A DNA stretch of 64,000 bases from Planctomycetia bacterium (lineage in GTDB: Bacteria > Planctomycetota > MHYJ01 > WSZJ01). Within the stretch, counting starts at the first letter, position 1. Every line of letters begins with the position of its first letter. This document shows positions 1 through 64,000 of this stretch, piece after piece. The stretch covers positions 8,214 through 72,213 of the forward strand of contig JADLHC010000130.1 of the NCBI GenBank assembly GCA_020849035.1, given 5' to 3'. Both the position numbers and the translations under genes were made by a program. The notes beneath the pieces are model-generated. The model made no database searches. It worked only from the letters and a program-made list of their open reading frames with translations, and was not told the origin of the DNA.

Positions 1-309
1 AGCTCGTATGCCCGAGTCGCGTCCCACCGGGAGTCCCAGGACTTGATTGCAGCGAGTACATCCGCCAATGAGTCCCAGGACTTGCCGGATGCTTCGGTAC
101 GCGCTGGCCGGTTGCGAACCGAGGGAGGTGACAGCGAAGTCAACGATTCGCCCGCGGAGGCACCTGCGTCGGGAGTCACGGGCACTTCGCGAAAATCCCC
201 CTGCGACTCAGGCGTTCGCTCAGGACGCGATCGATCGCTCGATCGTGGACCTCCGAGTATGAAGACCCCCTCAACGATGCAAGCCGCGACGAATGCCAGT
301 GCAAGCCAA

Positions 310-1161
310 TTATCGCGGAGTCGAGTCACGCGAGTACTCCTTCAGCTCAGAGTCCGAGAGGAGTGAGAGGCTTCCGGCCTTCTCCAGCCCCCGAAAACAC
401 GCCGCCCTCAGCGAGGGTTCGCTGAGGGTCCTGAACTGCTTCACCAGGGCGATGCAAGCCGAATCACTTCCGTCCTTCGCCAGCGACGCTGTCGCACTGA
501 TGAGTTCGGACTTCTTCTCTCGCGTGGACTGACCCTCCAGCAATCGCAGAACGAATTCGTGATCCGATTCAGATGATCGCCGAGACGTCAGGATCCAGAG
601 AGCATGCGTGGAGTCTGGTCCAGGCGGGCCTTCGGCGATGTCCCTCACATGCGAATGCACCTGCTTCACATCGAGGTGGTACGAAAGCGCCATGAAGAGG
701 TGCCAGCGCAGTTCGGAGCTTCTCTCGGATCCAAGGCGATCAAGGAGCGCAACCGCGGCAGATGCAGTGTCGAGCTTTCCGAGGTTCTCGATAGCGATCC
801 GACACACCTTGGGATTCTCGTGCAGGAGAGCCGCTGTGTACAGGCTCTCTAGGGAAGGATCGGCAACTCCAGAGACCGTCGACCGAAGTCCTTCGAGGCC
901 CTCCGGATCCCGCCGCGCTGCGTCAACGAAGCGCTTCCAGTTTGCTTCGGCCGCTGCGGCTTCAGGCGGCAAGTCCGGGGCCGGCGGGGAAGGAATCGGG
1001 TACCGGTCCTTGGGTCTCCCAAGTGGCTGGACGGGGCGTTCCCTGTCGTCGCCGATCGTCGCGGGAGCTCGGAATTCACGGAGCGCAAGGAACAGTGCGC
1101 CCGAAAGCGCCATGATGCCAAGGGTGCCGACGAGCAGATATCTTGTGCCTGCGGGGGTCAT
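310..1161 (-). CDS. hypothetical membrane-anchored helical-repeat (HEAT/ARM-like) protein
   Basis: 283-aa ORF with N-terminal hydrophobic anchor (LLVGTLGIMALSGALFLAL) followed by alpha-helical repeat-like sequence; 4-bp overlap with upstream gene 1158-1727 suggests operon; local GC lower than window average. Confidence 0.5.
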   Translation of the reverse strand: MTPAGTRYLLVGTLGIMALSGALFLALREFRAPATIGDDRERPVQPLGRPKDRYPIPSPPAPDLPPEAAAAEANWKRFVDAARRDPEGLEGLRSTVSGVADPSLESLYTAALLHENPKVCRIAIENLGKLDTASAAVALLDRLGSERSSELRWHLFMALSYHLDVKQVHSHVRDIAEGPPGPDSTHALWILTSRRSSESDHEFVLRLLEGQSTREKKSELISATASLAKDGSDSACIALVKQFRTLSEPSLRAACFRGLEKAGSLSLLSDSELKEYSRDSTPR

Positions 1162-1727
1162 TTCACGAGTTTCTTGAGCTGCCTGATCGTTTCCAGGTCG
1201 GCCTTGACCCGCTCGGACGCCGCAGCCAGCTTTTCGGCGTCGTCGATCGCAATGTCCTGAATGTCGCTCACGGCGTTCAGGTCATCTTGGATGATAGGCT
1301 GGAGATCTTTGAGATCGGCGATTTTCTTCGTGAATGCTGGATCGTCCGTCGGCAGTAGGCTCAGTTCGGTGGCAATTGAGGTCTTCAGGTCAGTCAAGTT
1401 CACGATCAACGCGCTCAGCTCATCCTTGACCTGACCGTCAATCGCGAATTTCTTGGAGTCGATCGCCCCGGCGATGCTGCCAAGCAGGACCTCGTTCTCT
1501 TTCATGCGATCTTCGGGATCTGAAGAGGAGGGCGTTGGTGTCTCCACTGGTTTGGGCGGCTTGTCGCCCGCGTCGACTTCATCGCCGAGCGGTTTGTGAC
1601 CCAGAATCTCCAGCATGTCGTTTTGAAACTTGTGAAATGCGTTCTGCTTTGCCAGCAAGTCTCCGACCTCCTCGTCGATGTCCGCAATCAACTCGGCGTC
1701 CGCAAGTGCTGCTTCCCCCAAAGCCAA
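1158..1727 (-). CDS. hypothetical acidic coiled-coil protein
   Basis: 189-aa ORF, Asp/Glu/Lys-rich with heptad-like periodicity; start/stop overlap with the downstream gene; no recognisable family. Confidence 0.45.
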   Translation of the reverse strand: MALGEAALADAELIADIDEEVGDLLAKQNAFHKFQNDMLEILGHKPLGDEVDAGDKPPKPVETPTPSSSDPEDRMKENEVLLGSIAGAIDSKKFAIDGQVKDELSALIVNLTDLKTSIATELSLLPTDDPAFTKKIADLKDLQPIIQDDLNAVSDIQDIAIDDAEKLAAASERVKADLETIRQLKKLVK

Positions 1728-2071
1728 GAGGGAAGGCCCTGCACGACCTGGAGCTTCACCTGTAGCGCCGTACGGGTCGAAGGATCTTGACTTTGGTTGA
1801 TCAGCGCGGGAAGTGATGCGGCATCACCCAGCAAGGCCAAGCCTCCGCCGACCAGTACGTCCTGGTTGCGCTTAAGGTCGTTCCGGAGTTTCTTGAGGCC
1901 GTCGCGTCGTTTCCCCAGATCATGGATCGCCTTTCCTGCGAGTTGGACATTGCCCTCAATGATCTGCTTGGGCGTCTTGTCATGCCTGGGATCCGGTGGT
2001 CGCTTTGCATCCAAGTTCCTGATCAGCATGGGAATCGAGACGACGAACATGGCGAGTCTGAGCCTCTTCAT
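1688..2071 (-). CDS. small secreted hypothetical protein
   Basis: Internal Met at 2071 gives MKRLRLAMFVVSIPMLI signal-peptide-like N-terminus and is preceded by GGAGG 7 nt upstream on the minus strand; longer ORF from 2119 lacks these. Confidence 0.4.
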   Translation of the reverse strand: MKRLRLAMFVVSIPMLIRNLDAKRPPDPRHDKTPKQIIEGNVQLAGKAIHDLGKRRDGLKKLRNDLKRNQDVLVGGGLALLGDAASLPALINQSQDPSTRTALQVKLQVVQGLPSWLWGKQHLRTPS

Positions 2072-2133
2072 GCCAGCATGCCTCCAACAGAGTACCGCGC
2101 TGTGCTCGTTCAAAACCAAGTGAGGAATGACGA

Positions 2134-3318
2134 CTATAGCACAAATTCGCCTGGGTCAGGCGCGCGCGGCGGCGGCGGCAGCTCGACCTTGGGCTGTGCG
2201 GGCGAGGGGGGAGGCCGGCCGAACAGGGTGTGTCGGACGTCGAGAAGCCCGACGGCGACGATGACGGCGACGAGGCCGAAGAGGGCTCCGAGAACGAGGA
2301 CGAGGTTGTAGCGGCGGGAGAGGAACAGGGGGCCCTCGCCGGGCTCGTCCGGTTCGGCGGGGTTGGTGGAGAGGCCGTGGGTTCCGGCGATGCGGCGGAA
2401 GTCGTTGAGATGGATGACGGGCTTGCCTGCCTTGAGGAACTGGAGCAGGACGCCGCGGACGGGGTAGTTTCGCTCGACCCACTTGTCGCTGTAGCCCGTC
2501 GGTATCAGTTTCCCGCCGGTGTAGTTCGAGCCGACGGACGCGAGGCCGCCTCCGACGTTCACGTAGCAGCGGATATTCCCCAGATCGCCCGCCGCTTTCG
2601 CGTACAGGTCCATGCGCTTCGAGATGGACGCGACGAGGGTTTTCTCCTCGATCTTCTCGATGCCGTTGCGGGCGATGGCGGCGCGGATGGCCTCGATGGA
2701 GGCCTTGTTGAGGCCGACGCCCTTGTCCTTGTCGCCGCCGATGGAAGCGGCGAGCGACCGGGTGCGGATCGCGCCGGCATCGAAGGCGGCTTTCTCCATG
2801 TCGAGCCAGGTGAACTCGGCCTGGTTGGCGCCAAAGGTCGAGGAGCCGAGGGACGTGACGACCAGCGGGCGGGCCTCGAGAGACTCGATGGCGGCGATGA
2901 CGGCCAGGTTGGCGCCGGGGAATGATCCGGTCATGCCGACGGCCACGAAGTCGCCCTTCTGCACCTTCGCCTCCCGCAGCCACGCGACGACGACGGCGGC
3001 GAGGTTGGGCTGCGTGGCGATCTGCTTGGCGCGGAGGTAGCCCTTGTCGGTCGTGAGCGGGCCGGACTGGTCGTCGGTGCCGATGAGGCCGGTGTGCTGC
3101 GGGTCCCGCTCGTAGTCGATCGCCAGCCCCGCACGCTTCCGGGCCACCCGGATCGCGTCCTGCCCGCGCTTCACGGACGCCACCGCCGCCTTCTTCTCGC
3201 GGTAGGCGTCCTCGCGCTTGTCGACCTGGAAGCGTTCGACGGCGGCCCAGGCGGTGAGGGCGAGGAGTGCGAGCCCTGCGAGGGTGGCTGGGGGGACTTT
3301 GCCTTCGCGGAATTTCAC
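2134..3318 (-). CDS. poly-gamma-glutamate system accessory membrane protein (putative)
   Basis: 394 aa with N-terminal and C-terminal hydrophobic helices; immediately downstream of pgsC with 4-bp overlap; resembles the accessory 'poly-gamma-glutamate system protein' that accompanies pgsBC in non-Bacillus loci (assignment from memory of that family, not verified). Confidence 0.5.
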   Translation of the reverse strand: MKFREGKVPPATLAGLALLALTAWAAVERFQVDKREDAYREKKAAVASVKRGQDAIRVARKRAGLAIDYERDPQHTGLIGTDDQSGPLTTDKGYLRAKQIATQPNLAAVVVAWLREAKVQKGDFVAVGMTGSFPGANLAVIAAIESLEARPLVVTSLGSSTFGANQAEFTWLDMEKAAFDAGAIRTRSLAASIGGDKDKGVGLNKASIEAIRAAIARNGIEKIEEKTLVASISKRMDLYAKAAGDLGNIRCYVNVGGGLASVGSNYTGGKLIPTGYSDKWVERNYPVRGVLLQFLKAGKPVIHLNDFRRIAGTHGLSTNPAEPDEPGEGPLFLSRRYNLVLVLGALFGLVAVIVAVGLLDVRHTLFGRPPPSPAQPKVELPPPPRAPDPGEFVL

Positions 3319-3908
3319 AGGACGGCGGCTCCGGTGAGGAGGATGAGGAGGAGGCGGACGAGGACGGAGGCCATGATGAGGGAGGAGATGGTCTGGACGA
3401 GGCCCTGGCGTTCCATCCAGTCGGCGATGAGGCCGGGGATGATGTAGCCGATGGGGGCGAGGACGATGGAGGTGCGGTCGTCGAGGCGGATGGGGAGGGC
3501 GCGGGCGAGGGCGCCGAGGGAGAAGGCGATGAGGATGATGATGACGGTGCGGCGGCGGCCGTAGATGAGCATGTAGCGGGAGAGGACGCGGACGACGCCG
3601 TAGGTGGCGAGGGCGACGGCGAGGGTGACGGCGAGGGTGCGGCCGGCGGCGAGGGGGGGCTGGGCGAGGGCGAGGGCGACGTAGCCGGGGACGATCATGC
3701 CCCCGGTGGCGAGCCCTAGGGTTTCGGAGAAGGCGAGGGAGACGACGAGCCCGAGGGCGATGGCCTCGATGAGCAGTTCGACGGTCGGCCCGCCGGGCGC
3801 GGCGGAGCCGGCGGCCCAGGCCGTCGAGGCGAAGAGGACCGTCGCGGCGGCAGCGCGCAGGAGCAGCCCGCGGGAGCCCCGAGCGCGGTCAGCTGGCGGC
3901 GGCGCCAT
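3315..3908 (-). CDS. pgsC: poly-gamma-glutamate biosynthesis protein PgsC/CapC
   Basis: Motifs GMIVPGYVALALAQP, MLIYGRRRTVIIIL, IIPGLIADWMERQGL match Bacillus CapC (GLVVPGYLGLVFNQP / MILYGRRKF / IVPGLIANTIQKQGL); multi-pass membrane protein; true start probably downstream of 3908 (non-ATG) because longest ORF overlaps pgsB by 20 nt. Confidence 0.85.
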   Translation of the reverse strand: MAPPPADRARGSRGLLLRAAAATVLFASTAWAAGSAAPGGPTVELLIEAIALGLVVSLAFSETLGLATGGMIVPGYVALALAQPPLAAGRTLAVTLAVALATYGVVRVLSRYMLIYGRRRTVIIILIAFSLGALARALPIRLDDRTSIVLAPIGYIIPGLIADWMERQGLVQTISSLIMASVLVRLLLILLTGAAVL

Positions 3909-5091
3909 GCCGGTCCTCCCCGCGGTTCTGGAAGTAGTGCACGATCGAGTGCCCCAGCCCCCCGATGTTCCCGACGCCGACCACCAGCGACCGCTCCGGC
4001 GTCGCGTCGAGCACCGCCTCGAACACGACGTTCACCTGCTCCCCGGCCAGGTCCCCCAGGTCCACGATCTTCTCTTCCGGCGCCCCGTGCCGGATCGCGC
4101 GGTTCACGACCGCCCCCGTCAGGTCGCCGGTCAGGATCACCGTGTCCACCGCCCCCATGTCCGATGCGATCATGTCCGCGAACTGCTCCGCCCGCTGGAT
4201 CCGGTCGCCGCGGGAATTGAAGATCACGATGGTCCGCCGCCCCGGCCGGGCGCCCACGCCGAGCCGACGGAAGATCCGCAGCGTCGAGTCCCGGTCGTTC
4301 GCGGCGAAGGCGTTCGCGAACTCGATCTCCTTCTGGAAGAAGCGGATGCGGTGGAGGCGCAGGACGCCCGGATCGGGCGTGCAGCGCCGCATCCCCTCGA
4401 GCGCCGCGGCGCGCGCGACGCCGCAGTGCATCGCCACCCGCAGGGCCAGCGCGACGTTCTCCCGGTGCTCGATGTAGTCGAACGTCCGGATCTCCTCCTC
4501 TGTCACCTCATCCTCGCCGCACGCGACGACCTTCGCCCCCGCCCCCGCCGCGCGCTCCTCCACGATCCGAAGGTGCTCCCGCTCGGCGGTGAAGACAAGC
4601 CCGCCGGGCGGAATGGTGGCGCAGAGGAACCGCGCGACGTCCTGCACGGTCGGCCCCATGACGTCGAGATGGTCGGCGCGGACGTTCGTGATGACGCCGA
4701 GCGTGGATTTCACGATCCGGTGCTCCGCCAGCCACTGGATGTGCGGCTGAAGCGCCATGCACTCGATCACGATCGCCTGGCACTGCTCCTGCGCGGCGCG
4801 CCGGAAGACCTTGAGCTGCTCGATGATGTTCGCACGCCCGGGGCGAGGGATGTGCTCCTCGCGGCCGTCCGGGAAGATCATCCGCGGCTCCGTCCCCGTC
4901 GTCTTGGCGAACGTGCGGATCCCGCCGGCCCGCAGCCCCGCCGCGATCAGCCGCGTCACGCTCGACTTCCCGCGCGTCCCGTTCACGTGGATCCGCGCCG
5001 GGATGGCGCGCACGCTGGCGAGGTGCCGCCGGTACTCCCAGATCCCCCCGGCCGCCAGGGCCCCGGCCAGCGACGCCGCGAGCACGCTCAT
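3889..5091 (-). CDS. pgsB: poly-gamma-glutamate synthase PgsB/CapB (Mur-ligase family amide ligase)
   Basis: N-terminal TM then EYRRHLASVRAIPARIHVNGTRGKSSVTRL matching CapB [30 protein letters not shown] P-loop region; 400 aa as expected. Confidence 0.9.
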   Translation of the reverse strand: MSVLAASLAGALAAGGIWEYRRHLASVRAIPARIHVNGTRGKSSVTRLIAAGLRAGGIRTFAKTTGTEPRMIFPDGREEHIPRPGRANIIEQLKVFRRAAQEQCQAIVIECMALQPHIQWLAEHRIVKSTLGVITNVRADHLDVMGPTVQDVARFLCATIPPGGLVFTAEREHLRIVEERAAGAGAKVVACGEDEVTEEEIRTFDYIEHRENVALALRVAMHCGVARAAALEGMRRCTPDPGVLRLHRIRFFQKEIEFANAFAANDRDSTLRIFRRLGVGARPGRRTIVIFNSRGDRIQRAEQFADMIASDMGAVDTVILTGDLTGAVVNRAIRHGAPEEKIVDLGDLAGEQVNVVFEAVLDATPERSLVVGVGNIGGLGHSIVHYFQNRGEDRHGAAAS

Positions 5092-5119
5092 GCCCGACAG
5101 CCTACACGCCCCCGGAACC

Positions 5120-6664
5120 TCACGGCCACAGGAACAGAAGCGAAAGCTCGAGGGTGTTCGAACTGCGGCGAAGGCGCCCCTCCGCGGCGGAACCCGTGCG
5201 CCCCGGAAGGTCCACCGTCCGGCGCTCCCGTTCCCAGGCCAGCTTCACCTCCGTGTCCGTCCCGATGACGTACCCCAGGTAGAGCCGGAACGCGTGACGC
5301 TGGTCCGTCCGGTCCGCGTAGGAGACGTCCTCCGACCGCGAATGGTCCGTCGTGTACCGACGCCAGGCGTACCGGTAGGAGCCCCCGAACATCACCCGCT
5401 TCACCCGCACGTCGGCCGCAATCCTCGGCGAATACTCGCGCCAGGACCGGTCCGTCTCCCCCCCGGACGCCATGCACCGCAGCCACTTCGCATCGAAGTC
5501 CAGCTCCAGCGACAGCCACTTCGCCGGCCGCACCGTGACGTCGAGCGCCGCACGGTGCGCGGAAGAGTCGCGCTCGTTGAACTTCGTGTTCCAGTCCCTC
5601 AGCTCCCAGGCGTAGGTGAGGCCCGTCGTCAGCGGCTTCCCCCACCGCACCCAGGCTTTCCCGCCGATCTCGTAGGCGTCGTAGTGCGCGTGCCCATGCT
5701 GCTGCCCCGGCGTCTCCGGCGGGTCGACGTTCCGGAGAACATGGTCGACCTCCCAGGTCCCGAACAGCCTGTAGTTCACGCCGGGAAGGACCTGGTGCCG
5801 GACGTAGGCTCCGAACGTGTCGGTGCTCAGGCGGTGATTCCGGAGGAACCACCGCTCGTCGAGCGTCCCGCCCACGAAAAACCGCCCGACCGGCGTCTCA
5901 GGCGTGATGATCTCCGCATCGAGGCTCGAGTCGATGTAGAAATCGTCCACCGACGCGATCCGGTCGTACTTGTCACGCGGGTGATTGTCGTTCCGCTCCT
6001 CCCAGTCGTGCGTTTCCACGTCGTTCAGCTCGGCCGCGTTGTCCGTGTAGCCGAACTTCAGCAGCGACCGCGTCGCCATCCAGAACGTGTCCCGGTGCGA
6101 ATCCGCCCCCGTCGTCGAGCCGTAGCTCTTCCCGGACGGCTTCGGCTCCTCGTACCGGAAACGCAGCACGAGGCCCGCCTTCGCATCCGCGGGCACCCGC
6201 AGGACCACCGCGTGCGAGCCGTCCTGCGGCAGCTCGATCACCAGCGAGTCCGCGACCCCCGGCACCCCGTCGATCCCCCCCTCGAACAGCGCGGTCCTGT
6301 GGGCCGTGGTCTTGAAGCGCTTCTTCTGCTCCGCCCCGCCGTCCACGGTCCAGTGGAGGGAGTAGCGGACCTCGGGCGCGGTGCGGTCCGCCATCTGGGG
6401 GCGGATCTGGACGAGGAGCCGGTTCTGGCCGCCGATCTTGAGCGTGCACTCGCCGCCCGGGGGCACGAACCAGCCGCGGAGCTCGCGGCCGCCCTCGTGG
6501 ACGCGCACCTCGCGGACGCCGATCTCGGGACGCGCGTCGGCCCAGCGCTGGCCGGGACGGGGGTCGGTGGCGCGAAGCCTGTCCTCCAGCCCCCCGGCCT
6601 GGGCCGAGGCGGCCGATGCGGTGACGAGGGAGATCAGGGCGGCGAGCGGGAGTAGGCGGATCAT
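5120..6664 (-). CDS. secreted protein, putative outer-membrane beta-barrel
   Basis: 514 aa; signal peptide MIRLLPLAALISLVTASAASAQA; C-terminal half rich in alternating aromatic/polar beta-strand-like segments (SYRYAWRRYTT, FRLYLGYVIGTDTEVKLAWE) ending ...LSLLFLWP; embedded between capA-like and pgsB. Confidence 0.5.
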   Translation of the reverse strand: MIRLLPLAALISLVTASAASAQAGGLEDRLRATDPRPGQRWADARPEIGVREVRVHEGGRELRGWFVPPGGECTLKIGGQNRLLVQIRPQMADRTAPEVRYSLHWTVDGGAEQKKRFKTTAHRTALFEGGIDGVPGVADSLVIELPQDGSHAVVLRVPADAKAGLVLRFRYEEPKPSGKSYGSTTGADSHRDTFWMATRSLLKFGYTDNAAELNDVETHDWEERNDNHPRDKYDRIASVDDFYIDSSLDAEIITPETPVGRFFVGGTLDERWFLRNHRLSTDTFGAYVRHQVLPGVNYRLFGTWEVDHVLRNVDPPETPGQQHGHAHYDAYEIGGKAWVRWGKPLTTGLTYAWELRDWNTKFNERDSSAHRAALDVTVRPAKWLSLELDFDAKWLRCMASGGETDRSWREYSPRIAADVRVKRVMFGGSYRYAWRRYTTDHSRSEDVSYADRTDQRHAFRLYLGYVIGTDTEVKLAWERERRTVDLPGRTGSAAEGRLRRSSNTLELSLLFLWP

Positions 6665-6728
6665 CGGGGCTCCTTGGGGATCACCGGGGCGCCCAGAGTA
6701 GAAGCTGGCGTCGCCACGTCAATGGTCG

Positions 6729-7370
6729 TCAGTCCCGGCCGACCCGTTCGAGCTCCAGCGTCGCGGCGGCCGTTCCCGCGCACCCCGGCGCCCGCAGCCA
6801 GTCCCACTCGTTCGGCGCCTCGAGGCGTCCGCGGACCCGCTCCCACTCGATCACCGCAACGTCGTCGAAGGCCACGTCGGCGACCGTGCCCTTCGGCGCC
6901 GCAGCCCGGAGGCGGATGCGGACGAAGCGCGACTTCGGCGGCCGGACCACGTCGAACGAGAACGGCTTCCAGGCCGGCCCCTCCGACCCCAGGCGCCCCG
7001 CCACCACGGTGGCGACCGGGGCGAGGGAAGGAAGCTCGCAGAAATCGCACTCGACTTCGGCCGTGGCGCCGCGGGGGGCGTTCCACCAGCCCGCGACCGT
7101 GAACCGATCGGGGACGGGGATCCGGAAGCGCATCGTCGCGTTCGACTCCGTTGCGCAGGCGAGGCGCAGGCAGGCGGCGCCGCTCCGGGGGTCATCCACC
7201 GAGATCCGCGCGCCTGCCCCGGGCGCCCAGGTCCCGGGCTCGAGCGCGTCCGCGTCGGCGTCCCCGTCCTCAAAGCCGCCGACCCGCAGCAGGTCCCGCC
7301 CCGACTCGAGCGGCGCCTGGCATCGCGCGTCGACGACATAGGTCGACGGGTCCCCGGGAGCGACGCGCAC
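6729..7370 (-). CDS. hypothetical protein
   Basis: 213-aa ORF co-directional and tightly spaced between capA-like gene and the beta-barrel gene; no signal peptide from this Met (start may be upstream non-ATG); no family recognised. Confidence 0.35.
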   Translation of the reverse strand: MRVAPGDPSTYVVDARCQAPLESGRDLLRVGGFEDGDADADALEPGTWAPGAGARISVDDPRSGAACLRLACATESNATMRFRIPVPDRFTVAGWWNAPRGATAEVECDFCELPSLAPVATVVAGRLGSEGPAWKPFSFDVVRPPKSRFVRIRLRAAAPKGTVADVAFDDVAVIEWERVRGRLEAPNEWDWLRAPGCAGTAAATLELERVGRD

Positions 7371-7400
7371 GGGCCGGTCCCCGGACAGGACGACCGTCCG

Positions 7401-8780
7401 TTACGAGGACGCCCGTTCCCCGGGCTCCAGGGCCACCTCGACACCGCCGGCGCGCCATGCGACGTCCACGCCTTCGGAGAGCGCCCCGACGCGCCGCGCC
7501 ACCCACCGCGCGACGGGCCCGGCCGCCGCCCGCACCCGGTAGTCGTCGTTGAGAATGGGGAAGAGCCTCGCGGCGGAGACGCGCCCGTCCTCGAAGTCGG
7601 CGACGAGGAGGAGCCCGGGAAGGGCCTCGTAGCGCGACTGGTCGAACGCGAAGTTCCCGAGGCAGCGCGCGACGAGGACGCCCTCGACGAGGGCGAGCCC
7701 CTGCGGCGTGTGAGCGTGGTGTCCGACGACCAGGGCGGCGCCCCCCCCGGCGGCCACGTACGCGGCGTCGCGGGCGCGCCGGGTCGGCCGGCTTGCGTAC
7801 TCCGTGCCGGTGTGGAGCGCGACGATGACCGGCGCCCTCCCGGCCGCCGCCAGCACGTCCGCGAGGATCGCCTCCGTTTCCATCGGCGCGGCGCCGCCGC
7901 GCCCGCCCTCCGCGAGCAGCGGGACGTCGCTTCCCCGGACGCCGCTGTAGGAGAGGAGGAGGAACTTCGCCGTGCCGGCCCTCAGCTCCGCGGGGCGCCG
8001 CGCGGCCGCCTCGTTCGCGCCCGCCCCGCACGAGAGGATCCCCCGCTTCCCCAGTTCCTCAAGCGTGCGCTTCAGCCCCGCCTCGCCGAAGTCCCAGCAG
8101 TGGTTGTTGCCGAGGGTGAACGCGTCCACGCCGGCGTCCGCGAAGGCGTCGAGCGCACCGGGGGGCGTGAGGAAATTGTGCTCCTTGCGGGACACGGGGT
8201 CGCCCGGCGCGTCGCCGACGACGGTCTCGAGGTTCAGCACGGCGAGGTCGGCTTCCCGCAGGACCGGAGCGACGTCCGCCAGCACGGCCGCGGCGTCGGC
8301 GTGAAGCGAGTCGGGCCTCAGGACCGGCGCGGGAGGGGACTCGATGGTGTCGGGTTTGAAGAAGCGCCGGGTCATCATGGCGTCCCCGCCGAAAACCAGG
8401 CGGACGCGGCCGGGGGCGCGGGCCCGGAGGCGGACCGTGCCGAGGTCCGCCGCGTCCTGCCCCGCGGGCAGGGCGAGGTCCGCGACGCGGAACTCGACGA
8501 AGAACCCCTCGGCGCCGACGCGGACGAGCGCGTTCCGGCGCGCCAGCGCGTCGATCCGGAACCAGCCGCGCTTGTCCGCGGCCGCCTTCCGGTCCTGGAC
8601 CGCGACTTCGGCCGCCACCCCGAACCCGTCCTCGTCCACCACCCGCCCGGTCAGCGTCACCGGCGCGGCCTTCCACGCCGCCAGCGCCTTCGCGTCGCGC
8701 GCAAGGATCTCCCCGCCGGTTTCGGCGGACGCGCACAGCGCGGCGAGCAGGACGGCGGCGATCGCCCTCATGCGGCGCAT
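7401..8780 (-). CDS. capA: CapA/PgsA-family poly-gamma-glutamate synthesis protein (metallophosphoesterase-like) with N-terminal carboxypeptidase-regulatory-like domain
   Basis: Signal peptide MRRMRAIAAVLLAALCASA; GNNHCWDFG and VVGHHAHTPQGLALVEGVLVARCLGNFAFDQ match CapA IVGHHPHVLEPIEVYNGTVIFYSLGNFVFDQ; N-terminal ~120 aa beta-sandwich-like (LTGRVVDEDGFGVAAEVAV). Confidence 0.85.
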   Translation of the reverse strand: MRRMRAIAAVLLAALCASAETGGEILARDAKALAAWKAAPVTLTGRVVDEDGFGVAAEVAVQDRKAAADKRGWFRIDALARRNALVRVGAEGFFVEFRVADLALPAGQDAADLGTVRLRARAPGRVRLVFGGDAMMTRRFFKPDTIESPPAPVLRPDSLHADAAAVLADVAPVLREADLAVLNLETVVGDAPGDPVSRKEHNFLTPPGALDAFADAGVDAFTLGNNHCWDFGEAGLKRTLEELGKRGILSCGAGANEAAARRPAELRAGTAKFLLLSYSGVRGSDVPLLAEGGRGGAAPMETEAILADVLAAAGRAPVIVALHTGTEYASRPTRRARDAAYVAAGGGAALVVGHHAHTPQGLALVEGVLVARCLGNFAFDQSRYEALPGLLLVADFEDGRVSAARLFPILNDDYRVRAAAGPVARWVARRVGALSEGVDVAWRAGGVEVALEPGERASS

Positions 8781-8792
8781 CCTACCCGCATG

Positions 8793-9917
8793 TCACAGCG
8801 GCCGGTCGTAGATCCGGTAGACCTTCGTCCGCTTCCCCCCGAACGCCTCGATCGTGTTGTTCATGACCGTGTTGTCCTCGAGGATCCAGGACATCTCGCA
8901 CTCCTGCCAGCCGCCCTTGAGCCCCGCCTGCATCGTCTCGATGTAGAAGATCGAGTCGAGCCCCCGGCGCTGGTACTCGGGGAGGATCCCCATCGTGATG
9001 TAGCGCAGGCGGCGGATCTTCCGCGCGTTCAGCAGCCAGGTAAGCCAGCCGAGCGGGAAGAGCGAGCCGTTCATCTTCCTGAGGACGAAGTTATAGTCGG
9101 GAAGAGAGAGGGAGAATCCGGCGGGCTTGCCCTGGACTTCCGCGAACAGCAGGAATTCCGGGCGGACGATCCTGCGGAAGTCGTTCGCGACGACCTCGAA
9201 CTCCGCCTCGGTCATCGGGACGGCGCCCCAGTTGTTCGCCCAGGCCCTGTTGTAGACCTCGCGGAGGAGTGCGAGCTCCTGCTCCACCCGCGACATGTCC
9301 ACGGGGCGCACGACGATCCCCTCGCGCTCCTTGAGCCGTTGCGCGACGCGGAACATCTTCTCCGGCGGCGTGAAGGACGGCCGGTCCACGAGCCACGCCC
9401 AGAGGTCCTTCGCCTTGGCGAAGCCGCAGCCTTCCACGAGCGGCACGTATCGTTTCGGGTTGTACGCCATCATGAACGTCGGCGGCTCGTGGAACCCCTC
9501 GACGAGCAGCCCGCACTCTTCGTTCGTCGAGAACGAGCACGGCCCGCGCTGGATCGTCATCCCGCGCTCCTTGAGCCAGGCGCCCGAAGCGCCGAACAGC
9601 GCCGCCGCGGTCTCCACGGAGTCCTCGCACTCGAAGAACCCCCAGAATCCCGCGCCGTCCTTCCACGCGTCGAGGTGCGCCCGGTTGACGCACGCCCCGA
9701 TCCTCCCCACGACGCGCCCGTCGCGCCGCGCGAGGAACAGCTTCGTCTCCGCGTGGCGGTGGAAGGGGTGCCCGTCCGAAAGCAGCTTCCTGACCTCGCC
9801 CAGCAGGGGAGGGACCCAGTTCGCGTCGCCGCGGTAGATGGCCCACGGGAGGCGGAGGAAGGCCTTGAGGTCCGCGGAGGTCGTGACGGGGGAGACTGAG
9901 AGGGTCACCGCTGCCAC
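8793..9917 (-). CDS. GNAT-like N-acyltransferase family protein (candidate bacterial ceramide synthase-like)
   Basis: 374 aa conserved 'GNAT family N-acetyltransferase' architecture (WGAVPMTEAEFE ... ITMGILPEYQRRGLDSIFY); GTG start at 9917 (cac on plus strand); adjacent to Spt-like gene. Confidence 0.7.
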   Translation of the reverse strand: MAAVTLSVSPVTTSADLKAFLRLPWAIYRGDANWVPPLLGEVRKLLSDGHPFHRHAETKLFLARRDGRVVGRIGACVNRAHLDAWKDGAGFWGFFECEDSVETAAALFGASGAWLKERGMTIQRGPCSFSTNEECGLLVEGFHEPPTFMMAYNPKRYVPLVEGCGFAKAKDLWAWLVDRPSFTPPEKMFRVAQRLKEREGIVVRPVDMSRVEQELALLREVYNRAWANNWGAVPMTEAEFEVVANDFRRIVRPEFLLFAEVQGKPAGFSLSLPDYNFVLRKMNGSLFPLGWLTWLLNARKIRRLRYITMGILPEYQRRGLDSIFYIETMQAGLKGGWQECEMSWILEDNTVMNNTIEAFGGKRTKVYRIYDRPL

Positions 9918-10026
9918 GAAGGAAAACGAAATGGGAAAGACGAAAAGGAAAAAAGGAAAAGCTCCGGCATGCCGTGCTTTTCGTTTTTCGTGTTTCCCTT
10001 TTCGTTTTTCGTTTGGTCTTCCTTTC
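9916..10026. repeat. AT-rich imperfect palindrome (GAAAA/TTTTC-rich arms, central GCATGC)
   Basis: cgaaggaaaacgaaatgggaaagacgaaaaggaaaaaaggaaaag ... ctccggcatgccgtg ... cttttcgtttttcgtgtttcccttttcgtttttcgtttggtcttcctttcg; sits between stop of 10032-11219 and start of 8793-9917; strikingly AT-rich in a 70% GC background. Confidence 0.6.
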
Positions 10027-10031
10027 GCCCT

Positions 10032-11219
10032 CTAGATAACCCCGGTCGCCTTCCCCACCGCCTGGATCGTCCCGAGCGCCTGTTCGAGGATCTCGTTCGT
10101 GTGGCTCGCCATGTAGCTCGTCCGGATCATCGTCCGGTTCGGCTCCACCGCCGGCGGGATCACAGGGTTCACGAACACGCCCTGCTGCAGCAGCCCGAGG
10201 TAGAAGTCGAACGTCTTGCGCATGTCGCCCACCAGGATCGGGATGATCGGCGACTGAGTGTGCCCCGTGTCGAACCCCGCGCCCTTCAGCCCCGCCTGCA
10301 TCTTCTTCGTGTTCGCCCAGAGCCGGTCGCGCAGCTGGGGGTACTCCGTCTCGATGATGTCGCACACCGCCAGCACCGTCGCCGCGTTCGACGCCGGGAT
10401 CGCCGCGCTGAATATCATCGCCCGCGAGTGGTGCTTGATCCAGTGGATCACCTGGTCCGGCCCCGCGATGAATCCGCCCAGCGAGGCGAACGACTTCGAG
10501 AACGTCCCCATCACGAGGTCCACCTCGTCCTCCAGGCCGAAGTGCTCCGCCGTGCCGCGGCCGTGCTCGCCCATCACGCCGACCCCGTGCGCGTCGTCCA
10601 CCATCAGCCGGAAGCCGAACTTCTTTTTCAGCTTCACGATCTCGGGCAGGTTCGCGAGATCCCCCTCCATCGAGAACACCCCGTCCACGATCAGGAGGCA
10701 CCTCTCAGGGTCCTTCACGTCCTTCAGGACCCGCTCGAGGTCCTCCATGTCGTTGTGCCGGTACCGCTTCGTCTCCCCGAACGCGAGGTAGCACCCGTCC
10801 ACGATCGACGCATGGTCCGTCTTGTCGATGACCACCGTGTCCCCTCGCCCCACCAGCGCCGTGATCGTCCCCAGGTTCGTCTGGAACCCCGTCGAGAACA
10901 CCAGCGCCGACTCGCGCTTCATGAATTTCGCCAGCCGCCGCTCGACGTCCTCGTGGAGAGTGAGGGTGCCGTTGAGGAAGCGCGACCCTGAGCAGCTCGT
11001 GCCGAACTCCTGCACGGCCTTGAGCGCCGCTTCCTTGACCTTGGGGTGGTGCGTCAGCCCGAGGTAGTTGTTCGAGCCGCACATGATGATCTCGCGGCCC
11101 TTGTAGATCGCCTTGGGGCCCATGGACTTGTCGAGCGCGCGGAAATAGGGGTACCAGCCCTCGCGCTGGGCGACCCGGGCTTCCTGCCAGTCGAACGCCT
11201 TCTTGAAGATATCGACCAC
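10032..11219 (-). CDS. alpha-oxoamine synthase family PLP enzyme (serine palmitoyltransferase-like / 8-amino-7-oxononanoate synthase-like)
   Basis: 395 aa; class-II aminotransferase motifs incl. PLP-lysine region GTFSKSFASLGGFIAG, DDAHGVGVMG; N-terminus FDWQEARVAQREGWYPYFRAL typical of Spt/Kbl/BioF family. Confidence 0.85.
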   Translation of the reverse strand: MVDIFKKAFDWQEARVAQREGWYPYFRALDKSMGPKAIYKGREIIMCGSNNYLGLTHHPKVKEAALKAVQEFGTSCSGSRFLNGTLTLHEDVERRLAKFMKRESALVFSTGFQTNLGTITALVGRGDTVVIDKTDHASIVDGCYLAFGETKRYRHNDMEDLERVLKDVKDPERCLLIVDGVFSMEGDLANLPEIVKLKKKFGFRLMVDDAHGVGVMGEHGRGTAEHFGLEDEVDLVMGTFSKSFASLGGFIAGPDQVIHWIKHHSRAMIFSAAIPASNAATVLAVCDIIETEYPQLRDRLWANTKKMQAGLKGAGFDTGHTQSPIIPILVGDMRKTFDFYLGLLQQGVFVNPVIPPAVEPNRTMIRTSYMASHTNEILEQALGTIQAVGKATGVI

Positions 11220-11311
11220 GGGGCGGATTTCTAACCGATCCGGGAAGGGGGCGCAAGGATCGGCTCCTTCGACGCTGGCGCGTCGGCGCGCCTCTCCCTA
11301 CCATTCCGCCC

Positions 11312-12274
11312 GTGCGGTACCTCGTCACCGGCGGCACCGGGTTCGTCGGCTCCCACCTGGTCGACGCCCTGCTCGCGCGGGGCGACGCGGTGACGGCGCT
11401 CGTGCGCGACCCGAACCGGCTGCGGTGGCTGGAAGGCCGGGACGTCCGGATCGCGCCCGGCGACACGGCGCGCGGAGTCGGGCTCGACGCCGCGCTCGAC
11501 GAGGCGGACGCCGTCATCCACGTCGCGGGCGTGATCAAGGCGCGGACGGAGTCGGAGTTCCTCGAGGGGAACGCGGAGGCGACGCGGAAGCTCCTGGTGG
11601 CGTGCGCGAAGTCGAAGCGTCCGCCGGGCGCGGTGGTGGTGGTGACGTCGCTGGCGGCCTGCGGGCCGGTGGCGGAGCGCGTGCTGCGCGAGTCGGACCC
11701 GTGCCGGCCCGTGTCGGCGTACGGGCGCAGCAAGGCCGCGGCCGAAACGGTCTGTGCGGAGTTCGCGGGGCGGCTGCCCGTCGTCGTCGCCCGCCCTCCG
11801 GTCGTCTACGGCCCGCGCGACGAGGCCGTGCTCGAGATCTTCCGGATCGTCTCCTGGAGACTCAAGCCTCTTCCCAACCCCGCCCAGCGCCTCTCGATCG
11901 TGCACGTCCGGGACCTGGCTGCAGGGCTGATCGCGGCGGCCGGGCGGGGGAAGGCGGGGGAGACGTACTTCCTGTCGCATCCGGAGGAGATCACGGCGCG
12001 GGGGCTGGCCGAGCGCGTGGAGGAGGCGGTCGGCACCCCGGCGCTGGCCGTCGGCATCCCGGGAGGGATCCTCAGGGCCGCGGCCGCCGTCTCCGAGACC
12101 GTGTCCGGCGGCCGGTCCATCTTCAATCGCGACAAGGCCGCGGAAATGCTGGCCGCCGGGTGGGCCTGCGACCCTTCCGCCGCGCGGGAGAAGCTCGGGT
12201 GGGAAGCGCGGATCGGGCACGTGGACGGGCTGCTGGAGACGGGGCGGTGGTACCGGGAGCGGGGGTGGCTGTAG
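11312..12274 (+). CDS. NAD-dependent epimerase/dehydratase (SDR) family protein
   Basis: 320 aa; Rossmann GGTGFVGSHLVDAL at N-terminus, catalytic YGRSK motif; divergent from Spt-like gene. Confidence 0.85.
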   Translation: MRYLVTGGTGFVGSHLVDALLARGDAVTALVRDPNRLRWLEGRDVRIAPGDTARGVGLDAALDEADAVIHVAGVIKARTESEFLEGNAEATRKLLVACAKSKRPPGAVVVVTSLAACGPVAERVLRESDPCRPVSAYGRSKAAAETVCAEFAGRLPVVVARPPVVYGPRDEAVLEIFRIVSWRLKPLPNPAQRLSIVHVRDLAAGLIAAAGRGKAGETYFLSHPEEITARGLAERVEEAVGTPALAVGIPGGILRAAAAVSETVSGGRSIFNRDKAAEMLAAGWACDPSAAREKLGWEARIGHVDGLLETGRWYRERGWL

Positions 12275-12380
12275 CGCGCCCCGCCCTGCGTTTCCGTTCC
12301 TCCCCTTTCTTGACCCTCCTTTGGCCCATTGCTAGCCTCTTTCCCCTTCCACCTTTCCACTCCAGGATCAGGAGCCTGAC

Positions 12381-13499
12381 ATGTCGCAGCAGCCGAAGAC
12401 CGCCGACCTGTCGAAGTCGGACGCGGAGTTCAGCATCGTGATCGAGGCGTCCAAGGACTCGAAGATCGCGGAAGCGACCGCGGGGTTTGCGAAGACGTTT
12501 ACGCTGGAGTCGAAGGTGGCGGAGCAGATCCTGAAGTCGGCGCCGATCATCTTCCTGTCGCGGCTGACGAAGCAGGACATCCGGGTGCTGAAGCCGAAGC
12601 TGATGGAGCTTTCGAATGCGGGGATCGAGTTCCGGATCACGGAGAGGCCGCAGGAGAGGATTCCGAAGGTGAACTGGCCGATCAAGCCGTCGTTCGGGAC
12701 GGCGGACGGCGGGCAGCTGGTGACGGCGGTTTCGTTCATCTGGGACAACAACGCGTTCGTGTGCCCGGCGTGCGGCGAGACGTTCGTGTTCCGGAGGGTG
12801 GGGAAGCCGAAGCCGACCCCTGCGCCGATGGAGGCTGCGGCCGCGCCCGCGGTCGCGCCTGCGGCTGCGCCTCCGGCGAAGCCCGCGGCGGCGCCTGCGC
12901 CCGCGGCAAAGCCGGCGCCGGCGCCCGCGAAGCCCGCGGCGGCCCCGGCGAAACCCGCGCCGGCGCCCGCCAAGCCCGCGGCAAAGAAGCCCGTCGAGGA
13001 GGAAGATCTCGGCACGGTGGACCTGCTGGACGAGGTTCCGACGCTGGACCTCGACGACGTCAAGCCCCTCGACGACATCGCGCCGCTGGACGACGTCAGG
13101 CCCCGCGACGAGATCGAGGAGGTGGAGGAGGTCCCGGCGAAGCCCGCCGCCAAGGGTCCTGCGCCAAAGGGGCCGGCGCCGAAGGGACCGCCGCCCAAGG
13201 GGCCGGTCAAGCCCGGCGGCATGATCAAGCCCTCCGTCGACCTGGACGAGGTGGAGGTCGCAGGCGGCGAGGACGAGCTCGCAAGCGTCTTCCTCAACCG
13301 CATTCCCAGCCCGAAGGACCAGGACACCGCTGCGAAGATCATCGCGGAGGTCCGCAGCTGCCCGATGAAGGAAGCCAAGGAGCTTGCGGCCCGAATGGTG
13401 ATCCCCGTCGTGAAGGACATCCCGATGAAGGAGGCGGAGGAGATCCTCGCCAAGTTCCAGAAGGCGAAGATCGCGGGCCGTATCACGAAGAAGAAGTAG
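12381..13499 (+). CDS. hypothetical protein with two ribosomal-L7/L12-C-terminal-like domains, Pro/Ala-rich linker and CxxC motif
   Basis: EFSIVIEASKDSKIAEATAGFAKTFTLESKVAEQILKSAPIIF...LKPKLMELSNAGIEF aligns with L7/L12 CTD ([42 protein letters not shown]...LKKALEEAGAEVEV); second copy near C-terminus (CPMKEAKELAARMVIPVVKDIPMKEAEEILAKFQKAKIAG); (PAKPA)n low-complexity middle. Confidence 0.55.
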   Translation: MSQQPKTADLSKSDAEFSIVIEASKDSKIAEATAGFAKTFTLESKVAEQILKSAPIIFLSRLTKQDIRVLKPKLMELSNAGIEFRITERPQERIPKVNWPIKPSFGTADGGQLVTAVSFIWDNNAFVCPACGETFVFRRVGKPKPTPAPMEAAAAPAVAPAAAPPAKPAAAPAPAAKPAPAPAKPAAAPAKPAPAPAKPAAKKPVEEEDLGTVDLLDEVPTLDLDDVKPLDDIAPLDDVRPRDEIEEVEEVPAKPAAKGPAPKGPAPKGPPPKGPVKPGGMIKPSVDLDEVEVAGGEDELASVFLNRIPSPKDQDTAAKIIAEVRSCPMKEAKELAARMVIPVVKDIPMKEAEEILAKFQKAKIAGRITKKK

Positions 13500-13551
13500 A
13501 GGTTCCTGCGATCCCGGAAGGGCCGGCCACCGCGGCCGTCAGGAGACTCCC

Positions 13552-14820
13552 ATGCGAATCCTCCGCCCGACGATCCTCCTCCTGGTCTCCGCTTCCGCCG
13601 CCCTCGCCCAGGAGCCGAAGACGGGTCTGGTGGACGGGGAGTTGAAGGGCTGCCGGTACCAGCTGTCCGTGCCGGACACGTGGAAGAAGACCGATGCGGG
13701 GGCGTACTGGCTGTACGTGACGTTTCCGCCGGGGCCGCACTCGGCGAAGGACTACGGGCACCTGTGGCGGGGTGTGAAGGGGCCGAAGCCGCACATCGGG
13801 CTGTGCCTGGACGGATCGGCGTCGGCCTCCGAGGTTCCGGCGGTGATCGAGAAGGTGCGCAGCGAGTACGGGTTCGACCCGGACCACGTCTTCTGCGTGA
13901 GCTACAGCGAGGGGACTGTCAAGGCGATCGACTTCGTCGTGGCGAACGCCGACATGCTGGCGGGGTGGGTGATCCTGCAGCCTTCGCTGGCGAACCGGGA
14001 GCCGAAGGCGGGGGGGAAGAGCGTTCCCGTCCTGATCATGAACGACAAGGCGTGCACCTATTCGCCGCCGTTCCAGGCGGAGGGGCTGAAGGACAAGCTG
14101 ATCGGGCTGGGGTACGAGGCGACGCTGGTCATGACGGAGGATCCGGCCAACAAGGACGGATGGCCGGTGAAGGACATGTCGAAGATGTTCGAGTGGACGA
14201 CGGGCCTGGTCCCGGCGCGGGCGGACGCCGTCTTCGACGAGGCCGCGGCCTGGCTGGCCGACGCGGGCAAGGACACGGAGCATCGTCCGAAGCTGCGCGC
14301 GGCGCTGAAGAAGGCGCTCGCGCTCTACGGGGGCGACATCTCCCCCGGCGGCGCGAAGGCGGGCGACGACGCGGTCTCCGCCTCGCTCAAGGACGGGCTG
14401 GCGTCCGGCAAGGAGATCAAGGGCGGGCTCAAGGGGCAGATCGCCCTCGTCGCCGCGGCCAGGGGGAAGAAGGTCGAGGCCGGGTCGCTGGTGATCTGCG
14501 ACAGCGCCGACTTCGACACGATCGAGGACAGCCTCGTCATCTGCTCGGGGGACGTGAAGGCGAACAAGGTCAAGGGCTCGGTGATCATCGCGAAAGGCGC
14601 GGTCACGATCGCCAAGGACGGCATGTCCTCGCTCGTCCACGCCGGGGGGCACGTCAAGTTCGGCACGACCCTCGAGGACTGCACGATCCTCGCGCAGGGC
14701 GGCGCCGAAGCCGCCGGCAAGGCGAAGAACAACTGGTTCGTGAACACGGCGGACGTGAAGATCAAGTCGAACGAGGCCGCCCGGACGGTGAAGAAGCTGA
14801 AGCTGCCGGGCGGGAAGTAG
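13552..14820 (+). CDS. secreted alpha/beta-hydrolase-like protein with C-terminal Gly/Lys-rich beta domain
   Basis: 422 aa; signal peptide MRILRPTILLLVSASAALAQ; esterase-like block HVFCVSYSEGT; no closer assignment. Confidence 0.5.
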   Translation: MRILRPTILLLVSASAALAQEPKTGLVDGELKGCRYQLSVPDTWKKTDAGAYWLYVTFPPGPHSAKDYGHLWRGVKGPKPHIGLCLDGSASASEVPAVIEKVRSEYGFDPDHVFCVSYSEGTVKAIDFVVANADMLAGWVILQPSLANREPKAGGKSVPVLIMNDKACTYSPPFQAEGLKDKLIGLGYEATLVMTEDPANKDGWPVKDMSKMFEWTTGLVPARADAVFDEAAAWLADAGKDTEHRPKLRAALKKALALYGGDISPGGAKAGDDAVSASLKDGLASGKEIKGGLKGQIALVAAARGKKVEAGSLVICDSADFDTIEDSLVICSGDVKANKVKGSVIIAKGAVTIAKDGMSSLVHAGGHVKFGTTLEDCTILAQGGAEAAGKAKNNWFVNTADVKIKSNEAARTVKKLKLPGGK

Positions 14821-14824
14821 CGCC

Positions 14825-16282
14825 TCAGCGCGACTTCGCCTTCACGACCACGACGACCAGCACGTCGCCCGACGGTCGCTCCACGGCCGAGAAGCCGGCC
14901 TTCAGGTGCAGCCAGCGCTTCCCCTGGTCCTGTTCCTCGGCGGCCACGACGGGGAGCGCCTTGAGCGCCGTCTTCCCCCACGTCGCGCTCTCGACCTCCA
15001 CGGACGCCGGGTCGCCGAACGCCCGAGGCAGCTCGATCCGGTCGCACACTTTCATCGCCATGCCGTCGCCGTCCTTGCGGAACGGGTCGCAGCACCAGAC
15101 CCAGGCCGAGTCCGCCGACACGCGGAAGGTGACGCGGAGGTTCTTCCCGTCCGGCTTCACCTCCACGGACTGCGGGAGCGTGCCCGGGGATGCGGCGAAC
15201 GGCCGCAGGGCGGGGTCGCCGTAGAGAATGCCGCCGGTGGCCCCGTCGAGCATCAGGTCGCGCACGGCGTCCAGCCCGTTGCGGGGAGTGCGGGCGCCGT
15301 CCACGACCGCGGGTGGGACGATCTCCTTTTCCCCGAAACCGAGGTATCCGAGCGTGACCTTCGCCCAGTCGGCGCGGCGCGACTCGCCGAGGGAGGCGCC
15401 TGCGAGGACGCGCTCGAAGTCGATGCTGAGCTCCGGCCCGGCGGGGCGCGGGTTCACGTAGGCCACGTAACCCGTCGCGCCGGCCTTGATCACGGACAGG
15501 GCGAAGCTGCGCTCGGGCGCGATCGCCTCGATCGTGTGGCGGATGGTGTCCGGTTCGTAGGTCTCGTTGTGCCAGCGCAAGGCCACCCCGGTGTGGCAGG
15601 CGTAATTGAAGACGACGGCGGGGAAGAGGCTGACTCTCGCGACGTCCTCGGCGCGCGGACCGGTCCCGATCTCCCAGGGCATGCCGTGCCCGCCGAACAT
15701 CACGGCGCCGCGCCCCCCCAGCGACGGGAGGTTGGCGTCGATGAAGGCCTGGTCGCGGCCGTGCTTGCCGTCCGGCGCGCGGAACGCAAGGCGGCGCGAC
15801 GCGAACTTCAGCGTCCCCGCGGCATACGGCTGCTCGTCCGCGACGCAGCCGCCGTCTCCGCCCCAGACCACGGCCTCGCCGACGGTCCGGGGGCGCTCCA
15901 TCGAGGAAACCCGGACGATGTTCGCGACGAACGCCTTCGCGTCCTCCGGCGTGGCTCCCGTGATAAAGCCGTACCCGAAGTCCACGAACGGGTCGGCGTC
16001 CACCTGCGAGGCGACGCGCAGGAACCGCCGCGCGAGATTAATGTCGAGCTCCTCCGGGCGCAGCACGATCGCCACGTGAACCGGCTTCAGTTCCTTCAGC
16101 TTCGGCAGGATCGTGTCCGGCTGCGCCGGGTCGAACGCAACGGGCGTGCCCGCCTTTCGGAACTCGGCCATCGCCGCGGCCGCCGCGTACCAGGGGTCCC
16201 TGGAGTCCACCGACGTCAGCACGACGTAGTCCCCGGCGAAGCAGGGAAGGGCGCAGGCGAGGAGGGAAGCGGCGAGGCGCAT
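14825..16282 (-). CDS. secreted hypothetical protein (possible caspase/gingipain-like His-Cys fold)
   Basis: Signal peptide MRLAASLLACALPCFAG at internal Met 16282; GGHGMPWE ... NYACHTG spacing reminiscent of clan CD peptidases (weak). Confidence 0.45.
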   Translation of the reverse strand: MRLAASLLACALPCFAGDYVVLTSVDSRDPWYAAAAAMAEFRKAGTPVAFDPAQPDTILPKLKELKPVHVAIVLRPEELDINLARRFLRVASQVDADPFVDFGYGFITGATPEDAKAFVANIVRVSSMERPRTVGEAVVWGGDGGCVADEQPYAAGTLKFASRRLAFRAPDGKHGRDQAFIDANLPSLGGRGAVMFGGHGMPWEIGTGPRAEDVARVSLFPAVVFNYACHTGVALRWHNETYEPDTIRHTIEAIAPERSFALSVIKAGATGYVAYVNPRPAGPELSIDFERVLAGASLGESRRADWAKVTLGYLGFGEKEIVPPAVVDGARTPRNGLDAVRDLMLDGATGGILYGDPALRPFAASPGTLPQSVEVKPDGKNLRVTFRVSADSAWVWCCDPFRKDGDGMAMKVCDRIELPRAFGDPASVEVESATWGKTALKALPVVAAEEQDQGKRWLHLKAGFSAVERPSGDVLVVVVVKAKSR

Positions 16283-16367
16283 GGGAGGCTCCGGATGGTT
16301 GGTCCACACCCTCTATGCCGCCGGCGTCCCGGGTCCGTTCCGGGAAACGGGAATCCCCGTGAACGGG

Positions 16368-18179
16368 CTACTTCTTCGCGGCGGGCTCGAGCTTGGGCGC
16401 CTTCTCCCCCTGCTGGATCGTCACGAAATGGTCCGCCGGCACGTCCTTGAACTCCTGGACGGTCAGGGAGGCGTCCGGCCAGCGCACCGTCACCCTGTCA
16501 GCCTTCTTAGCCGTCCCGAGCCCGAAGTGCGCCTCCAGCGCGTCCTGGTGGTTCCCCAGGCCGCTTCCGCAGCGGATCTCCCGCGTCATCGTCAGGCCGC
16601 CCGCGACGACCGTGATTCGCGCGCCGACCCCCGCGCGGTTCGCGCCGCGGCCGGTGAGCCTCACGTTGAGCCAGTGGTTCTGCGTCCGGGCCGCGTGCTC
16701 GTTGAGAAAGAGCCCGATGTCGTTGGTCTTGATCCCGCCCATGTACTTGTCCCGGTGCTCCTGGCCGAGCCGCATGAACGACCGTCCCGCGGCGATGTCG
16801 AGGTCCCCGTCCCGGTCGACGTCGCCCAGCGAGAGATCGCCGCACCCCTCCCAGTTGAACCCTGCCGCGTCGGTCACTTCCTCAAACGTCCCGTCCCCCT
16901 TGTTGCGGTAGAGGCGCAGGAACTGCCCGTCCGGGTAGTCACCCGCGCCCAGCAGCAGGTCCAGCCAGCCGTCGTTGTCGAAGTCCCCCCACGCCACGTG
17001 CAGGTCAGCGTACTGGAAGTTCCGCGCGTCGCGGAACTCACGCTTCGGCAAGGCGTCCCACACCGGCACCCGCTTGAAGGCCCACCCCTCCTTCTCGCCC
17101 TGGTTGATCAGAAGGCTCGGCGGGTCGCTCGCCTCGCCCGCCCAGGCGTGCGCGATCTCGCCGAGGAAACAGTCGAGGTCGCCGTCGTTGTCGAAGTCGC
17201 CCACAGCGCAGTCGAACGTATTGCCGTTCGACCGGAACGGCTGCTCCGGTGGCCGCCTCATTTCCGGCGGGTACTTTCCGTGCGTGATGTCGTCCCCGGC
17301 AAACCGGGTCGCCATCCCCACCTCCTCGAAAGTCCCGTCCCCACGGTTCTTCCACAGCAGGTTCCACTGCCGTCCGTAAGCCATCTCCATCAGGTCCATC
17401 CGGCCGTCGTTGTTCCAGTCCGCGTGCGTCACGCCATAACTCGGCCGCGCACTCTTCGGCGTCCCCGGCTCCGCTTCAAGCCACATTCCCGCGGCCTTCG
17501 TCACGTCCGAGAAGCCGCCCCGGCCGTCGCCCCTCCACAGCCGGTCCGGCCCGCAGCCGTACAGCACGCCGTACTGGCGGTACTCGCGGCCCTCGAAGAG
17601 GTCGAGCTTCCCGTCGTTGTCGAAGTCGCAGATCGCCAGCGACGACGCCGGCCCCGCCGACTCCGGCTTCGTGAACTCTGAGGCGGGGGCCGCCCTGAAG
17701 CGCCCCTTTCCGTCGCCGAGGTACACGCGGCTGCGCAGGCCGTGGTCGCACTCGGGGACGGTGACCCACTCGCCCTTTTCCTGGTCGAGCGTCTCCCAGT
17801 TCGAGTGGACTCCCCAGAGCGCGTCGGTCGCGCCGTCGTTGTTCACGTCGGCGAAATACAGGTACGCCGGCACGAACTTCTGCTTCTTCGCGTTCGCGGT
17901 GTCGGCCTTCCCGTCCTTGAGCGGCGTGATCGTCACCTCGGGGAACTCGATCCCGCTGTCCTTCAGTTCCTCGAACCTCCCCTTGCGGTTCAGGAAGATC
18001 CGCTCGCGCTCGATGCAGAGGTCGAGACGCCCGTCGCCGTCCACGTCGGCGAGGACGCAGTCCTTTGCGCTCACGCCCTCGAGCCCGGACGTCTTCGCGG
18101 CGTTCGTGAACCAGGGGTCGCCGGCGCGCACGGAGGCGGCGGCGAGGAGCAGCGCGGGCAGGACGAGTCTCGTGTTCAT
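16368..18179 (-). CDS. CRTAC1-family protein (FG-GAP/VCBS repeats + ASPIC/UnbV domain)
   Basis: Starts MNTRLVLPALLLAAASVRAG (signal); repeated DxDxDG (DVDGDGRLD, DFDNDGKLD, DFDNDGDLD, DFDNDGWLD, DVDRDGDLD) and C-terminal RCGSGLGNHQDALEAHFGLG UnbV/ASPIC signature; upstream 390 codons of the listed ORF are artefact. Confidence 0.85.
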   Translation of the reverse strand: MNTRLVLPALLLAAASVRAGDPWFTNAAKTSGLEGVSAKDCVLADVDGDGRLDLCIERERIFLNRKGRFEELKDSGIEFPEVTITPLKDGKADTANAKKQKFVPAYLYFADVNNDGATDALWGVHSNWETLDQEKGEWVTVPECDHGLRSRVYLGDGKGRFRAAPASEFTKPESAGPASSLAICDFDNDGKLDLFEGREYRQYGVLYGCGPDRLWRGDGRGGFSDVTKAAGMWLEAEPGTPKSARPSYGVTHADWNNDGRMDLMEMAYGRQWNLLWKNRGDGTFEEVGMATRFAGDDITHGKYPPEMRRPPEQPFRSNGNTFDCAVGDFDNDGDLDCFLGEIAHAWAGEASDPPSLLINQGEKEGWAFKRVPVWDALPKREFRDARNFQYADLHVAWGDFDNDGWLDLLLGAGDYPDGQFLRLYRNKGDGTFEEVTDAAGFNWEGCGDLSLGDVDRDGDLDIAAGRSFMRLGQEHRDKYMGGIKTNDIGLFLNEHAARTQNHWLNVRLTGRGANRAGVGARITVVAGGLTMTREIRCGSGLGNHQDALEAHFGLGTAKKADRVTVRWPDASLTVQEFKDVPADHFVTIQQGEKAPKLEPAAKK

Positions 18180-18242
18180 CGCCCCAGAATAGCACCGGCG
18201 AGGCGGCTTGCGCCGGAAAGGGCGGACCGCGAAGATGCGCAC

Positions 18243-19985
18243 ATGCCGGGACTGCCGAATTCCGCGGAGGAGGTGCTGGCCGAAGCGCGCGCGCTGGCCG
18301 CGGGCGAAGCGCCGGGCGTGGAGGCGAGGCTGGCGGACCTGCGCGGGCTGTACCGCGAGGCGCCCCTGCTGTTCACGGGGGAGGCGCTGAAGCTGCTGAA
18401 GGAGGCGGGAGAGCGGGCGAGGAGCGCGCCGGCCGACGCGAGGGCGCTCGCGGCGCTGAAGGAGGTGTTCGGGTACCCGACGTTCCGGCCGGGGCAGCTC
18501 GAGATCATCCGCGCGGTGATGGCGGGAGGGGACTGCGTGGGCGTGATGCCGACGGGCGCCGGGAAGTCCGTGACGTACCAGGTGCCGGCGCGGCTGCTGG
18601 GCGGAGTGACCCTCGTGGTGTCGCCGCTTATCTCGCTCATGAAGGACCAGGTGGACGCGATGGGCGAAGTCGGGATCCGCGCCACGTTCCTGAACTCGAC
18701 GCTCGAGCCCGCGGAAAAGGCGCGGCGCGCCGCGAAGCTGCGCGCGGGCGAGTTCGAGATGCTCTACGCCGCGCCGGAGGGGATCGACGCCTCCGTCGGC
18801 CGCCTCCTCGATCAGCTCGACCTGAAGCTCGTCGCGGTGGACGAGGCGCACTGCATCAGCGAATGGGGCCACGACTTCCGTCCGTCCTACCGGAACCTGG
18901 CGGGCCTGAAAGGGCGCTTCGGCGGCCTCCCCATCCTCGCGCTCACCGCGACCGCGACGCCGCGCGTGAAGACCGACATCATCGAACAGCTCGCGCTGCA
19001 CGACCCGCTGGAGGTCCACGGCTCGTTCTTCCGCCCCAACCTCCGCCTGTTTGCCGTGAGAAAAGGCCAGGGCGACGGGGTGCGCGACATGATCCTCCGG
19101 CTGGTGCGCGCGCGGCGCGGCGATTCCGGGATCGTCTACTGCCTCTCGCGCAAGGCGGCGGAAGGGACGGCGGAGTTCCTCGAATCGAGGGGCGTCCGGG
19201 CCGAGGCCTACCACGCCGGCATGACGCCGGAGCAGCGCGCCCGGACCCAGGAGGCGTTCAGCCGCGACGACCTCGACGTCGTCTGCGCGACCATCGCGTT
19301 CGGCATGGGGATCGACAAGTCCAACGTCCGGTACGTCCTCCACCGCGACATGCCGCGCTCGATCGAGGGCTACTACCAGGAAATCGGCCGCGCCGGTCGC
19401 GACGGCGCGGAGTCGGACTGCGTCCTCTTCTACTCATGGGCCGACGTGATGTCCCTCGACAGGCTGCTCGAGAACTCCGGGGTCCAGGATCCCGAGGTCG
19501 CCGGGCAGCAGCGTCGCGCCGTCCGCCGCATGTTCGACCTCGCGGACGGACCCGCCTGCCTCTGGCGCCGCCTCGCGGGACATTTCGCCGAGATCATCCC
19601 GCCGTGCGGGACCTCATGCGGAAGCTGCCTCCGCAGCGACATCGTCGGCGAGGCGAAGGCCGCGTCGCTCAAGGCGCACGAGCCGGCGAAGAAGCCGCGC
19701 CGGAAGGCGCGCGCGGAGGAGCCGGCGTTCGAGCCGGCCGCGCCGGAGCCGACGGAGGCGGTCCCGGACCCCGGGCTGTTCGGGCGCCTGCGCGCCCTTC
19801 GCAGGCGCCTCGCCGACGAGCGGAAGGTCCCCGCGTTCGTCGTCTTCAGCGACCGGGCGCTTCAGGACATGGCCGCGCGCCGCCCCCGGACGCGGGAGGA
19901 GTTCCTCGACGTGCACGGCGTCGGCCAGAGGAAACTCGAGGAGTACGGCGACCTGTTTCTCGCGGAGATCGCGAAGGACGCCTAG
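18243..19985 (+). CDS. recQ: ATP-dependent DNA helicase RecQ
   Basis: FGYPTFRPGQ, MPTGAGKS, DEAHCISEWGHDFRP, zinc-binding and RQC/HRDC-like C-terminus (VFSDRALQDMAARRP); unusually long (~85 aa) N-terminal extension before motif 0. Confidence 0.9.
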   Translation: MPGLPNSAEEVLAEARALAAGEAPGVEARLADLRGLYREAPLLFTGEALKLLKEAGERARSAPADARALAALKEVFGYPTFRPGQLEIIRAVMAGGDCVGVMPTGAGKSVTYQVPARLLGGVTLVVSPLISLMKDQVDAMGEVGIRATFLNSTLEPAEKARRAAKLRAGEFEMLYAAPEGIDASVGRLLDQLDLKLVAVDEAHCISEWGHDFRPSYRNLAGLKGRFGGLPILALTATATPRVKTDIIEQLALHDPLEVHGSFFRPNLRLFAVRKGQGDGVRDMILRLVRARRGDSGIVYCLSRKAAEGTAEFLESRGVRAEAYHAGMTPEQRARTQEAFSRDDLDVVCATIAFGMGIDKSNVRYVLHRDMPRSIEGYYQEIGRAGRDGAESDCVLFYSWADVMSLDRLLENSGVQDPEVAGQQRRAVRRMFDLADGPACLWRRLAGHFAEIIPPCGTSCGSCLRSDIVGEAKAASLKAHEPAKKPRRKARAEEPAFEPAAPEPTEAVPDPGLFGRLRALRRRLADERKVPAFVVFSDRALQDMAARRPRTREEFLDVHGVGQRKLEEYGDLFLAEIAKDA

Positions 19986-20692
19986 CGCGAGTCGCCCTGG
20001 ATCACGTTGCACTTCGACGGCTTCGCCGGCCTGAACTCCACCACCACCGCCTTGCGCGCGTCCGGCACCTCGAACGCGAGCGGGACGAGGGTCTTCTCGC
20101 CCGGCCTCAGCGTGACCGGCGCGTACTCGACCGCCGCGGCCGTGTCCCGCCCGTAGCGCGCCCCGTCGGCGCTCAGCGTGAAGTACACCGGCGCGACCGA
20201 GACTTCCTCGTAACCGTGGTTCGACACCTCGACGCGCATCCCGAGGTACTGCGTGCTTCCCTCCAGGACGTTCCGCTTGTCGGGCGGCAGCACCTCCTCG
20301 TCGAACGTCACCCGCAGCACCACCCAGCGCTTGTCCTCCTGCTCCTTCCTCGCCTCCTCCGCCTTCCTCGCCGCCGCCTGCTCGTCCGCCTTCTTCGCCC
20401 GCTCCAGGGCCTGGCCGCGCTTGAAGAACACCAGCCCCCCGATTCCGCCCAGGACGAGCAGGATTGCGAGCACAGTGGGGGCGCCGCCGGCTCCTCCGCC
20501 CGGCTGCCGGGCCGGCGCCGGAGCGGCCCGGGGCCGGGGCGCCGCGGCCCGCGCCGCGGGAGCCGCCACGGGCGGCGCGGACGGCGGCAGCACCATCTGC
20601 TGCCCGCACGTGCACGATCCCACGCGTCCCCCCGCGCTGTCGGGGAACTGCAGCAGCCGCCGGCACTTCGGACAGGCCACGCTGATCGTCAC
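19982..20692 (-). CDS. zinc-ribbon / single-TM / DUF4352-like domain protein
   Basis: N-terminal CPKCRRLLQF...CTCGQ zinc ribbon, Pro/Ala linker, TM (VLAILLVLGGIGGLVFF), C-terminal beta domain; 4-bp overlap with recQ end (convergent). Confidence 0.55.
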   Translation of the reverse strand: MTISVACPKCRRLLQFPDSAGGRVGSCTCGQQMVLPPSAPPVAAPAARAAAPRPRAAPAPARQPGGGAGGAPTVLAILLVLGGIGGLVFFKRGQALERAKKADEQAAARKAEEARKEQEDKRWVVLRVTFDEEVLPPDKRNVLEGSTQYLGMRVEVSNHGYEEVSVAPVYFTLSADGARYGRDTAAAVEYAPVTLRPGEKTLVPLAFEVPDARKAVVVEFRPAKPSKCNVIQGDSR

Positions 20693-20722
20693 GGCGTCAT
20701 GCTACGAAATGCAGGGGGGCGC

Positions 20723-21127
20723 TCAATGACTCTCCTTGCCGCCGCATCCGCCGAGCTCCCTTCCCGCGTCGTACGGGCTCGGACCGCATCCGCCGCCGGC
20801 GTCGTGCCCCTCCTTCACGGTCTTGAGCGAGCCCTGCAGCCACGCGTGCAGCGCAGCCTTGGCGTCCCCCGTCGCGCCCAGCAGGATCTTGATGCCGACC
20901 ACGTCGAACATCTCCCGCGCCGGGGGAGGGCAGCCCCACGCAAGGATCTGGTTCACGCCGCGCCGCGCCAGGAACGCCGGCGGCGGCCCACCCGGGCCGT
21001 GCCCGGGATTGGGCAGCAGTTCCTCCTTCACGACCATCCCGTCCGTAAGATCGGCGAACAGGAACGACTGGCAGTGGCCGAGGTGATTCGGGATCTGTCC
21101 GTCCGTCACAGGGATCGCGACGCGCAT
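20723..21127 (-). CDS. NifB/NifX-family (dinitrogenase FeMo-cofactor-binding-like) protein
   Basis: MRVAIPVTDGQIPNHLGHCQSFLFADL...ILLGATGDAKAALHAW typical of Nitro_FeMo-Co domain; Cys/Gly-rich tail. Confidence 0.65.
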   Translation of the reverse strand: MRVAIPVTDGQIPNHLGHCQSFLFADLTDGMVVKEELLPNPGHGPGGPPPAFLARRGVNQILAWGCPPPAREMFDVVGIKILLGATGDAKAALHAWLQGSLKTVKEGHDAGGGCGPSPYDAGRELGGCGGKESH

Positions 21128-21184
21128 GGAGCCTCTCCTTTGGATAAGTGACTTACCTATACACGGACTCGACCGCCCCGCCAG

Positions 21185-21862
21185 TCACCGCGTCGATTTC
21201 GCGGGCACCTGCATCCGGTGGCCGCAGAACCGGCACGTCCCGAACGTCCCGGCGAACTCCGGCGGCGTCGCCATCTTCTTGCCGCACCCGGCGCACAGGT
21301 ACCGGATCCGGTTGTCCGCCGTCGCCGGCGCGTCGCTCTTCTTCGCCTCCGGAGCCGTCATGATGGCCGGCGTCGGCAGCCCCGTGTCCGCATGCGCCGC
21401 ACGGCCCGGAGCGGGCGCCGCCTCCTTCAACGGCGCGCTTCCCCCCTCCGCCGCCTTCTTCACCTGCGCGACCTTCTCCGCCGCAAGCGCCGCCAGCTCG
21501 TGCTTCACCCTCTCCAACTCCGCCTCCGCCTGCTCCCGCTTCCGCCGCTCCTCCACCGCCGCCGCCGCCTTCTTCTGCAGGTCCGCCTTCTCGGCCGCCA
21601 GCGTCGCCTTCTCGATCTTCAGCTTCTCGATTTCGGCGTGCGCCTTTTCGTGGAACTTCCGAAGCGTCTGCAGGTCGGCGGCCTGGCGCTCGGCGGTGGA
21701 GCGGGTGGTGGCGTGGTCCTTCGCGTCGCGGGTGAGGCGGTCGATCTCCGCGAGGGCGCGTTCCAGCTCCTCGCGGCGGACGACGTCCGTCGGCGTCACC
21801 GGCGGCGAGGCCGGCGCGCCCGGGACCGGAGCGGGAAGGGGGTTCGGATCGGTGTCGGCCAT
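21185..21862 (-). CDS. coiled-coil protein with C-terminal zinc ribbon
   Basis: Real start judged at MADTDPNPLP (21862); long coiled coil (EKLKIEKATLAAEKADLQKKAAAAVEERRKREQAEAELERVKHELAALAAEK); C-terminal CAGCGKK...CRFCGH; upstream Arg-rich part of listed ORF is GC artefact. Confidence 0.5.
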   Translation of the reverse strand: MADTDPNPLPAPVPGAPASPPVTPTDVVRREELERALAEIDRLTRDAKDHATTRSTAERQAADLQTLRKFHEKAHAEIEKLKIEKATLAAEKADLQKKAAAAVEERRKREQAEAELERVKHELAALAAEKVAQVKKAAEGGSAPLKEAAPAPGRAAHADTGLPTPAIMTAPEAKKSDAPATADNRIRYLCAGCGKKMATPPEFAGTFGTCRFCGHRMQVPAKSTR

Positions 21863-21914
21863 GCGGGCTGCCAGTGTACCGGCCGTCCGCGCGGGGTCCA
21901 CGAGCCGAGGGGGC

Positions 21915-22901
21915 CTACCGGCGCTTCTCCGGCTTCTCCTTCGATGTCGAGGCCTTGCGGCGGGGCGTCTCCTGTTTCGGCGAGGGTTCCCGTCTCGGCG
22001 CGGATTCGACGCGGGCTGAGGGGGTCTCGGGGCGGCGTGCGGGCGCCTCGACGCCCGGCCGGGGCGTGCCGGTGCGACGGACCGGCGTCTCCACGCGTGG
22101 CGCGGGGGACGGCGTCCGGGGCGCCGTCGCCCGCGGCGCCTGCGGGGTGCGTCCGCGCGGCTGCGGCGTGACCCGCTGGGGCGATTCCGCCGCGCCCCGC
22201 GGCTCAGGTCGCGAGGCACCCCCGCCCTGCGGCTCCCGGACCCTCGCCGGGGGAGCCTCCACCCGCTCCACCCTCGATCCGCCGGAACCGCCGCGGGACG
22301 CCGACATCGGCTCCCGGACCGTCGTCGACCCGCCTTCCGCCCGTGTGGGGGCCGTCGTCGAGCGGAGAACCTTCGGTTTCTTCGAGGCGGCCTTCATCGG
22401 CTCGGAGTGGTGCCCCTTCGGAGGGGAGTGCGAGAAGTGATGGCGCCTGTGACCGATGTAGACGTAGTCGTGGGCGTGGGTGTTCCAGCACCCGTGGTGG
22501 TAGAAATGGCCGCACCCGTGCCCGTGGACGTGGTGCTCCAGCATCAGGAAGCGGCACCCGTCCCAGACGCGGGCCCAGGGGTTCCCGCCGTAGATGAAGC
22601 CGTCGGTGATACCGAAATGCGCGTACCCGATCTCGACGTAGGTCCAGTCGAACGGGCGAAGGTGCCAGCAGCCATGATGGAACCAGTGGCCGCAGCCGGG
22701 GCCGTGCACGTGCGCGTCTACGTAGACCCAGGTGTGCCCGTCCCAGACGGGATCGACCTCCTCGACGATGATCACGTCCCCTTCCGGCTCGACCAGGACG
22801 ACCTCGTCCGGCGGAGGCGCGCTTTCCGCCACCGTCACGTGCCGGTGGACGCATCCCGCCAACAGCAGTCCTCCCACGAGGACAGCGGTGACCCGCTTCA
22901 T
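21915..22901 (-). CDS. His/Cys-rich lipoprotein with duplicated HVHGxGCGHxxHHGCW motif and Pro/Arg-rich tail
   Basis: Lipoprotein signal MKRVTAVLVGGLLLAGC at internal Met 22901; repeats HVHGPGCGHWFHHGCWH and HVHGHGCGHFYHHGCWN; probable metal-binding. Confidence 0.55.
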   Translation of the reverse strand: MKRVTAVLVGGLLLAGCVHRHVTVAESAPPPDEVVLVEPEGDVIIVEEVDPVWDGHTWVYVDAHVHGPGCGHWFHHGCWHLRPFDWTYVEIGYAHFGITDGFIYGGNPWARVWDGCRFLMLEHHVHGHGCGHFYHHGCWNTHAHDYVYIGHRRHHFSHSPPKGHHSEPMKAASKKPKVLRSTTAPTRAEGGSTTVREPMSASRGGSGGSRVERVEAPPARVREPQGGGASRPEPRGAAESPQRVTPQPRGRTPQAPRATAPRTPSPAPRVETPVRRTGTPRPGVEAPARRPETPSARVESAPRREPSPKQETPRRKASTSKEKPEKRR

Positions 22902-23069
22902 GGACACTTCCTCCGACTTCCGGCCTGAAATCCCCTTTTCCGGCGCCGGCGGCCGTGCAACTCCGGCCGCCGCCGCACAGGGAACGATTTTCGCAAAAGC
23001 CATGCCTCCGTTGACGGGCTCTTCCTAAAATCGCACTCTGTCCCCGGTCCCTCAGCCCGGAGGTTTCCC

Positions 23070-23867
23070 ATGCTGCGCCTGATCCCCGCTGCCGCCGCGG
23101 TCTTGCTTCTCGCGACCGTCCTGCGCGCCGAAGACTGCCCCAACTGCGCCGACGGCAAGCTCTGCCTGTCGCACGAGGCCATCGACGACATCGCCGTCAA
23201 GGATGCCGACATCAAGCTGAAGACGAAGGACATGATGGGGAAGCGGGAGGCGGTGAACGGGCTGGCGGACGCGCAGCTCAAGCACATGAACGTGCGGTCG
23301 AAGAAGATCACGATGGCGCTGGTGAAGGCGCTGGCGGATCCCGAGGAGAACGTGAAGCTCCTGGCGGCCGAGAAGATCGCCACGCTGGGGGAGCCGTCGG
23401 TGGCGGCGCAGGGGCTGGCGTCGCAGGTGGCCTGGTACAAGAAGCAGATCGGCAACAATCGGCCGAAGAAGGCGGTGGACCAGCCGGTCTGGGACGGGCA
23501 CGTGAAGATGTTGAAGCTGATGTACGAGTCGCTGGCGACGGTGAAGGATCCGTCGGTGGTGAAGACGTTCGTGGAGGACATCGGCAGTTCGTCGCCGTGG
23601 GTTGCGAAGTCCGCGGCGGAGTGCACGGCGCCGTTCAAGGAGAACAAGGAGATCGTGAAGGCGCTGATGGACGGCATGAAGAAGTGGATTGGACCGTCGC
23701 AGCAGCCGGCGCGCCCGGAGGGGACGCTGGAGGCGTTTTTCGCGTGCTCGCAGGGCCTTGAGAAGATCGTTCCCGATCCGCCGAAGGACCTGAACGGGAA
23801 GACGCAGCCGGAGTGTCTCTCGCGGTGGGACTCCTGGTGGAAGGCGAACGAGGCGAAGTACAAGTAG
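23070..23867 (+). CDS. secreted hypothetical protein
   Basis: 265 aa, signal peptide MLRLIPAAAAVLLLATVLRA, Cys pairs (CPNCADGKLC), Lys-rich; followed by strong terminator. Confidence 0.55.
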   Translation: MLRLIPAAAAVLLLATVLRAEDCPNCADGKLCLSHEAIDDIAVKDADIKLKTKDMMGKREAVNGLADAQLKHMNVRSKKITMALVKALADPEENVKLLAAEKIATLGEPSVAAQGLASQVAWYKKQIGNNRPKKAVDQPVWDGHVKMLKLMYESLATVKDPSVVKTFVEDIGSSSPWVAKSAAECTAPFKENKEIVKALMDGMKKWIGPSQQPARPEGTLEAFFACSQGLEKIVPDPPKDLNGKTQPECLSRWDSWWKANEAKYK

Positions 23868-24033
23868 GCGGGCGGGTGCGCGGGTGCGCGGGTACGCGAG
23901 TGCGCGGGAGAGAAGAAAAACGGCAACCGAGCGATCTCGGTTGCCGTCGTTGTTGACCCGCCTACCCGCGTACTCGCGCACCCGCGTACCCGCGCACCCG
24001 CGTACTCGCGTACCCGCGTACTCGCGTACCCTA
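23868..24033. repeat. nested palindrome: outer inverted arrays of an 8-bp tandem unit (GGGTGCGC / ACCCGCGT) flanking a terminator hairpin
   Basis: left arm gggtgcgcgggtgcgcgggtacgcgagtgcgcggg; right arm acccgcgtactcgcgcacccgcgtacccgcgcacccgcgtactcgcgtacccgcgtactcgcgtaccc (about 8.5 units); between convergent genes. Confidence 0.7.
23921..23946. terminator. bidirectional rho-independent terminator hairpin
   Basis: cggcaaccgag-cgat-ctcggttgccg (11-bp stem) preceded by agagaagaaaaa and followed by tcgttgttg, giving a U-tract on either strand. Confidence 0.65.
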
Positions 24034-25314
24034 CCGCGTCAGCACCACCCCCACCGGCATCGTCGCCTTCTTCAGGAACAACAGCGCGAAGCACGAGTCC
24101 AGCACGTCCGCCGGCTCCAGCTCCGTCCCGCTGTTCCAGTGACCGTCCGCCTTCTGCGCGCCCACGAGGTGCTGCGCACCCTGCACGTACCACGCGTTCG
24201 CGCCGATCATGTCGATCCCCCCCAGCACGCCCACACGCTCCAGGCCGTACAGGTAGTAATAGTGGCTCCGGTGCCCGCCCGGATTGCTCGTCACCGTCCA
24301 GTTGGCGTCGATCCACGCCAGCCCGTCGAAAATTCCCTTCTCCACCCGCGCCTGCAGCTCCTTGTTGAAGAGCGGGTTCCCCTTCAGCTGGCTCTTGATG
24401 ATGATCAGGCTGCAGACGCCCGAGGCCGTCATGCCGCCGGAAACCTGCTGGTCCTTCGTGTCCCCCGCGTTCGGCGTGTACGCCCAGCCGCGGCACTTGT
24501 CCGTCTCCATCACCATCGTGCCGCTCCCGTCGGCCGGCTTCTTCGGCTTCGCGGGAGGGCCGTCCTTCGACTGGTTCTCCAGCGTCGTGATCACCGCGTT
24601 GTAGAAGACCTTGTCGTCCACCGGCAGCCCCATGCGCACCGCCGAGACGAGGCCGAGAAGCGCGATCTGCGTCGAGCTCGTGTCCTGGTCCACGCCGAGC
24701 GGCGAGGGGAACGCCGGAGGCCCGTAGCGCCAGCCCCCCGTCCTCGACTGCGTCGCCGCCAGGAACGAGACCGCCCCCTTGCACCACGTCTCGTGCTCCG
24801 GGTCGAGCTTCGGCGTCGGCCGCTTCTCCTTCCGCGGGTCCTTCTTCGCCGCGCGCACCTGCTTCTCCCACTTTGCGTCGTAGTACGACTCGATCATCAT
24901 GATGAGGACGGCGCTCTCGTAGCACATGCACTGCATCTTGCCCCCGCCGCCGCCGACGCCCGCGGCGTTGAAGTTCGTGTCGAGGTTGCGCTTGATGTAG
25001 TCCATGCCGCTGACGATCGTCGGGTCCTCGGGGTCCACGTCGCACTCGAGGAGCGTGTAGAGGGCGAACGCGGTGATCCCGATGTAGAGGGGGTGCGCGG
25101 GGCCGGCGCCGCCCGGGTAGAGCGGGTTGTTCCCCGTGCCCCAGGAGTCCTTTTCCGCGCCGTCCTTGATCTGGCGCGCCTTGAGCCATTTGACGCCGTT
25201 GTCGATCGCCTGGTTGATCCTGGGCGGCAGGTCGGCGGGCATCGCCTGCGCGTGCGCGGCCGAGCGGGCGAGGAGGAGGGAAGCGACGAGGGCTGCGGTG
25301 GAGAGGAGGCGCAT
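24031..25314 (-). CDS. secreted prenyltransferase/squalene-oxidase-repeat-like (alpha/alpha-toroid) protein
   Basis: 427 aa; signal peptide MRLLSTAALVASLLLARSAAHAQA; repeated helical hairpin motifs with conserved aromatic/Gly (QIALLGLVSAVRMGLPVDDKVF, YYYLYGLERVGVLGG); family assignment tentative. Confidence 0.5.
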   Translation of the reverse strand: MRLLSTAALVASLLLARSAAHAQAMPADLPPRINQAIDNGVKWLKARQIKDGAEKDSWGTGNNPLYPGGAGPAHPLYIGITAFALYTLLECDVDPEDPTIVSGMDYIKRNLDTNFNAAGVGGGGGKMQCMCYESAVLIMMIESYYDAKWEKQVRAAKKDPRKEKRPTPKLDPEHETWCKGAVSFLAATQSRTGGWRYGPPAFPSPLGVDQDTSSTQIALLGLVSAVRMGLPVDDKVFYNAVITTLENQSKDGPPAKPKKPADGSGTMVMETDKCRGWAYTPNAGDTKDQQVSGGMTASGVCSLIIIKSQLKGNPLFNKELQARVEKGIFDGLAWIDANWTVTSNPGGHRSHYYYLYGLERVGVLGGIDMIGANAWYVQGAQHLVGAQKADGHWNSGTELEPADVLDSCFALLFLKKATMPVGVVLTR

Positions 25315-25386
25315 CGGTAATCCCCTATGTGAGGGAGGCTCGGGCGAATGTAGCAGGTCGGGGCGGCGCGTGGAAGAACGCGGCGG

Positions 25387-26280
25387 TCACGAGCGCAGAA
25401 GGTCCGGCGCCCAGATCCACCCCTCCTGGGCGATGGCGGCCCGGTCCTCCTCGCTCGCCTCCGGCTCGTACTCCCGCAGCAGGTCGGGGGTCATGTTTTT
25501 CGCCACGATCTCCGGCGCCGGGGTCGCGCCCGGGTCGACCGGGGGGAGGAGCGGGAAGCGCCCGCGGGCGATCCCGGTCGCGGCCACGTCGTACCAGACC
25601 GCGTTGAGCGCGCACACCGTCGCGTCCAGCGCGTTCGCGTCGTCGCCGCGCTGCGACTCCGGTATGCACGCGCTGGTGAAGTTGATCCACTTCTCCGACC
25701 ACCACACGGCCGGGTGCACCTCGATCGCCGCCATGCGCGTCTGACCCGGGACGTCCGGCCGGAACGGGGGCACCGCCATCTGCGGGTTCTCCCGGATGAC
25801 CTCCGCGAGCGCCGCCCGCGCCTTGGTCCCGTTGTTGGTCAGCCGGTCGAGGCTCGGCGAAAGGGGCTTCACGTCGAAGCGCTTCGCGACGAGGCGGTCC
25901 GTGACGCGGTAGGCGAGGCGCCAGTCGGCGAAGCGTTCGAGAGCGTACTCGGGTTCGGGGACGCGGGCGATGTCGGCCTGGATGGCCTGGGTGAAGCGTG
26001 CGGGGACGCCGAGGGGGGCATTGACGGCGAGGACGACGCGGTCGAAGCGGTCGAGGGTGGCCATGGGGTCGAGGAGGCGGAGGAGGCGCTCGAGGGACCA
26101 GCGCTGGCCCTCGAGCTCCTTCCAGAGGGAGACGGTGCGGCCGGGGATCTGGCGGAGGAGTGTGCCGCTGTGGCCGAAGGTGTAGGCGGCGAGGCCGTCG
26201 GTCTTGCCGAGCCAGCCGCCGACGTCCCAGCCGATGTAGAGCCGTCGTCCGACGCGGGTGCCGGTGTCGCGGTCGATCAT
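25387..26280 (-). CDS. DUF429-like (RNase-H-fold) hypothetical protein
   Basis: Start at internal Met 26280 (MIDRDTG) preceded by GGAGGG; YIGWDVGGWLGKTDGLAA N-terminal motif as in DUF429 proteins; upstream 124 codons of the listed ORF judged artefact. Confidence 0.45.
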   Translation of the reverse strand: MIDRDTGTRVGRRLYIGWDVGGWLGKTDGLAAYTFGHSGTLLRQIPGRTVSLWKELEGQRWSLERLLRLLDPMATLDRFDRVVLAVNAPLGVPARFTQAIQADIARVPEPEYALERFADWRLAYRVTDRLVAKRFDVKPLSPSLDRLTNNGTKARAALAEVIRENPQMAVPPFRPDVPGQTRMAAIEVHPAVWWSEKWINFTSACIPESQRGDDANALDATVCALNAVWYDVAATGIARGRFPLLPPVDPGATPAPEIVAKNMTPDLLREYEPEASEEDRAAIAQEGWIWAPDLLRS

Positions 26281-26617
26281 GGTCCCTCCGTTGTCCCCCG
26301 CGGGGATCTTACTGCTTCGGGGTCGGGTGCTACCATTTCGCGAGTGGAGACGACGCGCGACCCGGGGAGGCTGCTCGCCCGCATCGAGAGGGAGGCGGGC
26401 GTGCCCGGTCTCGCCTCGATCCTCGTGGACCGGCTTTCGCCGACGGACCTGCAGTCGCTGATGCTGCTCCCGGAGTCCGGCGCACCCGTGGAGGTCGGTG
26501 ACGGCGGCTTCAACGACTGGACGGCCAGGCTCCTCGGCAACGCGAAGGAGCGCCTGCTGTGCGGTTGTATTGCCGGAGAGCGTGTGCTGCAGGCCGCGAG
26601 GCAGTAGGATTCCCTCG

Positions 26618-27013
26618 ATGACGCGCGACGAGACTGACATCCGGGAGGTCATCGCTTCGTGGGCCCGGGCGGCCGAGGCGGGGGACTACGAGGCGGTCTT
26701 CTCGCTGATCGCGGCGGACGGCGTGATGCTCGTCGCCGGCCTGCCCGCCTTCCGCAGCCGCGCCGAGTACCGCGCGTTCGTGCTCGGCGCTGTCAAACCC
26801 GGGCGGCAATTCAAGGCTACCTTCGACATCCGCGAGATCGCCGTCTTCGGCGACTGGGCCCACGTCTGGACCCGCGAACGCTCCGAAATCGTCCGCGAGC
26901 CCGGTACGCCCGTCGTCCGCGCTTCCGGCGACTCGCTCAACGTGCTGCGGCGGCTGCCCGGCGGCGGCTGGTGCATCGCCCTCGCGGCGAACATGATGGC
27001 GCTGGAGGTCTGA
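26618..27013 (+). CDS. SnoaL-like/DUF4440 (NTF2-fold) protein
   Basis: 131 aa; IREVIASWARAAEAGDYEAVFSLIAADGVMLVAG typical NTF2-like start; TGATG 1-nt overlap with downstream paralog. Confidence 0.6.
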   Translation: MTRDETDIREVIASWARAAEAGDYEAVFSLIAADGVMLVAGLPAFRSRAEYRAFVLGAVKPGRQFKATFDIREIAVFGDWAHVWTRERSEIVREPGTPVVRASGDSLNVLRRLPGGGWCIALAANMMALEV

Positions 27014-27396
27014 TGGGAGCGGAGCAGGATCTGCGGGACATGATCGCCGCGTGGATCCGCGCGGTCGCGGAGGACGACGTGGAGACGCTGGCGGCGCTGG
27101 CGGCGCCGGACGTCGTTTTCCTCGCGCCGGGCCGGGCGCCCGTCGAGGGCCGGGACGCGTGGCTCACGGTGCGCGACCGGCCGATCCACGGCGTCGAGAC
27201 CCGCTGCGAACCGCAGCAGGTCCGGGCCTACGGGGACGCCGGCCACGCCTGGTTCGACCTGCGGCTCCGGATCCCGGCCGCGCAGGGCGCTTCCGAAGTC
27301 CGGATCGAGGGGCATCTCCTGGCGCTCTACCGGCGGGACGCGGCGGGACAGTGGCGCCTCGCGCGCGAGGCGAGGATGCTGGCGCCTGGAAAGTGA
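27013..27396 (+). CDS. SnoaL-like/DUF4440 (NTF2-fold) protein, tandem paralog
   Basis: 127 aa; LRDMIAAWIRAVAEDDVETLAALAAPDVVFLAPG parallels upstream gene. Confidence 0.6.
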   Translation: MGAEQDLRDMIAAWIRAVAEDDVETLAALAAPDVVFLAPGRAPVEGRDAWLTVRDRPIHGVETRCEPQQVRAYGDAGHAWFDLRLRIPAAQGASEVRIEGHLLALYRRDAAGQWRLAREARMLAPGK

Positions 27397-27439
27397 CGCG
27401 GCGGGAAACCCGCGGGGACCGGCCGGTGTAGAAGCGGGG

Positions 27440-29551
27440 ATGAAACTCGTTCGGACGGCCCTGCTCCTGGCGCTCGCCGTGAACGCCCACGCCGGGAACC
27501 TGCTGAAGAACGGCGGCTTCGAGTCCGGACCGGCGCGCCCGCCCGAAGGCTGGACGCTCGAGGACCGCGCGCGCCCCCTCGGGGCCCTCGAGTGGGACGA
27601 GTCGGCGCCCGGCGGGAAGCGCGCGCTCCGCCTCGTCCCCACCCCGAAGAACACCCGCCTGGATGCGCCGTTCGGCGTCGGACAGAGCATCCCCGTCGAG
27701 ACCCTCGCCGGAAAGACGCTCCGCGTGGCCGCGCGCCTGCGCTGCGACGGCGCCGCCGTCGGCCAGGTCGTGACGCTCGTCGTCCGCCGGGGCGGCGCGT
27801 TCGAGCTCGGGCCGACCCTCAAGGACGAAATCCTCAAGGGCCAGTGGCGGCTCTACCGCAACAGCCTTCGACTGCCCCGGGACGCGACGTCGGTCGTCCT
27901 CGTCCTCGCCGTCCTCGGGACTTCCGGCACCGCTTCCTTCGACGACGTCGAGCTGGCCGAGGGGCCCTCGCGCGTCGAAGAGGACCGGGCGCTGGATCTC
28001 GAGGCCGCAAAGACAACCGTCCGGGTGAGCGTGGACGCCGGGAAGGACCTTCGCAGGGTCAACACGGACGTCTTCGGCACGAACATTCCGTGGGTCTGGA
28101 ACGGGAACTGGCTCTGGGACGACAGGGCGAACCGGCTCGATCCCGCCCTCGTCGCCCTGTCCCGCGATCTCGGGCCGAGCGTCCTCCGTTTTCCCGCCGG
28201 GTTCTTCGCCGACTACTACCACTGGCGCGACGGCGTCGGGGACCGCTCGAAGCGGCCGGAGCGCCCGCACGACGTGGGGAAGGAGACGTCGCCGAACAAC
28301 TTCGGCACGGACGAACTCGTGGAGTTCTCGCGCCTGACCGGCGGGCGGCTGATGCTGCAGGCCAACATCGTGACGGGCACCCCCGAGGAGGCGGCCGCGT
28401 GGGCGGGCTACCTGAAGTCGAAGGGCGCGCTGGATCGCGTCGCGTACTGGGAGCTGGGGAACGAGAGCTACCTGAACGACGGCGGTCCCCAGTCGGCGAC
28501 GAGCGCGCGCACGCCCCGGGAGTACGCGGCGCTTGTGAAGCCGTTCGCGAAGGCCATCCGGGCGGTGGACCCGGACGCGAAGATCATCGCGATCGGCGCC
28601 GAGCGCTGGGAGGCGCGCGACGGCGCGGGCGCCGACCACGACTGGAACGGCCCGGTCCTCGAGGCGGCGGGCGACGACATCGACGCGCTCGCCGTCCACG
28701 TCGGCTACTACCCGATCTGCTACCCCGACCGCGACGAGCCCGTGGAAACCGTCTACCGCTTCATGCTCGCGGGCCCCGAGGCCGTCGCCGCGAAATTCGC
28801 GCGGTTCGAAGGCGACATCCGCCGGCACGCTCCGGGACGGGCCGGGAAGATCGGCCTCGCGCTCACGGAATGGGCGCCGTTCTTCCACTTCAAACCGGAC
28901 GAGCGCTTCGTGGATCACATCCGCACCCTGGGCTCGGCCGTCTACACCGCGGCGCTGGCGCGCCTGCTCCTCGACACGCCGGGCGTCCGCGTCGCCAACT
29001 ACTTCCAGCTCTGCGACCCGATCTTCAACGGGACCATCGGCGCGAACGGCAAGGCCCCCAGGGCCACCTACTACGCGCTCCAGCTCTTCACACGGCATTT
29101 CGGAACCACGCTGGTTCCGTCCTCGGCCGCCGGCCCGGCGTTCGACGCGCCCTCCCTCGGCTACGGCGGGGACATCCAGGAAGCCCCGTACGTCCTGGTT
29201 CTCGCGTCGAGGAGCGAGGACGGGAGGCGGCTGTTCGTGATGGCGATCAACCGGAACCTGTCCGCGGGCATGCCTGTGGAGGTGGAGGTGAAGGGGTTTG
29301 CGCCGAAGGCGGCGGGGATTGCGTGGCGCCTGTCGGGGAAGGCGATGGACGCGCACAACGGATGCGACAACTTCACGCCCCCGGGGATGACGTGGGCGAA
29401 GCAGGCGCACGCGGAGGGGTCGCCGGCGTTCGAGGAGTGGAAGGCGGGGAGCGTGACCCTGGAGGGAAGACCGTTCGCGGGGTTCGGCGGGACGTTCCGG
29501 GACGTGCTGCCGGAACATTCGGTGACGGTTTATGAGATGGAGGCGGAATAG
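27440..29551 (+). CDS. secreted GH51 alpha-L-arabinofuranosidase with N-terminal CBM-like domain
   Basis: Signal peptide MKLVRTALLLALAVNAHA; LLKNGGFESG CBM4/9/22-like start; catalytic-acid motif YWELGNESY, second motif LALTEWAPF; C-terminal beta-sandwich (TVYEME). Confidence 0.8.
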   Translation: MKLVRTALLLALAVNAHAGNLLKNGGFESGPARPPEGWTLEDRARPLGALEWDESAPGGKRALRLVPTPKNTRLDAPFGVGQSIPVETLAGKTLRVAARLRCDGAAVGQVVTLVVRRGGAFELGPTLKDEILKGQWRLYRNSLRLPRDATSVVLVLAVLGTSGTASFDDVELAEGPSRVEEDRALDLEAAKTTVRVSVDAGKDLRRVNTDVFGTNIPWVWNGNWLWDDRANRLDPALVALSRDLGPSVLRFPAGFFADYYHWRDGVGDRSKRPERPHDVGKETSPNNFGTDELVEFSRLTGGRLMLQANIVTGTPEEAAAWAGYLKSKGALDRVAYWELGNESYLNDGGPQSATSARTPREYAALVKPFAKAIRAVDPDAKIIAIGAERWEARDGAGADHDWNGPVLEAAGDDIDALAVHVGYYPICYPDRDEPVETVYRFMLAGPEAVAAKFARFEGDIRRHAPGRAGKIGLALTEWAPFFHFKPDERFVDHIRTLGSAVYTAALARLLLDTPGVRVANYFQLCDPIFNGTIGANGKAPRATYYALQLFTRHFGTTLVPSSAAGPAFDAPSLGYGGDIQEAPYVLVLASRSEDGRRLFVMAINRNLSAGMPVEVEVKGFAPKAAGIAWRLSGKAMDAHNGCDNFTPPGMTWAKQAHAEGSPAFEEWKAGSVTLEGRPFAGFGGTFRDVLPEHSVTVYEMEAE

Positions 29552-29622
29552 CGGGCGGTTCGGACGTGGACTCCCGTGGGCCCCGCGCTACCATGGCGTG
29601 CCACATCAGGGAGTGAGTTTCC

Positions 29623-30327
29623 ATGGGCGATAGTCCGGATCACTCGTCCGGGGTCGGCTTTCCGACGACGCTGTGGTCCCAGGTCCTTTCCGCGGGGCGC
29701 GGGTCCGCCCGCGCCTTCGAGGCGCTGGCGCGGCGCTATCGCCCCGTCGTGCTCACGCTCGTGCGCTGGTCCCTGCGGCTCCACGGTCCCGCGCGGGTGG
29801 ACCCGGAGGACGTCGTCCAGGACTTCTTCCTGCACCTGACCGAGCGGCGCGGCGCGATCCTCGGCCGCGCCGATCGCACCCGCGGGCGCTTCCGGGCCTG
29901 GCTGCGCGCCTGCCTCCGTAACTGGCTGCTCGACTGGAGCGAGCAGGCGAGGCGGCGCGAACGTGGCGCGGCAGCGGCGGGCGGCGCGGGCGAGATCGCG
30001 GGCGACGAGATGGAGCGGGAGTTCGACCGCCAGTGGGCGCGCGACGTCATGGACTCCGCGATGCGGCGGCTCCAGGAGGACGCCGGCACCCGGGCCCTCG
30101 AGGCCCATGACCTCCGCGTCTGGCAGCTGAAACACGGCGGTGACGACCCGTCGGCCCGCGAAATCGCCATGGCGCTCGGCCTCCCCGAGAACGCCGTCGT
30201 CGTGTCGCTCCGCCGCACGCGGCGTCGCTTCCGCATCCACCTCGAAGCGGAAGTCGAGGCGACCGTGACGTCGCGAGAGGAACTGGAGGAGGAGATCCGG
30301 GACCTGCGGCGGGCGGCCGGGGCATAG
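29623..30327 (+). CDS. ECF-type RNA polymerase sigma factor
   Basis: 234 aa; region-2-like FEALARRYRPVVLTLVRW...DVVQDFFLHL and region-4-like AREIAMALGLPENAVVVSLRRTRRRF; immediately upstream of Ser/Thr kinase. Confidence 0.75.
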   Translation: MGDSPDHSSGVGFPTTLWSQVLSAGRGSARAFEALARRYRPVVLTLVRWSLRLHGPARVDPEDVVQDFFLHLTERRGAILGRADRTRGRFRAWLRACLRNWLLDWSEQARRRERGAAAAGGAGEIAGDEMEREFDRQWARDVMDSAMRRLQEDAGTRALEAHDLRVWQLKHGGDDPSAREIAMALGLPENAVVVSLRRTRRRFRIHLEAEVEATVTSREELEEEIRDLRRAAGA

Positions 30328-30337
30328 GGGAGGAGGC

Positions 30338-33300
30338 ATGGGCGGGGGGCGGGCGTGCGCGAAGTGCGGCGGCGACCTGGAGCTCCGGGCGGGCGGGTCG
30401 TTCTGCCCGCGGTGCGCCCTCCGCTCGGCCTTCGAGGACGATGCCCGCGTGATCCCGCCGGCGTCGTCGCTCCCGTCCCGGGGCGCCGTGCCCGCGGAGG
30501 TCCTGGCCGCGCCCGCCGATCACCGGATCGGGCGCTACGTCCGCACGGCGCGTCTCGGCGACGGCGGCATGGGCGAGGTGTGGCAGGCATGGGACACGGA
30601 GCTCGAGCGCTGGGTCGCGCTGAAATTCGTGAAGGGCGGGAGCGGCGAGGATGTGGAGCGCCTGCGCCGCGAGGCGCGCACGACCGCGACCCTGTCTCAC
30701 CCGAACATCGCCCCCGTGTTCGAGGTCGGGGAAGAGGGCGGACGGCACTTCATCGCGATGCGCCTCATCGAGGGGCGGACGATGAGGGGATGGCCGCGAG
30801 GGGACCGGGCGGAGGTTGTGGCCCTGGTCCGGGACGCGGCGCGGGCCGTGGCGCACGCGAATGATCGCGGGATCGTCCACCGGGACCTGAAGCCCGACAA
30901 CCTGATGGTGGAGCGTGGTCCCGCCGGGGCGCATGTGTGGGTCATGGACTTCGGGCTGGCCCGCGTCGTCTCCACCCCCTCGGGGTTCTCGGTGACCGGG
31001 ATCATTCTCGGCACGCCCGCCTACATGAGCCCCGAGCAGGCCGCAGGGGACCCCGCCGACGCGCGCTCGGACGTGTACTCGCTCGGCGCGACGCTCTTCG
31101 ACCTCCTCACCGGGCGGCCGCCGTTCGAGGGGAAGAGCAGCCTGGACGTGCTGCTGAAGGTCCGCCAGGACGATCCGCCGCGGCTGAGGGAACTGGACGC
31201 GACGCTGGAGCCGGACCTGGAGACGATCGTTGCGAAGTGCCTCGAGAAGGAAGCGGGGAGACGGTATTCGACGGTGGGGGAGGTGGCGGACGAACTCGAC
31301 CGGTGGCTGCGGCACGATCCGATCCGGGCGCGGCCGGCGAGCATCGCGTACCGGGCGCGCAAGGCGATCCGGCGACACCGCGCGCCTGTCGCCGTCGGCG
31401 CGGTGGCGCTCGTCCTCGTGGTGACGGCCGCCTCGTTCCGTCCGGCCTCGGAGGCGCTGGCGCGGTCGCGGGAGGCGGCGGCCCGGTCGGCGCGGGAGTC
31501 CGATGCGCGCCGGAGGCTGGCCGGGGCGCGCGAGCGGCTCGCGCGCGGCGAGGCGGCCGCCGCGCGCGACGAGGCGCTCGCGGTCGCCTCCATGACCGCG
31601 GACGGCGCCGCGATCCCCGTGGCGCAGGCGCATGCGGTTGCCGCGCAGGCGCTGGAACTGCTGGGGAAGGCGGACGAGGTTCACGCCGAGACCACGAGGG
31701 CCTGGATCTCAGGCGCCGCGTCCGCGGATCCGGGGGAACGCGCCGCTGCCGCGGAGGCGCTGTTCCTGGCCGGCCGGATCTGGGAGGCGCGAGGGGAGCT
31801 GTCGCACGCGCGCGGCGCCTGGCGCTCGGTCGTGTCCCGGTTCCCGGACGTCCAGTGCGCTCCGGACGCGGCCTTCTTCGCGGCGCGCGCAAGCATGCAG
31901 CTCGGCGAGCTCTCGACGGCCTTTCGCGAGTTCTCCGCGCTCGTCGCGCGGCCGGGACTCGATCCCTCCCGGAGGCAAGAGGCGGAGCAACGGGTCGACC
32001 TCCTGCGGCATCTCGCCTCCGTCCGCGAGTTCGCGCTGCCCCCCGGGCACGTCGTCGCGGCCCGGCTCCACGGCGGCTCGCCTCCACGCCTCGTCGCGCT
32101 CGGCCGCGACGGAGCCCTGCAGGTGCTGCAGTTTGGCTCCGCGGGCCTCGACGTCGCATTCGAGTCACGGCTCGCGGCGCCGCAACCGTCGGCCGTTTGG
32201 GTGCGCGCCTTCGCGGCCGACCTCGACGGCGACGGCTCCGACGAGATCCTCGCCACCTGGGACGCCCCGCGGCCCGAACTCTCCTTCGGAGGACTCCGCG
32301 TCCTCCGCCGGCGCGACCATGCCCTCGAGGCCGTCGCTGACATCCCCCTGAAGTCGAGCGTCGTCGCCGCCCTTCCCGTCGACCTCGACGGCGACGGCAG
32401 ACGCGAGCTCGTTTTCGGCACCCAGTACGAGGACCGCACCCTCCAGGTCTGGTCCCTCTCCGGCCCGTCTCCGCAGAAGCTCTTCGAGCATTCCTTCGGC
32501 GGCGGCTCCGACGTCTTCGATATCCGCGAGACCGGCGTTGCCCCGGGCGATTTGCTCGTCTCCTTCGGGGGCTGGAAGGGGTGGAGGCTGTGGCGTGCTC
32601 GCTGGCAGCCGGAGGCGAAACTCCTCGCCGCGTCGGCGACGTCGCCGGATCTCGTCCACGCGAGGTCGCTCGTTCTCCTGGCCCCCGGCCGCTTCGCCAT
32701 CGCCAACTGGTGGCCGGAGGACCATGCCCGCGCGGCCGGGCGGCTTTCGCCGGCTCACCGGCTGGAGCCCGGGCTTTACGAGGTGACGTGCAGCCGGGAG
32801 GGCGGGCTCGAAGCGCCGCGCCTGTGGATGTCGATCGACGGGGAGGCCGAGGTCGAGCGGGCGGCCCCGGCGCGGGTGGCGGGACGCGACATGGTCGTGC
32901 TCCAGTCGCGGAGGGTCGTGGAGGGCGGCTACAGGCCCCGGATCGACCTGGTCCCGGTGGACGCTCCCGGCGCGCCGGTCGCCACGCTCACCCTGGAGCC
33001 CGAGGTCTTCCTCGGCACCGCCGATTTCGACGGCGACGGCGACCTCGAGCTCGCGACCACGAGGTCAGCGGGGGGCGGCGGGCTGATCCGCGTCCATGGC
33101 TGGGGGGGAGCCGTCGCGGACGGCGATCCGGCCCGAGTCGAAGGGGACGCCGCCTCGGCCCTCGCGCCGGGCCGCGACCTTCTCGCCGCCGGGCTCTTCG
33201 ACGGCGCCGCCGACGCCTGCGCCCGTATCGGCGACTGGGTTGGCGCCGGCCTTGCCCGCATGGAACAGGGCCGCTTCGCCGACGCCGCCGACCTCCTCGG

Positions 33301-34381
33301 CCGCGCGGCCGGCTCCTCCCGCACCGAAGCCCTCCGGCACCTTGCGGCCTGCCTCCGCCGCCTCCGGGACTGGCCGCGTCTCTGCTCCACGCTCCAGGAA
33401 CTCTGCGAGCGGCCCGACCTCGATCCGCTCGAACGGCGGCAGGGCGAGCTCGAACTCCAGGCCGCGCACCTGTCCGCCCGCCTCGTGCCGCGCGCCGAAG
33501 TCCGGAGCCTGGCCTTCGCCCCGGGCCTCCGCGCCGAGAACCCCTGCCTCGTCCGCGCGGCGGGCGAAGACCTGGAGTTCCTCGTGGGCAAGGGCTACCG
33601 GACCTGCAGCGGGCTCCCGTTCGTGCTCACGGGCGGGCCGTTCCGCGCGCGGTGGTCCATGAAGATCGAGCCGCACGTCCTCGAGGCGAGCCCGATCGTC
33701 GGCTTCCGCGGCGCGCGCGACCGCCTCGGAGTCGCCTGCTTCCTCTCGGCGACGGCGAGCGCGCCGAGCGAGAAGCAGGCTCTGCTCTGGGACTGCGAGC
33801 CGTCGTGGTCGGAGAGCACGCCCGAACGGGACAACCGGTTCGAGACAGGAAGCGACTGGTTCGACGTCGAGATCGAGTACGCGCCTTCGGTGCCCATTCT
33901 GCACGCGACCTTCTCGCGCGGCGGGTCGCGCTACGACCTGGACCTGCACCCGCGCGGCCCGCTCACCCCCGGCGCCTACGTGTTCGGCCCGTTCGGACGC
34001 CGCGGCGAATCGGCGCCGACCGAGCAGCCCACGGTCGTGGTGATCCGGAACCTCGCGTTCGAGTCATCGGACCTCCTCTCCGGCCTCCGCCCGGCGTCGC
34101 CGGGCGACGACGACCCCCTCGGCGACGCCAACGGCCTGCTGGCGAAGGGGCGGGCCGAGGAAGCGCTGGCGCTCTACGGCCGCGCCGGGTCGGCCTCGCC
34201 CCGAGAGCACCCCGAGGCCGCGTTCTTCGCCGCGGTCGCGCTCCACAGGCTCGGCCGCGCCCCGGACGCCCGCGAGGCGCTTCGCACCCTGCGCGCCGCG
34301 GCCCCCGCCGATGCCGGCCGGCTCCTCTCCGAGTCCTGGGCAGGCCTTTCCGGCCCCGAGCGCGACTTTTTCCGGGAGTAG
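30338..34381 (+). CDS. Ser/Thr protein kinase, 1347 aa: N-terminal zinc ribbon, kinase domain, TM helix, large extracytoplasmic TPR / FG-GAP-like domain
   Basis: CAKCGGDL...CPRCAL; LGDGGMGEVWQAWD...VALKFV, HRDLKPDNLMV, DFGLAR, GTPAYMSPEQ; TM VAVGAVALVLVVTAASF; repeated DxDGDG motifs (DLDGDGSDE, DLDGDGRRE, DFDGDGDLE); RBS GGGGAGGAGG before ATG. Confidence 0.9.
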   Translation: MGGGRACAKCGGDLELRAGGSFCPRCALRSAFEDDARVIPPASSLPSRGAVPAEVLAAPADHRIGRYVRTARLGDGGMGEVWQAWDTELERWVALKFVKGGSGEDVERLRREARTTATLSHPNIAPVFEVGEEGGRHFIAMRLIEGRTMRGWPRGDRAEVVALVRDAARAVAHANDRGIVHRDLKPDNLMVERGPAGAHVWVMDFGLARVVSTPSGFSVTGIILGTPAYMSPEQAAGDPADARSDVYSLGATLFDLLTGRPPFEGKSSLDVLLKVRQDDPPRLRELDATLEPDLETIVAKCLEKEAGRRYSTVGEVADELDRWLRHDPIRARPASIAYRARKAIRRHRAPVAVGAVALVLVVTAASFRPASEALARSREAAARSARESDARRRLAGARERLARGEAAAARDEALAVASMTADGAAIPVAQAHAVAAQALELLGKADEVHAETTRAWISGAASADPGERAAAAEALFLAGRIWEARGELSHARGAWRSVVSRFPDVQCAPDAAFFAARASMQLGELSTAFREFSALVARPGLDPSRRQEAEQRVDLLRHLASVREFALPPGHVVAARLHGGSPPRLVALGRDGALQVLQFGSAGLDVAFESRLAAPQPSAVWVRAFAADLDGDGSDEILATWDAPRPELSFGGLRVLRRRDHALEAVADIPLKSSVVAALPVDLDGDGRRELVFGTQYEDRTLQVWSLSGPSPQKLFEHSFGGGSDVFDIRETGVAPGDLLVSFGGWKGWRLWRARWQPEAKLLAASATSPDLVHARSLVLLAPGRFAIANWWPEDHARAAGRLSPAHRLEPGLYEVTCSREGGLEAPRLWMSIDGEAEVERAAPARVAGRDMVVLQSRRVVEGGYRPRIDLVPVDAPGAPVATLTLEPEVFLGTADFDGDGDLELATTRSAGGGGLIRVHGWGGAVADGDPARVEGDAASALAPGRDLLAAGLFDGAADACARIGDWVGAGLARMEQGRFADAADLLGRAAGSSRTEALRHLAACLRRLRDWPRLCSTLQELCERPDLDPLERRQGELELQAAHLSARLVPRAEVRSLAFAPGLRAENPCLVRAAGEDLEFLVGKGYRTCSGLPFVLTGGPFRARWSMKIEPHVLEASPIVGFRGARDRLGVACFLSATASAPSEKQALLWDCEPSWSESTPERDNRFETGSDWFDVEIEYAPSVPILHATFSRGGSRYDLDLHPRGPLTPGAYVFGPFGRRGESAPTEQPTVVVIRNLAFESSDLLSGLRPASPGDDDPLGDANGLLAKGRAEEALALYGRAGSASPREHPEAAFFAAVALHRLGRAPDAREALRTLRAAAPADAGRLLSESWAGLSGPERDFFRE

Positions 34382-34513
34382 TCCGGAATTTTCGTCACCG
34401 GATCCGCTTCCCGCCGTAAAGGCCGATGCTGAGGGAATCTTTGGAGGGAGGACCGGCGGGCGGCGCAGGCTCCGTCGTCACGGCGCGAGCCCCGCCCGCC
34501 GGCATGCATCGAG

Positions 34514-35176
34514 ATGCCCCACCGTGGAGCCGGCCGGACGCCGGGCCAATCGCCGCGCGACCCGAACAAGACCGACGTTCTCAATCCCGGTCTCGCGGCT
34601 GCCTTCTATAACTGCGGCCTCGATCGGCAGGACCAGGGCGACTTCGCAGGCGCCATCTCCGACTTCAGCCAGACGCTCAGATTCGAGCCCGAGCACTTCG
34701 GCGCCCTCATGGGCCGCGCCTTCGCCTGTGTCGCCCTCCTGAACTGGCGCGTGGCACTCGCCGACCTCCGTGCGATGAGCCGCATCGGGCTCGAGGCCCA
34801 CCGCGAGGATTCCCTGCGGCTCCAGGTCTGCGCCCTGCGGATGCGCCTGGGCGAAAGACAGCCCGCGGTGCTGGAACTGCGCGACTACTTCGCCCGCCGC
34901 GGCATCCGGAGCGTCTCGGGCTGGTCCTGGCGCCTCGCGGGGTTCCTGTGCGGCACCGTGACCGAGCGGGACCTGCTGACGGGCCTGGATCCGGCGGACG
35001 GAAACGCCTCGCGGTCCACGGCGTGCGAGGGGTACTGGCACGCGGCGACCGTGAAAGCCGTGGCCGGCGACACGGCCGCCGCGCGCGAACGCCTGTCCCG
35101 CTGCGCAGCCTTCCACCAGCCGACACTCGCCGTCTGGTGGGCCGCCCGCTCCGAACTTGCCCGACTGCCGTGCTGA
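34514..35176 (+). CDS. TPR-like repeat protein (start uncertain)
   Basis: 220-aa ORF with TPR-like helices (AAFYNCGLDRQDQGDFAGAISDFSQTLRFEPEHFGALMGRAFA); may start upstream with non-ATG codon. Confidence 0.4.
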   Translation: MPHRGAGRTPGQSPRDPNKTDVLNPGLAAAFYNCGLDRQDQGDFAGAISDFSQTLRFEPEHFGALMGRAFACVALLNWRVALADLRAMSRIGLEAHREDSLRLQVCALRMRLGERQPAVLELRDYFARRGIRSVSGWSWRLAGFLCGTVTERDLLTGLDPADGNASRSTACEGYWHAATVKAVAGDTAAARERLSRCAAFHQPTLAVWWAARSELARLPC

Positions 35177-35228
35177 ATCGCCACCGCCACCGGCCCCGCG
35201 CCGTCCTCACTCCCCGGGAGGGAACACC

Positions 35229-35738
35229 ATGACCGACCTCGACCAGATCGTCGTCTCCTCGTTGCGCAGCTTCCTCATGGAAGTCGTTTCCAACGGCTGG
35301 CAGGGGCGTGAAAGGGAAGCGGTCAGCCTCTACGCCTTCGGGGCGTTGCTCGCGGCCACGAAGCCGATGGTCGTCGACCCGCGCCAGATCGGCGTGGAGG
35401 TCGCCGTGCCCCAGATCCCCGCAAGAGGCGACGCCGCGAAGCTCTACGTCTGCAAGGACCTCGTGATCTGGCCGCGCCCGTTCGACAGCGCCTGGTCGAA
35501 CGCGGCCCCGCTCGCCGTCATGGAGTGGAAGGTCGATGCGGAGGTCAAGGCGCGGCGCGTCTCGGCCCCGGAGTTCCTAGAAACCGAACGGTGGCTCGAG
35601 GAGTTCACGCTCCTCCCGAAGCACGAGCAGACCTCCGGATATGCTGTCCACGTCAGCTTCTTCCCTCCGGCACGCGTCGTGTCCCTGCTCGCCTTCCGCT
35701 GCGGCAGGCGCTTCGAACTCACCCCGCACCTCTCCTGA
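35229..35738 (+). CDS. hypothetical protein
   Basis: 169 aa from MTDLDQIV, preceded by GGGAGGG RBS; no family recognised. Confidence 0.45.
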   Translation: MTDLDQIVVSSLRSFLMEVVSNGWQGREREAVSLYAFGALLAATKPMVVDPRQIGVEVAVPQIPARGDAAKLYVCKDLVIWPRPFDSAWSNAAPLAVMEWKVDAEVKARRVSAPEFLETERWLEEFTLLPKHEQTSGYAVHVSFFPPARVVSLLAFRCGRRFELTPHLS

Positions 35739-35806
35739 TCTCCCGCCTTGGGCGCGCCCCACCCCCGGCGTTACCATCCCCACTTCACCCACGCCGAGGA
35801 GTCCCC

Positions 35807-37216
35807 ATGCCGCCCTTCCTTCGCCGGTTCGCCGCCCTGCTGCTCCTTCCCGCGCTCGCCGCGCGCGCGGAGGAGGTCGACCTGTCCGACACCTGCCTGA
35901 AGCTCGCGGCCGTGCAGGAGCCGGACGTGGACGTTGCGAAGATGAAAGAAGCGCTGGCGGCGCTCGAGGCGAAGGCGAAGAAGCGGCTGGAGGGTGTGAA
36001 GGAGCCGCGGGAGGTCGTTGCGGGGCTGAACGAGGTCCTGCTGCTCGACCGGAAGGTCAGCTACATCTCGAACAAGTACTGGCGCGACTCGACGCTCGCG
36101 GCTTCCGTCCTGCGCGGGCAGGGGAACTGCCTGTCGACGTCGACGCTCTTCGCCGTCATCGGCCAGCGCCTGGGGCTGCCGATCCACGCGGTCACGGTCC
36201 CGGGGCACGCGTTCGCGCGGTTCGACGACGGGAAGACGCGGATCAACATCGAGACGACGAATCGCGGCGTCGAGATGACCGACGCGTACTACCGCTCGAT
36301 GGGGAGCTGGAGCGACGAGGACGCCGCCGCGATCGGCCACGGCCTGACCCTGTCCTCCGCGCAGTTCGCTTCGCTGCTCCACTCCTACGCCGGCCGCCAC
36401 CTCGTCTCGCTCGAGAAGCACACGGAGGCGCTGGCCCAGATCGACGCTGCGCTCAAGCTCTGGCCCGCCAACGAGGAGTACGCGCTGGAGCGCCTCGGGA
36501 TGCTCTACGACGGGCTGGGGAAGCGCGCGGAGGCGCTGAAGGGGTACCAGCGGCTGGCGAAGGAGGCGAAGAGCCCGGAAATCCGCGCCCGGTCGCTGGT
36601 CGGGATCGCGAACGACCTGCAGGCGACGGACAGGAACGAGGAGGCGCTCGACGTGCTGCGGCGGGCGTTCCACGACGCGCCGAAGTCGGCGCTTCCGGCG
36701 GTGCTGACGGAGATGGCGGCGTCGTACCGCACGCTGCGGCGGTTCAACGAGGCGCTGACGACGCAGGACCTCGCGCTCGCGGCGACGTTCCAGCCGGAGG
36801 CGGACGACTACACGCTGCTGGCGATCTACTACAAGAACGCGAACCTGCTGGACGACGCGATCCGCTGCCTCAAGCACAGCGTGGAGCGCAACCCCGAGGA
36901 CTGGAACACCCGCCTGATCCTCGCCGGCTACCTGATCCGCGGGAAGCGCGACGACGAGGGCTGGGAGTTGTTCAAGACGGTGCAGAAGCCGCCGGTGGAC
37001 GAGCAGTTCTACGAGACGAACATGGCGTGGTTCTTCGGGTCGGTCGGGAAGAAGAAGGAGTTCCTCGAGCACCTCGGGAATGCGCTCGACCTCGCGACGG
37101 AGCCCTCGATCCTGAACTACATCAAGACCGAGGTGGACTTCGACAAGTTCCGGGACGACGCGGAGTTCAAGGCGCTGGTGGAGAAGCACCGGAAGCGGCT
37201 GATGGAAAAGCGTTGA
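35807..37216 (+). CDS. secreted transglutaminase-like cysteine-protease-fold protein fused to TPR repeats
   Basis: Signal peptide MPPFLRRFAALLLLPALAARA with GAGGAG RBS; GNCLSTSTLFAVIGQRLGLPIHAVTVPGHAFARF = Cys...His arrangement of transglutaminase-like domain; C-terminal TPR helices. Confidence 0.7.
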   Translation: MPPFLRRFAALLLLPALAARAEEVDLSDTCLKLAAVQEPDVDVAKMKEALAALEAKAKKRLEGVKEPREVVAGLNEVLLLDRKVSYISNKYWRDSTLAASVLRGQGNCLSTSTLFAVIGQRLGLPIHAVTVPGHAFARFDDGKTRINIETTNRGVEMTDAYYRSMGSWSDEDAAAIGHGLTLSSAQFASLLHSYAGRHLVSLEKHTEALAQIDAALKLWPANEEYALERLGMLYDGLGKRAEALKGYQRLAKEAKSPEIRARSLVGIANDLQATDRNEEALDVLRRAFHDAPKSALPAVLTEMAASYRTLRRFNEALTTQDLALAATFQPEADDYTLLAIYYKNANLLDDAIRCLKHSVERNPEDWNTRLILAGYLIRGKRDDEGWELFKTVQKPPVDEQFYETNMAWFFGSVGKKKEFLEHLGNALDLATEPSILNYIKTEVDFDKFRDDAEFKALVEKHRKRLMEKR

Positions 37217-37322
37217 AGGGTTGATAGGTTGAGAGGTTGAGGGGGCCGCCATGCGGTCCGGAGGGCTCCCATGCGTAACCCTGATCCCCTCAACCCTTCA
37301 ACCCATCAACCTATCAACCCTC
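37212..37322. repeat. inverted arrays of 8-bp GTTGA(R)GG tandem units flanking a 40-bp spacer; embeds both convergent stop codons
   Basis: gttgaagg gttgatag gttgagag gttgaggg ...spacer ccgccatgcggtccggagggctcccatgcgtaaccctgat... ccctcaac ccttcaac ccatcaac ctatcaac cctc; TGA of 35807-37216 and TCA (minus-strand TGA) of 37314-38693 lie inside units. Confidence 0.75.
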
Positions 37323-38693
37323 GATCTCCGCCACGCCGGCACGCGCGCAGGCCTCGCGCATGTTCCCGCGCTTGAACTCAAGGTCCTTCGGCGTGCCGGA
37401 CTCGCGGAGGACCGACTCGCCGGCCCGCCACGCCTCCCGCGCCTCTCCCCGCCGCCCCTGGGCCGCCAGCACGCAGGCAAGGTCGCACTGCGCGCCTCCC
37501 TCGAACCGCCGGTTCCGCATGTCGCGGTGAATCCCCAGCGCCTCGCGCAGCGCCGCCTCCGCGGCCGCCGGGCGCCCCGTTTCGAGAAGCAGCAACCCGA
37601 GATTGCCGAGCTCGATCCCCTCGGACCGCCGGTTCCCGACCTCCCGGTGCACCGCGAGCGCCTCCGCGAACGCCCGTTCCGCCTCCGCAAGCCGGCCCAG
37701 GTCCTGCAGCACGTTCGCGAGATGCCCGAGCGAGATCCCCTCCGACCGGCGGTTCCCGATCTCACGGTGGATCGCGAGCGCTTCCCGGTGCGCCGCCTCC
37801 GCCTCAGCAAGCCTCCCCGCCATGCGCCGGACGAGCGCCAGCGCGCCGATGGCCACGCCTTCGTGAAGGCGGTTCCCCGTCGCGCGGTGAAGGGCGAGGG
37901 CCTGTTCGGCGGCGGCTTCCGCCTCCGCGTGCTTTCCGCCCTCGCGAAGGAGGGCGCCGAGATGACCCAGCGCGATCCCTTCGCCCTCCGCGTCGCCCGC
38001 CTGCCTCAGCAGCGCCAGCGCCTCTTCGAGCAGGCGCGCGGCGCTCGCCGCCCTTCCCGTCTCTCGGTGCAGGTTGCCCAGGACGGTCATCGCGCGCCCG
38101 AGCAGGCGCGAGTCCCCGGCGGCCTCGAGAGCAGCGACGACCTCCTTCTGCAAACGTTCCGCCTCGGAGGGGCGTCCCGTTTCGAAGAGCAGGCTGGCGA
38201 GATTCCCCCTCGTGGCCGTCGCCTCCCTCGCGTGTCCCCCCGAGGCCAGGAGCGGGATCGCCTCGAGGAGCAGCCGCTCCGCTTCCCGGACCTGGCCGCT
38301 GCGCCAGAGAGCCTGCGCGGCGCCCCGGAGCGCCTCGCCCTTCCGGGCCCCTTCGCTTCCCGCCGCCAGCCTCTTCCACAGCCGGATCGCCGCGCCGAGC
38401 CGCCACGACCGCTCTTCGAACGCCGCCGCCCGGCGGAGCGCCCCACGCTCGGCCTCTCCCCATCGCGCCACGTCGCCCCCGCCCGCCGCCCCCCGCGCGT
38501 GGTCCGCCAGCTCCTCCGCGAACGCGTCGATCTCGTGAGGTCCGATCCCCGGGGGAAGCCCGCCGTGCAGCGCTTCGATCGCCGCGAACGCCGCGCCGTG
38601 CAGCCGCGCCCGGTCGCCCGGCAACTGAAGCTGGTACGCGGCGTCCCGCAGGACCGCGTGGCGAAAGAGGCAGGACTGCTCCGCGTGCACCAC
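37314..38693 (-). CDS. TPR-repeat protein, paralog family A (N-motif FRHAVLRDAAYQLQLPGDRARLH; C-terminal CARAGV)
   Basis: 459 aa; many 34-aa TPR units (GNRRSEGI.LGNL... AL..HRE); shares N- and C-terminal motifs with 38700-40091 and 55995-57497. Confidence 0.75.
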   Translation of the reverse strand: MVHAEQSCLFRHAVLRDAAYQLQLPGDRARLHGAAFAAIEALHGGLPPGIGPHEIDAFAEELADHARGAAGGGDVARWGEAERGALRRAAAFEERSWRLGAAIRLWKRLAAGSEGARKGEALRGAAQALWRSGQVREAERLLLEAIPLLASGGHAREATATRGNLASLLFETGRPSEAERLQKEVVAALEAAGDSRLLGRAMTVLGNLHRETGRAASAARLLEEALALLRQAGDAEGEGIALGHLGALLREGGKHAEAEAAAEQALALHRATGNRLHEGVAIGALALVRRMAGRLAEAEAAHREALAIHREIGNRRSEGISLGHLANVLQDLGRLAEAERAFAEALAVHREVGNRRSEGIELGNLGLLLLETGRPAAAEAALREALGIHRDMRNRRFEGGAQCDLACVLAAQGRRGEAREAWRAGESVLRESGTPKDLEFKRGNMREACARAGVAEIEG

Positions 38694-38699
38694 GCGAGT

Positions 38700-40091
38700 C
38701 TAACCGGCCCCGTCGAAGGGCTCGACGCCGGCGTCCGCGCACGCCTTCGCCATCGTCTCCCGCTTCCGGACCAGACTCCCGCTGTCCCCCACCTCCCGCA
38801 ACAGATCCGTCCCCCGCCGCCAGTCGGCCCGCGCTTCGTCGAGGCGGCCCTCGCGCACGTGGAACACGGCGCGTTCGCACAGGACGATCCCCTCGGACCG
38901 GCGATTCTGGAAGCGCCGGTGAGTGGCGAGGGCTTCCTCCACCGCTGCGAGGCCGCGCGCCCTTTCGCCGCGCTCCAGGAGGAGACTCCCCAGGTTCCCC
39001 AACGCCGCGCCCAGCATGCGGCCGTTGTCCACCTCGCGATGAAGCGCGATGGCCGCGACGAGCAGGCGTTCCGACTCGGCCGGGCGATCCGTGTTCATGA
39101 GGTGCGCGCCGAAGTTCATGAGCGTCGTGGCCTCCGAGCGGCGGTTGCCGGTCTCGCGGTGGATCGCGAGGGCCGCCTCGAAGGCGCGCTCGGCGTCGGT
39201 CCGGCGATCCGCGGTGCTGTGCATGACGGCGAGATTCCCCCACGCGATCCCCGCCGACCGGCGGTCTCCGCGCTCGACGAACGCGTCGAGCGCCTTCGTC
39301 GCCGCCTCCACCGCCTGGTCCGTCCGGCCGCTCTCCTGCAGCAGCCCGGAGAGATTCGCCAGCGCCTTCGCCTCGTTTTCGCGGTCCCCCAGCTCCCCGT
39401 GCGTCGCCAGCACTTCCCGCAGAATCGCCTCCGCTTCCCGGACCCGCCCCGTCATGCGCAGGAGGACGGCCTGTCCGTTCTGCGAGGCGGTCGCCGCGAG
39501 CCGGTCGCCGTCGGCGCGCTGGAGGGCGAGGGCCTCGTCGAACCGCCGCCGCGCGCCCTCGACGTCGCCGAGTTCCAGCAGCACGAAGCCGAGCTGCGTG
39601 ACGGCGCCGGCCTCGCGGTGCCGGACTCCGCCGGCGCGGAAGAGGGCGATAGCGTCTTCCCACAGTTCGACCGCGGCGCGAGGGCGCCCGGCGTGTGCCG
39701 CGGCAGTCGCGGCCTCCGCGGTCGAGTCCGCCCTCTGCACGCCCTCGCACAGCTCCGCATGCGCCCGCCAGAGCCGCTCCGCAGCTTCGTCCCGGTACAT
39801 CGCCGCCGCATGCCGGGCCGCCCGCGCCAGGTAGAGCCTCCGCACCCCGTCCTGTCCCGCCCCCGCGGCGTGGGCCGCCAGCTCCTCCGCCACCGCATCC
39901 GACGCATGTCCGCCCTCCGCCGCCGGCCGGCCCCCGAATCCCCGCTCGATCGCCTCCAGCGCCAGCCCGTGCAGCCTCTCGCGGTCGCCCGGAAGCTGGA
40001 GCTGGTAGACGGCTTCGCGTGCCATCGCATGCCGGAAGGCGTACGCGACCTCCGCGAAGGGCGGTCCTGGCGTCTCCGGTTCGTCGGCCAC
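38700..40091 (-). CDS. TPR-repeat protein, paralog family A (tandem copy)
   Basis: 463 aa; AYAFRHAMAREAVYQLQLPGDRERLHGLALEAIE near N-terminus; C-terminal KACADAGV; 6 bp from downstream paralog. Confidence 0.75.
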   Translation of the reverse strand: MADEPETPGPPFAEVAYAFRHAMAREAVYQLQLPGDRERLHGLALEAIERGFGGRPAAEGGHASDAVAEELAAHAAGAGQDGVRRLYLARAARHAAAMYRDEAAERLWRAHAELCEGVQRADSTAEAATAAAHAGRPRAAVELWEDAIALFRAGGVRHREAGAVTQLGFVLLELGDVEGARRRFDEALALQRADGDRLAATASQNGQAVLLRMTGRVREAEAILREVLATHGELGDRENEAKALANLSGLLQESGRTDQAVEAATKALDAFVERGDRRSAGIAWGNLAVMHSTADRRTDAERAFEAALAIHRETGNRRSEATTLMNFGAHLMNTDRPAESERLLVAAIALHREVDNGRMLGAALGNLGSLLLERGERARGLAAVEEALATHRRFQNRRSEGIVLCERAVFHVREGRLDEARADWRRGTDLLREVGDSGSLVRKRETMAKACADAGVEPFDGAG

Positions 40092-40112
40092 CGCCCGAGT
40101 CTACCCGGGCGA

Positions 40113-41132
40113 TCAGCCGTCCCCCTCCCGTTCGGGAAGCGCCGCCTTCAGCCGCTCGGGCATGGTCTCGAGAAGCCGGGCTGTCCAGTCCGCGACGGCG
40201 ATCGGCTTGACGATGTCCCGCAGGGCGCACTCGACGACGGCGCCGTTGCGGCCCCGGGCCAAGAGGAGGCCCAACGTCGGGCCGTCCCCCGGCCTGCGGA
40301 ACCGGTCGTCCACCGCGGAGAGGTAGAAGTTGAGCTTGCCCGCGAACTCGGGACGGAACGCGCGCGCCTTCAAATCCACGACGACGAAGCAGCGCAGGTC
40401 GAGGTGGTAGAAGAGGAGGTCCAGCCAGAACTCGTCGCCTCCGACGTCGAGCCGGACCTGGCGGCCGACGAGGGCGAACCCCGTCCCCAGCTCCAGCAGC
40501 GTCTGCTGGACGTGGTCCACCAGTCCCTGCTCCAGGTCGCGCTCGGCCGCGTCGCCGGAAAGGGTGAGGAAATCGAAGTTGTAGGGATCCTTGAGGATCG
40601 AGGCCGCGAGGTCGGACTTCTCGGGCGGAAGTATGCGGGAGAAGTTGTTCGAGGTGCGGCCTTCGCGCTCGTGCAGTCCGGACTCGATTTGAAGGTCCAG
40701 TACGGCACGGGACCAGCCGTGGGCCACCGCCTTTCGCGCATACCAGGCGCGGAGGTCGGATTGCTTCAAGGCGCGCAGCAGCAAGAGGTTAGGGCCCCAG
40801 GGCAATTGTCCAACACCCTGTTGGACATTTTCCTCCGCGGGCCAGGCCGCGGCGAAAGCGCGCATGTGCATGAGATTCGCGCGAGAGAAGCCGCGCATCG
40901 CGGGGAACTCGCCGGTGAGGTCCTGGGCAAGGCGGTCGACAACTCCTGCCCCCCAACCTTGTTCTTTCTGGGCGCGGAGGATGGAGCGACCGATTTGCCA
41001 GTAAAGCAAGACCAGCTCGCGATTGACTGCGGTCGCAGCGCGCGTTTGGGCGGAATAGACCTTGCTCTTCAACTCGGCGAGCAGGGGCAGGTAGCCATCC
41101 AATGGCGGCCTGTACTCCGGTGGAGAAGGCAT
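40113..41132 (-). CDS. YhcG/DUF1016-family PD-(D/E)xK nuclease domain protein
   Basis: 339 aa; C-terminal ILKDPYNFDFLTL...ERDLEQGLVDHVQQTLLELGTGFALVGRQVRLDVGGDEFWLDLLFYHLDLRCFVVVDLK matches YhcG-type PDDEXK core. Confidence 0.8.
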   Translation of the reverse strand: MPSPPEYRPPLDGYLPLLAELKSKVYSAQTRAATAVNRELVLLYWQIGRSILRAQKEQGWGAGVVDRLAQDLTGEFPAMRGFSRANLMHMRAFAAAWPAEENVQQGVGQLPWGPNLLLLRALKQSDLRAWYARKAVAHGWSRAVLDLQIESGLHEREGRTSNNFSRILPPEKSDLAASILKDPYNFDFLTLSGDAAERDLEQGLVDHVQQTLLELGTGFALVGRQVRLDVGGDEFWLDLLFYHLDLRCFVVVDLKARAFRPEFAGKLNFYLSAVDDRFRRPGDGPTLGLLLARGRNGAVVECALRDIVKPIAVADWTARLLETMPERLKAALPEREGDG

Positions 41133-41239
41133 CCATCCTCCAGGCGCGGTGAGGGACAGGGGGGCGCGGGCTCGCCGTGCGAGACCCGGATCGCCCGCCG
41201 CGCGGGACCGAAGCGGCGCAGGGCCGCCTCGGGAGGCGG

Positions 41240-41340
41240 ATCGAATGTTCGTATTCAGTATCGCTTATGTTAGTGGAAAGTCAAGCTAAATTTGGGAACT
41301 TGTCTCGAAAATGAAACACCATCTTCCGCGCTCGCACCGC
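41240..41340 (+). promoter_or_regulatory. AT-rich putative promoter region upstream of S8-peptidase operon
   Basis: cgaatgttcgtattcagtatcgcttatgttagtggaaagtcaagctaaatttgggaacttgtctcgaaaatgaaacacc: local GC far below window mean, 200-300 bp upstream of 41543 start. Confidence 0.35.
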
Positions 41341-41542
41341 CGGCGTGATTGCTCGTGTGGAAGTTCCGAGCCCGTGACCGCCAGCCGCGAAGGGCAGGAC
41401 CACTCGAGTTCCCAGCGACCCGCTCTCCGGATCCCCCTAGATCGCCACCTTCCGTCATTTCCTTGCCACAGACACGGCCCGGGGAGAGGATGCTCCACCC
41501 CGGCTCGAGGGATCCGGGTTTCCATTTTCAGGGTAGTGGCCC

Positions 41543-43120
41543 GTGAAGAACTTGTGTGCGGTCCTCCGTCCTTGCTTCGTCGCGATCGCCGCTCTCGGCG
41601 CGTGTGCCGAAGACGCGTCGTCCCCGGTGACCGTCGCCCTCGTTGACTCCGGCGTGGACCCTTCCCATCCGGCCCTTCAAGGCGCCCTCGTTGCCGGCGT
41701 CGATGTGCTCAACCCCGGGAAAGCCATGGCCGACGCGTCCGGGCACGGGACTGTGATGGCCGGCCTCATCGTGGGGCGGTCGGACCGGCCCGAAGTGCGG
41801 GGCTGGGCGGCGGACGAGGCTGTGAGCCTCCTGCCGATCAAGGTGACGGACGGCGAAGTCGTCGCGCCGGCCGCGCTGGCCGCCGGCATCGACGCCGCCG
41901 TCGAGCGCAAGGTCGCCGTGATCTGCATCCCGCTCGCATCCCCAGAGTCAACCGCCGAGATCGACGCCGCACTCGATCGCGCCCGCGAGGCCGGGATCCT
42001 CGTCGTCTCCGCGGCGGGGCCGGTCTCCCCCGAGTTCGGAGGGTTCGACCTTCAGCCCGCGGCTCACCCGTGGGTCGTGTCCTGCACCGACTCGGAAGTG
42101 GGCCCGCTGCTCCTTCCCCGCGGTCGTGGCGTCGCAGCCCGCGGCGCGCGCGCCGAACGTGTCCCGGCCGGAAGCGCCGCGACGGGCAAGACCGAACTCA
42201 TGGTCGACGGCCGCGCGATCCCGATCGCCGTCAAGGGTGCACCGGAGACGATTCGCGGCACCTCTGTCGCCTGCGCCCGCGCCGCGGCGCTCGCCGCGCT
42301 CCTTCGCGCGGCCCGCCCGGACCTCGACGCCGCCCGAGCCCGAGAAATCCTCGTGACCGCCGGCCCGCTTCCCGAGGGGATCCGCGAGCAGGCCACCGAG
42401 CGGCTGCGAAGGGCCAGCCGCGAGGGCGTGACGGCCTGGTCGCGCAGGCGAGACGGTCCCGCCGGGGACCTGTACATCGCCACCGTCCGCCGCGCGCACG
42501 GTCCGCAGAAGTGCCTGCAGGTCCTGGTCGAGGTCGCCAATCTCGGCGGCGCGCCCCTCGCCGGGCGGGTCGAGTTCCAGCCGCCGGGCGACCGCGACCT
42601 GCTCTCCGAGGATCTCGAACCGATTCAGCCAGGCGGCCGCCGGGCCGTCGTCTTCCGTCTGCTGGACGTGCCGTTCAACGAGGTCGCGCTCGTCCGGCTC
42701 GTCGCCCCGGAGGACATCAACCCCGGGAACAACGTGACTCGCGTGATCTGCCACCCGCCGGAACAGGGCGGCGTCGAGGTCCACGGTCTGCGCCTCCTCG
42801 GTCGCCGCGCCGGATCGCCGCGGGTCGTCGCTTCCGCCCGCCTCTGGAACGCCCTCGAGGAGCCGCTCGAGGTCGACGTATCCGCGGGCGTCGGCGAGGC
42901 CGGCGGGACCGCGCGCGCCACGGTCCCGGGGGCGGGGTTCGCGGACGTGGAGATTCCCTTCGACGTGCCTGGCGGCGCCGATCCCATGGAGTCGCCCTTC
43001 GTGCTGTCCGTCACCTCCGGCCGCCGGCAAGTCGCGCGCGCCGCAGCCCTTCTCGATTTCGGCCCCGCCGAGTTCGTCCCCAGGCTCACCCCGCCGTTCC
43101 CCGGGAGGAAAGTACGCTGA
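41543..43120 (+). CDS. secreted subtilisin-like S8 peptidase with C-terminal CARDB-like domain, no propeptide
   Basis: Signal MKNLCAVLRPCFVAIAALGACA; catalytic D (VALVDSGVD), H (SGHGTVMAG), S (GTSVACARAAAL); oxyanion position reads AAGP instead of canonical AAGN; C-terminal VEFQPPGD...INPGNNVTRV CARDB-like. Confidence 0.85.
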   Translation: MKNLCAVLRPCFVAIAALGACAEDASSPVTVALVDSGVDPSHPALQGALVAGVDVLNPGKAMADASGHGTVMAGLIVGRSDRPEVRGWAADEAVSLLPIKVTDGEVVAPAALAAGIDAAVERKVAVICIPLASPESTAEIDAALDRAREAGILVVSAAGPVSPEFGGFDLQPAAHPWVVSCTDSEVGPLLLPRGRGVAARGARAERVPAGSAATGKTELMVDGRAIPIAVKGAPETIRGTSVACARAAALAALLRAARPDLDAARAREILVTAGPLPEGIREQATERLRRASREGVTAWSRRRDGPAGDLYIATVRRAHGPQKCLQVLVEVANLGGAPLAGRVEFQPPGDRDLLSEDLEPIQPGGRRAVVFRLLDVPFNEVALVRLVAPEDINPGNNVTRVICHPPEQGGVEVHGLRLLGRRAGSPRVVASARLWNALEEPLEVDVSAGVGEAGGTARATVPGAGFADVEIPFDVPGGADPMESPFVLSVTSGRRQVARAAALLDFGPAEFVPRLTPPFPGRKVR

Positions 43121-46100
43121 TGAAGAGCTCGACCGTGATCGCGTGCCTGCTCGCGCTGTTCTTCACGGCCTGCGGCAAGCCGCCCGTGCCGCCGCGGCCA
43201 GCTGTGCCGCAACAGCCGCCCCAGGGCGACCCGCCGCCGCGCGATCCCCCGCCCGCGACTCCCGCTGCATGGGCGCCCCGCGCAACTCCGATCGAAGGCG
43301 ACATCGTCGTCGCCGTGATCGACACCGGCGTGGACGCGACGCACCCGGCGCTGAAGGGCAAGGTCCTCGAGGGCGTCTCGCTCGCCCCCGTCCCCGGCAC
43401 GACGGAGGACGCGATCGGCCACGGCACGGCCGTCGCGGGTCTCGTCTGCGCCGACGCCGAAGACGACCAGTTCGACGGCGTCTGTGCGAAGCAGCCGGTG
43501 AAGATCCTCCCGATCAAGGTGACCGGCGACCTGGGCGCGGAGGCGCTGCCGACCGCCGTCGGCCTGGCCGTGACCGAAGCCGTGAAACGCGGCGCCCACG
43601 TCGTCTGCATCCCGATGGGCGGCTCGTTCACGACCGACGCCCTGGAGTCCGGGATGGCGCTGGCGAAGGAGAAGGGCGTGCTGGTGCTCGCCGCGGCGGG
43701 GATCGGGACGCCTGCGACGCACGACTTCTACCCGGCCGCCCACCCCTGGGCCATTTCCTGCACCGGCGAGCGGGAAGCGCGGACGGAGACGTTCGCCGGG
43801 CGCGAGATGCAGTGGTACTACCGCGCCGACTACGCGAACTGGTCCGGCAAGACGGAGCTCATGGGCCCGATCTTCGCGAAGGTCCTCGCCCCCGGAGACG
43901 GCTACGCGTCGCTGCAGGGCACGAGCGTCGCCTGCGCGCGTGCCGCCGGCCTCGCCGCGAAGCTCATCGCCGCGAACCGGAGCTGGAGCGCCCAGCGCGT
44001 GCGGGACGTGCTGACGCTGTCGGGGTCGCCGGACTATGCCGGTAACGCCTATGCGCACTGCCCCGCGCGCCATGTCGATGCGGAGATACTCGATGATGCG
44101 ACGAAGTCGCCGCCGAAGGAGAAGTCGGATCTCGCCGTGCTCTGGATAGAGCCGGAACCCTGGCCGAAGCCCGATCAGGCCTTTCGTGCACGAGTGGAGG
44201 TTCGGAACGTGGGGGCTGCCCCCGGCGCGGGAAGCGTCACCTTCCGGATTGCCTCGGAGAATGTCGAGGTGAAGGTCCCCATCAGTGAGTTGCTACCGGG
44301 CGAAGGTTGCACGGTCCGGATCCCTGTTCCAGGACTAAAGCAAGGCAAGTTCTTGAGTGAAGTCGAGGTCTTCGAGGACAAAGCGGCCAGCCTCGCGAAC
44401 AACCGGTTGATCGCGAAGCTCGCGGTGGATCCTCGCGACAACGCGGCAGGATGTGGGCTTGTCTGGCTTGAGGGGATGCGTGCCGATTCGGACGAGTTGG
44501 TCCTGCACGGGCTCGCCTCGAATCCGAACGATCGCGCTCTCGAGACGGCAATCTCCGTCGCCGTTGCGGAACCGGATGCCAGGCTGCAACTCCGTTTGAA
44601 TCCGTTCGAGTCGCGGTGGGTTCGGTTGCCCATGGTCATAGGCAAGCCGGGTGGCGGCAAGAAGGGCGTCGCCGTCGTCGTGAAGACCGTTGAAGAAGGC
44701 GAGTCCTTCGGGAACGTAACTGTCCTGCTCGATGTCTCCCGAACTACTTACTCACCGCAGTACGCCGACGTATGGGGATTGAAGGAGATCATCGTGGATG
44801 CGCCGGCTAGCATCTCTACGGCGCGCTCCACCCTTCCCATCATGCTGTTCACTCCCGAGATTCACACTGCGCAGCTCCCAGAGCGGTTCCTTTACGAGGA
44901 TGGGGACACCGGGGAGTTGTATGCAGGCTCCGGCCTCTGGTTGTCCGATGTGATGATTGACCTGCTGAGCGGTCCTCAGGCAGCCACCCACGTACCGCAG
45001 CCCAGGTTCGATCCGCACGTCCCAACCGGGCGATGCCTGTTCCGGGCCCACCAGGAACTCGGATCTTCCGTGCTCAGTGGTCCAGTCACATTCTGGAATC
45101 GAGGTCGGTCGGCCCGTGTGGAGAACTGGTGCGGAACGAAAGTAGGCCGTGACCAGTTCCTCGGCTGGAAGCGCCATGATGGCTGGCATGCGGTCATTGT
45201 CGTTCCACGCGAAGACGTCGAGTACTTCGCGCAGCAGGACTATGACCGGGTCAGGGATGAGTACTTCAGGGTTGCGGTCCATTACTTCTCCCTCGCGAAG
45301 CACCCCAGCGTCACCAACTCGAAGCGCCGCGGCTACGACGAACGGACCGAGGAACAGGACCAGGAACTCTGGCAGGAAACCGTCCTCCGCGTCACGTTTA
45401 ACGTGGATCCCCCGAGGCTGGATGACAGGGGGCACTACTACGACGTGCACGTCCACACGGCGGCGGAGTTCTCGCGCGACGCCGTGGAGCCCCGGCTGGC
45501 CTTCGGCGGGCCGCCGTGGATGATCGCGCGGAGCGCCCATGCGATGGGGTTGATCGACGACGAGGATCTGCTGACGGTTCTGCTCCGCGTTCATCCGGCG
45601 GGCCAGGCGTTCGCCGCGCGATGGAACTTGCAGCTCGGCGAAGACGTGCTCATCACGACCGACCACAACTGTTTTCTCTCCGACACGGACGAGCCCACGG
45701 CTGCGCCGTGGGGCGGGAGATTCGGCGGGAACGAGATCGGCGTCCTGCGCGAGTCGTTCGGACGCTGCGACAACCAGGAGCTCTCGATGGCCAAGCCGTT
45801 CGCGGCCACGGGCGCGATGCACGCCCTCGTCTACGGCGCGGAGCCGATGGAAGGCCCGTGGCACGGCGGCCGCGGCATGCGCGGCATGCTGGCGGCGATC
45901 CGGGACACGCTCGAAGCCGTGGCGCTGACGGATCGCGCCATGGACTACCTCGGCTGGCACCCGAAGACGAAGAGGCTGAAACCGCCGACGTGGGTCATCG
46001 CGAAGCTGCTTCACCTGCTCAAGTACGGCGCCGGCGTGACGGAGCAGCAGAGCGCCGAGGTCCGGGACGGCCTGCAGGAGTGCCTGAAGTCCGTCCTGGA

Positions 46101-48741
46101 CCAGCACACGCGGCGGGACATCGATCCGTCCCTGATCCGCAGGTTCTGCGACATGTGGGGGGACACTTCCCAGGCGGACCTGCGGGCGTTGCTGGACCAG
46201 ATCGACGCGGTGCTCGAGTCCGCCGAACACCGGCCGGAGAAGAACCCGTGGGACGTCGTCGCGACGGAGGACCGCATGGCACGCGACGATGCCGCCTACG
46301 TCGCCGCCCACCCGTTCCTCGGGACGAAGTCCTTCCGCCACGCCGACGACGTCGCGCGCTCGACCTCGACAGGGGATCGCGAGGCTCGGGGAACCCCCTG
46401 GATCCAGGAGGGGCTTCCCCTCGGTCCCGGCGACCTGGCGTGGCTCGAGGGCGAGCTCAAGCGCGCCGCGAACCTGGCCGGGATCCACCGCAACGCCGCG
46501 CGTTATCCGCACCGGTTCCCGTTTCGCGGCGTGCAGCTCTGGAACGAGCCTCACTTCTACGCGACCGCCCTCGACAGCCCGAACGACCTCACGATGCTCA
46601 ACATCTGGCGGACCGGCGTGCTGAAGCCGCAGCCGAAGTGGTTCGACGAGCTGGGCTTCGGCGTCCACTACTACCTGAAAGAGCTCGTGCAGCCGGGGTT
46701 GCGCTGGTCGTTCGAGCCCGACCTGCGGCGCGAGGACGGGGCGACGCGGCTCCTGCTGCGGAAGCTGTTCCACTACGCGGGAAGCGACGCGCATGGCAGC
46801 TTCAACTTCACGACGGGCGTCGGCGCCTCGATGCTGACGGAGCCGCGTTTCGAAGCGATCTTTGCCCTGCTCGGGCACGGCCACGGCACGGAGACGCACA
46901 CGTCGCACTACGGGGCGGCGCGGGTGTACGCGGAGAAGGAGTCGCTGGACGAGGTGCTGGCGGGGCGCGTCGTGTGCACCGACGGGCCGGTGGTCTGGCC
47001 GGAGCTGGACACGGACGTGAAATTCGACTCGCTGGCGCTGCTCTGGCACGACAGCTGGCGCGCGGCGAGCCAGGGGATCAACCGGGACGGCGAGATCGGC
47101 GGCGGCGGGGACTTCGACGGCGCGCGGACGGCGCTCGCGCGTCGGGGCTGCCCGGACATGGTCCTGCGCTGGCGCGCGGCCGGCGATCGAGGGCTGCGCG
47201 GGCCGGTCCGCCGCATCGAGTGCTACCGCGTGACCGCGTCGCAGGACCGCGTCCCCCGCGCGACGCGCGGCATGCCGCTGCCGTTCCTCGAACCTGCCGT
47301 CACCGCGCCCTGCGCGGAGCACGCGGACACGCAGTTCGCGCTTCTCGGAAGCGCCCTCGGCCCGGGGGAGCCGCAGGCGCTTCTCGTGGCCGGCTACACG
47401 GCGGAGGAGGACCGGGCGCTGTTCGACGTGGAGCAGCGGCGCTGCCTGGCGAACCCGATCTGGGTATCGACGGTGAAGATCGGGGCGACGGCGGCGCCGG
47501 TGGTCGCGGACGGGAAGGCGTTCATTCCGCCGGGTGCGCTGATCGCGACGTTCCGGACGGACCATTCGGGGGCGGACGTCGGGCCGGGCGGGGCGGGGAA
47601 GGGCGCGCCGCCGGTCGTGTGGGCGAGGCAGCTGGACGTGAAGGGGGACAGCGTGCTGGGGCGGTGGCGGCTCAAGCCGGTCTGGCGCGGCGATGCCGTC
47701 GGTTACTGGGACAACGAGGAGCGGCAGATCGGCGGGAAGGTCCTGCGGGTGGCGGACTGCCTGATGACGGCCGTGAACGAGGAGCCGATTCCGCTTCGGC
47801 CGGACTGGTATCCGATCGAGGGAGTGGACACGTTCGCGATCATGTGGGAGAAGCCGCAGGACGCGTTCGGGAACGTGCTGAACGCGGTGGCGGACCTGCT
47901 CGAGGTCGCGGTCCCGGCGGGGACGGTGACGACAGGGGATCCGGGCTCCCCCGGCGATCCGGGCGTGGAGCCCGAGCCGAAGCCCGTCGAGTCCGGGCGC
48001 GGCCCGAACGGGGGACCTCCCGACACGGCGACCGTGCAGGTGCGGCCCGGGGAGACGGTGCAGTTGCCGAAGGGTGGGACCTGCGACGGGAAGAGGATTC
48101 CCCCCGGGGACTGGACGGTCCCGGATCTTCCCGCGGCCGGCGTGTCGCTCGTCGTTTCGGCCGGCGGGCAGACGCTGACGATCCTGCTCCGCGAGACGCC
48201 GTCCCCCTCTCCTGCATTCCTGGACCAGACGACCCGCGGTTTCTACGGCGCCGCGCCGACGCCCGGTCAGGGGCCCGCGACCGTGTCCCTCAAGAACCAC
48301 ACCCAGAAGACGCTCGAGGCGCCCGTTCCGGTCGTCGTGTCCGGCTCCACCTGCGTCTTCTCCGCACCGCTTGCGGAGCCCGGCGCCTGCGACGTCACCG
48401 TGATCCAGGGTGGGGCATCAAAGACAACGTCGATCGAGGCCGTCGCGCCGAGAATCGCATGGGACCAGCCGGACGCGCAGCCGGGCGAAACCCGCGTGCT
48501 CCGCGTCACGCTCGAAGGCGCGAAGTCGCCCGGCGACTGGTCGCTCTCGGGGACCGTCGAGATCGCGAACGGACAGGTGATGTCCGTCGCAGACCCCGCG
48601 CGCATCGCGCTGAAGGGGCCCGTGCTGACGCTGGACGCGCTGCCCGCCTCCGTCCGCGACATCGCGCAGGTCCAGGCGCAGCAAAGCGGGACGATGATCG
48701 CGACGGCCCGGCTGCGGGTGAGGAGGAACGCGGAGAGGTGA
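43120..48741 (+). CDS. giant (1873 aa) lipoprotein: N-terminal S8 peptidase domain + CARDB-like domains + PHP-phosphoesterase-like motifs + C-terminal Ig-like region
   Basis: Lipobox LLALFFTACGK; GGGAGG RBS; TGATG overlap with upstream S8; S8 triad VAVIDTGVD / IGHGTAVAG / GTSVACARAAGL (oxyanion position AAGI); CARDB-like VEVRNVGAAPGAGSVTF; PHP-like motifs YYDVHVHTAAEFSRD, ITTDHNCF, HYAGSDAHGSFNF. Confidence 0.8.
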   Translation: MKSSTVIACLLALFFTACGKPPVPPRPAVPQQPPQGDPPPRDPPPATPAAWAPRATPIEGDIVVAVIDTGVDATHPALKGKVLEGVSLAPVPGTTEDAIGHGTAVAGLVCADAEDDQFDGVCAKQPVKILPIKVTGDLGAEALPTAVGLAVTEAVKRGAHVVCIPMGGSFTTDALESGMALAKEKGVLVLAAAGIGTPATHDFYPAAHPWAISCTGEREARTETFAGREMQWYYRADYANWSGKTELMGPIFAKVLAPGDGYASLQGTSVACARAAGLAAKLIAANRSWSAQRVRDVLTLSGSPDYAGNAYAHCPARHVDAEILDDATKSPPKEKSDLAVLWIEPEPWPKPDQAFRARVEVRNVGAAPGAGSVTFRIASENVEVKVPISELLPGEGCTVRIPVPGLKQGKFLSEVEVFEDKAASLANNRLIAKLAVDPRDNAAGCGLVWLEGMRADSDELVLHGLASNPNDRALETAISVAVAEPDARLQLRLNPFESRWVRLPMVIGKPGGGKKGVAVVVKTVEEGESFGNVTVLLDVSRTTYSPQYADVWGLKEIIVDAPASISTARSTLPIMLFTPEIHTAQLPERFLYEDGDTGELYAGSGLWLSDVMIDLLSGPQAATHVPQPRFDPHVPTGRCLFRAHQELGSSVLSGPVTFWNRGRSARVENWCGTKVGRDQFLGWKRHDGWHAVIVVPREDVEYFAQQDYDRVRDEYFRVAVHYFSLAKHPSVTNSKRRGYDERTEEQDQELWQETVLRVTFNVDPPRLDDRGHYYDVHVHTAAEFSRDAVEPRLAFGGPPWMIARSAHAMGLIDDEDLLTVLLRVHPAGQAFAARWNLQLGEDVLITTDHNCFLSDTDEPTAAPWGGRFGGNEIGVLRESFGRCDNQELSMAKPFAATGAMHALVYGAEPMEGPWHGGRGMRGMLAAIRDTLEAVALTDRAMDYLGWHPKTKRLKPPTWVIAKLLHLLKYGAGVTEQQSAEVRDGLQECLKSVLDQHTRRDIDPSLIRRFCDMWGDTSQADLRALLDQIDAVLESAEHRPEKNPWDVVATEDRMARDDAAYVAAHPFLGTKSFRHADDVARSTSTGDREARGTPWIQEGLPLGPGDLAWLEGELKRAANLAGIHRNAARYPHRFPFRGVQLWNEPHFYATALDSPNDLTMLNIWRTGVLKPQPKWFDELGFGVHYYLKELVQPGLRWSFEPDLRREDGATRLLLRKLFHYAGSDAHGSFNFTTGVGASMLTEPRFEAIFALLGHGHGTETHTSHYGAARVYAEKESLDEVLAGRVVCTDGPVVWPELDTDVKFDSLALLWHDSWRAASQGINRDGEIGGGGDFDGARTALARRGCPDMVLRWRAAGDRGLRGPVRRIECYRVTASQDRVPRATRGMPLPFLEPAVTAPCAEHADTQFALLGSALGPGEPQALLVAGYTAEEDRALFDVEQRRCLANPIWVSTVKIGATAAPVVADGKAFIPPGALIATFRTDHSGADVGPGGAGKGAPPVVWARQLDVKGDSVLGRWRLKPVWRGDAVGYWDNEERQIGGKVLRVADCLMTAVNEEPIPLRPDWYPIEGVDTFAIMWEKPQDAFGNVLNAVADLLEVAVPAGTVTTGDPGSPGDPGVEPEPKPVESGRGPNGGPPDTATVQVRPGETVQLPKGGTCDGKRIPPGDWTVPDLPAAGVSLVVSAGGQTLTILLRETPSPSPAFLDQTTRGFYGAAPTPGQGPATVSLKNHTQKTLEAPVPVVVSGSTCVFSAPLAEPGACDVTVIQGGASKTTSIEAVAPRIAWDQPDAQPGETRVLRVTLEGAKSPGDWSLSGTVEIANGQVMSVADPARIALKGPVLTLDALPASVRDIAQVQAQQSGTMIATARLRVRRNAER

Positions 48742-49832
48742 CGTCCCGCGCTCGTTCCTTTGACGCGCGCCGCAGTTCTCCCTTTCATTCCCCCGTGAAC
48801 CGCGAACGCAAGGACGCCGTCGCCGCCGCCGCGCAGACGCTTTACGACGCGAAGCCCTGGGAGACGCTCGAGGGCGAGGATTTCTTCGGCTTCGTCCACC
48901 CGCCTACCGGCCTCCGGGCCTGCGTCTCCGTGATCGGCTCCGCCGGCCAGACCTTCGGCCTGTCGATCTGGATGGGTGACGGCGGATTCGAGCAGGCGGC
49001 GCGCTTCGTCGCCGGCGCAACCGGCCCCGACGAAATGGCCCTGTCTTCCGATCTCCTCTCGCTCACTTTCGAGCGCGGCCCCGACCCGGCCTGGCGCGGG
49101 CGCAAGGACCCGACGTTGCTCGCCCCGATCCGCGCGGGAAAGCGCACGCTGTACCCGAGCGTGTGGCGCAAGCCCGCCGGCCGCATGCAGGAGGCGCCCG
49201 ACAACGCGCACGCGCTTTTCCTCGAAGCGCTGGCCCTCGCGATCCCGCGGCTGATCGCCGCCGGGCGCATGGTCCCCGCGGGCAAGGCGGGAGCGCTTGA
49301 GATCCCCGCCTTCACACTTCCGGCGGATCCCGGCGGCGAAATCCTCGACGCGGAGCCGTGGAGGGTTTCGGAGAAGCGCCTCGAACCGGAGACGCCGGCG
49401 ATCGAGGTCCCCGAGGACGTCCGGGCACGCCTCCGGCTGCGCCGCGCGACAGGCGAAGTCGCGGTCTCTCTCGCGCTCGTCCCCATGACCGTCCAGGACG
49501 ATCCGGTCCGCCTGTTGATCGTGGCCTCGCAGGAGGGGCTGGTCCTCGACGCCTGCCCGATGCTCGGACCGTCGGCCGTCCGCGATTCGGTCCACCGCCT
49601 CCTGCGCGCCTTCTCGGGCCTCCAGGCCGGCGGCGCCGGACGCGACGTGCCTCTCCCCGAGGTGATCATCGCCGACACGCCGGACCTCCACCGCGCGATC
49701 GAGCCGGTCCTCGCCCCATTCGGGGTCACGGTGCTCTTCGAGTCGCCATTCGAGCCGCTCGACCGGATCAAGGATGCGTTCGTGGAGAAGATGCTGTCGG
49801 AGCGGCCAGGGGGGAGGATGAAGGGGAAATGA
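48738..49832 (+). CDS. hypothetical protein, translationally coupled to giant lipoprotein gene
   Basis: GTG start overlapping TGA of upstream gene (GTGA) with AGGAGG 10 nt upstream; 364 aa, no signal peptide, no family recognised. Confidence 0.5.
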   Translation: MTSRARSFDARRSSPFHSPVNRERKDAVAAAAQTLYDAKPWETLEGEDFFGFVHPPTGLRACVSVIGSAGQTFGLSIWMGDGGFEQAARFVAGATGPDEMALSSDLLSLTFERGPDPAWRGRKDPTLLAPIRAGKRTLYPSVWRKPAGRMQEAPDNAHALFLEALALAIPRLIAAGRMVPAGKAGALEIPAFTLPADPGGEILDAEPWRVSEKRLEPETPAIEVPEDVRARLRLRRATGEVAVSLALVPMTVQDDPVRLLIVASQEGLVLDACPMLGPSAVRDSVHRLLRAFSGLQAGGAGRDVPLPEVIIADTPDLHRAIEPVLAPFGVTVLFESPFEPLDRIKDAFVEKMLSERPGGRMKGK

Positions 49833-49931
49833 GCGGCCCGGGACGCATCGGACGCGGCATGCCGCGTTGACGGCACAGCGACAGCCGGTCGGCTCCTTCG
49901 TGCATCGACGGGCCTCCAGGCGGCGGCCTGC

Positions 49932-52013
49932 TCAGCCCCCAAGCTGCGCCCACGCCGCCCACACGCTGGCCGGCGCTCCGGCGGCGAGGGCGCTGCGCTG
50001 GGCGGCGGAAGCGGAGAAGCCGCCGGTGTAGTAGGCGGCCATGAAGTCCCGGAGGGTCGCGTGGTCCTCGAGCGGCCAGAGCGTGGCGACGACGGAAGCG
50101 GCGCCGGCCCTGAGGAAGGCGCGCGGGAGGCCGACCATCTCCTCGGCGCGGGTCCAGTCGCCGCGGGCGGAGTCGCAGGCGGACAGGACGGCAGCGCGCG
50201 TTCGGGAGAGGTCCAGCGCGGCGAGGTCGCTCGCCGTGAGGCGGTCGCCCTTCGCGAGCTGCAGGTGCGACAACTCGGGCCGGTCCGGGCGCCAGACCGC
50301 GTGCGTGGCGAAGTGAAGGACGTCGTGTCCCGGAGCGGCGCGCATCACGGCGTCGCGAGTGGCCGCGCCGGCCTCGAGGACCGTCAGGCGCTGTCCGAAG
50401 ACGCGCGCCACGGCCTCCCGTTCGCCCGCCGCGTTCGGGAGCGAGCCCGTCGGGTCCTCCACGAACAGGCACCGCGCGCGCTTCGCGTCGAACGCCCGCT
50501 GCCGTGACCGGAGCGTGGCGAAGACGCTGGCGGAAGGGGCGGTGACGACGTCGAGAGAAGCGGCGGCGGGGCGGCCGCGGAGGCGCAGGGCGGGGAAGGG
50601 GACGACGTGGAGGGCATCGTCAGGGACGACGACGAGGCGCGAGAGGCCGTCCAGCTCCAGGGGCGCGAGAAGCGCGTCGCCGAGGAGGGCGAAGTGCCAG
50701 TCGGCGACGGCGCTTCGGCCGGCGCGTTCTTCGCGGCGCGCGAGGGCGAGGACGCGGTTGAGGTCGTGCGCGGCCTCGAGGGCTTCGGCGGCGGGCAGGC
50801 GTACGGCGCGGAAGCTGCCGCGGGTGAAGACGAAGGCGAGGAGGTCGTCGCCCACGCGCTGGTACTGGACGAGGGCCTCCGCCGGGCGCAGCGCGGCGCG
50901 CACCTGCGCGGCGGCGAGCGGCGCGCGCGGCTGGACGCGGGCCTGCGCGAGGCGCTCCTTTTCGTAGCGGCGCAGCGCGAGGCGCTCGTCGTCCTCGAGC
51001 CGGCGGAGGCGCCCGGGGTCGCGGCCCTCGCGCTGCAGCCGCTCGATTTCCGCGCGCAGCGTCTCGAACCGCGCGCGCTCCGACGGCGCGAGGTGCGACA
51101 GGTCGCGCGGCCGCGGCGCCGCGACGAAGTCGAGAAACGCCCGCGCCCGCGCCGCTTCCGCCGCGCGGAACGCCCCCGCCCACCGCCCGGCCTCCGCTTC
51201 CAGCGCCACCCGCATCTCGTGCACGCCGTGCGCCGCGCCCGCGAACGCCGCCCGCCCCTCGTCCAGGTCCCGCCCTCCCCGCCCCTCCTCGATCGCCCGC
51301 TCCCCCCGCCTCAGCTCCCGCCGCGCCTCGTCGCGCTTCCCCAGCCCCAGCCACGCCCGCGCCCGGTACGCAAAGGCCCTCGGCCGGTTCCCGGGATCGA
51401 GCGTGAGCACCGCGCGGTAGTCGCGGAGCTCGAGATTCGCCCACGCGACGTTCACGGGGTCCTTGAGGAGGGGAAGGGCCTTTCGCGGGCGGCCCTCGCG
51501 GAGGAGCGCGATGCCGATCGTCTGGCGCGCGGTGGCGGCCGCTTTCGGATCGTCGGTGGCGCGGAGCGCGCGCTCGGCCCATCGGCGCGCCTCGGCGTGG
51601 CGGCCGAGGTAGCTGCAGCTGACGCCGCGCGTGTTCCAGACCTTGGCGCGCGCGTGGTCGTCGGGGGCGGCGGCCTCGGCCTCGTCGCAGAGGCGAAGGG
51701 CGGTCTCGTGGTCGCCGAGCATGCCGCAGGTCATGGCGACGCCGCGCAGGGCCTCCCAGAGCGCGGGGTCGCCGCCGAGGGAGCGGTAGATGGCGCAGGC
51801 GTTCTGGAACATCGCGCCGCCGGCCTCCGGGTCGCGCCGCGCGATCGTGGCATTCCAGCCCGCGAGGCGCCAGCGGTGGCCGATGTCCCGCATCACCGCG
51901 GGGTCGCGCCCCGAGAGATCGCGCGCCCGGTAGAACGCCCGCCGCGCCCCGAGCACGTCGCCGCCCGCGAGCCGCTGGTCCGCCTCCGCGAGCGTCTCCT
52001 CGACCGCGCTCAT
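49932..52013 (-). CDS. TPR + CHAT-domain (caspase-like) protease
   Basis: N-terminal TPR helices; C-terminal CHAT signature with His (DVLHFATHAVW) and Cys (AAVLSACDSARG) dyad; ATGA overlap with upstream sigma gene on minus strand. Confidence 0.8.
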   Translation of the reverse strand: MSAVEETLAEADQRLAGGDVLGARRAFYRARDLSGRDPAVMRDIGHRWRLAGWNATIARRDPEAGGAMFQNACAIYRSLGGDPALWEALRGVAMTCGMLGDHETALRLCDEAEAAAPDDHARAKVWNTRGVSCSYLGRHAEARRWAERALRATDDPKAAATARQTIGIALLREGRPRKALPLLKDPVNVAWANLELRDYRAVLTLDPGNRPRAFAYRARAWLGLGKRDEARRELRRGERAIEEGRGGRDLDEGRAAFAGAAHGVHEMRVALEAEAGRWAGAFRAAEAARARAFLDFVAAPRPRDLSHLAPSERARFETLRAEIERLQREGRDPGRLRRLEDDERLALRRYEKERLAQARVQPRAPLAAAQVRAALRPAEALVQYQRVGDDLLAFVFTRGSFRAVRLPAAEALEAAHDLNRVLALARREERAGRSAVADWHFALLGDALLAPLELDGLSRLVVVPDDALHVVPFPALRLRGRPAAASLDVVTAPSASVFATLRSRQRAFDAKRARCLFVEDPTGSLPNAAGEREAVARVFGQRLTVLEAGAATRDAVMRAAPGHDVLHFATHAVWRPDRPELSHLQLAKGDRLTASDLAALDLSRTRAAVLSACDSARGDWTRAEEMVGLPRAFLRAGAASVVATLWPLEDHATLRDFMAAYYTGGFSASAAQRSALAAGAPASVWAAWAQLGG

Positions 52014-53278
52014 GCGCGCCGGCCGCGGATCCACTGCATCGCCCGCTCGCGAACCCGGTCGCGGTCCAGCCCCTCCGCGCCCCGCGTCACGACGTCGGGG
52101 CCGCCGAGCGGCGTGGCGGGCAGCGCCTTCAGCGTCTGCGCCGGAACTTCGAGGACCTCGGCCAGCCGTTTCAGCAGCGCCGCGTCCGGTTTCAACTCGT
52201 CGGAGAGCAACCGGCGGAACTGCGACGGCGTGAGGCGCAGCGCCTTGCGCGCCGACTCGCACTCGTCGGCCGTCCGCAGCCGCGCCTGCACGAACGCTCC
52301 GAGCGTCGTGAACGCCGCCTCGAGCGGCGCCACGCCGAACGCCGCGCGCACGAGGGCGATCGTCCGCCGCGCCCGCGCGAGCAGCGGATCCTCCGCCGCA
52401 CCGCCGATGTCGAGCACCTGCGCGAGGACCTTGCCACGCCCGCGCAGCGTCGCCTGCCGGTACAGGTCGTGCGCCGCCGAGAGCAGAAGCGCCCGCGTCT
52501 CTTCCAGCCCGAGTCCCGACGCCTTCGCCGCCGCCGCCAGGTCGCCCGTCAGCCACGCGCGGTACGCCGCCCGCGCCGCGGGGTCCTTGATCTTCTCCGG
52601 GTCGAGCCGCTCAGACATGGCGGGCCCCAGCGCCGACAGCACGGCCTCGGCCTTCGTCCCGCCGCGCCGCTGCCACTCCTCGAAGAACGCGGCCGTCGCG
52701 CGCTCCTTGAGCTTGCGGATCGCGTCGGGCTTCCTGTCCGGGTAGAGGTCCTGCAGCTGCGGCCCCGAGAAGTCGAGCAGCACCATCCACACGAAGGCGA
52801 CGCGGTCGGATTCGCGAAGGGCCTTGAGCGCGGCGGTCGCGATCTCGAGGACCTCGATGAGCGTCACGTGCGCCATGGAGCCGGGCGGGATGACCGGTGC
52901 CGCGTTGCGGTCCTCGCGCGGCTCGCCGTCCTCGTCCACCGGCACGCCGACGAGCTTGACCTTGCGGCGGATCCCCGACGTCATCGCGTTCACCAGGATC
53001 CGGCACGCGTAGGTCCGGAACTGCGCCCCGCCGTCCCGCCGGTAGTCGCAGATCGCCCGGCCGAGCACGTCGCCGACGAAGTCCTCCAGCGAACCCATCG
53101 CGGTGTTCGCCAGCAGGCGCGCGATCGCTCGTGTCCTGCCGTAGACGACGCCCTTCAGGATCGGCAGGTTTCGCCGGTAGAGCTCGTCGAAGGCCGCCTT
53201 CTGCCGCACATCGCCTTGCGTCCGCGCGGCCTCCACGAGGTCCTCGTCCGGCGCCTGCGACAGGGAGAGTTCGCTCAT
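52010..53278 (-). CDS. ECF-like sigma factor with ~230-aa C-terminal extension
   Basis: Region-2-like DEDLVEAARTQGDVRQKAAFDELYRRNLPILKGVVYGRT...EDFVGDVLGRAI; region-4-like ESDRVAFVWMVLLDFSGPQLQDLYPDRKPDAIRKLKERA; long helical C-terminal tail; 422 aa. Confidence 0.7.
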   Translation of the reverse strand: MSELSLSQAPDEDLVEAARTQGDVRQKAAFDELYRRNLPILKGVVYGRTRAIARLLANTAMGSLEDFVGDVLGRAICDYRRDGGAQFRTYACRILVNAMTSGIRRKVKLVGVPVDEDGEPREDRNAAPVIPPGSMAHVTLIEVLEIATAALKALRESDRVAFVWMVLLDFSGPQLQDLYPDRKPDAIRKLKERATAAFFEEWQRRGGTKAEAVLSALGPAMSERLDPEKIKDPAARAAYRAWLTGDLAAAAKASGLGLEETRALLLSAAHDLYRQATLRGRGKVLAQVLDIGGAAEDPLLARARRTIALVRAAFGVAPLEAAFTTLGAFVQARLRTADECESARKALRLTPSQFRRLLSDELKPDAALLKRLAEVLEVPAQTLKALPATPLGGPDVVTRGAEGLDRDRVRERAMQWIRGRRA

Positions 53279-53468
53279 CGGTGCTATTCGAAGAAGGCAC
53301 GAGCGTAGCCGCGTGACGGGGCGGTTTCAAGCAAGCGGGGGGGCGGGTCGGGCTCATGGCGCTGGCACTCCGAGCGGACGGTGCGACTTACGCCGGAAAC
53401 GGGCGGGTGTGACGGGGAATCCGGATGGCGGGGGAGCGGTGTCACGGTGCGGGGGCGGTCGCGTAGGT

Positions 53469-53505
53469 GGGGTTGAGCGGTTGATGGGTTGAGGGGTTGA
53501 GGGAG
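53469..53505. repeat. single-arm copy of the 8-bp GGTTGAGG tandem repeat
   Basis: ggttgagc ggttgatg ggttgagg ggttgagg gag, in divergent promoter region between 52010-53278 (-) and 53534-54478 (+). Confidence 0.65.
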
Positions 53506-53533
53506 TGGGCCCGCGGGAACTTCGATCGGAGAG

Positions 53534-54478
53534 ATGACCATGGAACCGACGATGGACAGCCAGGACGGGGCGATCCGGAAGCTGCTGGAGACGTGCCGGC
53601 CCGGCGCGGCCCTCAGCCGGGGCAACCTGACAGTCGTGCCGCTCTTCGGGCCGCCTTGCGGGCCCGAGGTCACGCTTCTCCGCGACGCCCTCCGCGATGG
53701 CTCGGCGGAGATCACGGAAGTCGGCGAGCAGGGAAGCGTCAACCTCCTGCTCGTCCGCAATCGAGGCGACCGCCCGCTCCTCCTCCTCGACGGCGACCTC
53801 GTCGTCGGCGGCAAGCAGAACCGCGTCGTCAACGCCACCTTCCTCGTCGGCGCCCGCTCCGAGGCGCGCATCCCCGTCAGTTGCGTCGAGCACGGCCGCT
53901 GGCGCCACGAGGGGAAGCGATTCGAGGCGTCCGCGGCCTCGCTCAATCTCGGCCTGAAGTCGGCGAAGTTCGCGCGGCTGATGGAGTCGCTGAAGCGGGA
54001 CGGCCGGTACGACGCGGACCAGGGGGCGGTCTGGGACGACGTCGCGAGCTACTCGGCGCGGCGCGGGGTGGCGTCGCGGACCGACGCGCTCGCCGACGCC
54101 GTCGAGGTCTCCCTCCCCGGCGCGGAGCAGCTGGCGCAGGGCATCCGGCCCGCCGAAGGCCAGACCGGGCTCGCCGTCTTCATCAACGGCCGCTTCGCGG
54201 GCCTCGACCTGTTCGGCCGCCCTGCGGTCCTCGCGGCGGCGCACGACGCGCTTGTTCGGGCCAGCGCCCTCGAGGCGATGGACCAGGCCGGCGGGACGCG
54301 CGCCGCGCGCCGGGTGTCGGCGCGCGCCGTGCTCGGTCGCCTCGCGCGATCCGCCAAGGCCGGGCACCCTGCGCCCGGCGAGGGGACCAGCGTCCTGCTC
54401 GAGGATCGCCGTCTCGCCGGCTGCGCGCTCGTCAGCCCCGACGGTCCCGTTCACCTCGCGGCGTTCGCGGTCCGATGA
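53534..54478 (+). CDS. hypothetical protein
   Basis: 314 aa; divergent from sigma gene; no family recognised from sequence alone. Confidence 0.5.
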   Translation: MTMEPTMDSQDGAIRKLLETCRPGAALSRGNLTVVPLFGPPCGPEVTLLRDALRDGSAEITEVGEQGSVNLLLVRNRGDRPLLLLDGDLVVGGKQNRVVNATFLVGARSEARIPVSCVEHGRWRHEGKRFEASAASLNLGLKSAKFARLMESLKRDGRYDADQGAVWDDVASYSARRGVASRTDALADAVEVSLPGAEQLAQGIRPAEGQTGLAVFINGRFAGLDLFGRPAVLAAAHDALVRASALEAMDQAGGTRAARRVSARAVLGRLARSAKAGHPAPGEGTSVLLEDRRLAGCALVSPDGPVHLAAFAVR

Positions 54479-54672
54479 GCCCCGCCCGCTTCTGCCACCG
54501 CGAACGAGGCCGCGCCGGCGCGGCGTCGCGCCTCGTCCGCCACGGCCTCCGCCCGCCCGCCGGCGCCGCGGTGCGGCTCGCCTGGGGCGCGGCCGAGGTC
54601 GGGCTGCTCGTGCTCACCGTGACGGGTGCGCTCCTCGTGGCACGCGCGCTGCTGGGGAAGCGACGCTGCTGA
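54475..54672 (+). CDS. small hypothetical membrane protein (65 aa)
   Basis: ATGA start/stop overlap with upstream gene; C-terminal hydrophobic helix GLLVLTVTGALLVARALLG; weak. Confidence 0.3.
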   Translation: MSPARFCHRERGRAGAASRLVRHGLRPPAGAAVRLAWGAAEVGLLVLTVTGALLVARALLGKRRC

Positions 54673-54736
54673 ATTCCCGTCACGCCGGCCGGCTTCGTGC
54701 GAAGGAAGGAAGGCACTTCACTGGGAGGGGACGCCG

Positions 54737-55870
54737 ATGACGCTTCCGTACGAACACGCCGAAGTTCTCGCGCTGAACCTCGTGTCTCGCGGCGAAGGAA
54801 CGCACCCCGTCACCGGCGCGCCGGGAGTGCAGGACGCCGTCGTGCGATTCCCCGCGGAGAAACGCGGCTCCGTCGAGGTGGCGCTTCGCGATGGCGGAAA
54901 GACGGTGCACCGGTTCGTGTTCCATTTCGGCGCCCCCGACGAGGAGATCCCGGCTGCGGAGCCCGCCCGCAAGGAGCCGCCCCTCGACGTCAAGCTCGAG
55001 GAGCTCCGCGGCGCCGTCGCGGCGAACCCCGAGGACGCCGGCGCCTGGAACTCGCTGGGAAGCGCCCTCTTCAATGCCGGCCGCGCGCGCCAATCGGTCG
55101 GGCCGCTGCGGAAGGCCGTGGAGCTCGCGCCGAAGAACCCGTACTACGCGCTCGAGCTCGGCCTCGCGCTGTCGCGGGACCGGAACTACGCCGAGGTCGA
55201 GCGGGTGCTCGAGTCCGTCGTTGCCGCCGACCCGAAGCTGGAGATGTGGCCCTCGCACCCCGGCGTCATCGCGATGGTGAAGCTGGCGCACGCCCGCTGG
55301 AAGCTGGGGAACGCCGCAAAGGCCGTCGCGACGCTCCGTCCCACACTTCCGCTCGTCACCGGGATCCTCCGCGACCTGGGCGCCTACGCGATGGACGCCG
55401 GCCGCCACGCGGAGGCCGTCACGTTCCACTCCGCCGCCGGCAGCCTCGACCCCTCGATGGAGGACGCCCTCCACGGCGCCGGCCGCTCGCTGCTCTGGCT
55501 CGGGCGCGCGAAGGAAGCGGTCCCCTGGCTCGAGAAGGCGACGCGCGCCAAGCCGTCCTGCGACGACGCCTGGTACGACCTCGCCCTCGCCTACGCCCGC
55601 CTCGGCCGCCGCCGCGACGCCCGCGGCGTCCTCCGCCGGCTCCTCCGTCGCAACCCGAGGCACGCCCCTGCCTGGTACGAGCTCGCCTGCCTCGACGCCC
55701 TCGACCGCCACCGCGCCTCCGCCTTCCGCCACCTCACCCGCGCCGCCCGCTGCGGCTGGAACCGCGTCGCCCACGCGCAGGTCGACCCGGACCTCGCCGG
55801 CCTCCGCGAGGACCGGCGGTGGGCCGGGGTTGTGGAGGAGATGCGGAAGGCGGGGCCGCCGCCGAGATGA
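54737..55870 (+). CDS. TPR-repeat protein
   Basis: 377 aa from MTLPYEH with GGGAGGGGA RBS; multiple TPR helices (AWNSLGSALFNAGRARQSVGPLRKAVELAPKNP...). Confidence 0.6.
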   Translation: MTLPYEHAEVLALNLVSRGEGTHPVTGAPGVQDAVVRFPAEKRGSVEVALRDGGKTVHRFVFHFGAPDEEIPAAEPARKEPPLDVKLEELRGAVAANPEDAGAWNSLGSALFNAGRARQSVGPLRKAVELAPKNPYYALELGLALSRDRNYAEVERVLESVVAADPKLEMWPSHPGVIAMVKLAHARWKLGNAAKAVATLRPTLPLVTGILRDLGAYAMDAGRHAEAVTFHSAAGSLDPSMEDALHGAGRSLLWLGRAKEAVPWLEKATRAKPSCDDAWYDLALAYARLGRRRDARGVLRRLLRRNPRHAPAWYELACLDALDRHRASAFRHLTRAARCGWNRVAHAQVDPDLAGLREDRRWAGVVEEMRKAGPPPR

Positions 55871-55994
55871 CGCTGGCGGAGATGTTCGAGCGGGTGAGCG
55901 GCGCAAGGGGGAGCTGCTGGAGGAGCGGGCGGTTCCGGCGGGACTCGGGGCGGCGAGGATGCGGTAGCGGAACGCGGGGGTACGGCTTCGCCGG

Positions 55995-57497
55995 CTATGC
56001 ATCCAGCGCCGGCACGCCGGCCTTCGCGCACGTCGAGCGCATGGACTTGGTGATCTGTCGAATGCTCGCCTCGGCCTTGATGGATCCCAGGACTCCGGTC
56101 CCTTCCGACCATCGCTCGCGGGCCGGTCCCCCGCGGCCCGTGATGGCGAAGACCGCCGCGAGGCCGCAGAGGTGGACGCCCTCGAAATGCCGGTTTCCCG
56201 TGGCGCGATCGAGCTCCAGCGCCTTCTCGTAAGCGCGTTCGGCCTCCCCGGCGCGGCCGGTTTCGAGGTACAGCCCCGCCAGGTTTCCCGTCGTGATCCC
56301 CTCGTTCCTGCGCTGGCCGATCTCGCGATGGATCGCGAGCGACTCCGCGTAGGTTCTCTCGGCGAGCTCGATCCGGCCGGCGTCCTTGAAGCAGCCGGCC
56401 AGCGCGTCCAGCGTCGTGCCTTCGCTGCGGCGGTTCCCGACCTCCCGGTGGATGGCGAGCGCCTGCCGCAGCAGGTGTTCCTCCTCGTCCGGCCGCCCGA
56501 GGTCCCGGGACAGGACCGCGAGGTTCTGCAGGGCCGCCCCCTCGCCCCTCCGGTTGCCCACTTCGCGGTGGATGGCCAGCGCCTGCCTGCCGGTCTGCTC
56601 GGCGAGCTCCGCACGGCCGCTTTCGGAGTACACCGTGGCCAGGTTCCCGATCGCCAGGCCCTCGCTGCGGCGATTGCCGACCTCGCGGTGGATCCGGATG
56701 GCCTCCCGGAAGGTCTCCTCGGCCAGGGCGACGCGCCCCGAGTCCTGGTAGAGGATCGCCAGGTTCCCCAGCACCAGTCCCTCGTTGCGGCGATCGTCGC
56801 TTTCGCGATGAAGCGCGAGCGCCCGGAGGAACGTCCGCTCCGCCGGCTCGGCGCGCCCGGTCTCCAGCTGGGTGATGCCCATCGTCCCCAGGAGCGCGCC
56901 CTCGCTGCGCAGATCCCCCGTTTCGCGGGCGATCTCCCGCGCCTGCTCCAGCAGGCCCTCGGCAAGGTCCATGCGCCCGAGGTGCTGGTGGACGGTGCCG
57001 AGCATCCACAGGGCCGTCATCTCCCCACGCCGCGCGCCCCGCCGCCGATGCACCTCGAGCGCCTCCTCCAGCAACGGCAGCGCCCGCTTCGCCCCCCCGC
57101 GGAGCAGCGCCGCCGACGCGGCACGGACCAGCGCCGTTCCCCGCTCCTCCGGGGCGCAGACCCCCGCCAGTTCCGCCCAGCACGCCTCCTCCTCAGGCCG
57201 GAACGTGCGCTGCGCCACCTCCGCCGCTCGGCGGAGGTAGAGGGGAAGCAGCGCCGGTGCCGCGACGCGGGCGTGCATCGCCAGCTCCAGCGCGAACGGG
57301 TCCGTCGCGTGCCCGTCGACTGCGGACTCCTCTCCCGCTTCCAGCGGCGGCGGCTCCGCCGGGCGCCCCCCGCACACGCCCTCGATCGTCGCCAGGGCCA
57401 GCGCGTGCAGCCGCGCGCGGTCGCCCGGGATCTGGACCTGGTACGCGGCGTCGCGGAGGAGGGCGTGGCGGAAGAGGTAGAGGAGTTCGGCGGACAC
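55995..57497 (-). CDS. TPR-repeat protein, paralog family A (third copy)
   Basis: LYLFRHALLRDAAYQVQIPGDRARLHALALATIE near N-terminus and STCAKAGV C-terminus; many GNRRSEG-type TPR units; start set at GTG 57497 by analogy with paralogs (ORF from ATG 57686 adds 63 unlikely codons). Confidence 0.65.
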   Translation of the reverse strand: MSAELLYLFRHALLRDAAYQVQIPGDRARLHALALATIEGVCGGRPAEPPPLEAGEESAVDGHATDPFALELAMHARVAAPALLPLYLRRAAEVAQRTFRPEEEACWAELAGVCAPEERGTALVRAASAALLRGGAKRALPLLEEALEVHRRRGARRGEMTALWMLGTVHQHLGRMDLAEGLLEQAREIARETGDLRSEGALLGTMGITQLETGRAEPAERTFLRALALHRESDDRRNEGLVLGNLAILYQDSGRVALAEETFREAIRIHREVGNRRSEGLAIGNLATVYSESGRAELAEQTGRQALAIHREVGNRRGEGAALQNLAVLSRDLGRPDEEEHLLRQALAIHREVGNRRSEGTTLDALAGCFKDAGRIELAERTYAESLAIHREIGQRRNEGITTGNLAGLYLETGRAGEAERAYEKALELDRATGNRHFEGVHLCGLAAVFAITGRGGPARERWSEGTGVLGSIKAEASIRQITKSMRSTCAKAGVPALDA

Positions 57498-57699
57498 GCG
57501 TGAAGTGAACCGCGGGTTCCGCCGGATGTCGAGCGGGCGGACCAACGCACCTCCGGAGATGCTCGTCGAGCAGGGGGACCGTGAACCTGTCGCCGGCCTT
57601 GGCGGCCATCCGTTCGACCTCGTTGAAAAGCTCGGTCTCTCCCGCGACGAGCCTCGAACCGCTGTCAGGGGGAGGGATGCCCGCATCGGGGAAAGCGGA

Positions 57700-57870
57700 T
57701 GCTTGAGGGAGCCATTTGTAGTGACTTCTACCCATCTATAATCGGAATTGAGTAGACATCTCCATGAAGTGGCAAGTCCTTCTGCGCGAAGAAGTTAGGA
57801 CAATTGGAGGAGCTGGCTAGCTGCCCGCGTGACCTGGAAGGAAGAAGCTCCGGGAGGAGTAGGGTGGCCG
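57700..57870. other. AT-rich non-coding patch at left edge of defence/TA island
   Basis: ccatttgtagtgacttctacccatctataatcggaattgagtagacatctccatgaagtggcaagtccttctgcgcgaagaagttaggacaattggaggagctggctagc: compositionally foreign relative to 70% GC flank; no ORF >20 codons. Confidence 0.5.
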
Positions 57871-57871
57871 C

Positions 57872-58399
57872 TCAGTCGCGCTGCAGCCCATCGGCGAACC
57901 CCTGCCGGCTGATGTCCTCGCGGTACTTTCTCGTGAAGTGCCTCGCCAGGTCCGGCTGAACTCGCCCGATGGCGGCCAAGATCTCCTCGAGCGAAATCCC
58001 GGCCTCGGACCGGCGTTTCATCCCGAGCACGCGAAACGTGATGTGGTCGGCAGAGCACAACCGGTAAGCGGGCTCGGACGGCTGCGACAGGAGCCAGGCC
58101 AGCGAAGCGGTTTCTCCCGGGTTCATGTCCGGGCGCCAGGCCGCGGGAACGGACTCGATGAGCTGCTGGATCTGCGCGAGGGCGACGCTCACGATCTTCA
58201 CATTGCCGGACGCGACGTCGGGAGCCAGGTCAATCTCGTGGCGATTCCCGTCGGCGTCCTCGTAGAAACGCGCCTCGTCGCGCACCGTCTCGACCATCGT
58301 GATCTCGCCGTGCGAGACCAGGTGCCGCCACGCGCCGCGCCGCCAGACCTCGATGACGACGTCCGCATCAAGGAGAAGGAATCGGAATCGCTTCGCCAT
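57872..58399 (-). CDS. PIN-like / DUF4411-like small protein (putative toxin partner of HTH-ImmA/IrrE)
   Basis: 175 aa; N-terminal FLLLDADVVIEV resembles PIN/DUF4411 acidic start; overlaps upstream HTH-ImmA gene by 32 nt. Confidence 0.45.
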   Translation of the reverse strand: MAKRFRFLLLDADVVIEVWRRGAWRHLVSHGEITMVETVRDEARFYEDADGNRHEIDLAPDVASGNVKIVSVALAQIQQLIESVPAAWRPDMNPGETASLAWLLSQPSEPAYRLCSADHITFRVLGMKRRSEAGISLEEILAAIGRVQPDLARHFTRKYREDISRQGFADGLQRD

Positions 58400-59483
58400 T
58401 CCGTGCGTCCTCAGCGAGGAGGCGCAGGGCCTGCGCCCGGGACGTGTTCGTCATCCGCGCAAAGGTGCCGACGGAAAGCCGGCCGCCCCGGAGGGCATGC
58501 CAGGCGAGCGACTCGAAGCGGGCAGGGAGTTCCGGGGCGGGGGAGTCGTGCCGGAACGCCAGCGAGGGGGTCAGCGCCTTCGCCCTCTCGATCAGCTGCC
58601 GTGTGCCGGGGCCGTCCTCCACCCGGCGGCCATAGACGTAGTGAAGCCTCCAGATCGCCGACTCGACCGACACGTCGAACGAGCGCGCGACGTCGTGAAG
58701 CGCCTCAGGGCCGATGGTGCCGTCGCGGGTGCGCTCATCCACCGCGGTTCGGAAGGCCTCCTCCGGCATGAGCAGCGCCGCCGCGAACGCCGTCGCCAGC
58801 TTCTCTTCGCCGTCCCACGCCTCCGCCGCCGGCGCCGCGCCGTCTCCGTGAAACACATTCCAGGTGAGCAGGTGAAAGAGCTCGTGGGCCAGATCGTGAT
58901 TCCGCCGCCACCGCACGCTGCGCCGGTTCAGGAGGATCGCCGCGCCGACGTCCCCGGAGACATGGGAAGCGGCCGTCCCCTCGGGCTCGAAGTCGAGGTG
59001 GAAGACCTTGATCTTCCAGACTTCTTCGAGGACGCGGAGCAACACAGGGCCCGGGCGATCGCCGAGGGCGAGCGTCCGCCGGACCGTGTGCGCGAGCTCG
59101 GCCGCCCTGCGGTAGTCCCACTCCGCCGCCCGGCCCGCGGCCTGCGGCAACGGCGGCGCCGGCGGTTCCTGTTCGAGGATCTCGAGCCTCCGGTACGTGC
59201 GGCAGAGTTCGAGGAAGCGGCCCTCGACGTCCCGCGCCCCGGCGGCGGGACGCTGGCGCCAGAGGACGAGCGGCTCCGAGGTGATCGGCGTTTCTTCGAG
59301 GAACCAGGCGAAGGGCCGGTGATAGGCCCGGCCGAGCGCCTCCAGTTGCCCCAGGCTGGGCTCGCGCTTTCCCCCCTCGAACTCCGACAGCGAGGACTCG
59401 CCGACGCCCGAGCGCACGGAGGCCTCGGCCTGGGTCAGGCCGGAGCGTTCGCGGGCGGCGCGAAGGCGGTCGGGGAGAGGCAT
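58368..59483 (-). CDS. XRE-family HTH fused to ImmA/IrrE (M78-like) metallopeptidase domain
   Basis: N-terminal LRAARERSGLTQAEASVRSGVGESSLSEFEGGKREPSLGQLEALGRAY (HTH_XRE); HEXXH in HDLAHELFHLL. Confidence 0.8.
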   Translation of the reverse strand: MPLPDRLRAARERSGLTQAEASVRSGVGESSLSEFEGGKREPSLGQLEALGRAYHRPFAWFLEETPITSEPLVLWRQRPAAGARDVEGRFLELCRTYRRLEILEQEPPAPPLPQAAGRAAEWDYRRAAELAHTVRRTLALGDRPGPVLLRVLEEVWKIKVFHLDFEPEGTAASHVSGDVGAAILLNRRSVRWRRNHDLAHELFHLLTWNVFHGDGAAPAAEAWDGEEKLATAFAAALLMPEEAFRTAVDERTRDGTIGPEALHDVARSFDVSVESAIWRLHYVYGRRVEDGPGTRQLIERAKALTPSLAFRHDSPAPELPARFESLAWHALRGGRLSVGTFARMTNTSRAQALRLLAEDARNGEAIPIPSP

Positions 59484-59659
59484 GGCGGCTCCGAAGTTCT
59501 GGATAACAGATGAACATTAACCTATCTTTTGAACAAGTCAAGGCAGTGGCCTTGAAAACCAGAGAAATCTCCTTCGCCTCGCCGCCAGGGACAGGCCGTG
59601 CGGTTCGCGCCCAGTTTGCCTCCGGCTCGCTATCATGTCGCAACGAACCGACACCGCCG

Positions 59660-60655
59660 ATGCCTCTCCCCGCCCCCCTCCTCGACTCCCTCCACAAGCT
59701 CAAGCGCGACACGCGCGGCGGCTGGGGCGACGACACGCGCGGCGGCGCGCCGCACAAGCCGATCCTGCTGCTGGCGGTGATGGATCTCGTGGAAGCGGGG
59801 CTCCTGCGCGAGAACCTCGTCGCGTACGACGAGCGGTTCCTCGAGGTGTTCGACCAGTACTGGACCGCGTGCCGCGGCGACCGGCCGACGAACCCGCTGC
59901 AGCCGTTCTGGTACCTCAAGGGCGACGGCGTCTGGAGCCACGTCCCGCGCCCCGGGCAGAAACTGGTCCTCGACGCGCTCGCCGCCGCCGGCCGCGTCCC
60001 CCCGCTGCGGCGCTTCCGCGACATCGTCGCCGGCGGGCGCCTGAGCCCGGCGCTGTGGGACGCGATGCGGACGCAGGAAGGGCGCGACGAGCTGCGCCGC
60101 GCGCTGCTGGCCCGCTACTTCGGCGACGAACTCCGCGGCCGCCTCGCCGCCCGCCACGGCCTCGTCGTGGAGTCGGTGAAGTGCGAGTCCGCCCTCCGCC
60201 GCCGCCTCGAACAGGAACTCGCCGACCTCTTCGCCGGCGACGGCGCCCTCGGCGAGCAGTTCACCGAGGAGGGCCGCTCCCTCGCCTTCCGCTCCGTCGT
60301 CGTCGCCGCCTACGAGCACACCTGCGCCGTCTGCCGCGCCCGCCTCCGCACCCCGACCGGCCGCAGCGCCGTCCAGGCCGCGCACATCGTCCCGTTCAGC
60401 GTCTGCCGCAACAACGACCCGCGCAACGGCCTCGCGCTCTGCCCGCTGCACCACTGGGCCTTCGACCAGGGGATGCTCGCGGTGACCGACGAGTACGCGG
60501 TGAAGGTGCACCCGTACGCGGAGGAACTGCCGGCGGACGAGGGGTTCCGGGCGCTGAAGGGGCGGGCGCTGCGGCTGCCGGGGGACGCGAGGATGCACCC
60601 GGCGCGGGTGGCGATCGAGTGGCATCGGATGAGGGTGTTCGGGCAGGTCGGATGA
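59660..60655 (+). CDS. HNH_2-type endonuclease with N-terminal putative sensor domain
   Basis: C-terminal CAVCRARL...SAVQAAHIVPFSVCRNNDPRNGLALCPLHHWAFDQGMLAV (His-Asn-His nuclease core); start placed at second Met because first 50 codons lie in AT-rich promoter-like DNA. Confidence 0.7.
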   Translation: MPLPAPLLDSLHKLKRDTRGGWGDDTRGGAPHKPILLLAVMDLVEAGLLRENLVAYDERFLEVFDQYWTACRGDRPTNPLQPFWYLKGDGVWSHVPRPGQKLVLDALAAAGRVPPLRRFRDIVAGGRLSPALWDAMRTQEGRDELRRALLARYFGDELRGRLAARHGLVVESVKCESALRRRLEQELADLFAGDGALGEQFTEEGRSLAFRSVVVAAYEHTCAVCRARLRTPTGRSAVQAAHIVPFSVCRNNDPRNGLALCPLHHWAFDQGMLAVTDEYAVKVHPYAEELPADEGFRALKGRALRLPGDARMHPARVAIEWHRMRVFGQVG

Positions 60656-60694
60656 CGCGAGGAGCCTCGGGAGTCCCCCGCCCCCGATTGCGGC

Positions 60695-60967
60695 CTACGT
60701 GGGCAGCCACAGCACGGCGTTGCGCACGTCCTCCGCCGTGTGGACTGCGAGGAATCGAAGCGTTCTTGCCAGCAGCTCCCGGAATGGCCGCTGCGGCGTC
60801 AGGAGCGCTCGCCCCTGCCGGGTCGCTTCGCGCAGGACATCCACGTCCGCGGCACCGGACAACCGGAGCTGGTTGACGTGCACGGCGTCGAACCCGCGGT
60901 CGCGCAGCGTCTCGGCCAGCAGGGGCCGGGTGTCCTCGTCGAGGAGCAGGCGGACCGGATCGGCCAC
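60695..60967 (-). CDS. DUF5615-family (PIN-like) putative toxin
   Basis: 90 aa, LLDEDTRPLLAETLRDRGFDAVHV typical of DUF5615; GTG start 1 nt from stop of DUF433 gene. Confidence 0.7.
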   Translation of the reverse strand: MADPVRLLLDEDTRPLLAETLRDRGFDAVHVNQLRLSGAADVDVLREATRQGRALLTPQRPFRELLARTLRFLAVHTAEDVRNAVLWLPT

Positions 60968-60968
60968 G

Positions 60969-61250
60969 TCAGACGGAGAGCTTGCGGCGCACCGCGGCCG
61001 GCTGCTGCCTCCGGATCAGCGCGTCGACCTCGCCCTTGTGATCGTGGTAGTACGAAAGCGCGTCGTACACCTGGGCCAGCGACAGGTGCGACCACTCGCG
61101 CACCATCTCCTCCGGCGCCATTCCCTGGCGCAGCACGTACTCGACGACGGAGCGGACGGGGAAGCGCGTCCCACGGATCACGGGTTCCCCCCCGCAGACG
61201 GACTTGCGGCGGGAGACGTAGGGGTGGCTGGGGATGGTGGGGCGAGGCAT
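60969..61250 (-). CDS. DUF433-family putative antitoxin
   Basis: 93 aa; CGGEPVIRGTRFPVRSVVEYVLRQGMAPEEMVREWSHLSLAQVYDALSYY is the canonical DUF433 core. Confidence 0.8.
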   Translation of the reverse strand: MPRPTIPSHPYVSRRKSVCGGEPVIRGTRFPVRSVVEYVLRQGMAPEEMVREWSHLSLAQVYDALSYYHDHKGEVDALIRRQQPAAVRRKLSV

Positions 61251-61361
61251 ATTTCTGATTCTAGCACGCAGCCTTCGAGTGCGGCATGTGCGGTTCGAGA
61301 AGGCGGACAAATGGCCCGCCTCTCTTGATGCACGGCTCTCGAGACTCGTACCATTCCGCCC

Positions 61362-62285
61362 GTGAGGGGCCTCATCGGACTGACCGACTTTGACTGGTAC
61401 ACGCAGCTCGCGGCGACTCCGTCGCTGCCTGAGGTGAACTTCTGGCTCCCGGGCGGCCACGCGAGCGTCAAGATCATCGGCCCCGGCGACCCGTTCTTCT
61501 TCCAGCTCAAGGCGCCGCACAACGCGATCGCGGGGTTCGGGACGTTCGTGCGGTCGTGCCCGGCGACGGCGGCGCAGGCGTGGGACGCGTTCGGCGCGAT
61601 GAACGGCACGCGCTCGCACGCCGAGCTGCTCGAGCGGATCTCGTACTACCGCGCGAAGCACGGCCGGCCGGTACAGCCCGGCGAGGACCCCGAGATCGGG
61701 TGCGTCCTTCTCACGGAGCCCGTCTTCTTCCCGCGCGCCGACTGGGTCCGCCGCCCCGCCGACTGGCCGGCGAACACGGAGCGCTGGAAGTCCTACGACC
61801 TCGCGGCAGGGGAGGGCGCTCGCCTCTGGGCCGACTGCCGCGACCGTGCCAGGGTCGTCCCGATCGTCGCCGAGGAAGCGCCCCGCTACGGCGCCGCGCA
61901 GTTCGTCGAGCCTCGCCTCGGCCAGGGCGCGTTCCGCCTCGCCGTCACCGACGCCTGGCGCCGCGCCTGCGCCGTCACCGAGGAGCACTCGCTCCCCGCC
62001 CTCGAGGCCGCCCACATCCGCCGATACCGCGACGGGGGTCCGCACTCGCTGCGCAACGGCCTCCTCCTCCGCGCCGACATCCACCGCCTGTTCGACCGCG
62101 GCTACGTCTCTGTGGACCCGGACGGCGTGTTCCGAGTGAGCCCGCTCCTCCGGCGCGACTTCAAGAACGGCAAGTCGTACTACCAGCACGATGGGCGACG
62201 ACTCGTGCTCCCAGAGGCAGAGCGTGACCGTCCGGATCCGGCGCTCCTCCGGACTCACTTCGAAGGGGTGTTCAAGCGTGCGTGA
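61362..62285 (+). CDS. HNH_2-type endonuclease with distinct N-terminal beta-rich (PUA/EVE-like?) domain
   Basis: C-terminal EAAHIRRYRDGGPHSLRNGLLLRADIHRLFDRGYVSVDPDG nuclease core, paralogous to 59660-60655 core; N-terminal domain differs. Confidence 0.7.
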   Translation: MRGLIGLTDFDWYTQLAATPSLPEVNFWLPGGHASVKIIGPGDPFFFQLKAPHNAIAGFGTFVRSCPATAAQAWDAFGAMNGTRSHAELLERISYYRAKHGRPVQPGEDPEIGCVLLTEPVFFPRADWVRRPADWPANTERWKSYDLAAGEGARLWADCRDRARVVPIVAEEAPRYGAAQFVEPRLGQGAFRLAVTDAWRRACAVTEEHSLPALEAAHIRRYRDGGPHSLRNGLLLRADIHRLFDRGYVSVDPDGVFRVSPLLRRDFKNGKSYYQHDGRRLVLPEAERDRPDPALLRTHFEGVFKRA

Positions 62286-62373
62286 GGGCTGCGCGTCCAG
62301 GAACTCCCACGGTGGAAGCGCCCATTCATCGTCCTTCCTGACCTGCGTCGGAAGTCGATGACTCGTCAGCCTG

Positions 62374-62868
62374 TCAGCGGGTCGCGCCCAATACGAAGGT
62401 CGCTCTCTCAACCCGCAACATCTCGAAGGGCGTCATGCACTTGACCCTAACTCCGATGCATGCGTTCGGAATCTTGATCTTCTTCGGGGACGGTGCCGCG
62501 ACTTCGTGGGTGACGACTGTGTACCCGTGCGCAAGGGCGTGCGCGACGAGGTAGTAGTCGGCGCGCTGCAGGAAGACGCTGACACCGCTCTGATCGTAGC
62601 CAGCCCCGTTGGCCCAGGTGCTCACCGGCCCCAGCGCCGCAAGCAACGGTGCATCCGGCTTGAGGAAGAAGTTTGCGCCCCTCCTGGCCGCCCAGACTGA
62701 CAGCTCATCGGCGACCGCGGCGAGTTCGTCCGCGACTTTCTCGATGCTGAACACCTGGCCAGCCGCGTTTCTGGCGACCAGCCACTCCCAGAAGGCAGGG
62801 CAGAAGTCCAGACCGTAGTGCAGATTCTTGGCCTGTATGAAGACATCGGAGTCGAGGAGATACGCCAT
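62374..62868 (-). CDS. DUF4411-family protein (putative toxin partner of HTH-ImmA/IrrE)
   Basis: Start at internal Met 62868 (MAYLLDSDVFIQAKNLHYGLDFCPAFWEWL) with TGATG overlap to upstream gene; ...YYLVAHALAHGYTVVTHEVAAPSPKKIKIPNACIGVRVKCMTPFEML matches DUF4411 conserved end. Confidence 0.75.
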   Translation of the reverse strand: MAYLLDSDVFIQAKNLHYGLDFCPAFWEWLVARNAAGQVFSIEKVADELAAVADELSVWAARRGANFFLKPDAPLLAALGPVSTWANGAGYDQSGVSVFLQRADYYLVAHALAHGYTVVTHEVAAPSPKKIKIPNACIGVRVKCMTPFEMLRVERATFVLGATR

Positions 62869-63983
62869 CAGAGCACGCCCAGGCTGCTGCCCAGCTGCCG
62901 GAACGTCGCGAGCTTCGAGAAGCCCAAAAGGCGGAATGCGTCTGTATACAGGGTGAGCCCCTCGAGCGTGTTCACAACCAGCGCTCTCGCGAAGCGCTTG
63001 CTGACTCGCGCTGCCTGCGTCAGGTAGAAGTTCCCGCCGTCGCCCTTCTTGATCGCCTTCAGCCGCGCCAGTTCGTCGAAGTACAACTCCCACATTCTCT
63101 CGCGGGTCAGCCCCCCGGCGTCGTGCATGCGCCGGAGGACGACGAGCGCGCTGACCTTGAAGCGACGAGCAAGTCGGCCGGCCTCATCGAGCGGAGGTGT
63201 CCCCCGGTCGTACTCATTCCGAAGGACCTCGATGGGAACGAGGAGCTCAGCCGCGACCGCGTTGCACCACTTTTCGATGCGATTGTCGGGGTAGGTGACG
63301 GGGCGGACGTTCGATACTCCGGTTTCGCCCAGCCAGATGTGCGCCAACTCGTGGGCGAGCGAGAACATCTGCGCAGATTTCGAGTCCGAGCCGTTGATGA
63401 AGACGAGCGGGGCCACGCCGTCGGCCAGGGCGAACCCGCGAAATTCCTCGGGGTCCAGTTTCCGCGTGTTGTTGCTCCCGACCACCCCGCTCACCATCAC
63501 GAGAACACCAAGCGCGTCCGCCTGGTCGATGAATCGCCGGAGCGCATCAGTCCACGTCGGGAGACCTCGCCGCTCTTCAAGATCCAGCCCGAGCCTGTGG
63601 CGCATGTCCGCCGCGGTTTTCACGACGTCGCTCGTCACCTTCGCCGAGCCTACGAATTGCAGCGGCTTCTCGCCGAGCGACCGTGCAAAGTCCCGATACC
63701 ACTCCTGACGTTGCTGGCACAAGTACAGGGTGTCCAGCAGGTCCGGCGAAGGCCGGTCGATGGGCCGGTGTTCCATGGTCCGGAAATCCGGAATCGGCAG
63801 CGTCTCCACCGGCGGTGCATCGAGAAAGAGGTACCCGATGGGCGCATGAGTGGCCTTCGCGAATGTCTCGAGTTGCCGAAGAGTCGGCTGACTCCGGCCG
63901 AGTTCCCACGCCGGCAAGCCTGGCAGTCGCCCCGCAAGCGCGCCGATCTCCAGCCCGGCCCTTTCCCGGGCCCAGCGGAGCAA
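62868..63983 (-). CDS. XRE-family HTH fused to ImmA/IrrE (M78-like) metallopeptidase domain, second copy (start may lie beyond window end)
   Basis: HEXXH in SLAHELAHIWL; N-terminal LRWARERAGL... parallels 58368-59483; first Met 17 nt from window edge so N-terminus may be truncated. Confidence 0.75.
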   Translation of the reverse strand: MLRWARERAGLEIGALAGRLPGLPAWELGRSQPTLRQLETFAKATHAPIGYLFLDAPPVETLPIPDFRTMEHRPIDRPSPDLLDTLYLCQQRQEWYRDFARSLGEKPLQFVGSAKVTSDVVKTAADMRHRLGLDLEERRGLPTWTDALRRFIDQADALGVLVMVSGVVGSNNTRKLDPEEFRGFALADGVAPLVFINGSDSKSAQMFSLAHELAHIWLGETGVSNVRPVTYPDNRIEKWCNAVAAELLVPIEVLRNEYDRGTPPLDEAGRLARRFKVSALVVLRRMHDAGGLTRERMWELYFDELARLKAIKKGDGGNFYLTQAARVSKRFARALVVNTLEGLTLYTDAFRLLGFSKLATFRQLGSSLGVL

Positions 63984-64000
63984 TTCCGGTTTGACCTGGA

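Follow-up and report, generated by a model that had tools for sequence, protein, structure and literature searches.

An ECF-type sigma factor with a conserved helical extension, its paired TPR-CHAT protease and an associated promoter motif in Planctomycetota

In a 64,000-nucleotide stretch of DNA from a Planctomycetia bacterium (hereafter the window), a gene whose product is most likely a functional, autoregulated ECF-type sigma factor with a small defence-like regulon is followed directly by a gene encoding a TPR-CHAT caspase-like protease (Table 1). The sigma factor carries a long and strongly conserved C-terminal extension, the gene pair is maintained across the family and is usually translationally coupled, and most loci have, upstream of the sigma gene, a bipartite motif new in this analysis, YGTCAC-N16-CGTA. 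We propose, at about an even chance of being correct, that the sigma factor, its coupled TPR-CHAT regulator and a cut in the tail that releases the sigma core make up one cytoplasmic signalling module of Planctomycetota. The pair resembles the protease-controlled sigma switches recently described in bacterial immunity and may be a new version of them that works independently of CRISPR.

Table 1. Positions of the sigma-CHAT module, its domains, neighbouring genes and motif copies in the window
Feature	Position	Strand	Remarks
TPR-CHAT caspase-like protease gene	49932-52013	-	693 aa from the ATG overlapping the sigma stop; cytoplasmic
CHAT domain, residues 444-664	50022-50684		Pfam PF12770, clan CD; 154.7 bits against a cutoff of 24
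Putative catalytic dyad	His571 codon 50301-50303; Cys613 codon 50175-50177	-	His571 in HFATHA; Cys613 in LSACDS
ATGA stop/start overlap of sigma and CHAT genes	52010-52013	-	cgcATGAgc; read from the sequence
ECF-type sigma factor gene	52010-53278	-	422 aa; identical to NCBI 'hypothetical protein IT452_09795', Planctomycetia MAG
Sigma2 domain, residues about 11-105	52964-53248	-	Pfam, model, PDB profile alignment
Sigma4 domain, residues about 135-204	52667-52876	-	Sigma70_r4_2 in family; model helices 135-204; full-length Foldseek alignments
Conserved C-terminal extension, residues 205-422 (roughly 220 aa)	52013-52666	-	Alignments A1/A2, Pfam, Foldseek, conservation
HTH-like three-helix unit, residues 230-280	52439-52591	-	Within the extension
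XRE-like HTH, residues about 325-385	52124-52306	-	Within the extension; followed by a tail helix
TTGAAA-N17-TACGCT, sigma70-like	53302-53330	-	About 25 nt before sigma start; predicted basal promoter; 16-locus upstream alignment
GTCAC-N16-CGTA	53389-53413	-	About 110 nt upstream of sigma start; preceded by GGATTCC; predicted autoregulatory promoter of the sigma-CHAT operon
Second GTCAC-N16-CGTA, divergent	53441-53465	+	68 nt upstream of ARPP-1
ARPP-1 domain protein, 314 aa	53534-54478	+	Pfam ARPP-1, 274.6 bits; predicted regulon member
One-mismatch motif GTCAC-N16-CGAA	54679-54703	+	Preceded by GAATTCCC; 34 nt before TPR gene start
Divergent TPR protein, 377 aa	54737-55870	+	Met at 54737; third conserved module member
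Third exact motif copy	34394-34418	+	Preceded by GGAATT; upstream of a 220-aa weak-TPR ORF (34514-35176)

An earlier note on this DNA had described an ECF-like sigma factor with recognisable regions 2 and 4 and a long C-terminal extension. The gene and its conserved, helical extension were confirmed, and the two regions are recognisable at the level of the family and by structural comparison, but less so in the window protein itself. Pfam detects Sigma70_r2 in 17 of the 19 family members and Sigma70_r4_2 in 11, whereas the window protein has a Sigma70_r2 match (residues 33-106) of 23.9 bits, just below the cutoff of 24, a score of 22.9 against the TIGR02937 threshold of 42.9, and no Pfam match in region 4; regions 3 and 1.1 are absent from it. 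Family-wide alignments show good preservation of the region 2.2-2.4 signature (EDLV..., F.TW/YL..I..N......RR) and of the HTH in region 4. The best Foldseek matches of the AlphaFold model are the ECF sigma factors AlgU, sigmaE and SigH (probability 0.98-0.99, E about 0.1); the sigma2 domain is modelled with a pLDDT of 82-92 and aligns weakly with region 2 of SigH and SigE in a PDB profile search (E 0.04-0.1). Confidence in the model as a whole is moderate (pLDDT 69, pTM 0.49), and it is uninformative on any contact of the tail with the sigma core. A disordered linker before sigma4 bears a PPGSxAH sequence (P132-G133-S134-x-A136-H137) that is invariant in seven close homologues (alignment A1). 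A long antisense ORF (50607-52745, forward strand) was taken as an artefact of high GC content.

The extension, which is all-helical in the AlphaFold model, is conserved more strongly than either sigma2 or sigma4. In the alignments an invariant R279-G280 is followed by an indel-rich linker. HTH_3 (PF01381) is matched in the extensions of six of the 19 family members (best E 2e-4) and HTH_31 (PF13560) in four, with no match to either in the window protein's own extension. Foldseek aligns the extension with P22 C2, CylR2 and NHTF at a probability of 0.98 over 54-73 residues, but at an E of about 2.5, and a profile search of the PDB returned no sequence relatives of it, only spurious CRP matches. 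An ECF41-type SnoaL domain was ruled out as the identity of the extension, as SnoaL is matched in none of the 19 members.

That the sigma stop overlaps the CHAT start, and that the His/Cys dyad of the protease is intact, had both been claimed before and both hold; the putative dyad is invariant in an alignment of seven CHAT orthologues. Pfam also matches TPR_12 and TPR_2 in the CHAT protein, the TPR region spanning residues about 60-250, and detects no anti-sigma or zf-HC2 domain in it. Hydropathy analysis predicts no transmembrane segment in any protein of the module, the 19-residue maximum of the CHAT protein being 1.31. The orthologue group is sharply bounded in a profile search, with 11 members at 285 bits or more and the next match at 134 bits; zf-HC2+CHAT proteins of the DdvA-like kind appear only among the distant CHAT-profile matches (P0112, P0116). 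In a PDB profile search the subfamily yielded TPR matches only and matched the sequence of none of the solved CHAT chains, Csx29 included. Against PADLOC-DB v2, the CHAT protein matches only BovA, weakly and partially (E 7e-6), and the sigma factor matches no anti-phage system model.

The family is small. Among 1.84 billion proteins searched by profile, about 13 full-length clusters were returned, the taxonomically named records are all Planctomycetota MAGs, and relatives in the genome collection are confined to three Planctomycetota MAGs; a manually designed degenerate DNA pattern for VRA[AS]FG...TLGxF picked out nine metagenome loci. Searches of phage, plasmid and IMG/VR sequences found no relatives, and thus give no sign of a mobile-element origin. 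In 11 of 14 informative loci the gene directly after the sigma gene (+1) is a CHAT orthologue, mostly one whose start overlaps the sigma stop, which bears out the pairing as a conserved and usually translationally coupled one. The loci with CHAT directly downstream are the window, L005, and L001, L002, L007, L012, L013, L019, L020, L023, L024 and L027, all from L001 onward in this list showing an ATGA/GTGA overlap or one of 10-16 nt; sigma identity across the paired loci is 31-65%. The search from the CHAT side agrees: two new members were re-examined, of which one has the sigma gene upstream and the other is L030. Three loci keep a full-length extension with another gene at +1, namely a NERD-UvrD helicase (L010), a T2SSE ATPase (L009) and a 122-aa ORF (L022). 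The CHAT gene is kept in L030, where the sigma ORF is deleted, and both genes have decayed in L018.

Among the 14 loci with enough upstream sequence, 11 have the exact motif upstream of the sigma gene and two more have one-base variants. Its spacing is sharply defined, with 28 exact copies at 16 nt against 0-2 at each of the other spacings (12-21). The window holds three exact copies against 0.15 expected, and 140 kb of related loci hold 25 against a shuffle mean of 0.78. A palindrome-like GGAWTYCC element lies beside the -35 in 13 of the 32 motif sites. An autoregulatory ECF promoter had been anticipated upstream of position 53278; one is predicted there, although of the GTCAC-N16-CGTA and not the GGAAC type. 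The motif is almost identical to the experimentally defined ECF41 promoter, TGTCACA-n16-CGTC (PMC3426412). It accompanies the sigma gene through unrelated genomic contexts, which is the pattern expected for autoregulation, and from the sequences we infer that the window sigma factor reads it; another ECF sigma factor in these genomes could in principle do so. As a strict sigma-70 consensus scan of 49700-54800 found no match, the sigma70-like element nearer the sigma start rests on conservation across loci.

The genes preceded by the motif likely form a small, locus-variable regulon that resembles an anti-phage or DNA-damage response. ARPP-1 is preceded by it in two independent loci (the window and L018). 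The copy before the divergent TPR gene is suggestive only, because one-mismatch matches occur at chance frequency overall; orthologous TPR genes are preceded by the exact motif (L001) or by CATA variants (L002, L007). The window TPR protein is 46% identical to its counterparts in L001 and L002, likewise encoded divergently upstream, and the gene is also found in L008 and L027. Elsewhere the motif precedes nuclease, helicase and ClpP-type genes (SbcCD-like, UvrD-like, RNase H-like, HDAC-like and ClpP/AAA). On the other side of the pair lie a 525-aa S8 protease, an 1872-aa S8 protease and a DUF7309/DUF6930 protein, which confirms the convergent orientation given in the earlier note for its S8/PHP operon; the larger S8 protein carries PHP-like HxH/DHN/GSDAHG motifs, and Pfam gives it no PHP score. 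The suggested regulatory link to this operon was not upheld: exact and one-mismatch scans found no motif copy in front of it, and control by the sigma factor was rejected on that ground, though two other loci have a homologue of the giant S8 close to the sigma-CHAT pair. Defence-type genes are abundant around the pair, and from this context the defence or signalling role suggested earlier is plausible. The window contains no CRISPR array, and no Cas domain was found among the annotated neighbours.

In the proposed mechanism, a basal level of sigma factor would be made from the sigma70-like promoter, and the sigma factor would then amplify its own operon through the ECF41-like promoter and also drive the divergent TPR gene, ARPP-1 and, at other loci, the nuclease, helicase, HDAC-like and ClpP-type genes listed above. 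The TPR-CHAT protein, at the +1 position where anti-sigma factors normally sit, would be the cognate post-translational regulator. The extension would hold the sigma factor inactive or tethered until the TPR domain perceives a signal that activates the His/Cys dyad; the protease may then cut the extension, with the invariant R279-G280 and the indel-rich linker after it as the candidate site, and free an active sigma2-sigma4 core. Gene position and published analogies suggest that CHAT gates the sigma factor, most plausibly by tail cleavage, whereas the direction of control and the cut site are proposed by analogy only. Against cleavage count the loci in which the extension is kept with no adjacent CHAT gene, or CHAT with no sigma gene. 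Were CHAT an activator, its co-transcription from an autoregulated promoter would lead to unchecked positive feedback unless the protease were signal-dependent. A more elaborate form of the model, which we offer tentatively and consider doubtful, is a stand-alone caspase-to-sigma immune or stress switch with neither CRISPR nor a cyclic-nucleotide sensor, in which the TPR domain would itself sense a phage or DNA-damage cue, the protease would cut the inhibitor fused as a tail, and the HTH units of the tail would read GGAWTYCC as a third promoter element immediately before the -35, so that cleavage would convert an operator-bound inactive sigma factor into an active one.

The same gene order would also suit an anti-sigma factor. 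The TPR-CHAT protein might act as a negative regulator, either by sequestering the tail in the style of separase-securin or DdvA, with release of the sigma factor by signal-induced autoproteolysis, or by an inactivating cut at the PPGSxAH linker that turns the response off. The translationally coupled +1 slot is the canonical anti-sigma position, stoichiometric co-expression from an autoregulated promoter is the usual negative feedback of established ECF logic (Casas-Pastor 2021), DdvA is itself an anti-sigma factor with a TPR-CHAT domain (PMC11506125), PCaspase cleaves its sigma factor directly (bioRxiv 10.1101/2023.06.23.546230), and the linker is invariant in the close group. Yet neither an anti-sigma domain nor zf-HC2 nor a transmembrane helix can be recognised in the CHAT protein, the linker is not kept in more distant family members (alignment A2), and the most conserved part is the tail and not the linker; we regard negative regulation as unlikely, though it has to be reckoned with.

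There may, alternatively, be no proteolytic relation, the sigma factor serving as the transcription factor of the island and a one-component regulator whose tail senses the signal, and CHAT as a co-expressed effector, for example an abortive-infection protease acting on host or phage proteins. The loci in which extension and CHAT are found apart fit this, as do the effector-like character of other +1 or nearby partners (NERD-UvrD helicase), the abundance of defence-type genes nearby, and the common lack of a separate regulator among ECFs with C-terminal extensions (Casas-Pastor 2021). It is made improbable by a near-exclusive, reciprocal and translationally coupled pairing held from 65% down to 31% sigma identity, by the joint decay of both genes in L018, and by the freer exchange usual for defence-island effectors than is seen for CHAT here. 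We think it very improbable that the window protein has degenerated into a sigma-like regulator or mimic that binds DNA but not core RNA polymerase, acting in PhyR style or as an HTH repressor while another ECF41-like sigma factor reads the motif. The window protein's scores below the curated Pfam and TIGR02937 (NCBIfam) thresholds, which count against a functional sigma factor, would fit such a mimic, as would a weak PhyR_sigma-like match in one of 19 members and two extra HTH-like units together with the element beside the -35; against it stand the family-wide preservation of regions 2 and 4 and the movement of the motif with the sigma gene.

Taking the preferred module of sigma factor and regulatory protease, one of its closest counterparts is the type III-E Craspase (Cas7-11, Csx29, Csx30, CASP-sigma; PMC10028731), which is likewise found in Planctomycetota (Ca. 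Scalindua). In it Csx29 cuts Csx30, the inhibitor of CASP-sigma, and proteolysis lifts the inhibition of the sigma factor, which then activates defence genes via motifs carried by the locus. Both systems have a cytoplasmic TPR-CHAT protein genetically linked to an ECF sigma factor. The window lacks Cas7-11 and encodes neither Csx30 nor Csx31 as a separate protein, the presumed inhibitor being fused to the sigma factor; with array, Cas domain and CHAT sequence match to Csx29 all lacking, membership in Craspase was rejected. DdvA-DdvS of Myxococcus xanthus, which controls a defence island, likewise joins an ECF sigma factor to a TPR-CHAT partner with a conserved His/Cys dyad, but DdvA is an anti-sigma factor that crosses the membrane once, its zinc-binding anti-sigma domain lying at the N terminus and its TPR-CHAT part in the periplasm (PMC11506125), whereas the CHAT protein here is soluble and the sigma factor bears a 220-aa tail; with no transmembrane helix and no zinc anti-sigma domain, a DdvA-type assignment was also rejected. 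CalpL, which cuts CalpT and so releases CalpS, and the SAVED-CHAT protease PCaspase of type III-B CRISPR, which cuts PCc-sigma, similarly combine an immune protease with a sigma factor that reprogrammes transcription; they are activated by cyclic oligoadenylates through SAVED in CRISPR or CBASS loci (bioRxiv 10.1101/2023.06.23.546230), whereas here there is no SAVED domain, cyclase or CRISPR, and the TPR domain would be the sensor, which places the pair outside these systems as well. As in ECF41 and other extension ECFs (PMC3426412; PMC7826278), a sigma2-sigma4 core is fused to a C-terminal domain and has no classical anti-sigma factor; the ECF41 extension is SnoaL-like and of about 100 aa, unlike the longer, helical extension with HTH-like and XRE-like units described here, and the conserved neighbours here are the TPR-CHAT and TPR proteins and not a COE enzyme (carboxymuconolactone decarboxylase, oxidoreductase or epimerase), none of which was found at the examined loci. 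The main text of the 2021 ECF classification describes no group with such an extension or CHAT context (Casas-Pastor 2021).

Protease-controlled sigma factors have only recently become known as a transcriptional arm of CRISPR and CBASS immunity, through Craspase, CalpL, PCaspase and DdvA. If the proposed mechanism is right, the same logic would operate here as an autonomous cassette of two to three genes in which TPR-CHAT senses directly. The general importance of the system is limited because the family is rare and its named records all come from uncultured Planctomycetota. Its sharp promoter motif predicts a regulon for each genome (ARPP-1, SbcCD-like, UvrD-like, RNase H-like, ClpP/AAA and the conserved TPR gene), which makes it unusually testable in a heterologous host, and would provide a first lead to the function of ARPP-1 and of a type of ECF extension beyond those in the main text of the published classification.

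XRE-type repressors are cut by a partner M78 metalloprotease in ImmR/ImmA, DdrO/IrrE and CapH/CapP. The present pair resembles these systems in setting an XRE-like HTH beside a dedicated protease gene, with stress or defence genes under control, and differs in that the XRE-like unit is a sigma tail and the protease a clan CD cysteine protease, not M78. A CapH/CapP-like HTH-M78 fusion lies in the same window, 5 kb from the sigma-CHAT pair.

The sigma gene and the TPR-CHAT protease gene, which lie in a window of ~70% G+C, are coupled by overlap of the sigma stop codon with the CHAT start codon, as the earlier note had described. The window sigma is 100% identical to a Planctomycetia MAG protein that NCBI annotates as 'hypothetical protein'. 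Scanned singly, it scores marginally below the Pfam cutoff for Sigma70_r2 (23.9 vs 24) and below that for TIGR02937 (22.9 vs 42.9), and Pfam gave no match to region 4. When all 19 aligned members of the family were scanned, Sigma70_r2 was found in 17 (best E 1.6e-8), Sigma70_r4_2 in 11 (best E 4e-6), HTH_3 in six (best E 2e-4) and HTH_31 in four (best E 1.4e-3). The proposal that this is an ECF-like sigma with a long C-terminal extension is thus borne out at family level, where the tail (residues 205-422) is also conserved. The family is rare: a word-indexed search returned seven close homologues at 59-65% identity, and 1.84 billion representatives, searched exhaustively with a profile, yielded ~13 full-length clusters (416-444 aa) and little else. 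All taxonomically named records belong to Planctomycetota (classes Planctomycetia and Brocadiia).

From the 19-sequence alignment AlphaFold produced an all-helical model in which the sigma2-sigma4 linker is disordered and the mean pLDDT is 69 (82-92 in sigma2, about 80-88 in the XRE-like part). Its top PDB matches by Foldseek are the ECF sigmas AlgU, sigmaE, SigH, BldN and SigW, with probabilities up to 0.99 and E-values of only about 0.1; a stretch of 54-73 residues in the C-terminal part matches P22 C2, CylR2 and NHTF (probability 0.98). The domain layout in the table follows from this model, these matches and the Pfam family counts. Both tail subdomains are better conserved (mean pairwise identity 0.48-0.49) than the two sigma domains (0.34-0.35 for sigma2 and sigma4), and a search of solved structures with the tail profile found no meaningful relative.

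Coordinates of features in the window and of domains in the sigma protein
Feature	Position	Strand	Remark
Sigma ORF	52010-53278	-	ATG start, TGA stop, 422 aa
CHAT ORF	49932-52013	-	693 aa; own ATG overlaps sigma TGA (cgcATGAgc)
Sigma2	residues about 11-105		linker after
Sigma4	residues about 135-204
HTH-like three-helix unit	residues about 230-280		in tail
Invariant R279-G280			in tail; indel-rich linker after
Helix and XRE-like HTH	residues about 297-385		in tail; tail helix after
Motif copy	53389-53413	-	exact; faces sigma gene
Motif copy	53441-53465	+	exact; faces ARPP-1
Motif copy	34394-34418	+	exact; 13 nt past kinase gene end
GGAWT/AWTCC element	53414-53425	-	directly upstream of -35 GTCAC
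GGAWT/AWTCC element	34380-34392	+	directly upstream of -35 GTCAC
GGAWT/AWTCC element	54668-54677	+	directly upstream of -35 GTCAC
Conserved non-coding block	about 53331-53388	-	~40 nt, GTCCGCCnGGAGTGCCAGCGCCATGAGCCC
ECF-like sigma gene	29623-30327	+	234 aa
Ser/Thr kinase gene	30338-34381	+	1347 aa; FG-GAP and TPR repeats
Weak-TPR ORF	34514-35176		220 aa
Transglut_core2-TPR gene	35525-37216
TPR_12/TPR_10-rich proteins	37314-40091; 55995-57686	-	three, 459-563 aa; one with 120-bp tandem repeat (37498-37818)
S8-region ORFs	41543-43120; 43123-48741; 48738-49832	+
175-aa ORF	57872-58399	-	without matches
XRE-HTH and Peptidase_M78 fusion	58368-59483	-
HNH_2 endonuclease genes	59510-60655; 61362-62285	+
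8-bp tandem arrays	23872-24031		two, intergenic

The partner protein carries a CHAT domain (residues 444-664; 154.7 bits vs a cutoff of 24) preceded by TPR repeats (both by Pfam). The caspase-like dyad is intact, as had been noted, with His571 (HFATHA) and Cys613 (LSACDS) invariant in an alignment of seven CHAT orthologues (7/7). The orthologue group is sharply delimited, comprising 11 proteins at 285 bits or more in a search with the CHAT protein, the next match scoring 134 bits; comparison of the sequence with solved CHAT chains gave no match. Sigma, CHAT and the two upstream proteins all lack a hydrophobic stretch of sufficient length to form a membrane helix, and the module is therefore cytoplasmic.

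We compared locus contexts taken from contig look-ups and from two scans, one of genomes and one of metagenomes, the latter run with a degenerate pattern made by hand. An orthologous TPR-CHAT gene lies directly 3' of the sigma gene in the window and in related loci L001, L002/3, L005/6, L007, L012, L013/14, L019, L020, L023, L024 and L027-29, and in L008 the beginning of the CHAT gene is seen at the contig end. The paired sigmas are 31-65% identical to that of the window, and in most loci the sigma stop and CHAT start overlap (ATGA, GTGA or 10-16 nt). Two further members of the CHAT group were looked up as a reciprocal check, and L027 has a sigma gene upstream with a 4-nt overlap. The pairing is therefore conserved among relatives, down to 31% sigma identity, and reciprocal. 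A third conserved member of the module is a divergent TPR protein (~377 aa; 46% identity among the window, L001 and L002), and divergent upstream TPR genes of similar size (about 338-388 aa) occur in L008 and L027; in the window this gene and sigma are separated by an inserted ARPP-1 gene. Other arrangements were also found: in L010 a NERD-UvrD helicase gene lies 8 nt 3' of sigma in place of CHAT, in L009 and L022 a T2SSE ATPase gene and a 122-aa ORF lie downstream, in L030 the sigma ORF is deleted while promoter and CHAT gene are kept, and in L018 (2400-10750) sigma and CHAT have decayed together, fragmented in three frames. The L030 contig (1-2405) and the L010 contig, where the helicase follows a full-length sigma (345-3381), belong to one assembly (GCA_900174565.1); in L030 a sigma70-like promoter and a 'MPVLNLRE' remnant precede the CHAT gene. 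L013 and L027, too, have NERD-UvrD helicases, there 1-3 kb upstream of the pair.

The main new result of the analysis is a promoter element. Alignment of the regions upstream of the sigma genes of 16 loci revealed a proximal sigma70-like element, TTGA(A/C)N-N17-TA..CT, found about 25-45 nt ahead of the start codon, and a distal bipartite element, GTCAC-N16-CGTA, about 110-135 nt ahead of it. The window holds three exact copies of the latter vs 0.15 expected (none of 100 shuffles reached three), and 140 kb of related loci hold 25 vs a shuffle mean of 0.78. Spacing is strict: over loci and window, 28 copies have a spacing of 16 vs 0-2 at each other spacing from 12 to 21. The logo from 30 sites, Y-GTCAC-N15-G-CGTA, is almost the same as the experimentally established ECF41 signature, TGTCACA-n16-CGTC (PMC3426412). 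At 13 of 32 motif sites (about 40%, vs a 3.5% background; P about 2e-11) the 22 nt upstream of the -35 hold a GGAWT/AWTCC element, often GGAATTCC-like, for which the extra HTH units of sigma are a candidate binder. Between the ECF-type and sigma70-like elements lies a conserved non-coding block, also present in L001, L002, L005 and L007; operator, leader and short upstream ORF are all possible roles for it.

The motif also precedes other genes. The divergent TPR gene has an exact copy in L001, CATA variants in L002 and L007, and in the window a CGAA variant 34 nt before Met-54737. ARPP-1 is preceded by the motif in the window and, independently, in L018, where five exact copies still stand before intact ARPP-1, HDAC-like, UvrD-like, Metallophos and RNase_H_2 genes; since sigma and CHAT are broken there, these genes represent an orphan regulon, unless a copy located elsewhere serves them. 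Further copies precede a Metallophos and SbcC-like operon in L010, a ClpP and AAA operon in L013, and several small ORFs. The earlier note had proposed to look for a GGAAC-type autoregulatory promoter upstream of both sigma and the S8 peptidase operon; a predicted one, of GTCAC-N16-CGTA type instead, was found at the former, and the window scan detected no copy before the S8 genes, which speaks against sigma regulation of that operon. ARPP proteins are predicted to act in ADP-ribose-related conflict systems, paired with WYL and HIRAN proteins (PMC9503650), and the genes of the regulon point to a response against DNA damage or phage. The defence or signalling role raised earlier is plausible from these defence-type genes and the island-like setting.

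By standard ECF reasoning from the motif distribution, the simplest reading is that the protein is a working sigma with control over its own operon and over a small regulon that varies by locus; a rival reading is a pseudo-sigma. We infer that sigma reads GTCAC-N16-CGTA and that TPR-CHAT is its post-translational regulator, as CHAT occupies the +1 position normally held by an anti-sigma factor and is made in fixed ratio with sigma. The direction and site of CHAT action can be proposed by analogy only. In the model we favour, the conserved tail would hold sigma inactive; the TPR domain would sense a cue and switch on the His/Cys dyad; and the protease would remove or cut the tail, with R279-G280, before the indel-rich linker, as candidate site, leaving a freed sigma2-sigma4 core. 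Published parallels include Csx29, which cuts Csx30, the inhibitor of CASP-sigma (PMC10028731), CalpL, which cuts CalpT to release CalpS, and PCaspase, which cuts PCc-sigma (bioRxiv 10.1101/2023.06.23.546230), as well as DdvA, an anti-sigma factor with a TPR-CHAT domain (PMC11506125). Of the earlier proposal of proteolytic sigma control, the conserved coupled pairing and these parallels are in favour, and cleavage of the tail itself would be an extension by analogy. A rival to activation by cleavage is that CHAT is an anti-sigma-like or inactivating regulator. The explanation that CHAT is only an effector co-expressed with sigma, with sensing done by the tail, also stays alive, since some loci keep the tail with no adjacent CHAT gene and CHAT persists without sigma in L030.

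In its proposed mode of action the module resembles the protease-to-sigma switches known from type III CRISPR and from DdvA, yet it lacks the features that define each of them: Cas7-11 and a CRISPR array, a SAVED domain and a cyclase, and a membrane anti-sigma architecture. With ECF41 it has in common a nearly matching promoter signature and the principle of a fused regulatory extension; the ECF41 extension is SnoaL-like, however, and the Pfam scan of the 19 members ruled this out for the tail. In its main text, the 2021 re-classification of ECF sigmas names no such extension and no CHAT context. Full-text searches over a limited set of papers turned up no account of a cytoplasmic TPR-CHAT that pairs with a tailed ECF sigma independently of CRISPR, an absence of evidence within that set. 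Compact and rare, the module lends itself to testing, since its sharp promoter motif allows its output to be predicted.

No CRISPR array or Rfam family was found in the window, and the phage, plasmid and IMG/VR collections held no relatives. In L005, a close relative, the pair lies between the orthologue of the 234-aa ECF-like sigma gene and an Alpha-L-AF_C gene, which directly adjoin in the window. As identity between window and L005 is also lower for sigma (59%) and CHAT (66%) than for the 234-aa sigma (76%) and Alpha-L-AF_C (88%), the module is positionally mobile and faster-evolving than core genes. Between about 37 and 62 kb the window resembles a defence island, with TPR_12/TPR_10 proteins, two S8 peptidases, a DUF7309/DUF6930 protein, the sigma-CHAT module, an HTH-M78 fusion and two HNH_2 endonucleases. 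The fusion matches the PADLOC RmrA (6e-23) and CapH/CapP models; with the ORF that follows it, it is flanked by the endonuclease genes, and it could act on a defence operon as a second regulator controlled by a protease.

Giant S8 peptidases are recurrent neighbours of the pair. That of the window (1872 aa) carries C-terminal PHP-like HxH / DHN / GSDAHG motifs, unscored by Pfam, and is 36% identical over ~1600 aa to one adjoining the pair in L027 (1-4568); L001 has a 1752-aa S8 nearby (16833 onward). The 234-aa ECF-like sigma gene is followed after 10 nt by the kinase gene, an ECF-plus-kinase arrangement, and the third motif copy precedes the weak-TPR ORF and the Transglut_core2-TPR gene, the latter 82% identical to a gene adjoining sigma-CHAT in L002, L003 and L007. 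Proteins similar to the TPR_12/TPR_10-rich ones follow the CHAT gene in L002 and L007. The two 8-bp tandem arrays (GCGGGTGC x4.6 and ACCCGCGT x9.5) are near reverse complements of each other.

Follow-up and report, generated by a model that had tools for sequence, protein, structure and literature searches.

Two overlapping genes of a planctomycete contig form a strictly conserved pair that is inherited as a unit, and they probably constitute an autoregulated two-gene module of the toxin-antitoxin type, of the Xre-COG2856/Rosmer kind, with a predicted PIN-like nuclease as its toxin. The window, that is, the whole stretch of 64,000 nucleotides that was analyzed, contains the following features of the pair:

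58368-59483, minus strand: ORF A, 371 aa, with an XRE helix-turn-helix (HTH), an M78 (ImmA/IrrE-type) zinc peptidase and a helical C-terminal domain; predicted repressor/antitoxin
59289-59483, minus strand: XRE-type helix-turn-helix at the N-terminus of ORF A (aa 1-65; Pfam HTH_3 at aa 7-61)
58644-59015, minus strand: Peptidase_M78 domain of ORF A (aa 157-280; Pfam PF06114)
58872-58886, minus strand: HELFH zinc-binding/catalytic motif of ORF A, read from the translation
58398-58622, minus strand: helical C-terminal domain of ORF A (aa 288-362; AlphaFold helices), a candidate toxin-binding region
57872-58399, minus strand: ORF B, 175 aa, a PIN-like predicted nuclease toxin of a family without a database model
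58368-58399, minus strand: overlap of the 3' end of ORF A and the 5' end of ORF B, 32 nt common to both
58408-58412, minus strand: GAGGA within ORF A, 8 nt 5' of the ORF B ATG; by its sequence, a putative Shine-Dalgarno element
59536-59541, minus strand: putative -35 element TTGACT of the operon promoter, by cross-locus conservation
59514-59519, minus strand: putative -10 element TAATGT, from the same cross-locus alignment
59497-59511, minus strand: putative operator ATCTGTTATCCAGAA, a TTCTG-N5-CAGAA palindrome with one mismatch, between the -10 element and the ribosome-binding site

Neither ORF is a chance product of high-GC DNA; both are real genes, since their GC3 is 0.86-0.87, their nucleotide identity with homologues at three other loci (L001, L004 and L009) decreases in the order codon position 2 > 1 > 3, and for ORF B an exhaustive profile search (E<=1e-3) returned 1066 cluster representatives at 50% identity, in addition to 8 close homologues. 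The first-pass annotation of this DNA had described an XRE-HTH/HEXXH peptidase gene overlapping a 175-aa gene by 32 nt, and had held that a lack of conservation or coding signal in homologous loci would speak against the small ORF. The coordinates, the Pfam matches, the HELFH motif and the PADLOC matches given below agree with that description, and the homologous loci show both conservation and a coding signal for the small ORF. The 32-nt overlap implies translational coupling. The neighbors of the pair in the window are HNH_2 genes (one of them ScoMcrA-like), DUF433/DUF5615 genes and a second HTH-M78/DUF4411 module (module 2) that is missing from contigs otherwise 97-99% identical; the pair is located in a strain-variable defence island. 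The TPR gene located downstream (55995-57545) was considered as a further part of the module and rejected, since a 326-nt gap separates it from the pair and it is not conserved at other loci.

At every locus with readable upstream DNA (38 including the window), the gene directly 5' of the B-family gene encodes a full-length HTH-M78 protein, always from one specific clade. The overlap of the two genes is about 20-35 nt at 37 of these loci, and at the other one an IS element lies between them. The pairing held at 31/31 loci with upstream DNA, at 2/2 loci reached from A homologues and in all six IMG/VR viral contigs, five of which carry overlapping A and B genes while the sixth (L050) has an IS630-like element exactly between them. 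These six contigs came from a scan with the DANV-clade alignment; a scan with the close-relative alignment gave none. The 31 paired loci belong to Planctomycetota, Acidobacteriota, Myxococcota/delta, Alphaproteobacteria, Acetothermia, Omnitrophota, Syntrophales, Bacteroidota and Zixibacteria, and the pair spans at least nine phyla. The overlaps of the called genes measure 20, 26, 29, 32 or 35 nt, all of them equal to 2 modulo 3, and in most loci A stops about 29 nt beyond the start of the B profile. Across 28 loci the pairwise identities of A and of B are closely correlated (Mantel r = 0.94; 0 of 2000 permutations as high), a correlation that could come from co-inheritance alone. The flanking genes vary among loci, with integrase or primase neighbors at L012 and L047, so the pair behaves as a self-contained mobile unit; B is the only conserved partner of A, and no third gene or regulon is kept around them. 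At L042 the B gene is split by a stop codon and A is intact. Together with the IS element of L050, this indicates that it is the predicted toxin side that decays, a typical behavior of toxin-antitoxin pairs. [quoted passage not shown]

Upstream of gene A, the elements TTGACT/TTGAAA and TAWTGT, with a 16-17 nt spacer, are conserved among the window, L001 and L004. A generic sigma-70 promoter and terminator scan gave no site, the -35 and -10 elements falling under its threshold, and the promoter was delimited instead by cross-locus conservation. Similarly, a generic repeat finder returned no inverted repeat upstream of ORF A, and the operator motif was found by comparing 32 upstream regions. At 14 of these 32 loci, the 150 nt preceding gene A contain the palindrome TTCTG-N5-CAGAA (16 sites, 8 of them perfect), against 0.12 sites in shuffled sequences and 0 in coding and far-upstream regions. 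All 14 loci belong to the clade of the window, where the palindrome has the single mismatch listed above and its upstream copy is degenerate. The palindrome is therefore treated here as a putative operator that overlaps the conserved promoter, and autoregulation of the operon is likely on these sequence grounds.

ORF A matches the Pfam models HTH_3 (2e-10), HTH_31 (8e-12) and Peptidase_M78 (4e-12). Its PF06114 score of 46.6 bits lies above the cutoff of 22, and both the HEXXH motif and a downstream Glu are present, as in M78 peptidases. Fifteen RmrA models of PADLOC match the protein, the best with 6.3e-23 over aa 4-281, nearly its full length, whereas the match to the NCBIfam spr1629 antitoxin (7e-16, 58 bits) is far under the 335-bit cutoff of that model. 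In PDB searches, the A5 profile gave a full-length match to 9vzy_A (5e-27), a complete HTH-M78 structure of 393 aa, and IrrE (3dte, 4e-12) and CapP (7t5t, 1e-5) were matched as well; a literature search on PDB entry 9VZY and on recent studies of the mechanism of ImmA/IrrE antitoxins found nothing relevant. The AlphaFold model (pLDDT 88.6) has its best Foldseek matches in IrrE/PprI structures, including the PprI-ssDNA complex 8sln; its HTH matches the HTH domains of P22 c2, ImmR and DdrO with an rmsd of about 1.0-1.7 Å, and the Mycobacterium tuberculosis regulator 6cyy is matched as well. Residues H200, E201, H204 and E227 are invariant in 28/28 partner proteins and in an alignment of 65 sequences, which indicates that catalysis is under selection. 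The HExxH motif (HELFH, HELYH or HEVFH) is present in 30/31 upstream A genes, the exception, L032, ending at a contig edge. In the model, the C-terminal domain comprises helices H288-308, H321-332, H338-344 and H349-362, with L326, G334 and S337 conserved. It matched no Pfam model, and no DUF2083-type PrpR C-terminal domain was detected in ORF A with Pfam.

ORF B gave no match in Pfam (E<=10), NCBIfam (E<=1), PADLOC or PHROGs. Its relatives come almost exclusively from uncultured Planctomycetota, Acidobacteriota, Myxococcota/Deltaproteobacteria and candidate phyla. Among 121 of them, Pfam searches gave scattered chance-level matches, with a single weak PIN_4 match (0.0077) and 0/121 for DUF4411, and PADLOC searches gave chance-level matches and no RmrT. 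PDB sequence searches with profiles of 8 and 121 ORF B sequences gave no meaningful match and no PIN protein, profile comparison with the canonical PIN protein of L008 gave no significant alignment, and similarity to PF01850 was undetectable at the sequence level. Likewise, Foldseek against viral structures (BFVD) found nothing, and neither PLSDB plasmids nor INPHARED phages contained a tblastn match to ORF B or to a central member of its family.

The predicted structure, in contrast to these sequence searches, resembles a PIN domain. The AlphaFold model of ORF B (pLDDT 92.8, pTM 0.87) has as its best seven PDB matches by Foldseek only PIN/VapC proteins (including 1y82, 1v96, VapC4 5h4g and 1ye5), with probabilities of 0.99-1.0, although the fold match is moderate (E = 6.5e-3; TM 0.49-0.54 when normalized by the query and 0.60-0.63 by the target). 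Later matches at a probability of at least 0.8 are also mostly PIN/VapC/Nob1 (VapC15, VapC20, Nob1). Seven residues (D11, E42, G95, E96, C115, D118 and S136) are invariant in 28/28 proteins, S116 is invariant in a 23-sequence alignment, and D11, E42, E96 and D118 are at least 90% conserved among 121 sequences. In the model, strand 1 is followed by D11, the helix after strand 2 contains E42, G95-E96 are found at the N-terminus of a helix, and strand 4 is followed by S116-x-D118. In the sequence, D11, E42, E96 and D118 are a PIN-style acidic set at the canonical positions of PIN catalytic residues, with Glu in the third place, where PIN proteins usually have Asp. A β-hairpin and a strand (aa 43-70) are inserted into the PIN core, and the chain continues past it as a conserved helical extension at the C-terminus (aa 130-175), in which G134 and S136 are invariant and the SLEE motif is conserved. 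The first-pass annotation had called the partner of the peptidase PIN-like and distinct from the DUF4411 protein of module 2. The former claim is supported by the predicted fold and the layout of the acidic motif and not by any sequence-family model, the HMM search having returned no PIN family. The latter stands: DUF4411 was rejected for ORF B because PF14367 is absent even at E<=10 (the module 2 protein, as positive control, matches it at 7e-50), and the profile of 121 ORF B sequences aligned with the DUF4411 protein of the window over only 14 residues of the N-terminal LLDxDV region, at a probability of 2%.

Fusions of Xre and COG2856 domains beside PIN toxins were described by Makarova in 2009 (PMC2701414) and Matelska in 2017 (PMC5499597), the PIN-like partners of these "three-component" systems being COG2405, DUF4411, PIN_14, PIN_20 and PIN_26 (PMC2701414; PMC5499597). 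Since the architecture has been known bioinformatically since 2009 and 2017, the module is of an already described kind. As in those systems, a single-domain PIN-like gene directly follows a fused XRE HTH-M78 gene with a conserved HEXXH and is transcribed together with it, and the occurrence is patchy and mobile. The PIN_14 family, with 3-4 acidic residues, a bacteria-wide distribution and HTH and DUF955 neighbors (PMC5499597), would fit ORF B in a comparison by description; ORF B matches no Pfam PIN-clan model, DUF4411 and DUF3368 included. The arrangement had been called recurrent but poorly characterized in the first reading of the window: the loci counted above bear out its recurrence, but in view of these two studies and of the work on RosmerTA and RipAB it is less poorly characterized than supposed.

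In the anti-phage RosmerTA systems (RmrT/RmrA) and in RipAB (Spr1630/Spr1629), HTH-M78 proteins are experimentally supported antitoxins (10.1101/2022.05.11.491447, PMC10440598, 10.1101/2025.09.02.673660). Those systems share with the A/B family an HTH and Zn-peptidase antitoxin and a two-gene operon found in defence islands or phages, but in the A/B family the antitoxin gene always comes first. The Kita RmrT depolarizes membranes and RipA targets the sliding clamp, whereas ORF B is a predicted PIN nuclease and matches no RmrT model. Because Rosmer toxins are acknowledged to be diverse, this last result lowers the case for formal membership in RosmerTA and not the functional analogy. Module 2 of the window (HTH-M78 gene at 62868-63983, DUF4411 gene at 62374-62865) has the same two-gene logic and strand order and also a 371-aa antitoxin; its DUF4411 protein is likewise PIN-like, with an N-terminal LLDxDVxI common to ORF B. 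Yet the two antitoxins are only 27% identical, the toxins cannot be aligned beyond 14 residues, the module 2 genes are 2 nt apart without the 32-nt overlap of ORFs A and B, and the DUF4411 protein has a PHROG match where ORF B has none.

ORF A shares its M78 fold and catalytic motif with ImmA/ImmR of ICEBs1, IrrE(PprI)/DdrO of Deinococcus and CapP/CapH of CBASS, and its N-terminal domain resembles ImmR and DdrO, the substrates of the ImmA and IrrE proteases. These three systems have two distinct proteins as protease and repressor, whereas ORF A is one fused chain; the output of ImmA, IrrE and CapP is derepression of a regulon or element, whereas the sole conserved output gene here encodes the PIN-like protein; and the C-terminal domain of IrrE is GAF-like, whereas ORF A lacks a GAF-like domain and ends in helices. 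VapBC systems resemble the pair in having a PIN-fold toxin with a D/E/(D or E)/D set, an overlapping antitoxin gene upstream and, as is likely for ORFs A and B, an autoregulated promoter with a palindromic operator. VapB, however, is a small protein (70-90 aa) of the AbrB, RHH, Phd or MerR type without an enzymatic domain, whereas ORF A is a 371-aa repressor-protease.

In the explanation that we prefer, the HTH of ORF A would bind the TTCTG-N5-CAGAA operator and repress the operon, and ORF A would keep ORF B, a Mg2+-dependent RNase-type toxin, inactive, probably in a stoichiometric complex, which translational coupling would favor. A stress or phage signal, perhaps ssDNA or DNA damage by analogy with IrrE/PprI and CapP, would activate the M78 protease, and the protease would then cut ORF A itself in its XRE-linker region, acting in cis or in trans. 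Such cleavage would both derepress the operon and free the PIN-like nuclease, and the freed nuclease would degrade RNA and halt growth, leading to abortive infection or to stabilization of the genomic island. The model for self-cleavage is provided by ImmA, IrrE and CapP, which cleave separate XRE repressors. Our literature search found no demonstration of self-cleavage in a fused HTH-M78 protein, and the RipAB antitoxin requires ClpX (10.1101/2025.09.02.673660), which points to other mechanisms. Only tentatively, then, do we suggest the more specific reading that ORF A is an ImmR-like repressor and an ImmA-like protease in a single chain that, upon a signal such as ssDNA or DNA damage, cuts its own invariant linker in the V73-L-W75-R76 strand region, at once derepressing the operon and releasing the PIN-like RNase. 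In this reading, ORF B would represent an uncatalogued PIN-like clade with a β-hairpin insert and a C-terminal extension.

The invariance of the HEXXH and Glu residues in all partners also bears on a different idea, namely that ORF A neutralizes ORF B by constant cleavage, or by handing it over to a host protease such as ClpXP, and not by sequestration, so that the toxin would build up once, for example, a phage protein or stress inhibited or titrated the protease. Pure sequestration would not need these residues. Moreover, M78 antitoxins pair with many unrelated toxins, namely PemK at L008, DUF4411 in module 2 and the diverse RmrT proteins (PMC10440598), a promiscuity that is easier to explain by catalytic or regulatory neutralization; RipB action depends on ClpX (10.1101/2025.09.02.673660), and AlphaFold gave no RmrT-RmrA complex for the Kita system (PMC10440598). 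We nevertheless consider the idea unlikely. The tight translational coupling and the strong co-divergence of A and B fit a specific protein-protein interface, and a compact, well-folded PIN domain such as that predicted for ORF B would be a poor protease substrate. CapP, like all characterized relatives, cleaves an XRE-type repressor and not a nuclease. The same is true of the characterized ImmA and IrrE/PprI proteases (PMC5499597, PMC2701414).

It is quite improbable that no toxin-antitoxin relation exists and that a mobile element or a stress regulon has in ORF A its immunity or stress regulator, of the fused ImmR-ImmA type, with ORF B as a non-toxic accessory nuclease that is expressed under the control of ORF A and acts, for example, in RNA processing or DNA repair. 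Fused HTH-M78 proteins do include ordinary regulators of the PrpR/RamB type, as the Foldseek match to 6cyy recalls, JGI labels some homologues "fatty acid utilization regulator", and some loci lie beside integrases or in viral contigs. Most loci, however, lie outside recognizable mobile elements, ORF A lacks a detectable PrpR-type C-terminal domain, and ORF B is the only partner kept, with no regulon around it. The pair acts like a mobile two-gene cassette in surroundings rich in defence and toxin-antitoxin genes, and it is the toxin side that is pseudogenized (L042) or interrupted by an IS element (L050). Reversed polarity, with ORF A as a toxic Zn protease neutralized by its own HTH or by ORF B, is highly improbable: it was the original Xre-COG2856 prediction, Makarova having listed COG2856 in 2009 as a protease predicted to be the toxin and Xre as its antitoxin (PMC2701414), in the Brucella ZnMP/HTH-Xre pair, discussed as a toxin-antitoxin system, the part of the toxin is given to the protease (PMC10538038), and PDB 7t5t carries the name "CapP toxin", but experiments on fused HTH-M78 proteins show the opposite (the rmrA deletion is untransformable and RipB is essential only with RipA; 10.1101/2022.05.11.491447; 10.1101/2025.09.02.673660), ORF B bears a predicted nuclease-type active site of the sort typical of toxins, and in L042 B decays and not A.

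Defence islands widely contain HTH-M78 "protease antitoxins" (Rosmer, RipAB, Xre-COG2856). For the question of how such proteins sense a signal and release the toxin, the family described here is an unusually uniform case: one antitoxin clade is tied to one PIN-like toxin family, with a fixed overlap, invariant catalytic residues and a recognizable putative operator, so that autoregulation, self-cleavage and toxin release become directly testable. In spite of its about 1000 clusters at 50% identity, the ORF B family has no Pfam, NCBIfam, PADLOC or PHROG model, and modules of this kind consequently now carry the label "hypothetical protein" and escape the programs that look for defence systems and toxin-antitoxin pairs. 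Should the self-cleavage reading prove true, this abundant and very uniform A/B family would offer a clean model of infection sensing and toxin release by Rosmer-type protease antitoxins.

The HTH-M78 gene (M78 being an ImmA/IrrE-type Zn peptidase) and the small gene that the first-pass annotation had described as overlapping it by 32 nt were both found on the minus strand:

58368-59483, minus strand: ORF A, 371 aa, predicted repressor/antitoxin
57872-58399, minus strand: ORF B, 175 aa, predicted PIN-like toxin
58368-58399, minus strand: overlap of ORF A and ORF B, 32 nt

Spurious long ORFs are abundant in high-GC DNA and the window has a G+C content of about 70%, so the coding status of the two genes was checked in three ways. 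GC3 was 0.86-0.87 in ORF A and ORF B alike, and nucleotide identity to homologous loci fell from codon position 2 to 1 to 3 in both genes (0.90, 0.81 and 0.59, respectively, for ORF B against locus L001). Codon differences from a contig of other samples that is 97-99% identical numbered 20 synonymous and 5 non-synonymous in ORF A and zero in ORF B. The ATG of ORF B is preceded, at a distance of 8 nt, by GAGGA, and protein IT452_09820 of a Planctomycetia metagenome-assembled genome is 100% identical to ORF B.

ORF A comprises the following parts:

aa 5-61: HTH_3/HTH_31 (Pfam)
aa 157-280: Peptidase_M78 (Pfam)
aa 200-204: HELFH

Residues H200, E201, H204 and E227 showed no variation among all partners examined. 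The PADLOC models of the Rosmer antitoxin RmrA spanned almost all of ORF A (best 6e-23), the CapP model matched its protease half and the CapH model its HTH half, and the NCBIfam 'spr1629 family repressor/antitoxin' model matched at 7e-16, well under the model cutoff. A profile of ten partner proteins matched PDB entry 9vzy ('HTH cro/C1-type domain-containing protein', 393 aa) over its full length (5e-27) and also found IrrE (4e-12), ImmR, DdrO and CapP. The AlphaFold model, which took 65 homologues as input (pLDDT 88.6), shows an N-terminal XRE domain of five helices, a linker at lower confidence (aa 61-70), a short strand (aa 73-75) with the invariant W75-R76, the zincin core and a helical C-terminal domain (aa 288-362). 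Foldseek related the protease part to IrrE/PprI, including the PprI-ssDNA complex 8sln, and the HTH to P22 c2, ImmR and DdrO. Between HTH and protease lies the motif V-L-W-R-x-x-P (aa 73-79, window ~59247-59267), a predicted short beta-strand whose W75, R76 and P79 are the same in all partner proteins; one possibility is that it serves as a pseudo-substrate or cleavage site.

No model in Pfam (E<=10 included), NCBIfam, PADLOC or PHROGs matched ORF B, and a word-indexed search returned only 8 relatives. A profile search run exhaustively against 1.84 billion cluster representatives yielded 1066 relatives at E<=1e-3, 645 at E<=1e-10 and 91 at E<=1e-30, nearly all 165-195 aa long; every source name is 'hypothetical protein'. 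Together with the codon-position bias and GC3, these relatives answer the concern that the small ORF might lack conservation or a coding signal. Among 121 diverse relatives none (0/121) had a meaningful Pfam or PADLOC match. The AlphaFold model of ORF B was confident (pLDDT 92.8, pTM 0.87) and its top PDB structural matches were PIN domains (1y82, 1v96/1ye5 and VapC4 5h4g), with PAE2754, VapC15, VapC20 and Nob1 also among the best (probability ~1.0, TM 0.54 query-normalised and 0.63 target-normalised, E = 6.5e-3). The conserved residues D11 (end of strand 1, LLLDADVVI), E42 (helix after strand 2, TVxxE), E96 (in the invariant G95-E96 at a helix N-terminus) and S116-x-D118 (after strand 4) fit a PIN active site. 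ORF B goes beyond a minimal PIN domain in two places: a beta-hairpin and a strand are inserted at ~aa 43-70, and a conserved helical region (G134, S136-L-E-E, G145, G167) extends the C-terminus. PF14367 was hit by the DUF4411 protein of module 2, a second HTH-M78 pair in the window (7e-50), but not by ORF B or the 121 relatives, and profile comparison of the two proteins aligned an N-terminal 14-residue motif only. ORF B is thus distinct from the DUF4411 of module 2, as had been proposed; of the PIN and DUF4411 families against which 57872-58399 was to be searched, DUF4411 is rejected and PIN is reached by predicted structure, not by a Pfam match.

In gene calls from eight lineages, in which the identity of B with ORF B goes down to ~24%, the gene immediately upstream of B was in every case an HTH_3 + Peptidase_M78 gene. 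The two overlap by 20, 26, 29, 32 or 35 nt, each of these lengths being 2 modulo 3, and their surroundings vary between lineages. Scanning a single genome of each species gave 26 loci, all in metagenome-assembled genomes, from Planctomycetota, Acidobacteriota, Myxococcota/Deltaproteobacteria, Hyphomonas, Acetothermia, Omnitrophota, Syntrophales, Bacteroidota and Zixibacteria. Custom HMMs detected an A-family gene in 31/31 loci with upstream DNA (E 1e-88 to 1e-163), full-length where the contig permits, and HExxH (HELFH, HELYH or HEVFH) was present in 30 of these 31 genes, the exception, L032, being truncated by the contig end. In most loci the A stop codon falls ~29 nt beyond the start of the B profile. 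Conversely, both sampled A homologues (2/2) were followed by a B-family gene (E = 1e-69 and 1e-70). Over 28 loci the pairwise identities of A correlated strongly with those of B (Mantel r = 0.94; 0/2000 permutations as high), which shows that the two genes are co-inherited with no partner swapping within the clade. The A/B pair is an obligate unit.

ORF A is separated from a divergent HNH_2 gene (331 aa as called in an identical contig) by an intergenic region of ~173 bp. The sequences TTGACT/TTGAAA and, after a spacer of 16-17 nt, TAWTGT shortly precede gene A in the window and in L001 and L004. Comparison of 32 gene A upstream regions revealed the palindrome TTCTG-N5-CAGAA (<=1 mismatch) in 14 of them, at 16 sites, 8 of which were perfect; shuffles gave 0.12 sites, and coding and far-upstream regions 0. 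In the window the corresponding features are:

59514-59519: putative -10 element
59497-59511: candidate operator ATCTGTTATCCAGAA, between the -10 element and the GGAG ribosome-binding site

Autorepressor operators typically occupy such a position, and we infer that ATCTGTTATCCAGAA is bound by ORF A. Palindromes of more distant clades differ from TTCTG-N5-CAGAA, which would be expected from co-evolution of HTH specificity and operator and suggests that operators are clade-specific. L015, L036 and L012/L016, which lack TTCTG-N5-CAGAA, carry other long AT-rich palindromes before gene A, such as that of L015, TTGTAAGAAATTCTTACAA.

Mobility of the pair is indicated by neighbouring integrase and primase-polymerase genes in L012 and L047 and by its presence on six IMG/VR contigs; no match was found among sequenced plasmids and isolate phages. 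Toxin-side decay was seen in two loci. In L042 (2941-3528) an in-frame stop breaks the B-family gene in two (profile positions 1-45 and 50-173) downstream of an intact HTH-M78 gene, and the B gene looks like a decaying toxin. In the IMG/VR contig L050 (2929-3959) an IS630-like transposase, in two ORFs on the opposite strand, sits exactly at the A/B junction, parts the toxin gene from the antitoxin gene and changes the A C-terminal tail; the insertion adjoins a terminase-like gene. In L014/L015 (1-4396) the module has a full-length Peptidase_M1/DUF3458 gene on one side and short pieces of these domains (126 and 75 aa) on the other, which suggests insertion with target duplication or gene disruption.

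The module is located in a toxin-antitoxin and defence cluster:

59657-60655, plus strand: HNH_2 protein, weak ScoMcrA sulfur-binding-domain match
60695-61259, minus strand: DUF433 (96 aa) and DUF5615/PIN_10 (90 aa), toxin-antitoxin-like pair between two HNH genes
61362-62285, plus strand: second HNH_2 protein
62374-63983: module 2, DUF4411 and HTH-M78

The weak ScoMcrA match suggests that the first HNH_2 protein is a type IV restriction enzyme. In L009, L010 and L016, too, the module has flanking genes of the HNH family, a possibly recurrent association, and a DUF433 + DUF5615/PIN_10-type pair is also near it in L004-L007. According to the L018 annotation, the upstream neighbourhood (~47872-55900) encodes an ARPP-1 domain protein (53534-54478), TPR proteins, a CHAT-protease/TPR protein and a DUF7309 protein, a gene complement characteristic of conflict or NLR-like systems. 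The other-sample contigs L018 and L019 are 97-99% identical to the window over 47872-62286 and then diverge; module 2 is absent from them, and therefore the island is strain-variable exactly at 62286. Unrelated genes of 122, 193 and 207/259 aa, one of them Trypsin_2, stand in its place. Differences from these contigs are patchy (58476-58755, 60000-60499 and 61500-62286). The first patch, with 25 changes over 280 nt, lies in the C-terminal third of ORF A and contributes to the synonymous and non-synonymous changes given above for that gene; the others lie in both HNH_2 genes. ORF B and ~8 kb further upstream are nearly identical; this pattern fits recombination tracts in a variable defence island. 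On the 5.5-kb contig L008, which also carries A/B, a second HTH-M78 gene is paired with a PemK/MazF toxin and a canonical PIN gene has a partner of 74 aa (all within 2431-5007), illustrating that M78 antitoxins pair with unrelated toxins.

HTH-M78 proteins are known as antitoxins: an rmrA deletion was not transformable (10.1101/2022.05.11.491447), RosmerTA of Gordonia phage Kita is an anti-phage defence (PMC10440598), and the toxin RipA is antagonised by RipB (Spr1629), which is essential only with RipA present (10.1101/2025.09.02.673660). XRE repressors are cleavage substrates of ImmA and IrrE (PMC5499597, PMC2701414). We consider it fairly probable that the A/B module is toxin-antitoxin/Rosmer-like overall; ORF A would repress the operon at the TTCTG-N5-CAGAA palindrome and hold the PIN-like nuclease ORF B inactive. 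A specific self-cleavage chain is a good deal more doubtful: a signal would activate the invariant M78 protease of ORF A, which would cut the XRE-linker region of ORF A, derepressing the operon and freeing ORF B to degrade RNA. Alternatively, ORF A might neutralise ORF B by degrading it, or with the help of ClpX. ORF A might also be a plain regulator and ORF B a non-toxic nuclease. Lastly, the polarity might be reversed, the protease ORF A being the toxin.

The module is real and well supported. Its architecture is an already known one: Xre-COG2856 (HTH fused to the M78 protease) with PIN was catalogued in 2017 for COG2405, DUF4411, PIN_14, PIN_20 and PIN_26 (PMC5499597), and in NetFlax, too, PIN-like domains are linked to an ImmA/Rosmer antitoxin node (PMC10440598). 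The novel points are a PIN-like family of ~1000 clusters that has no model in current libraries, which may coincide with PIN_14 of that 2017 survey, its strict tie to one HTH-M78 clade, and the definition of a candidate operator.
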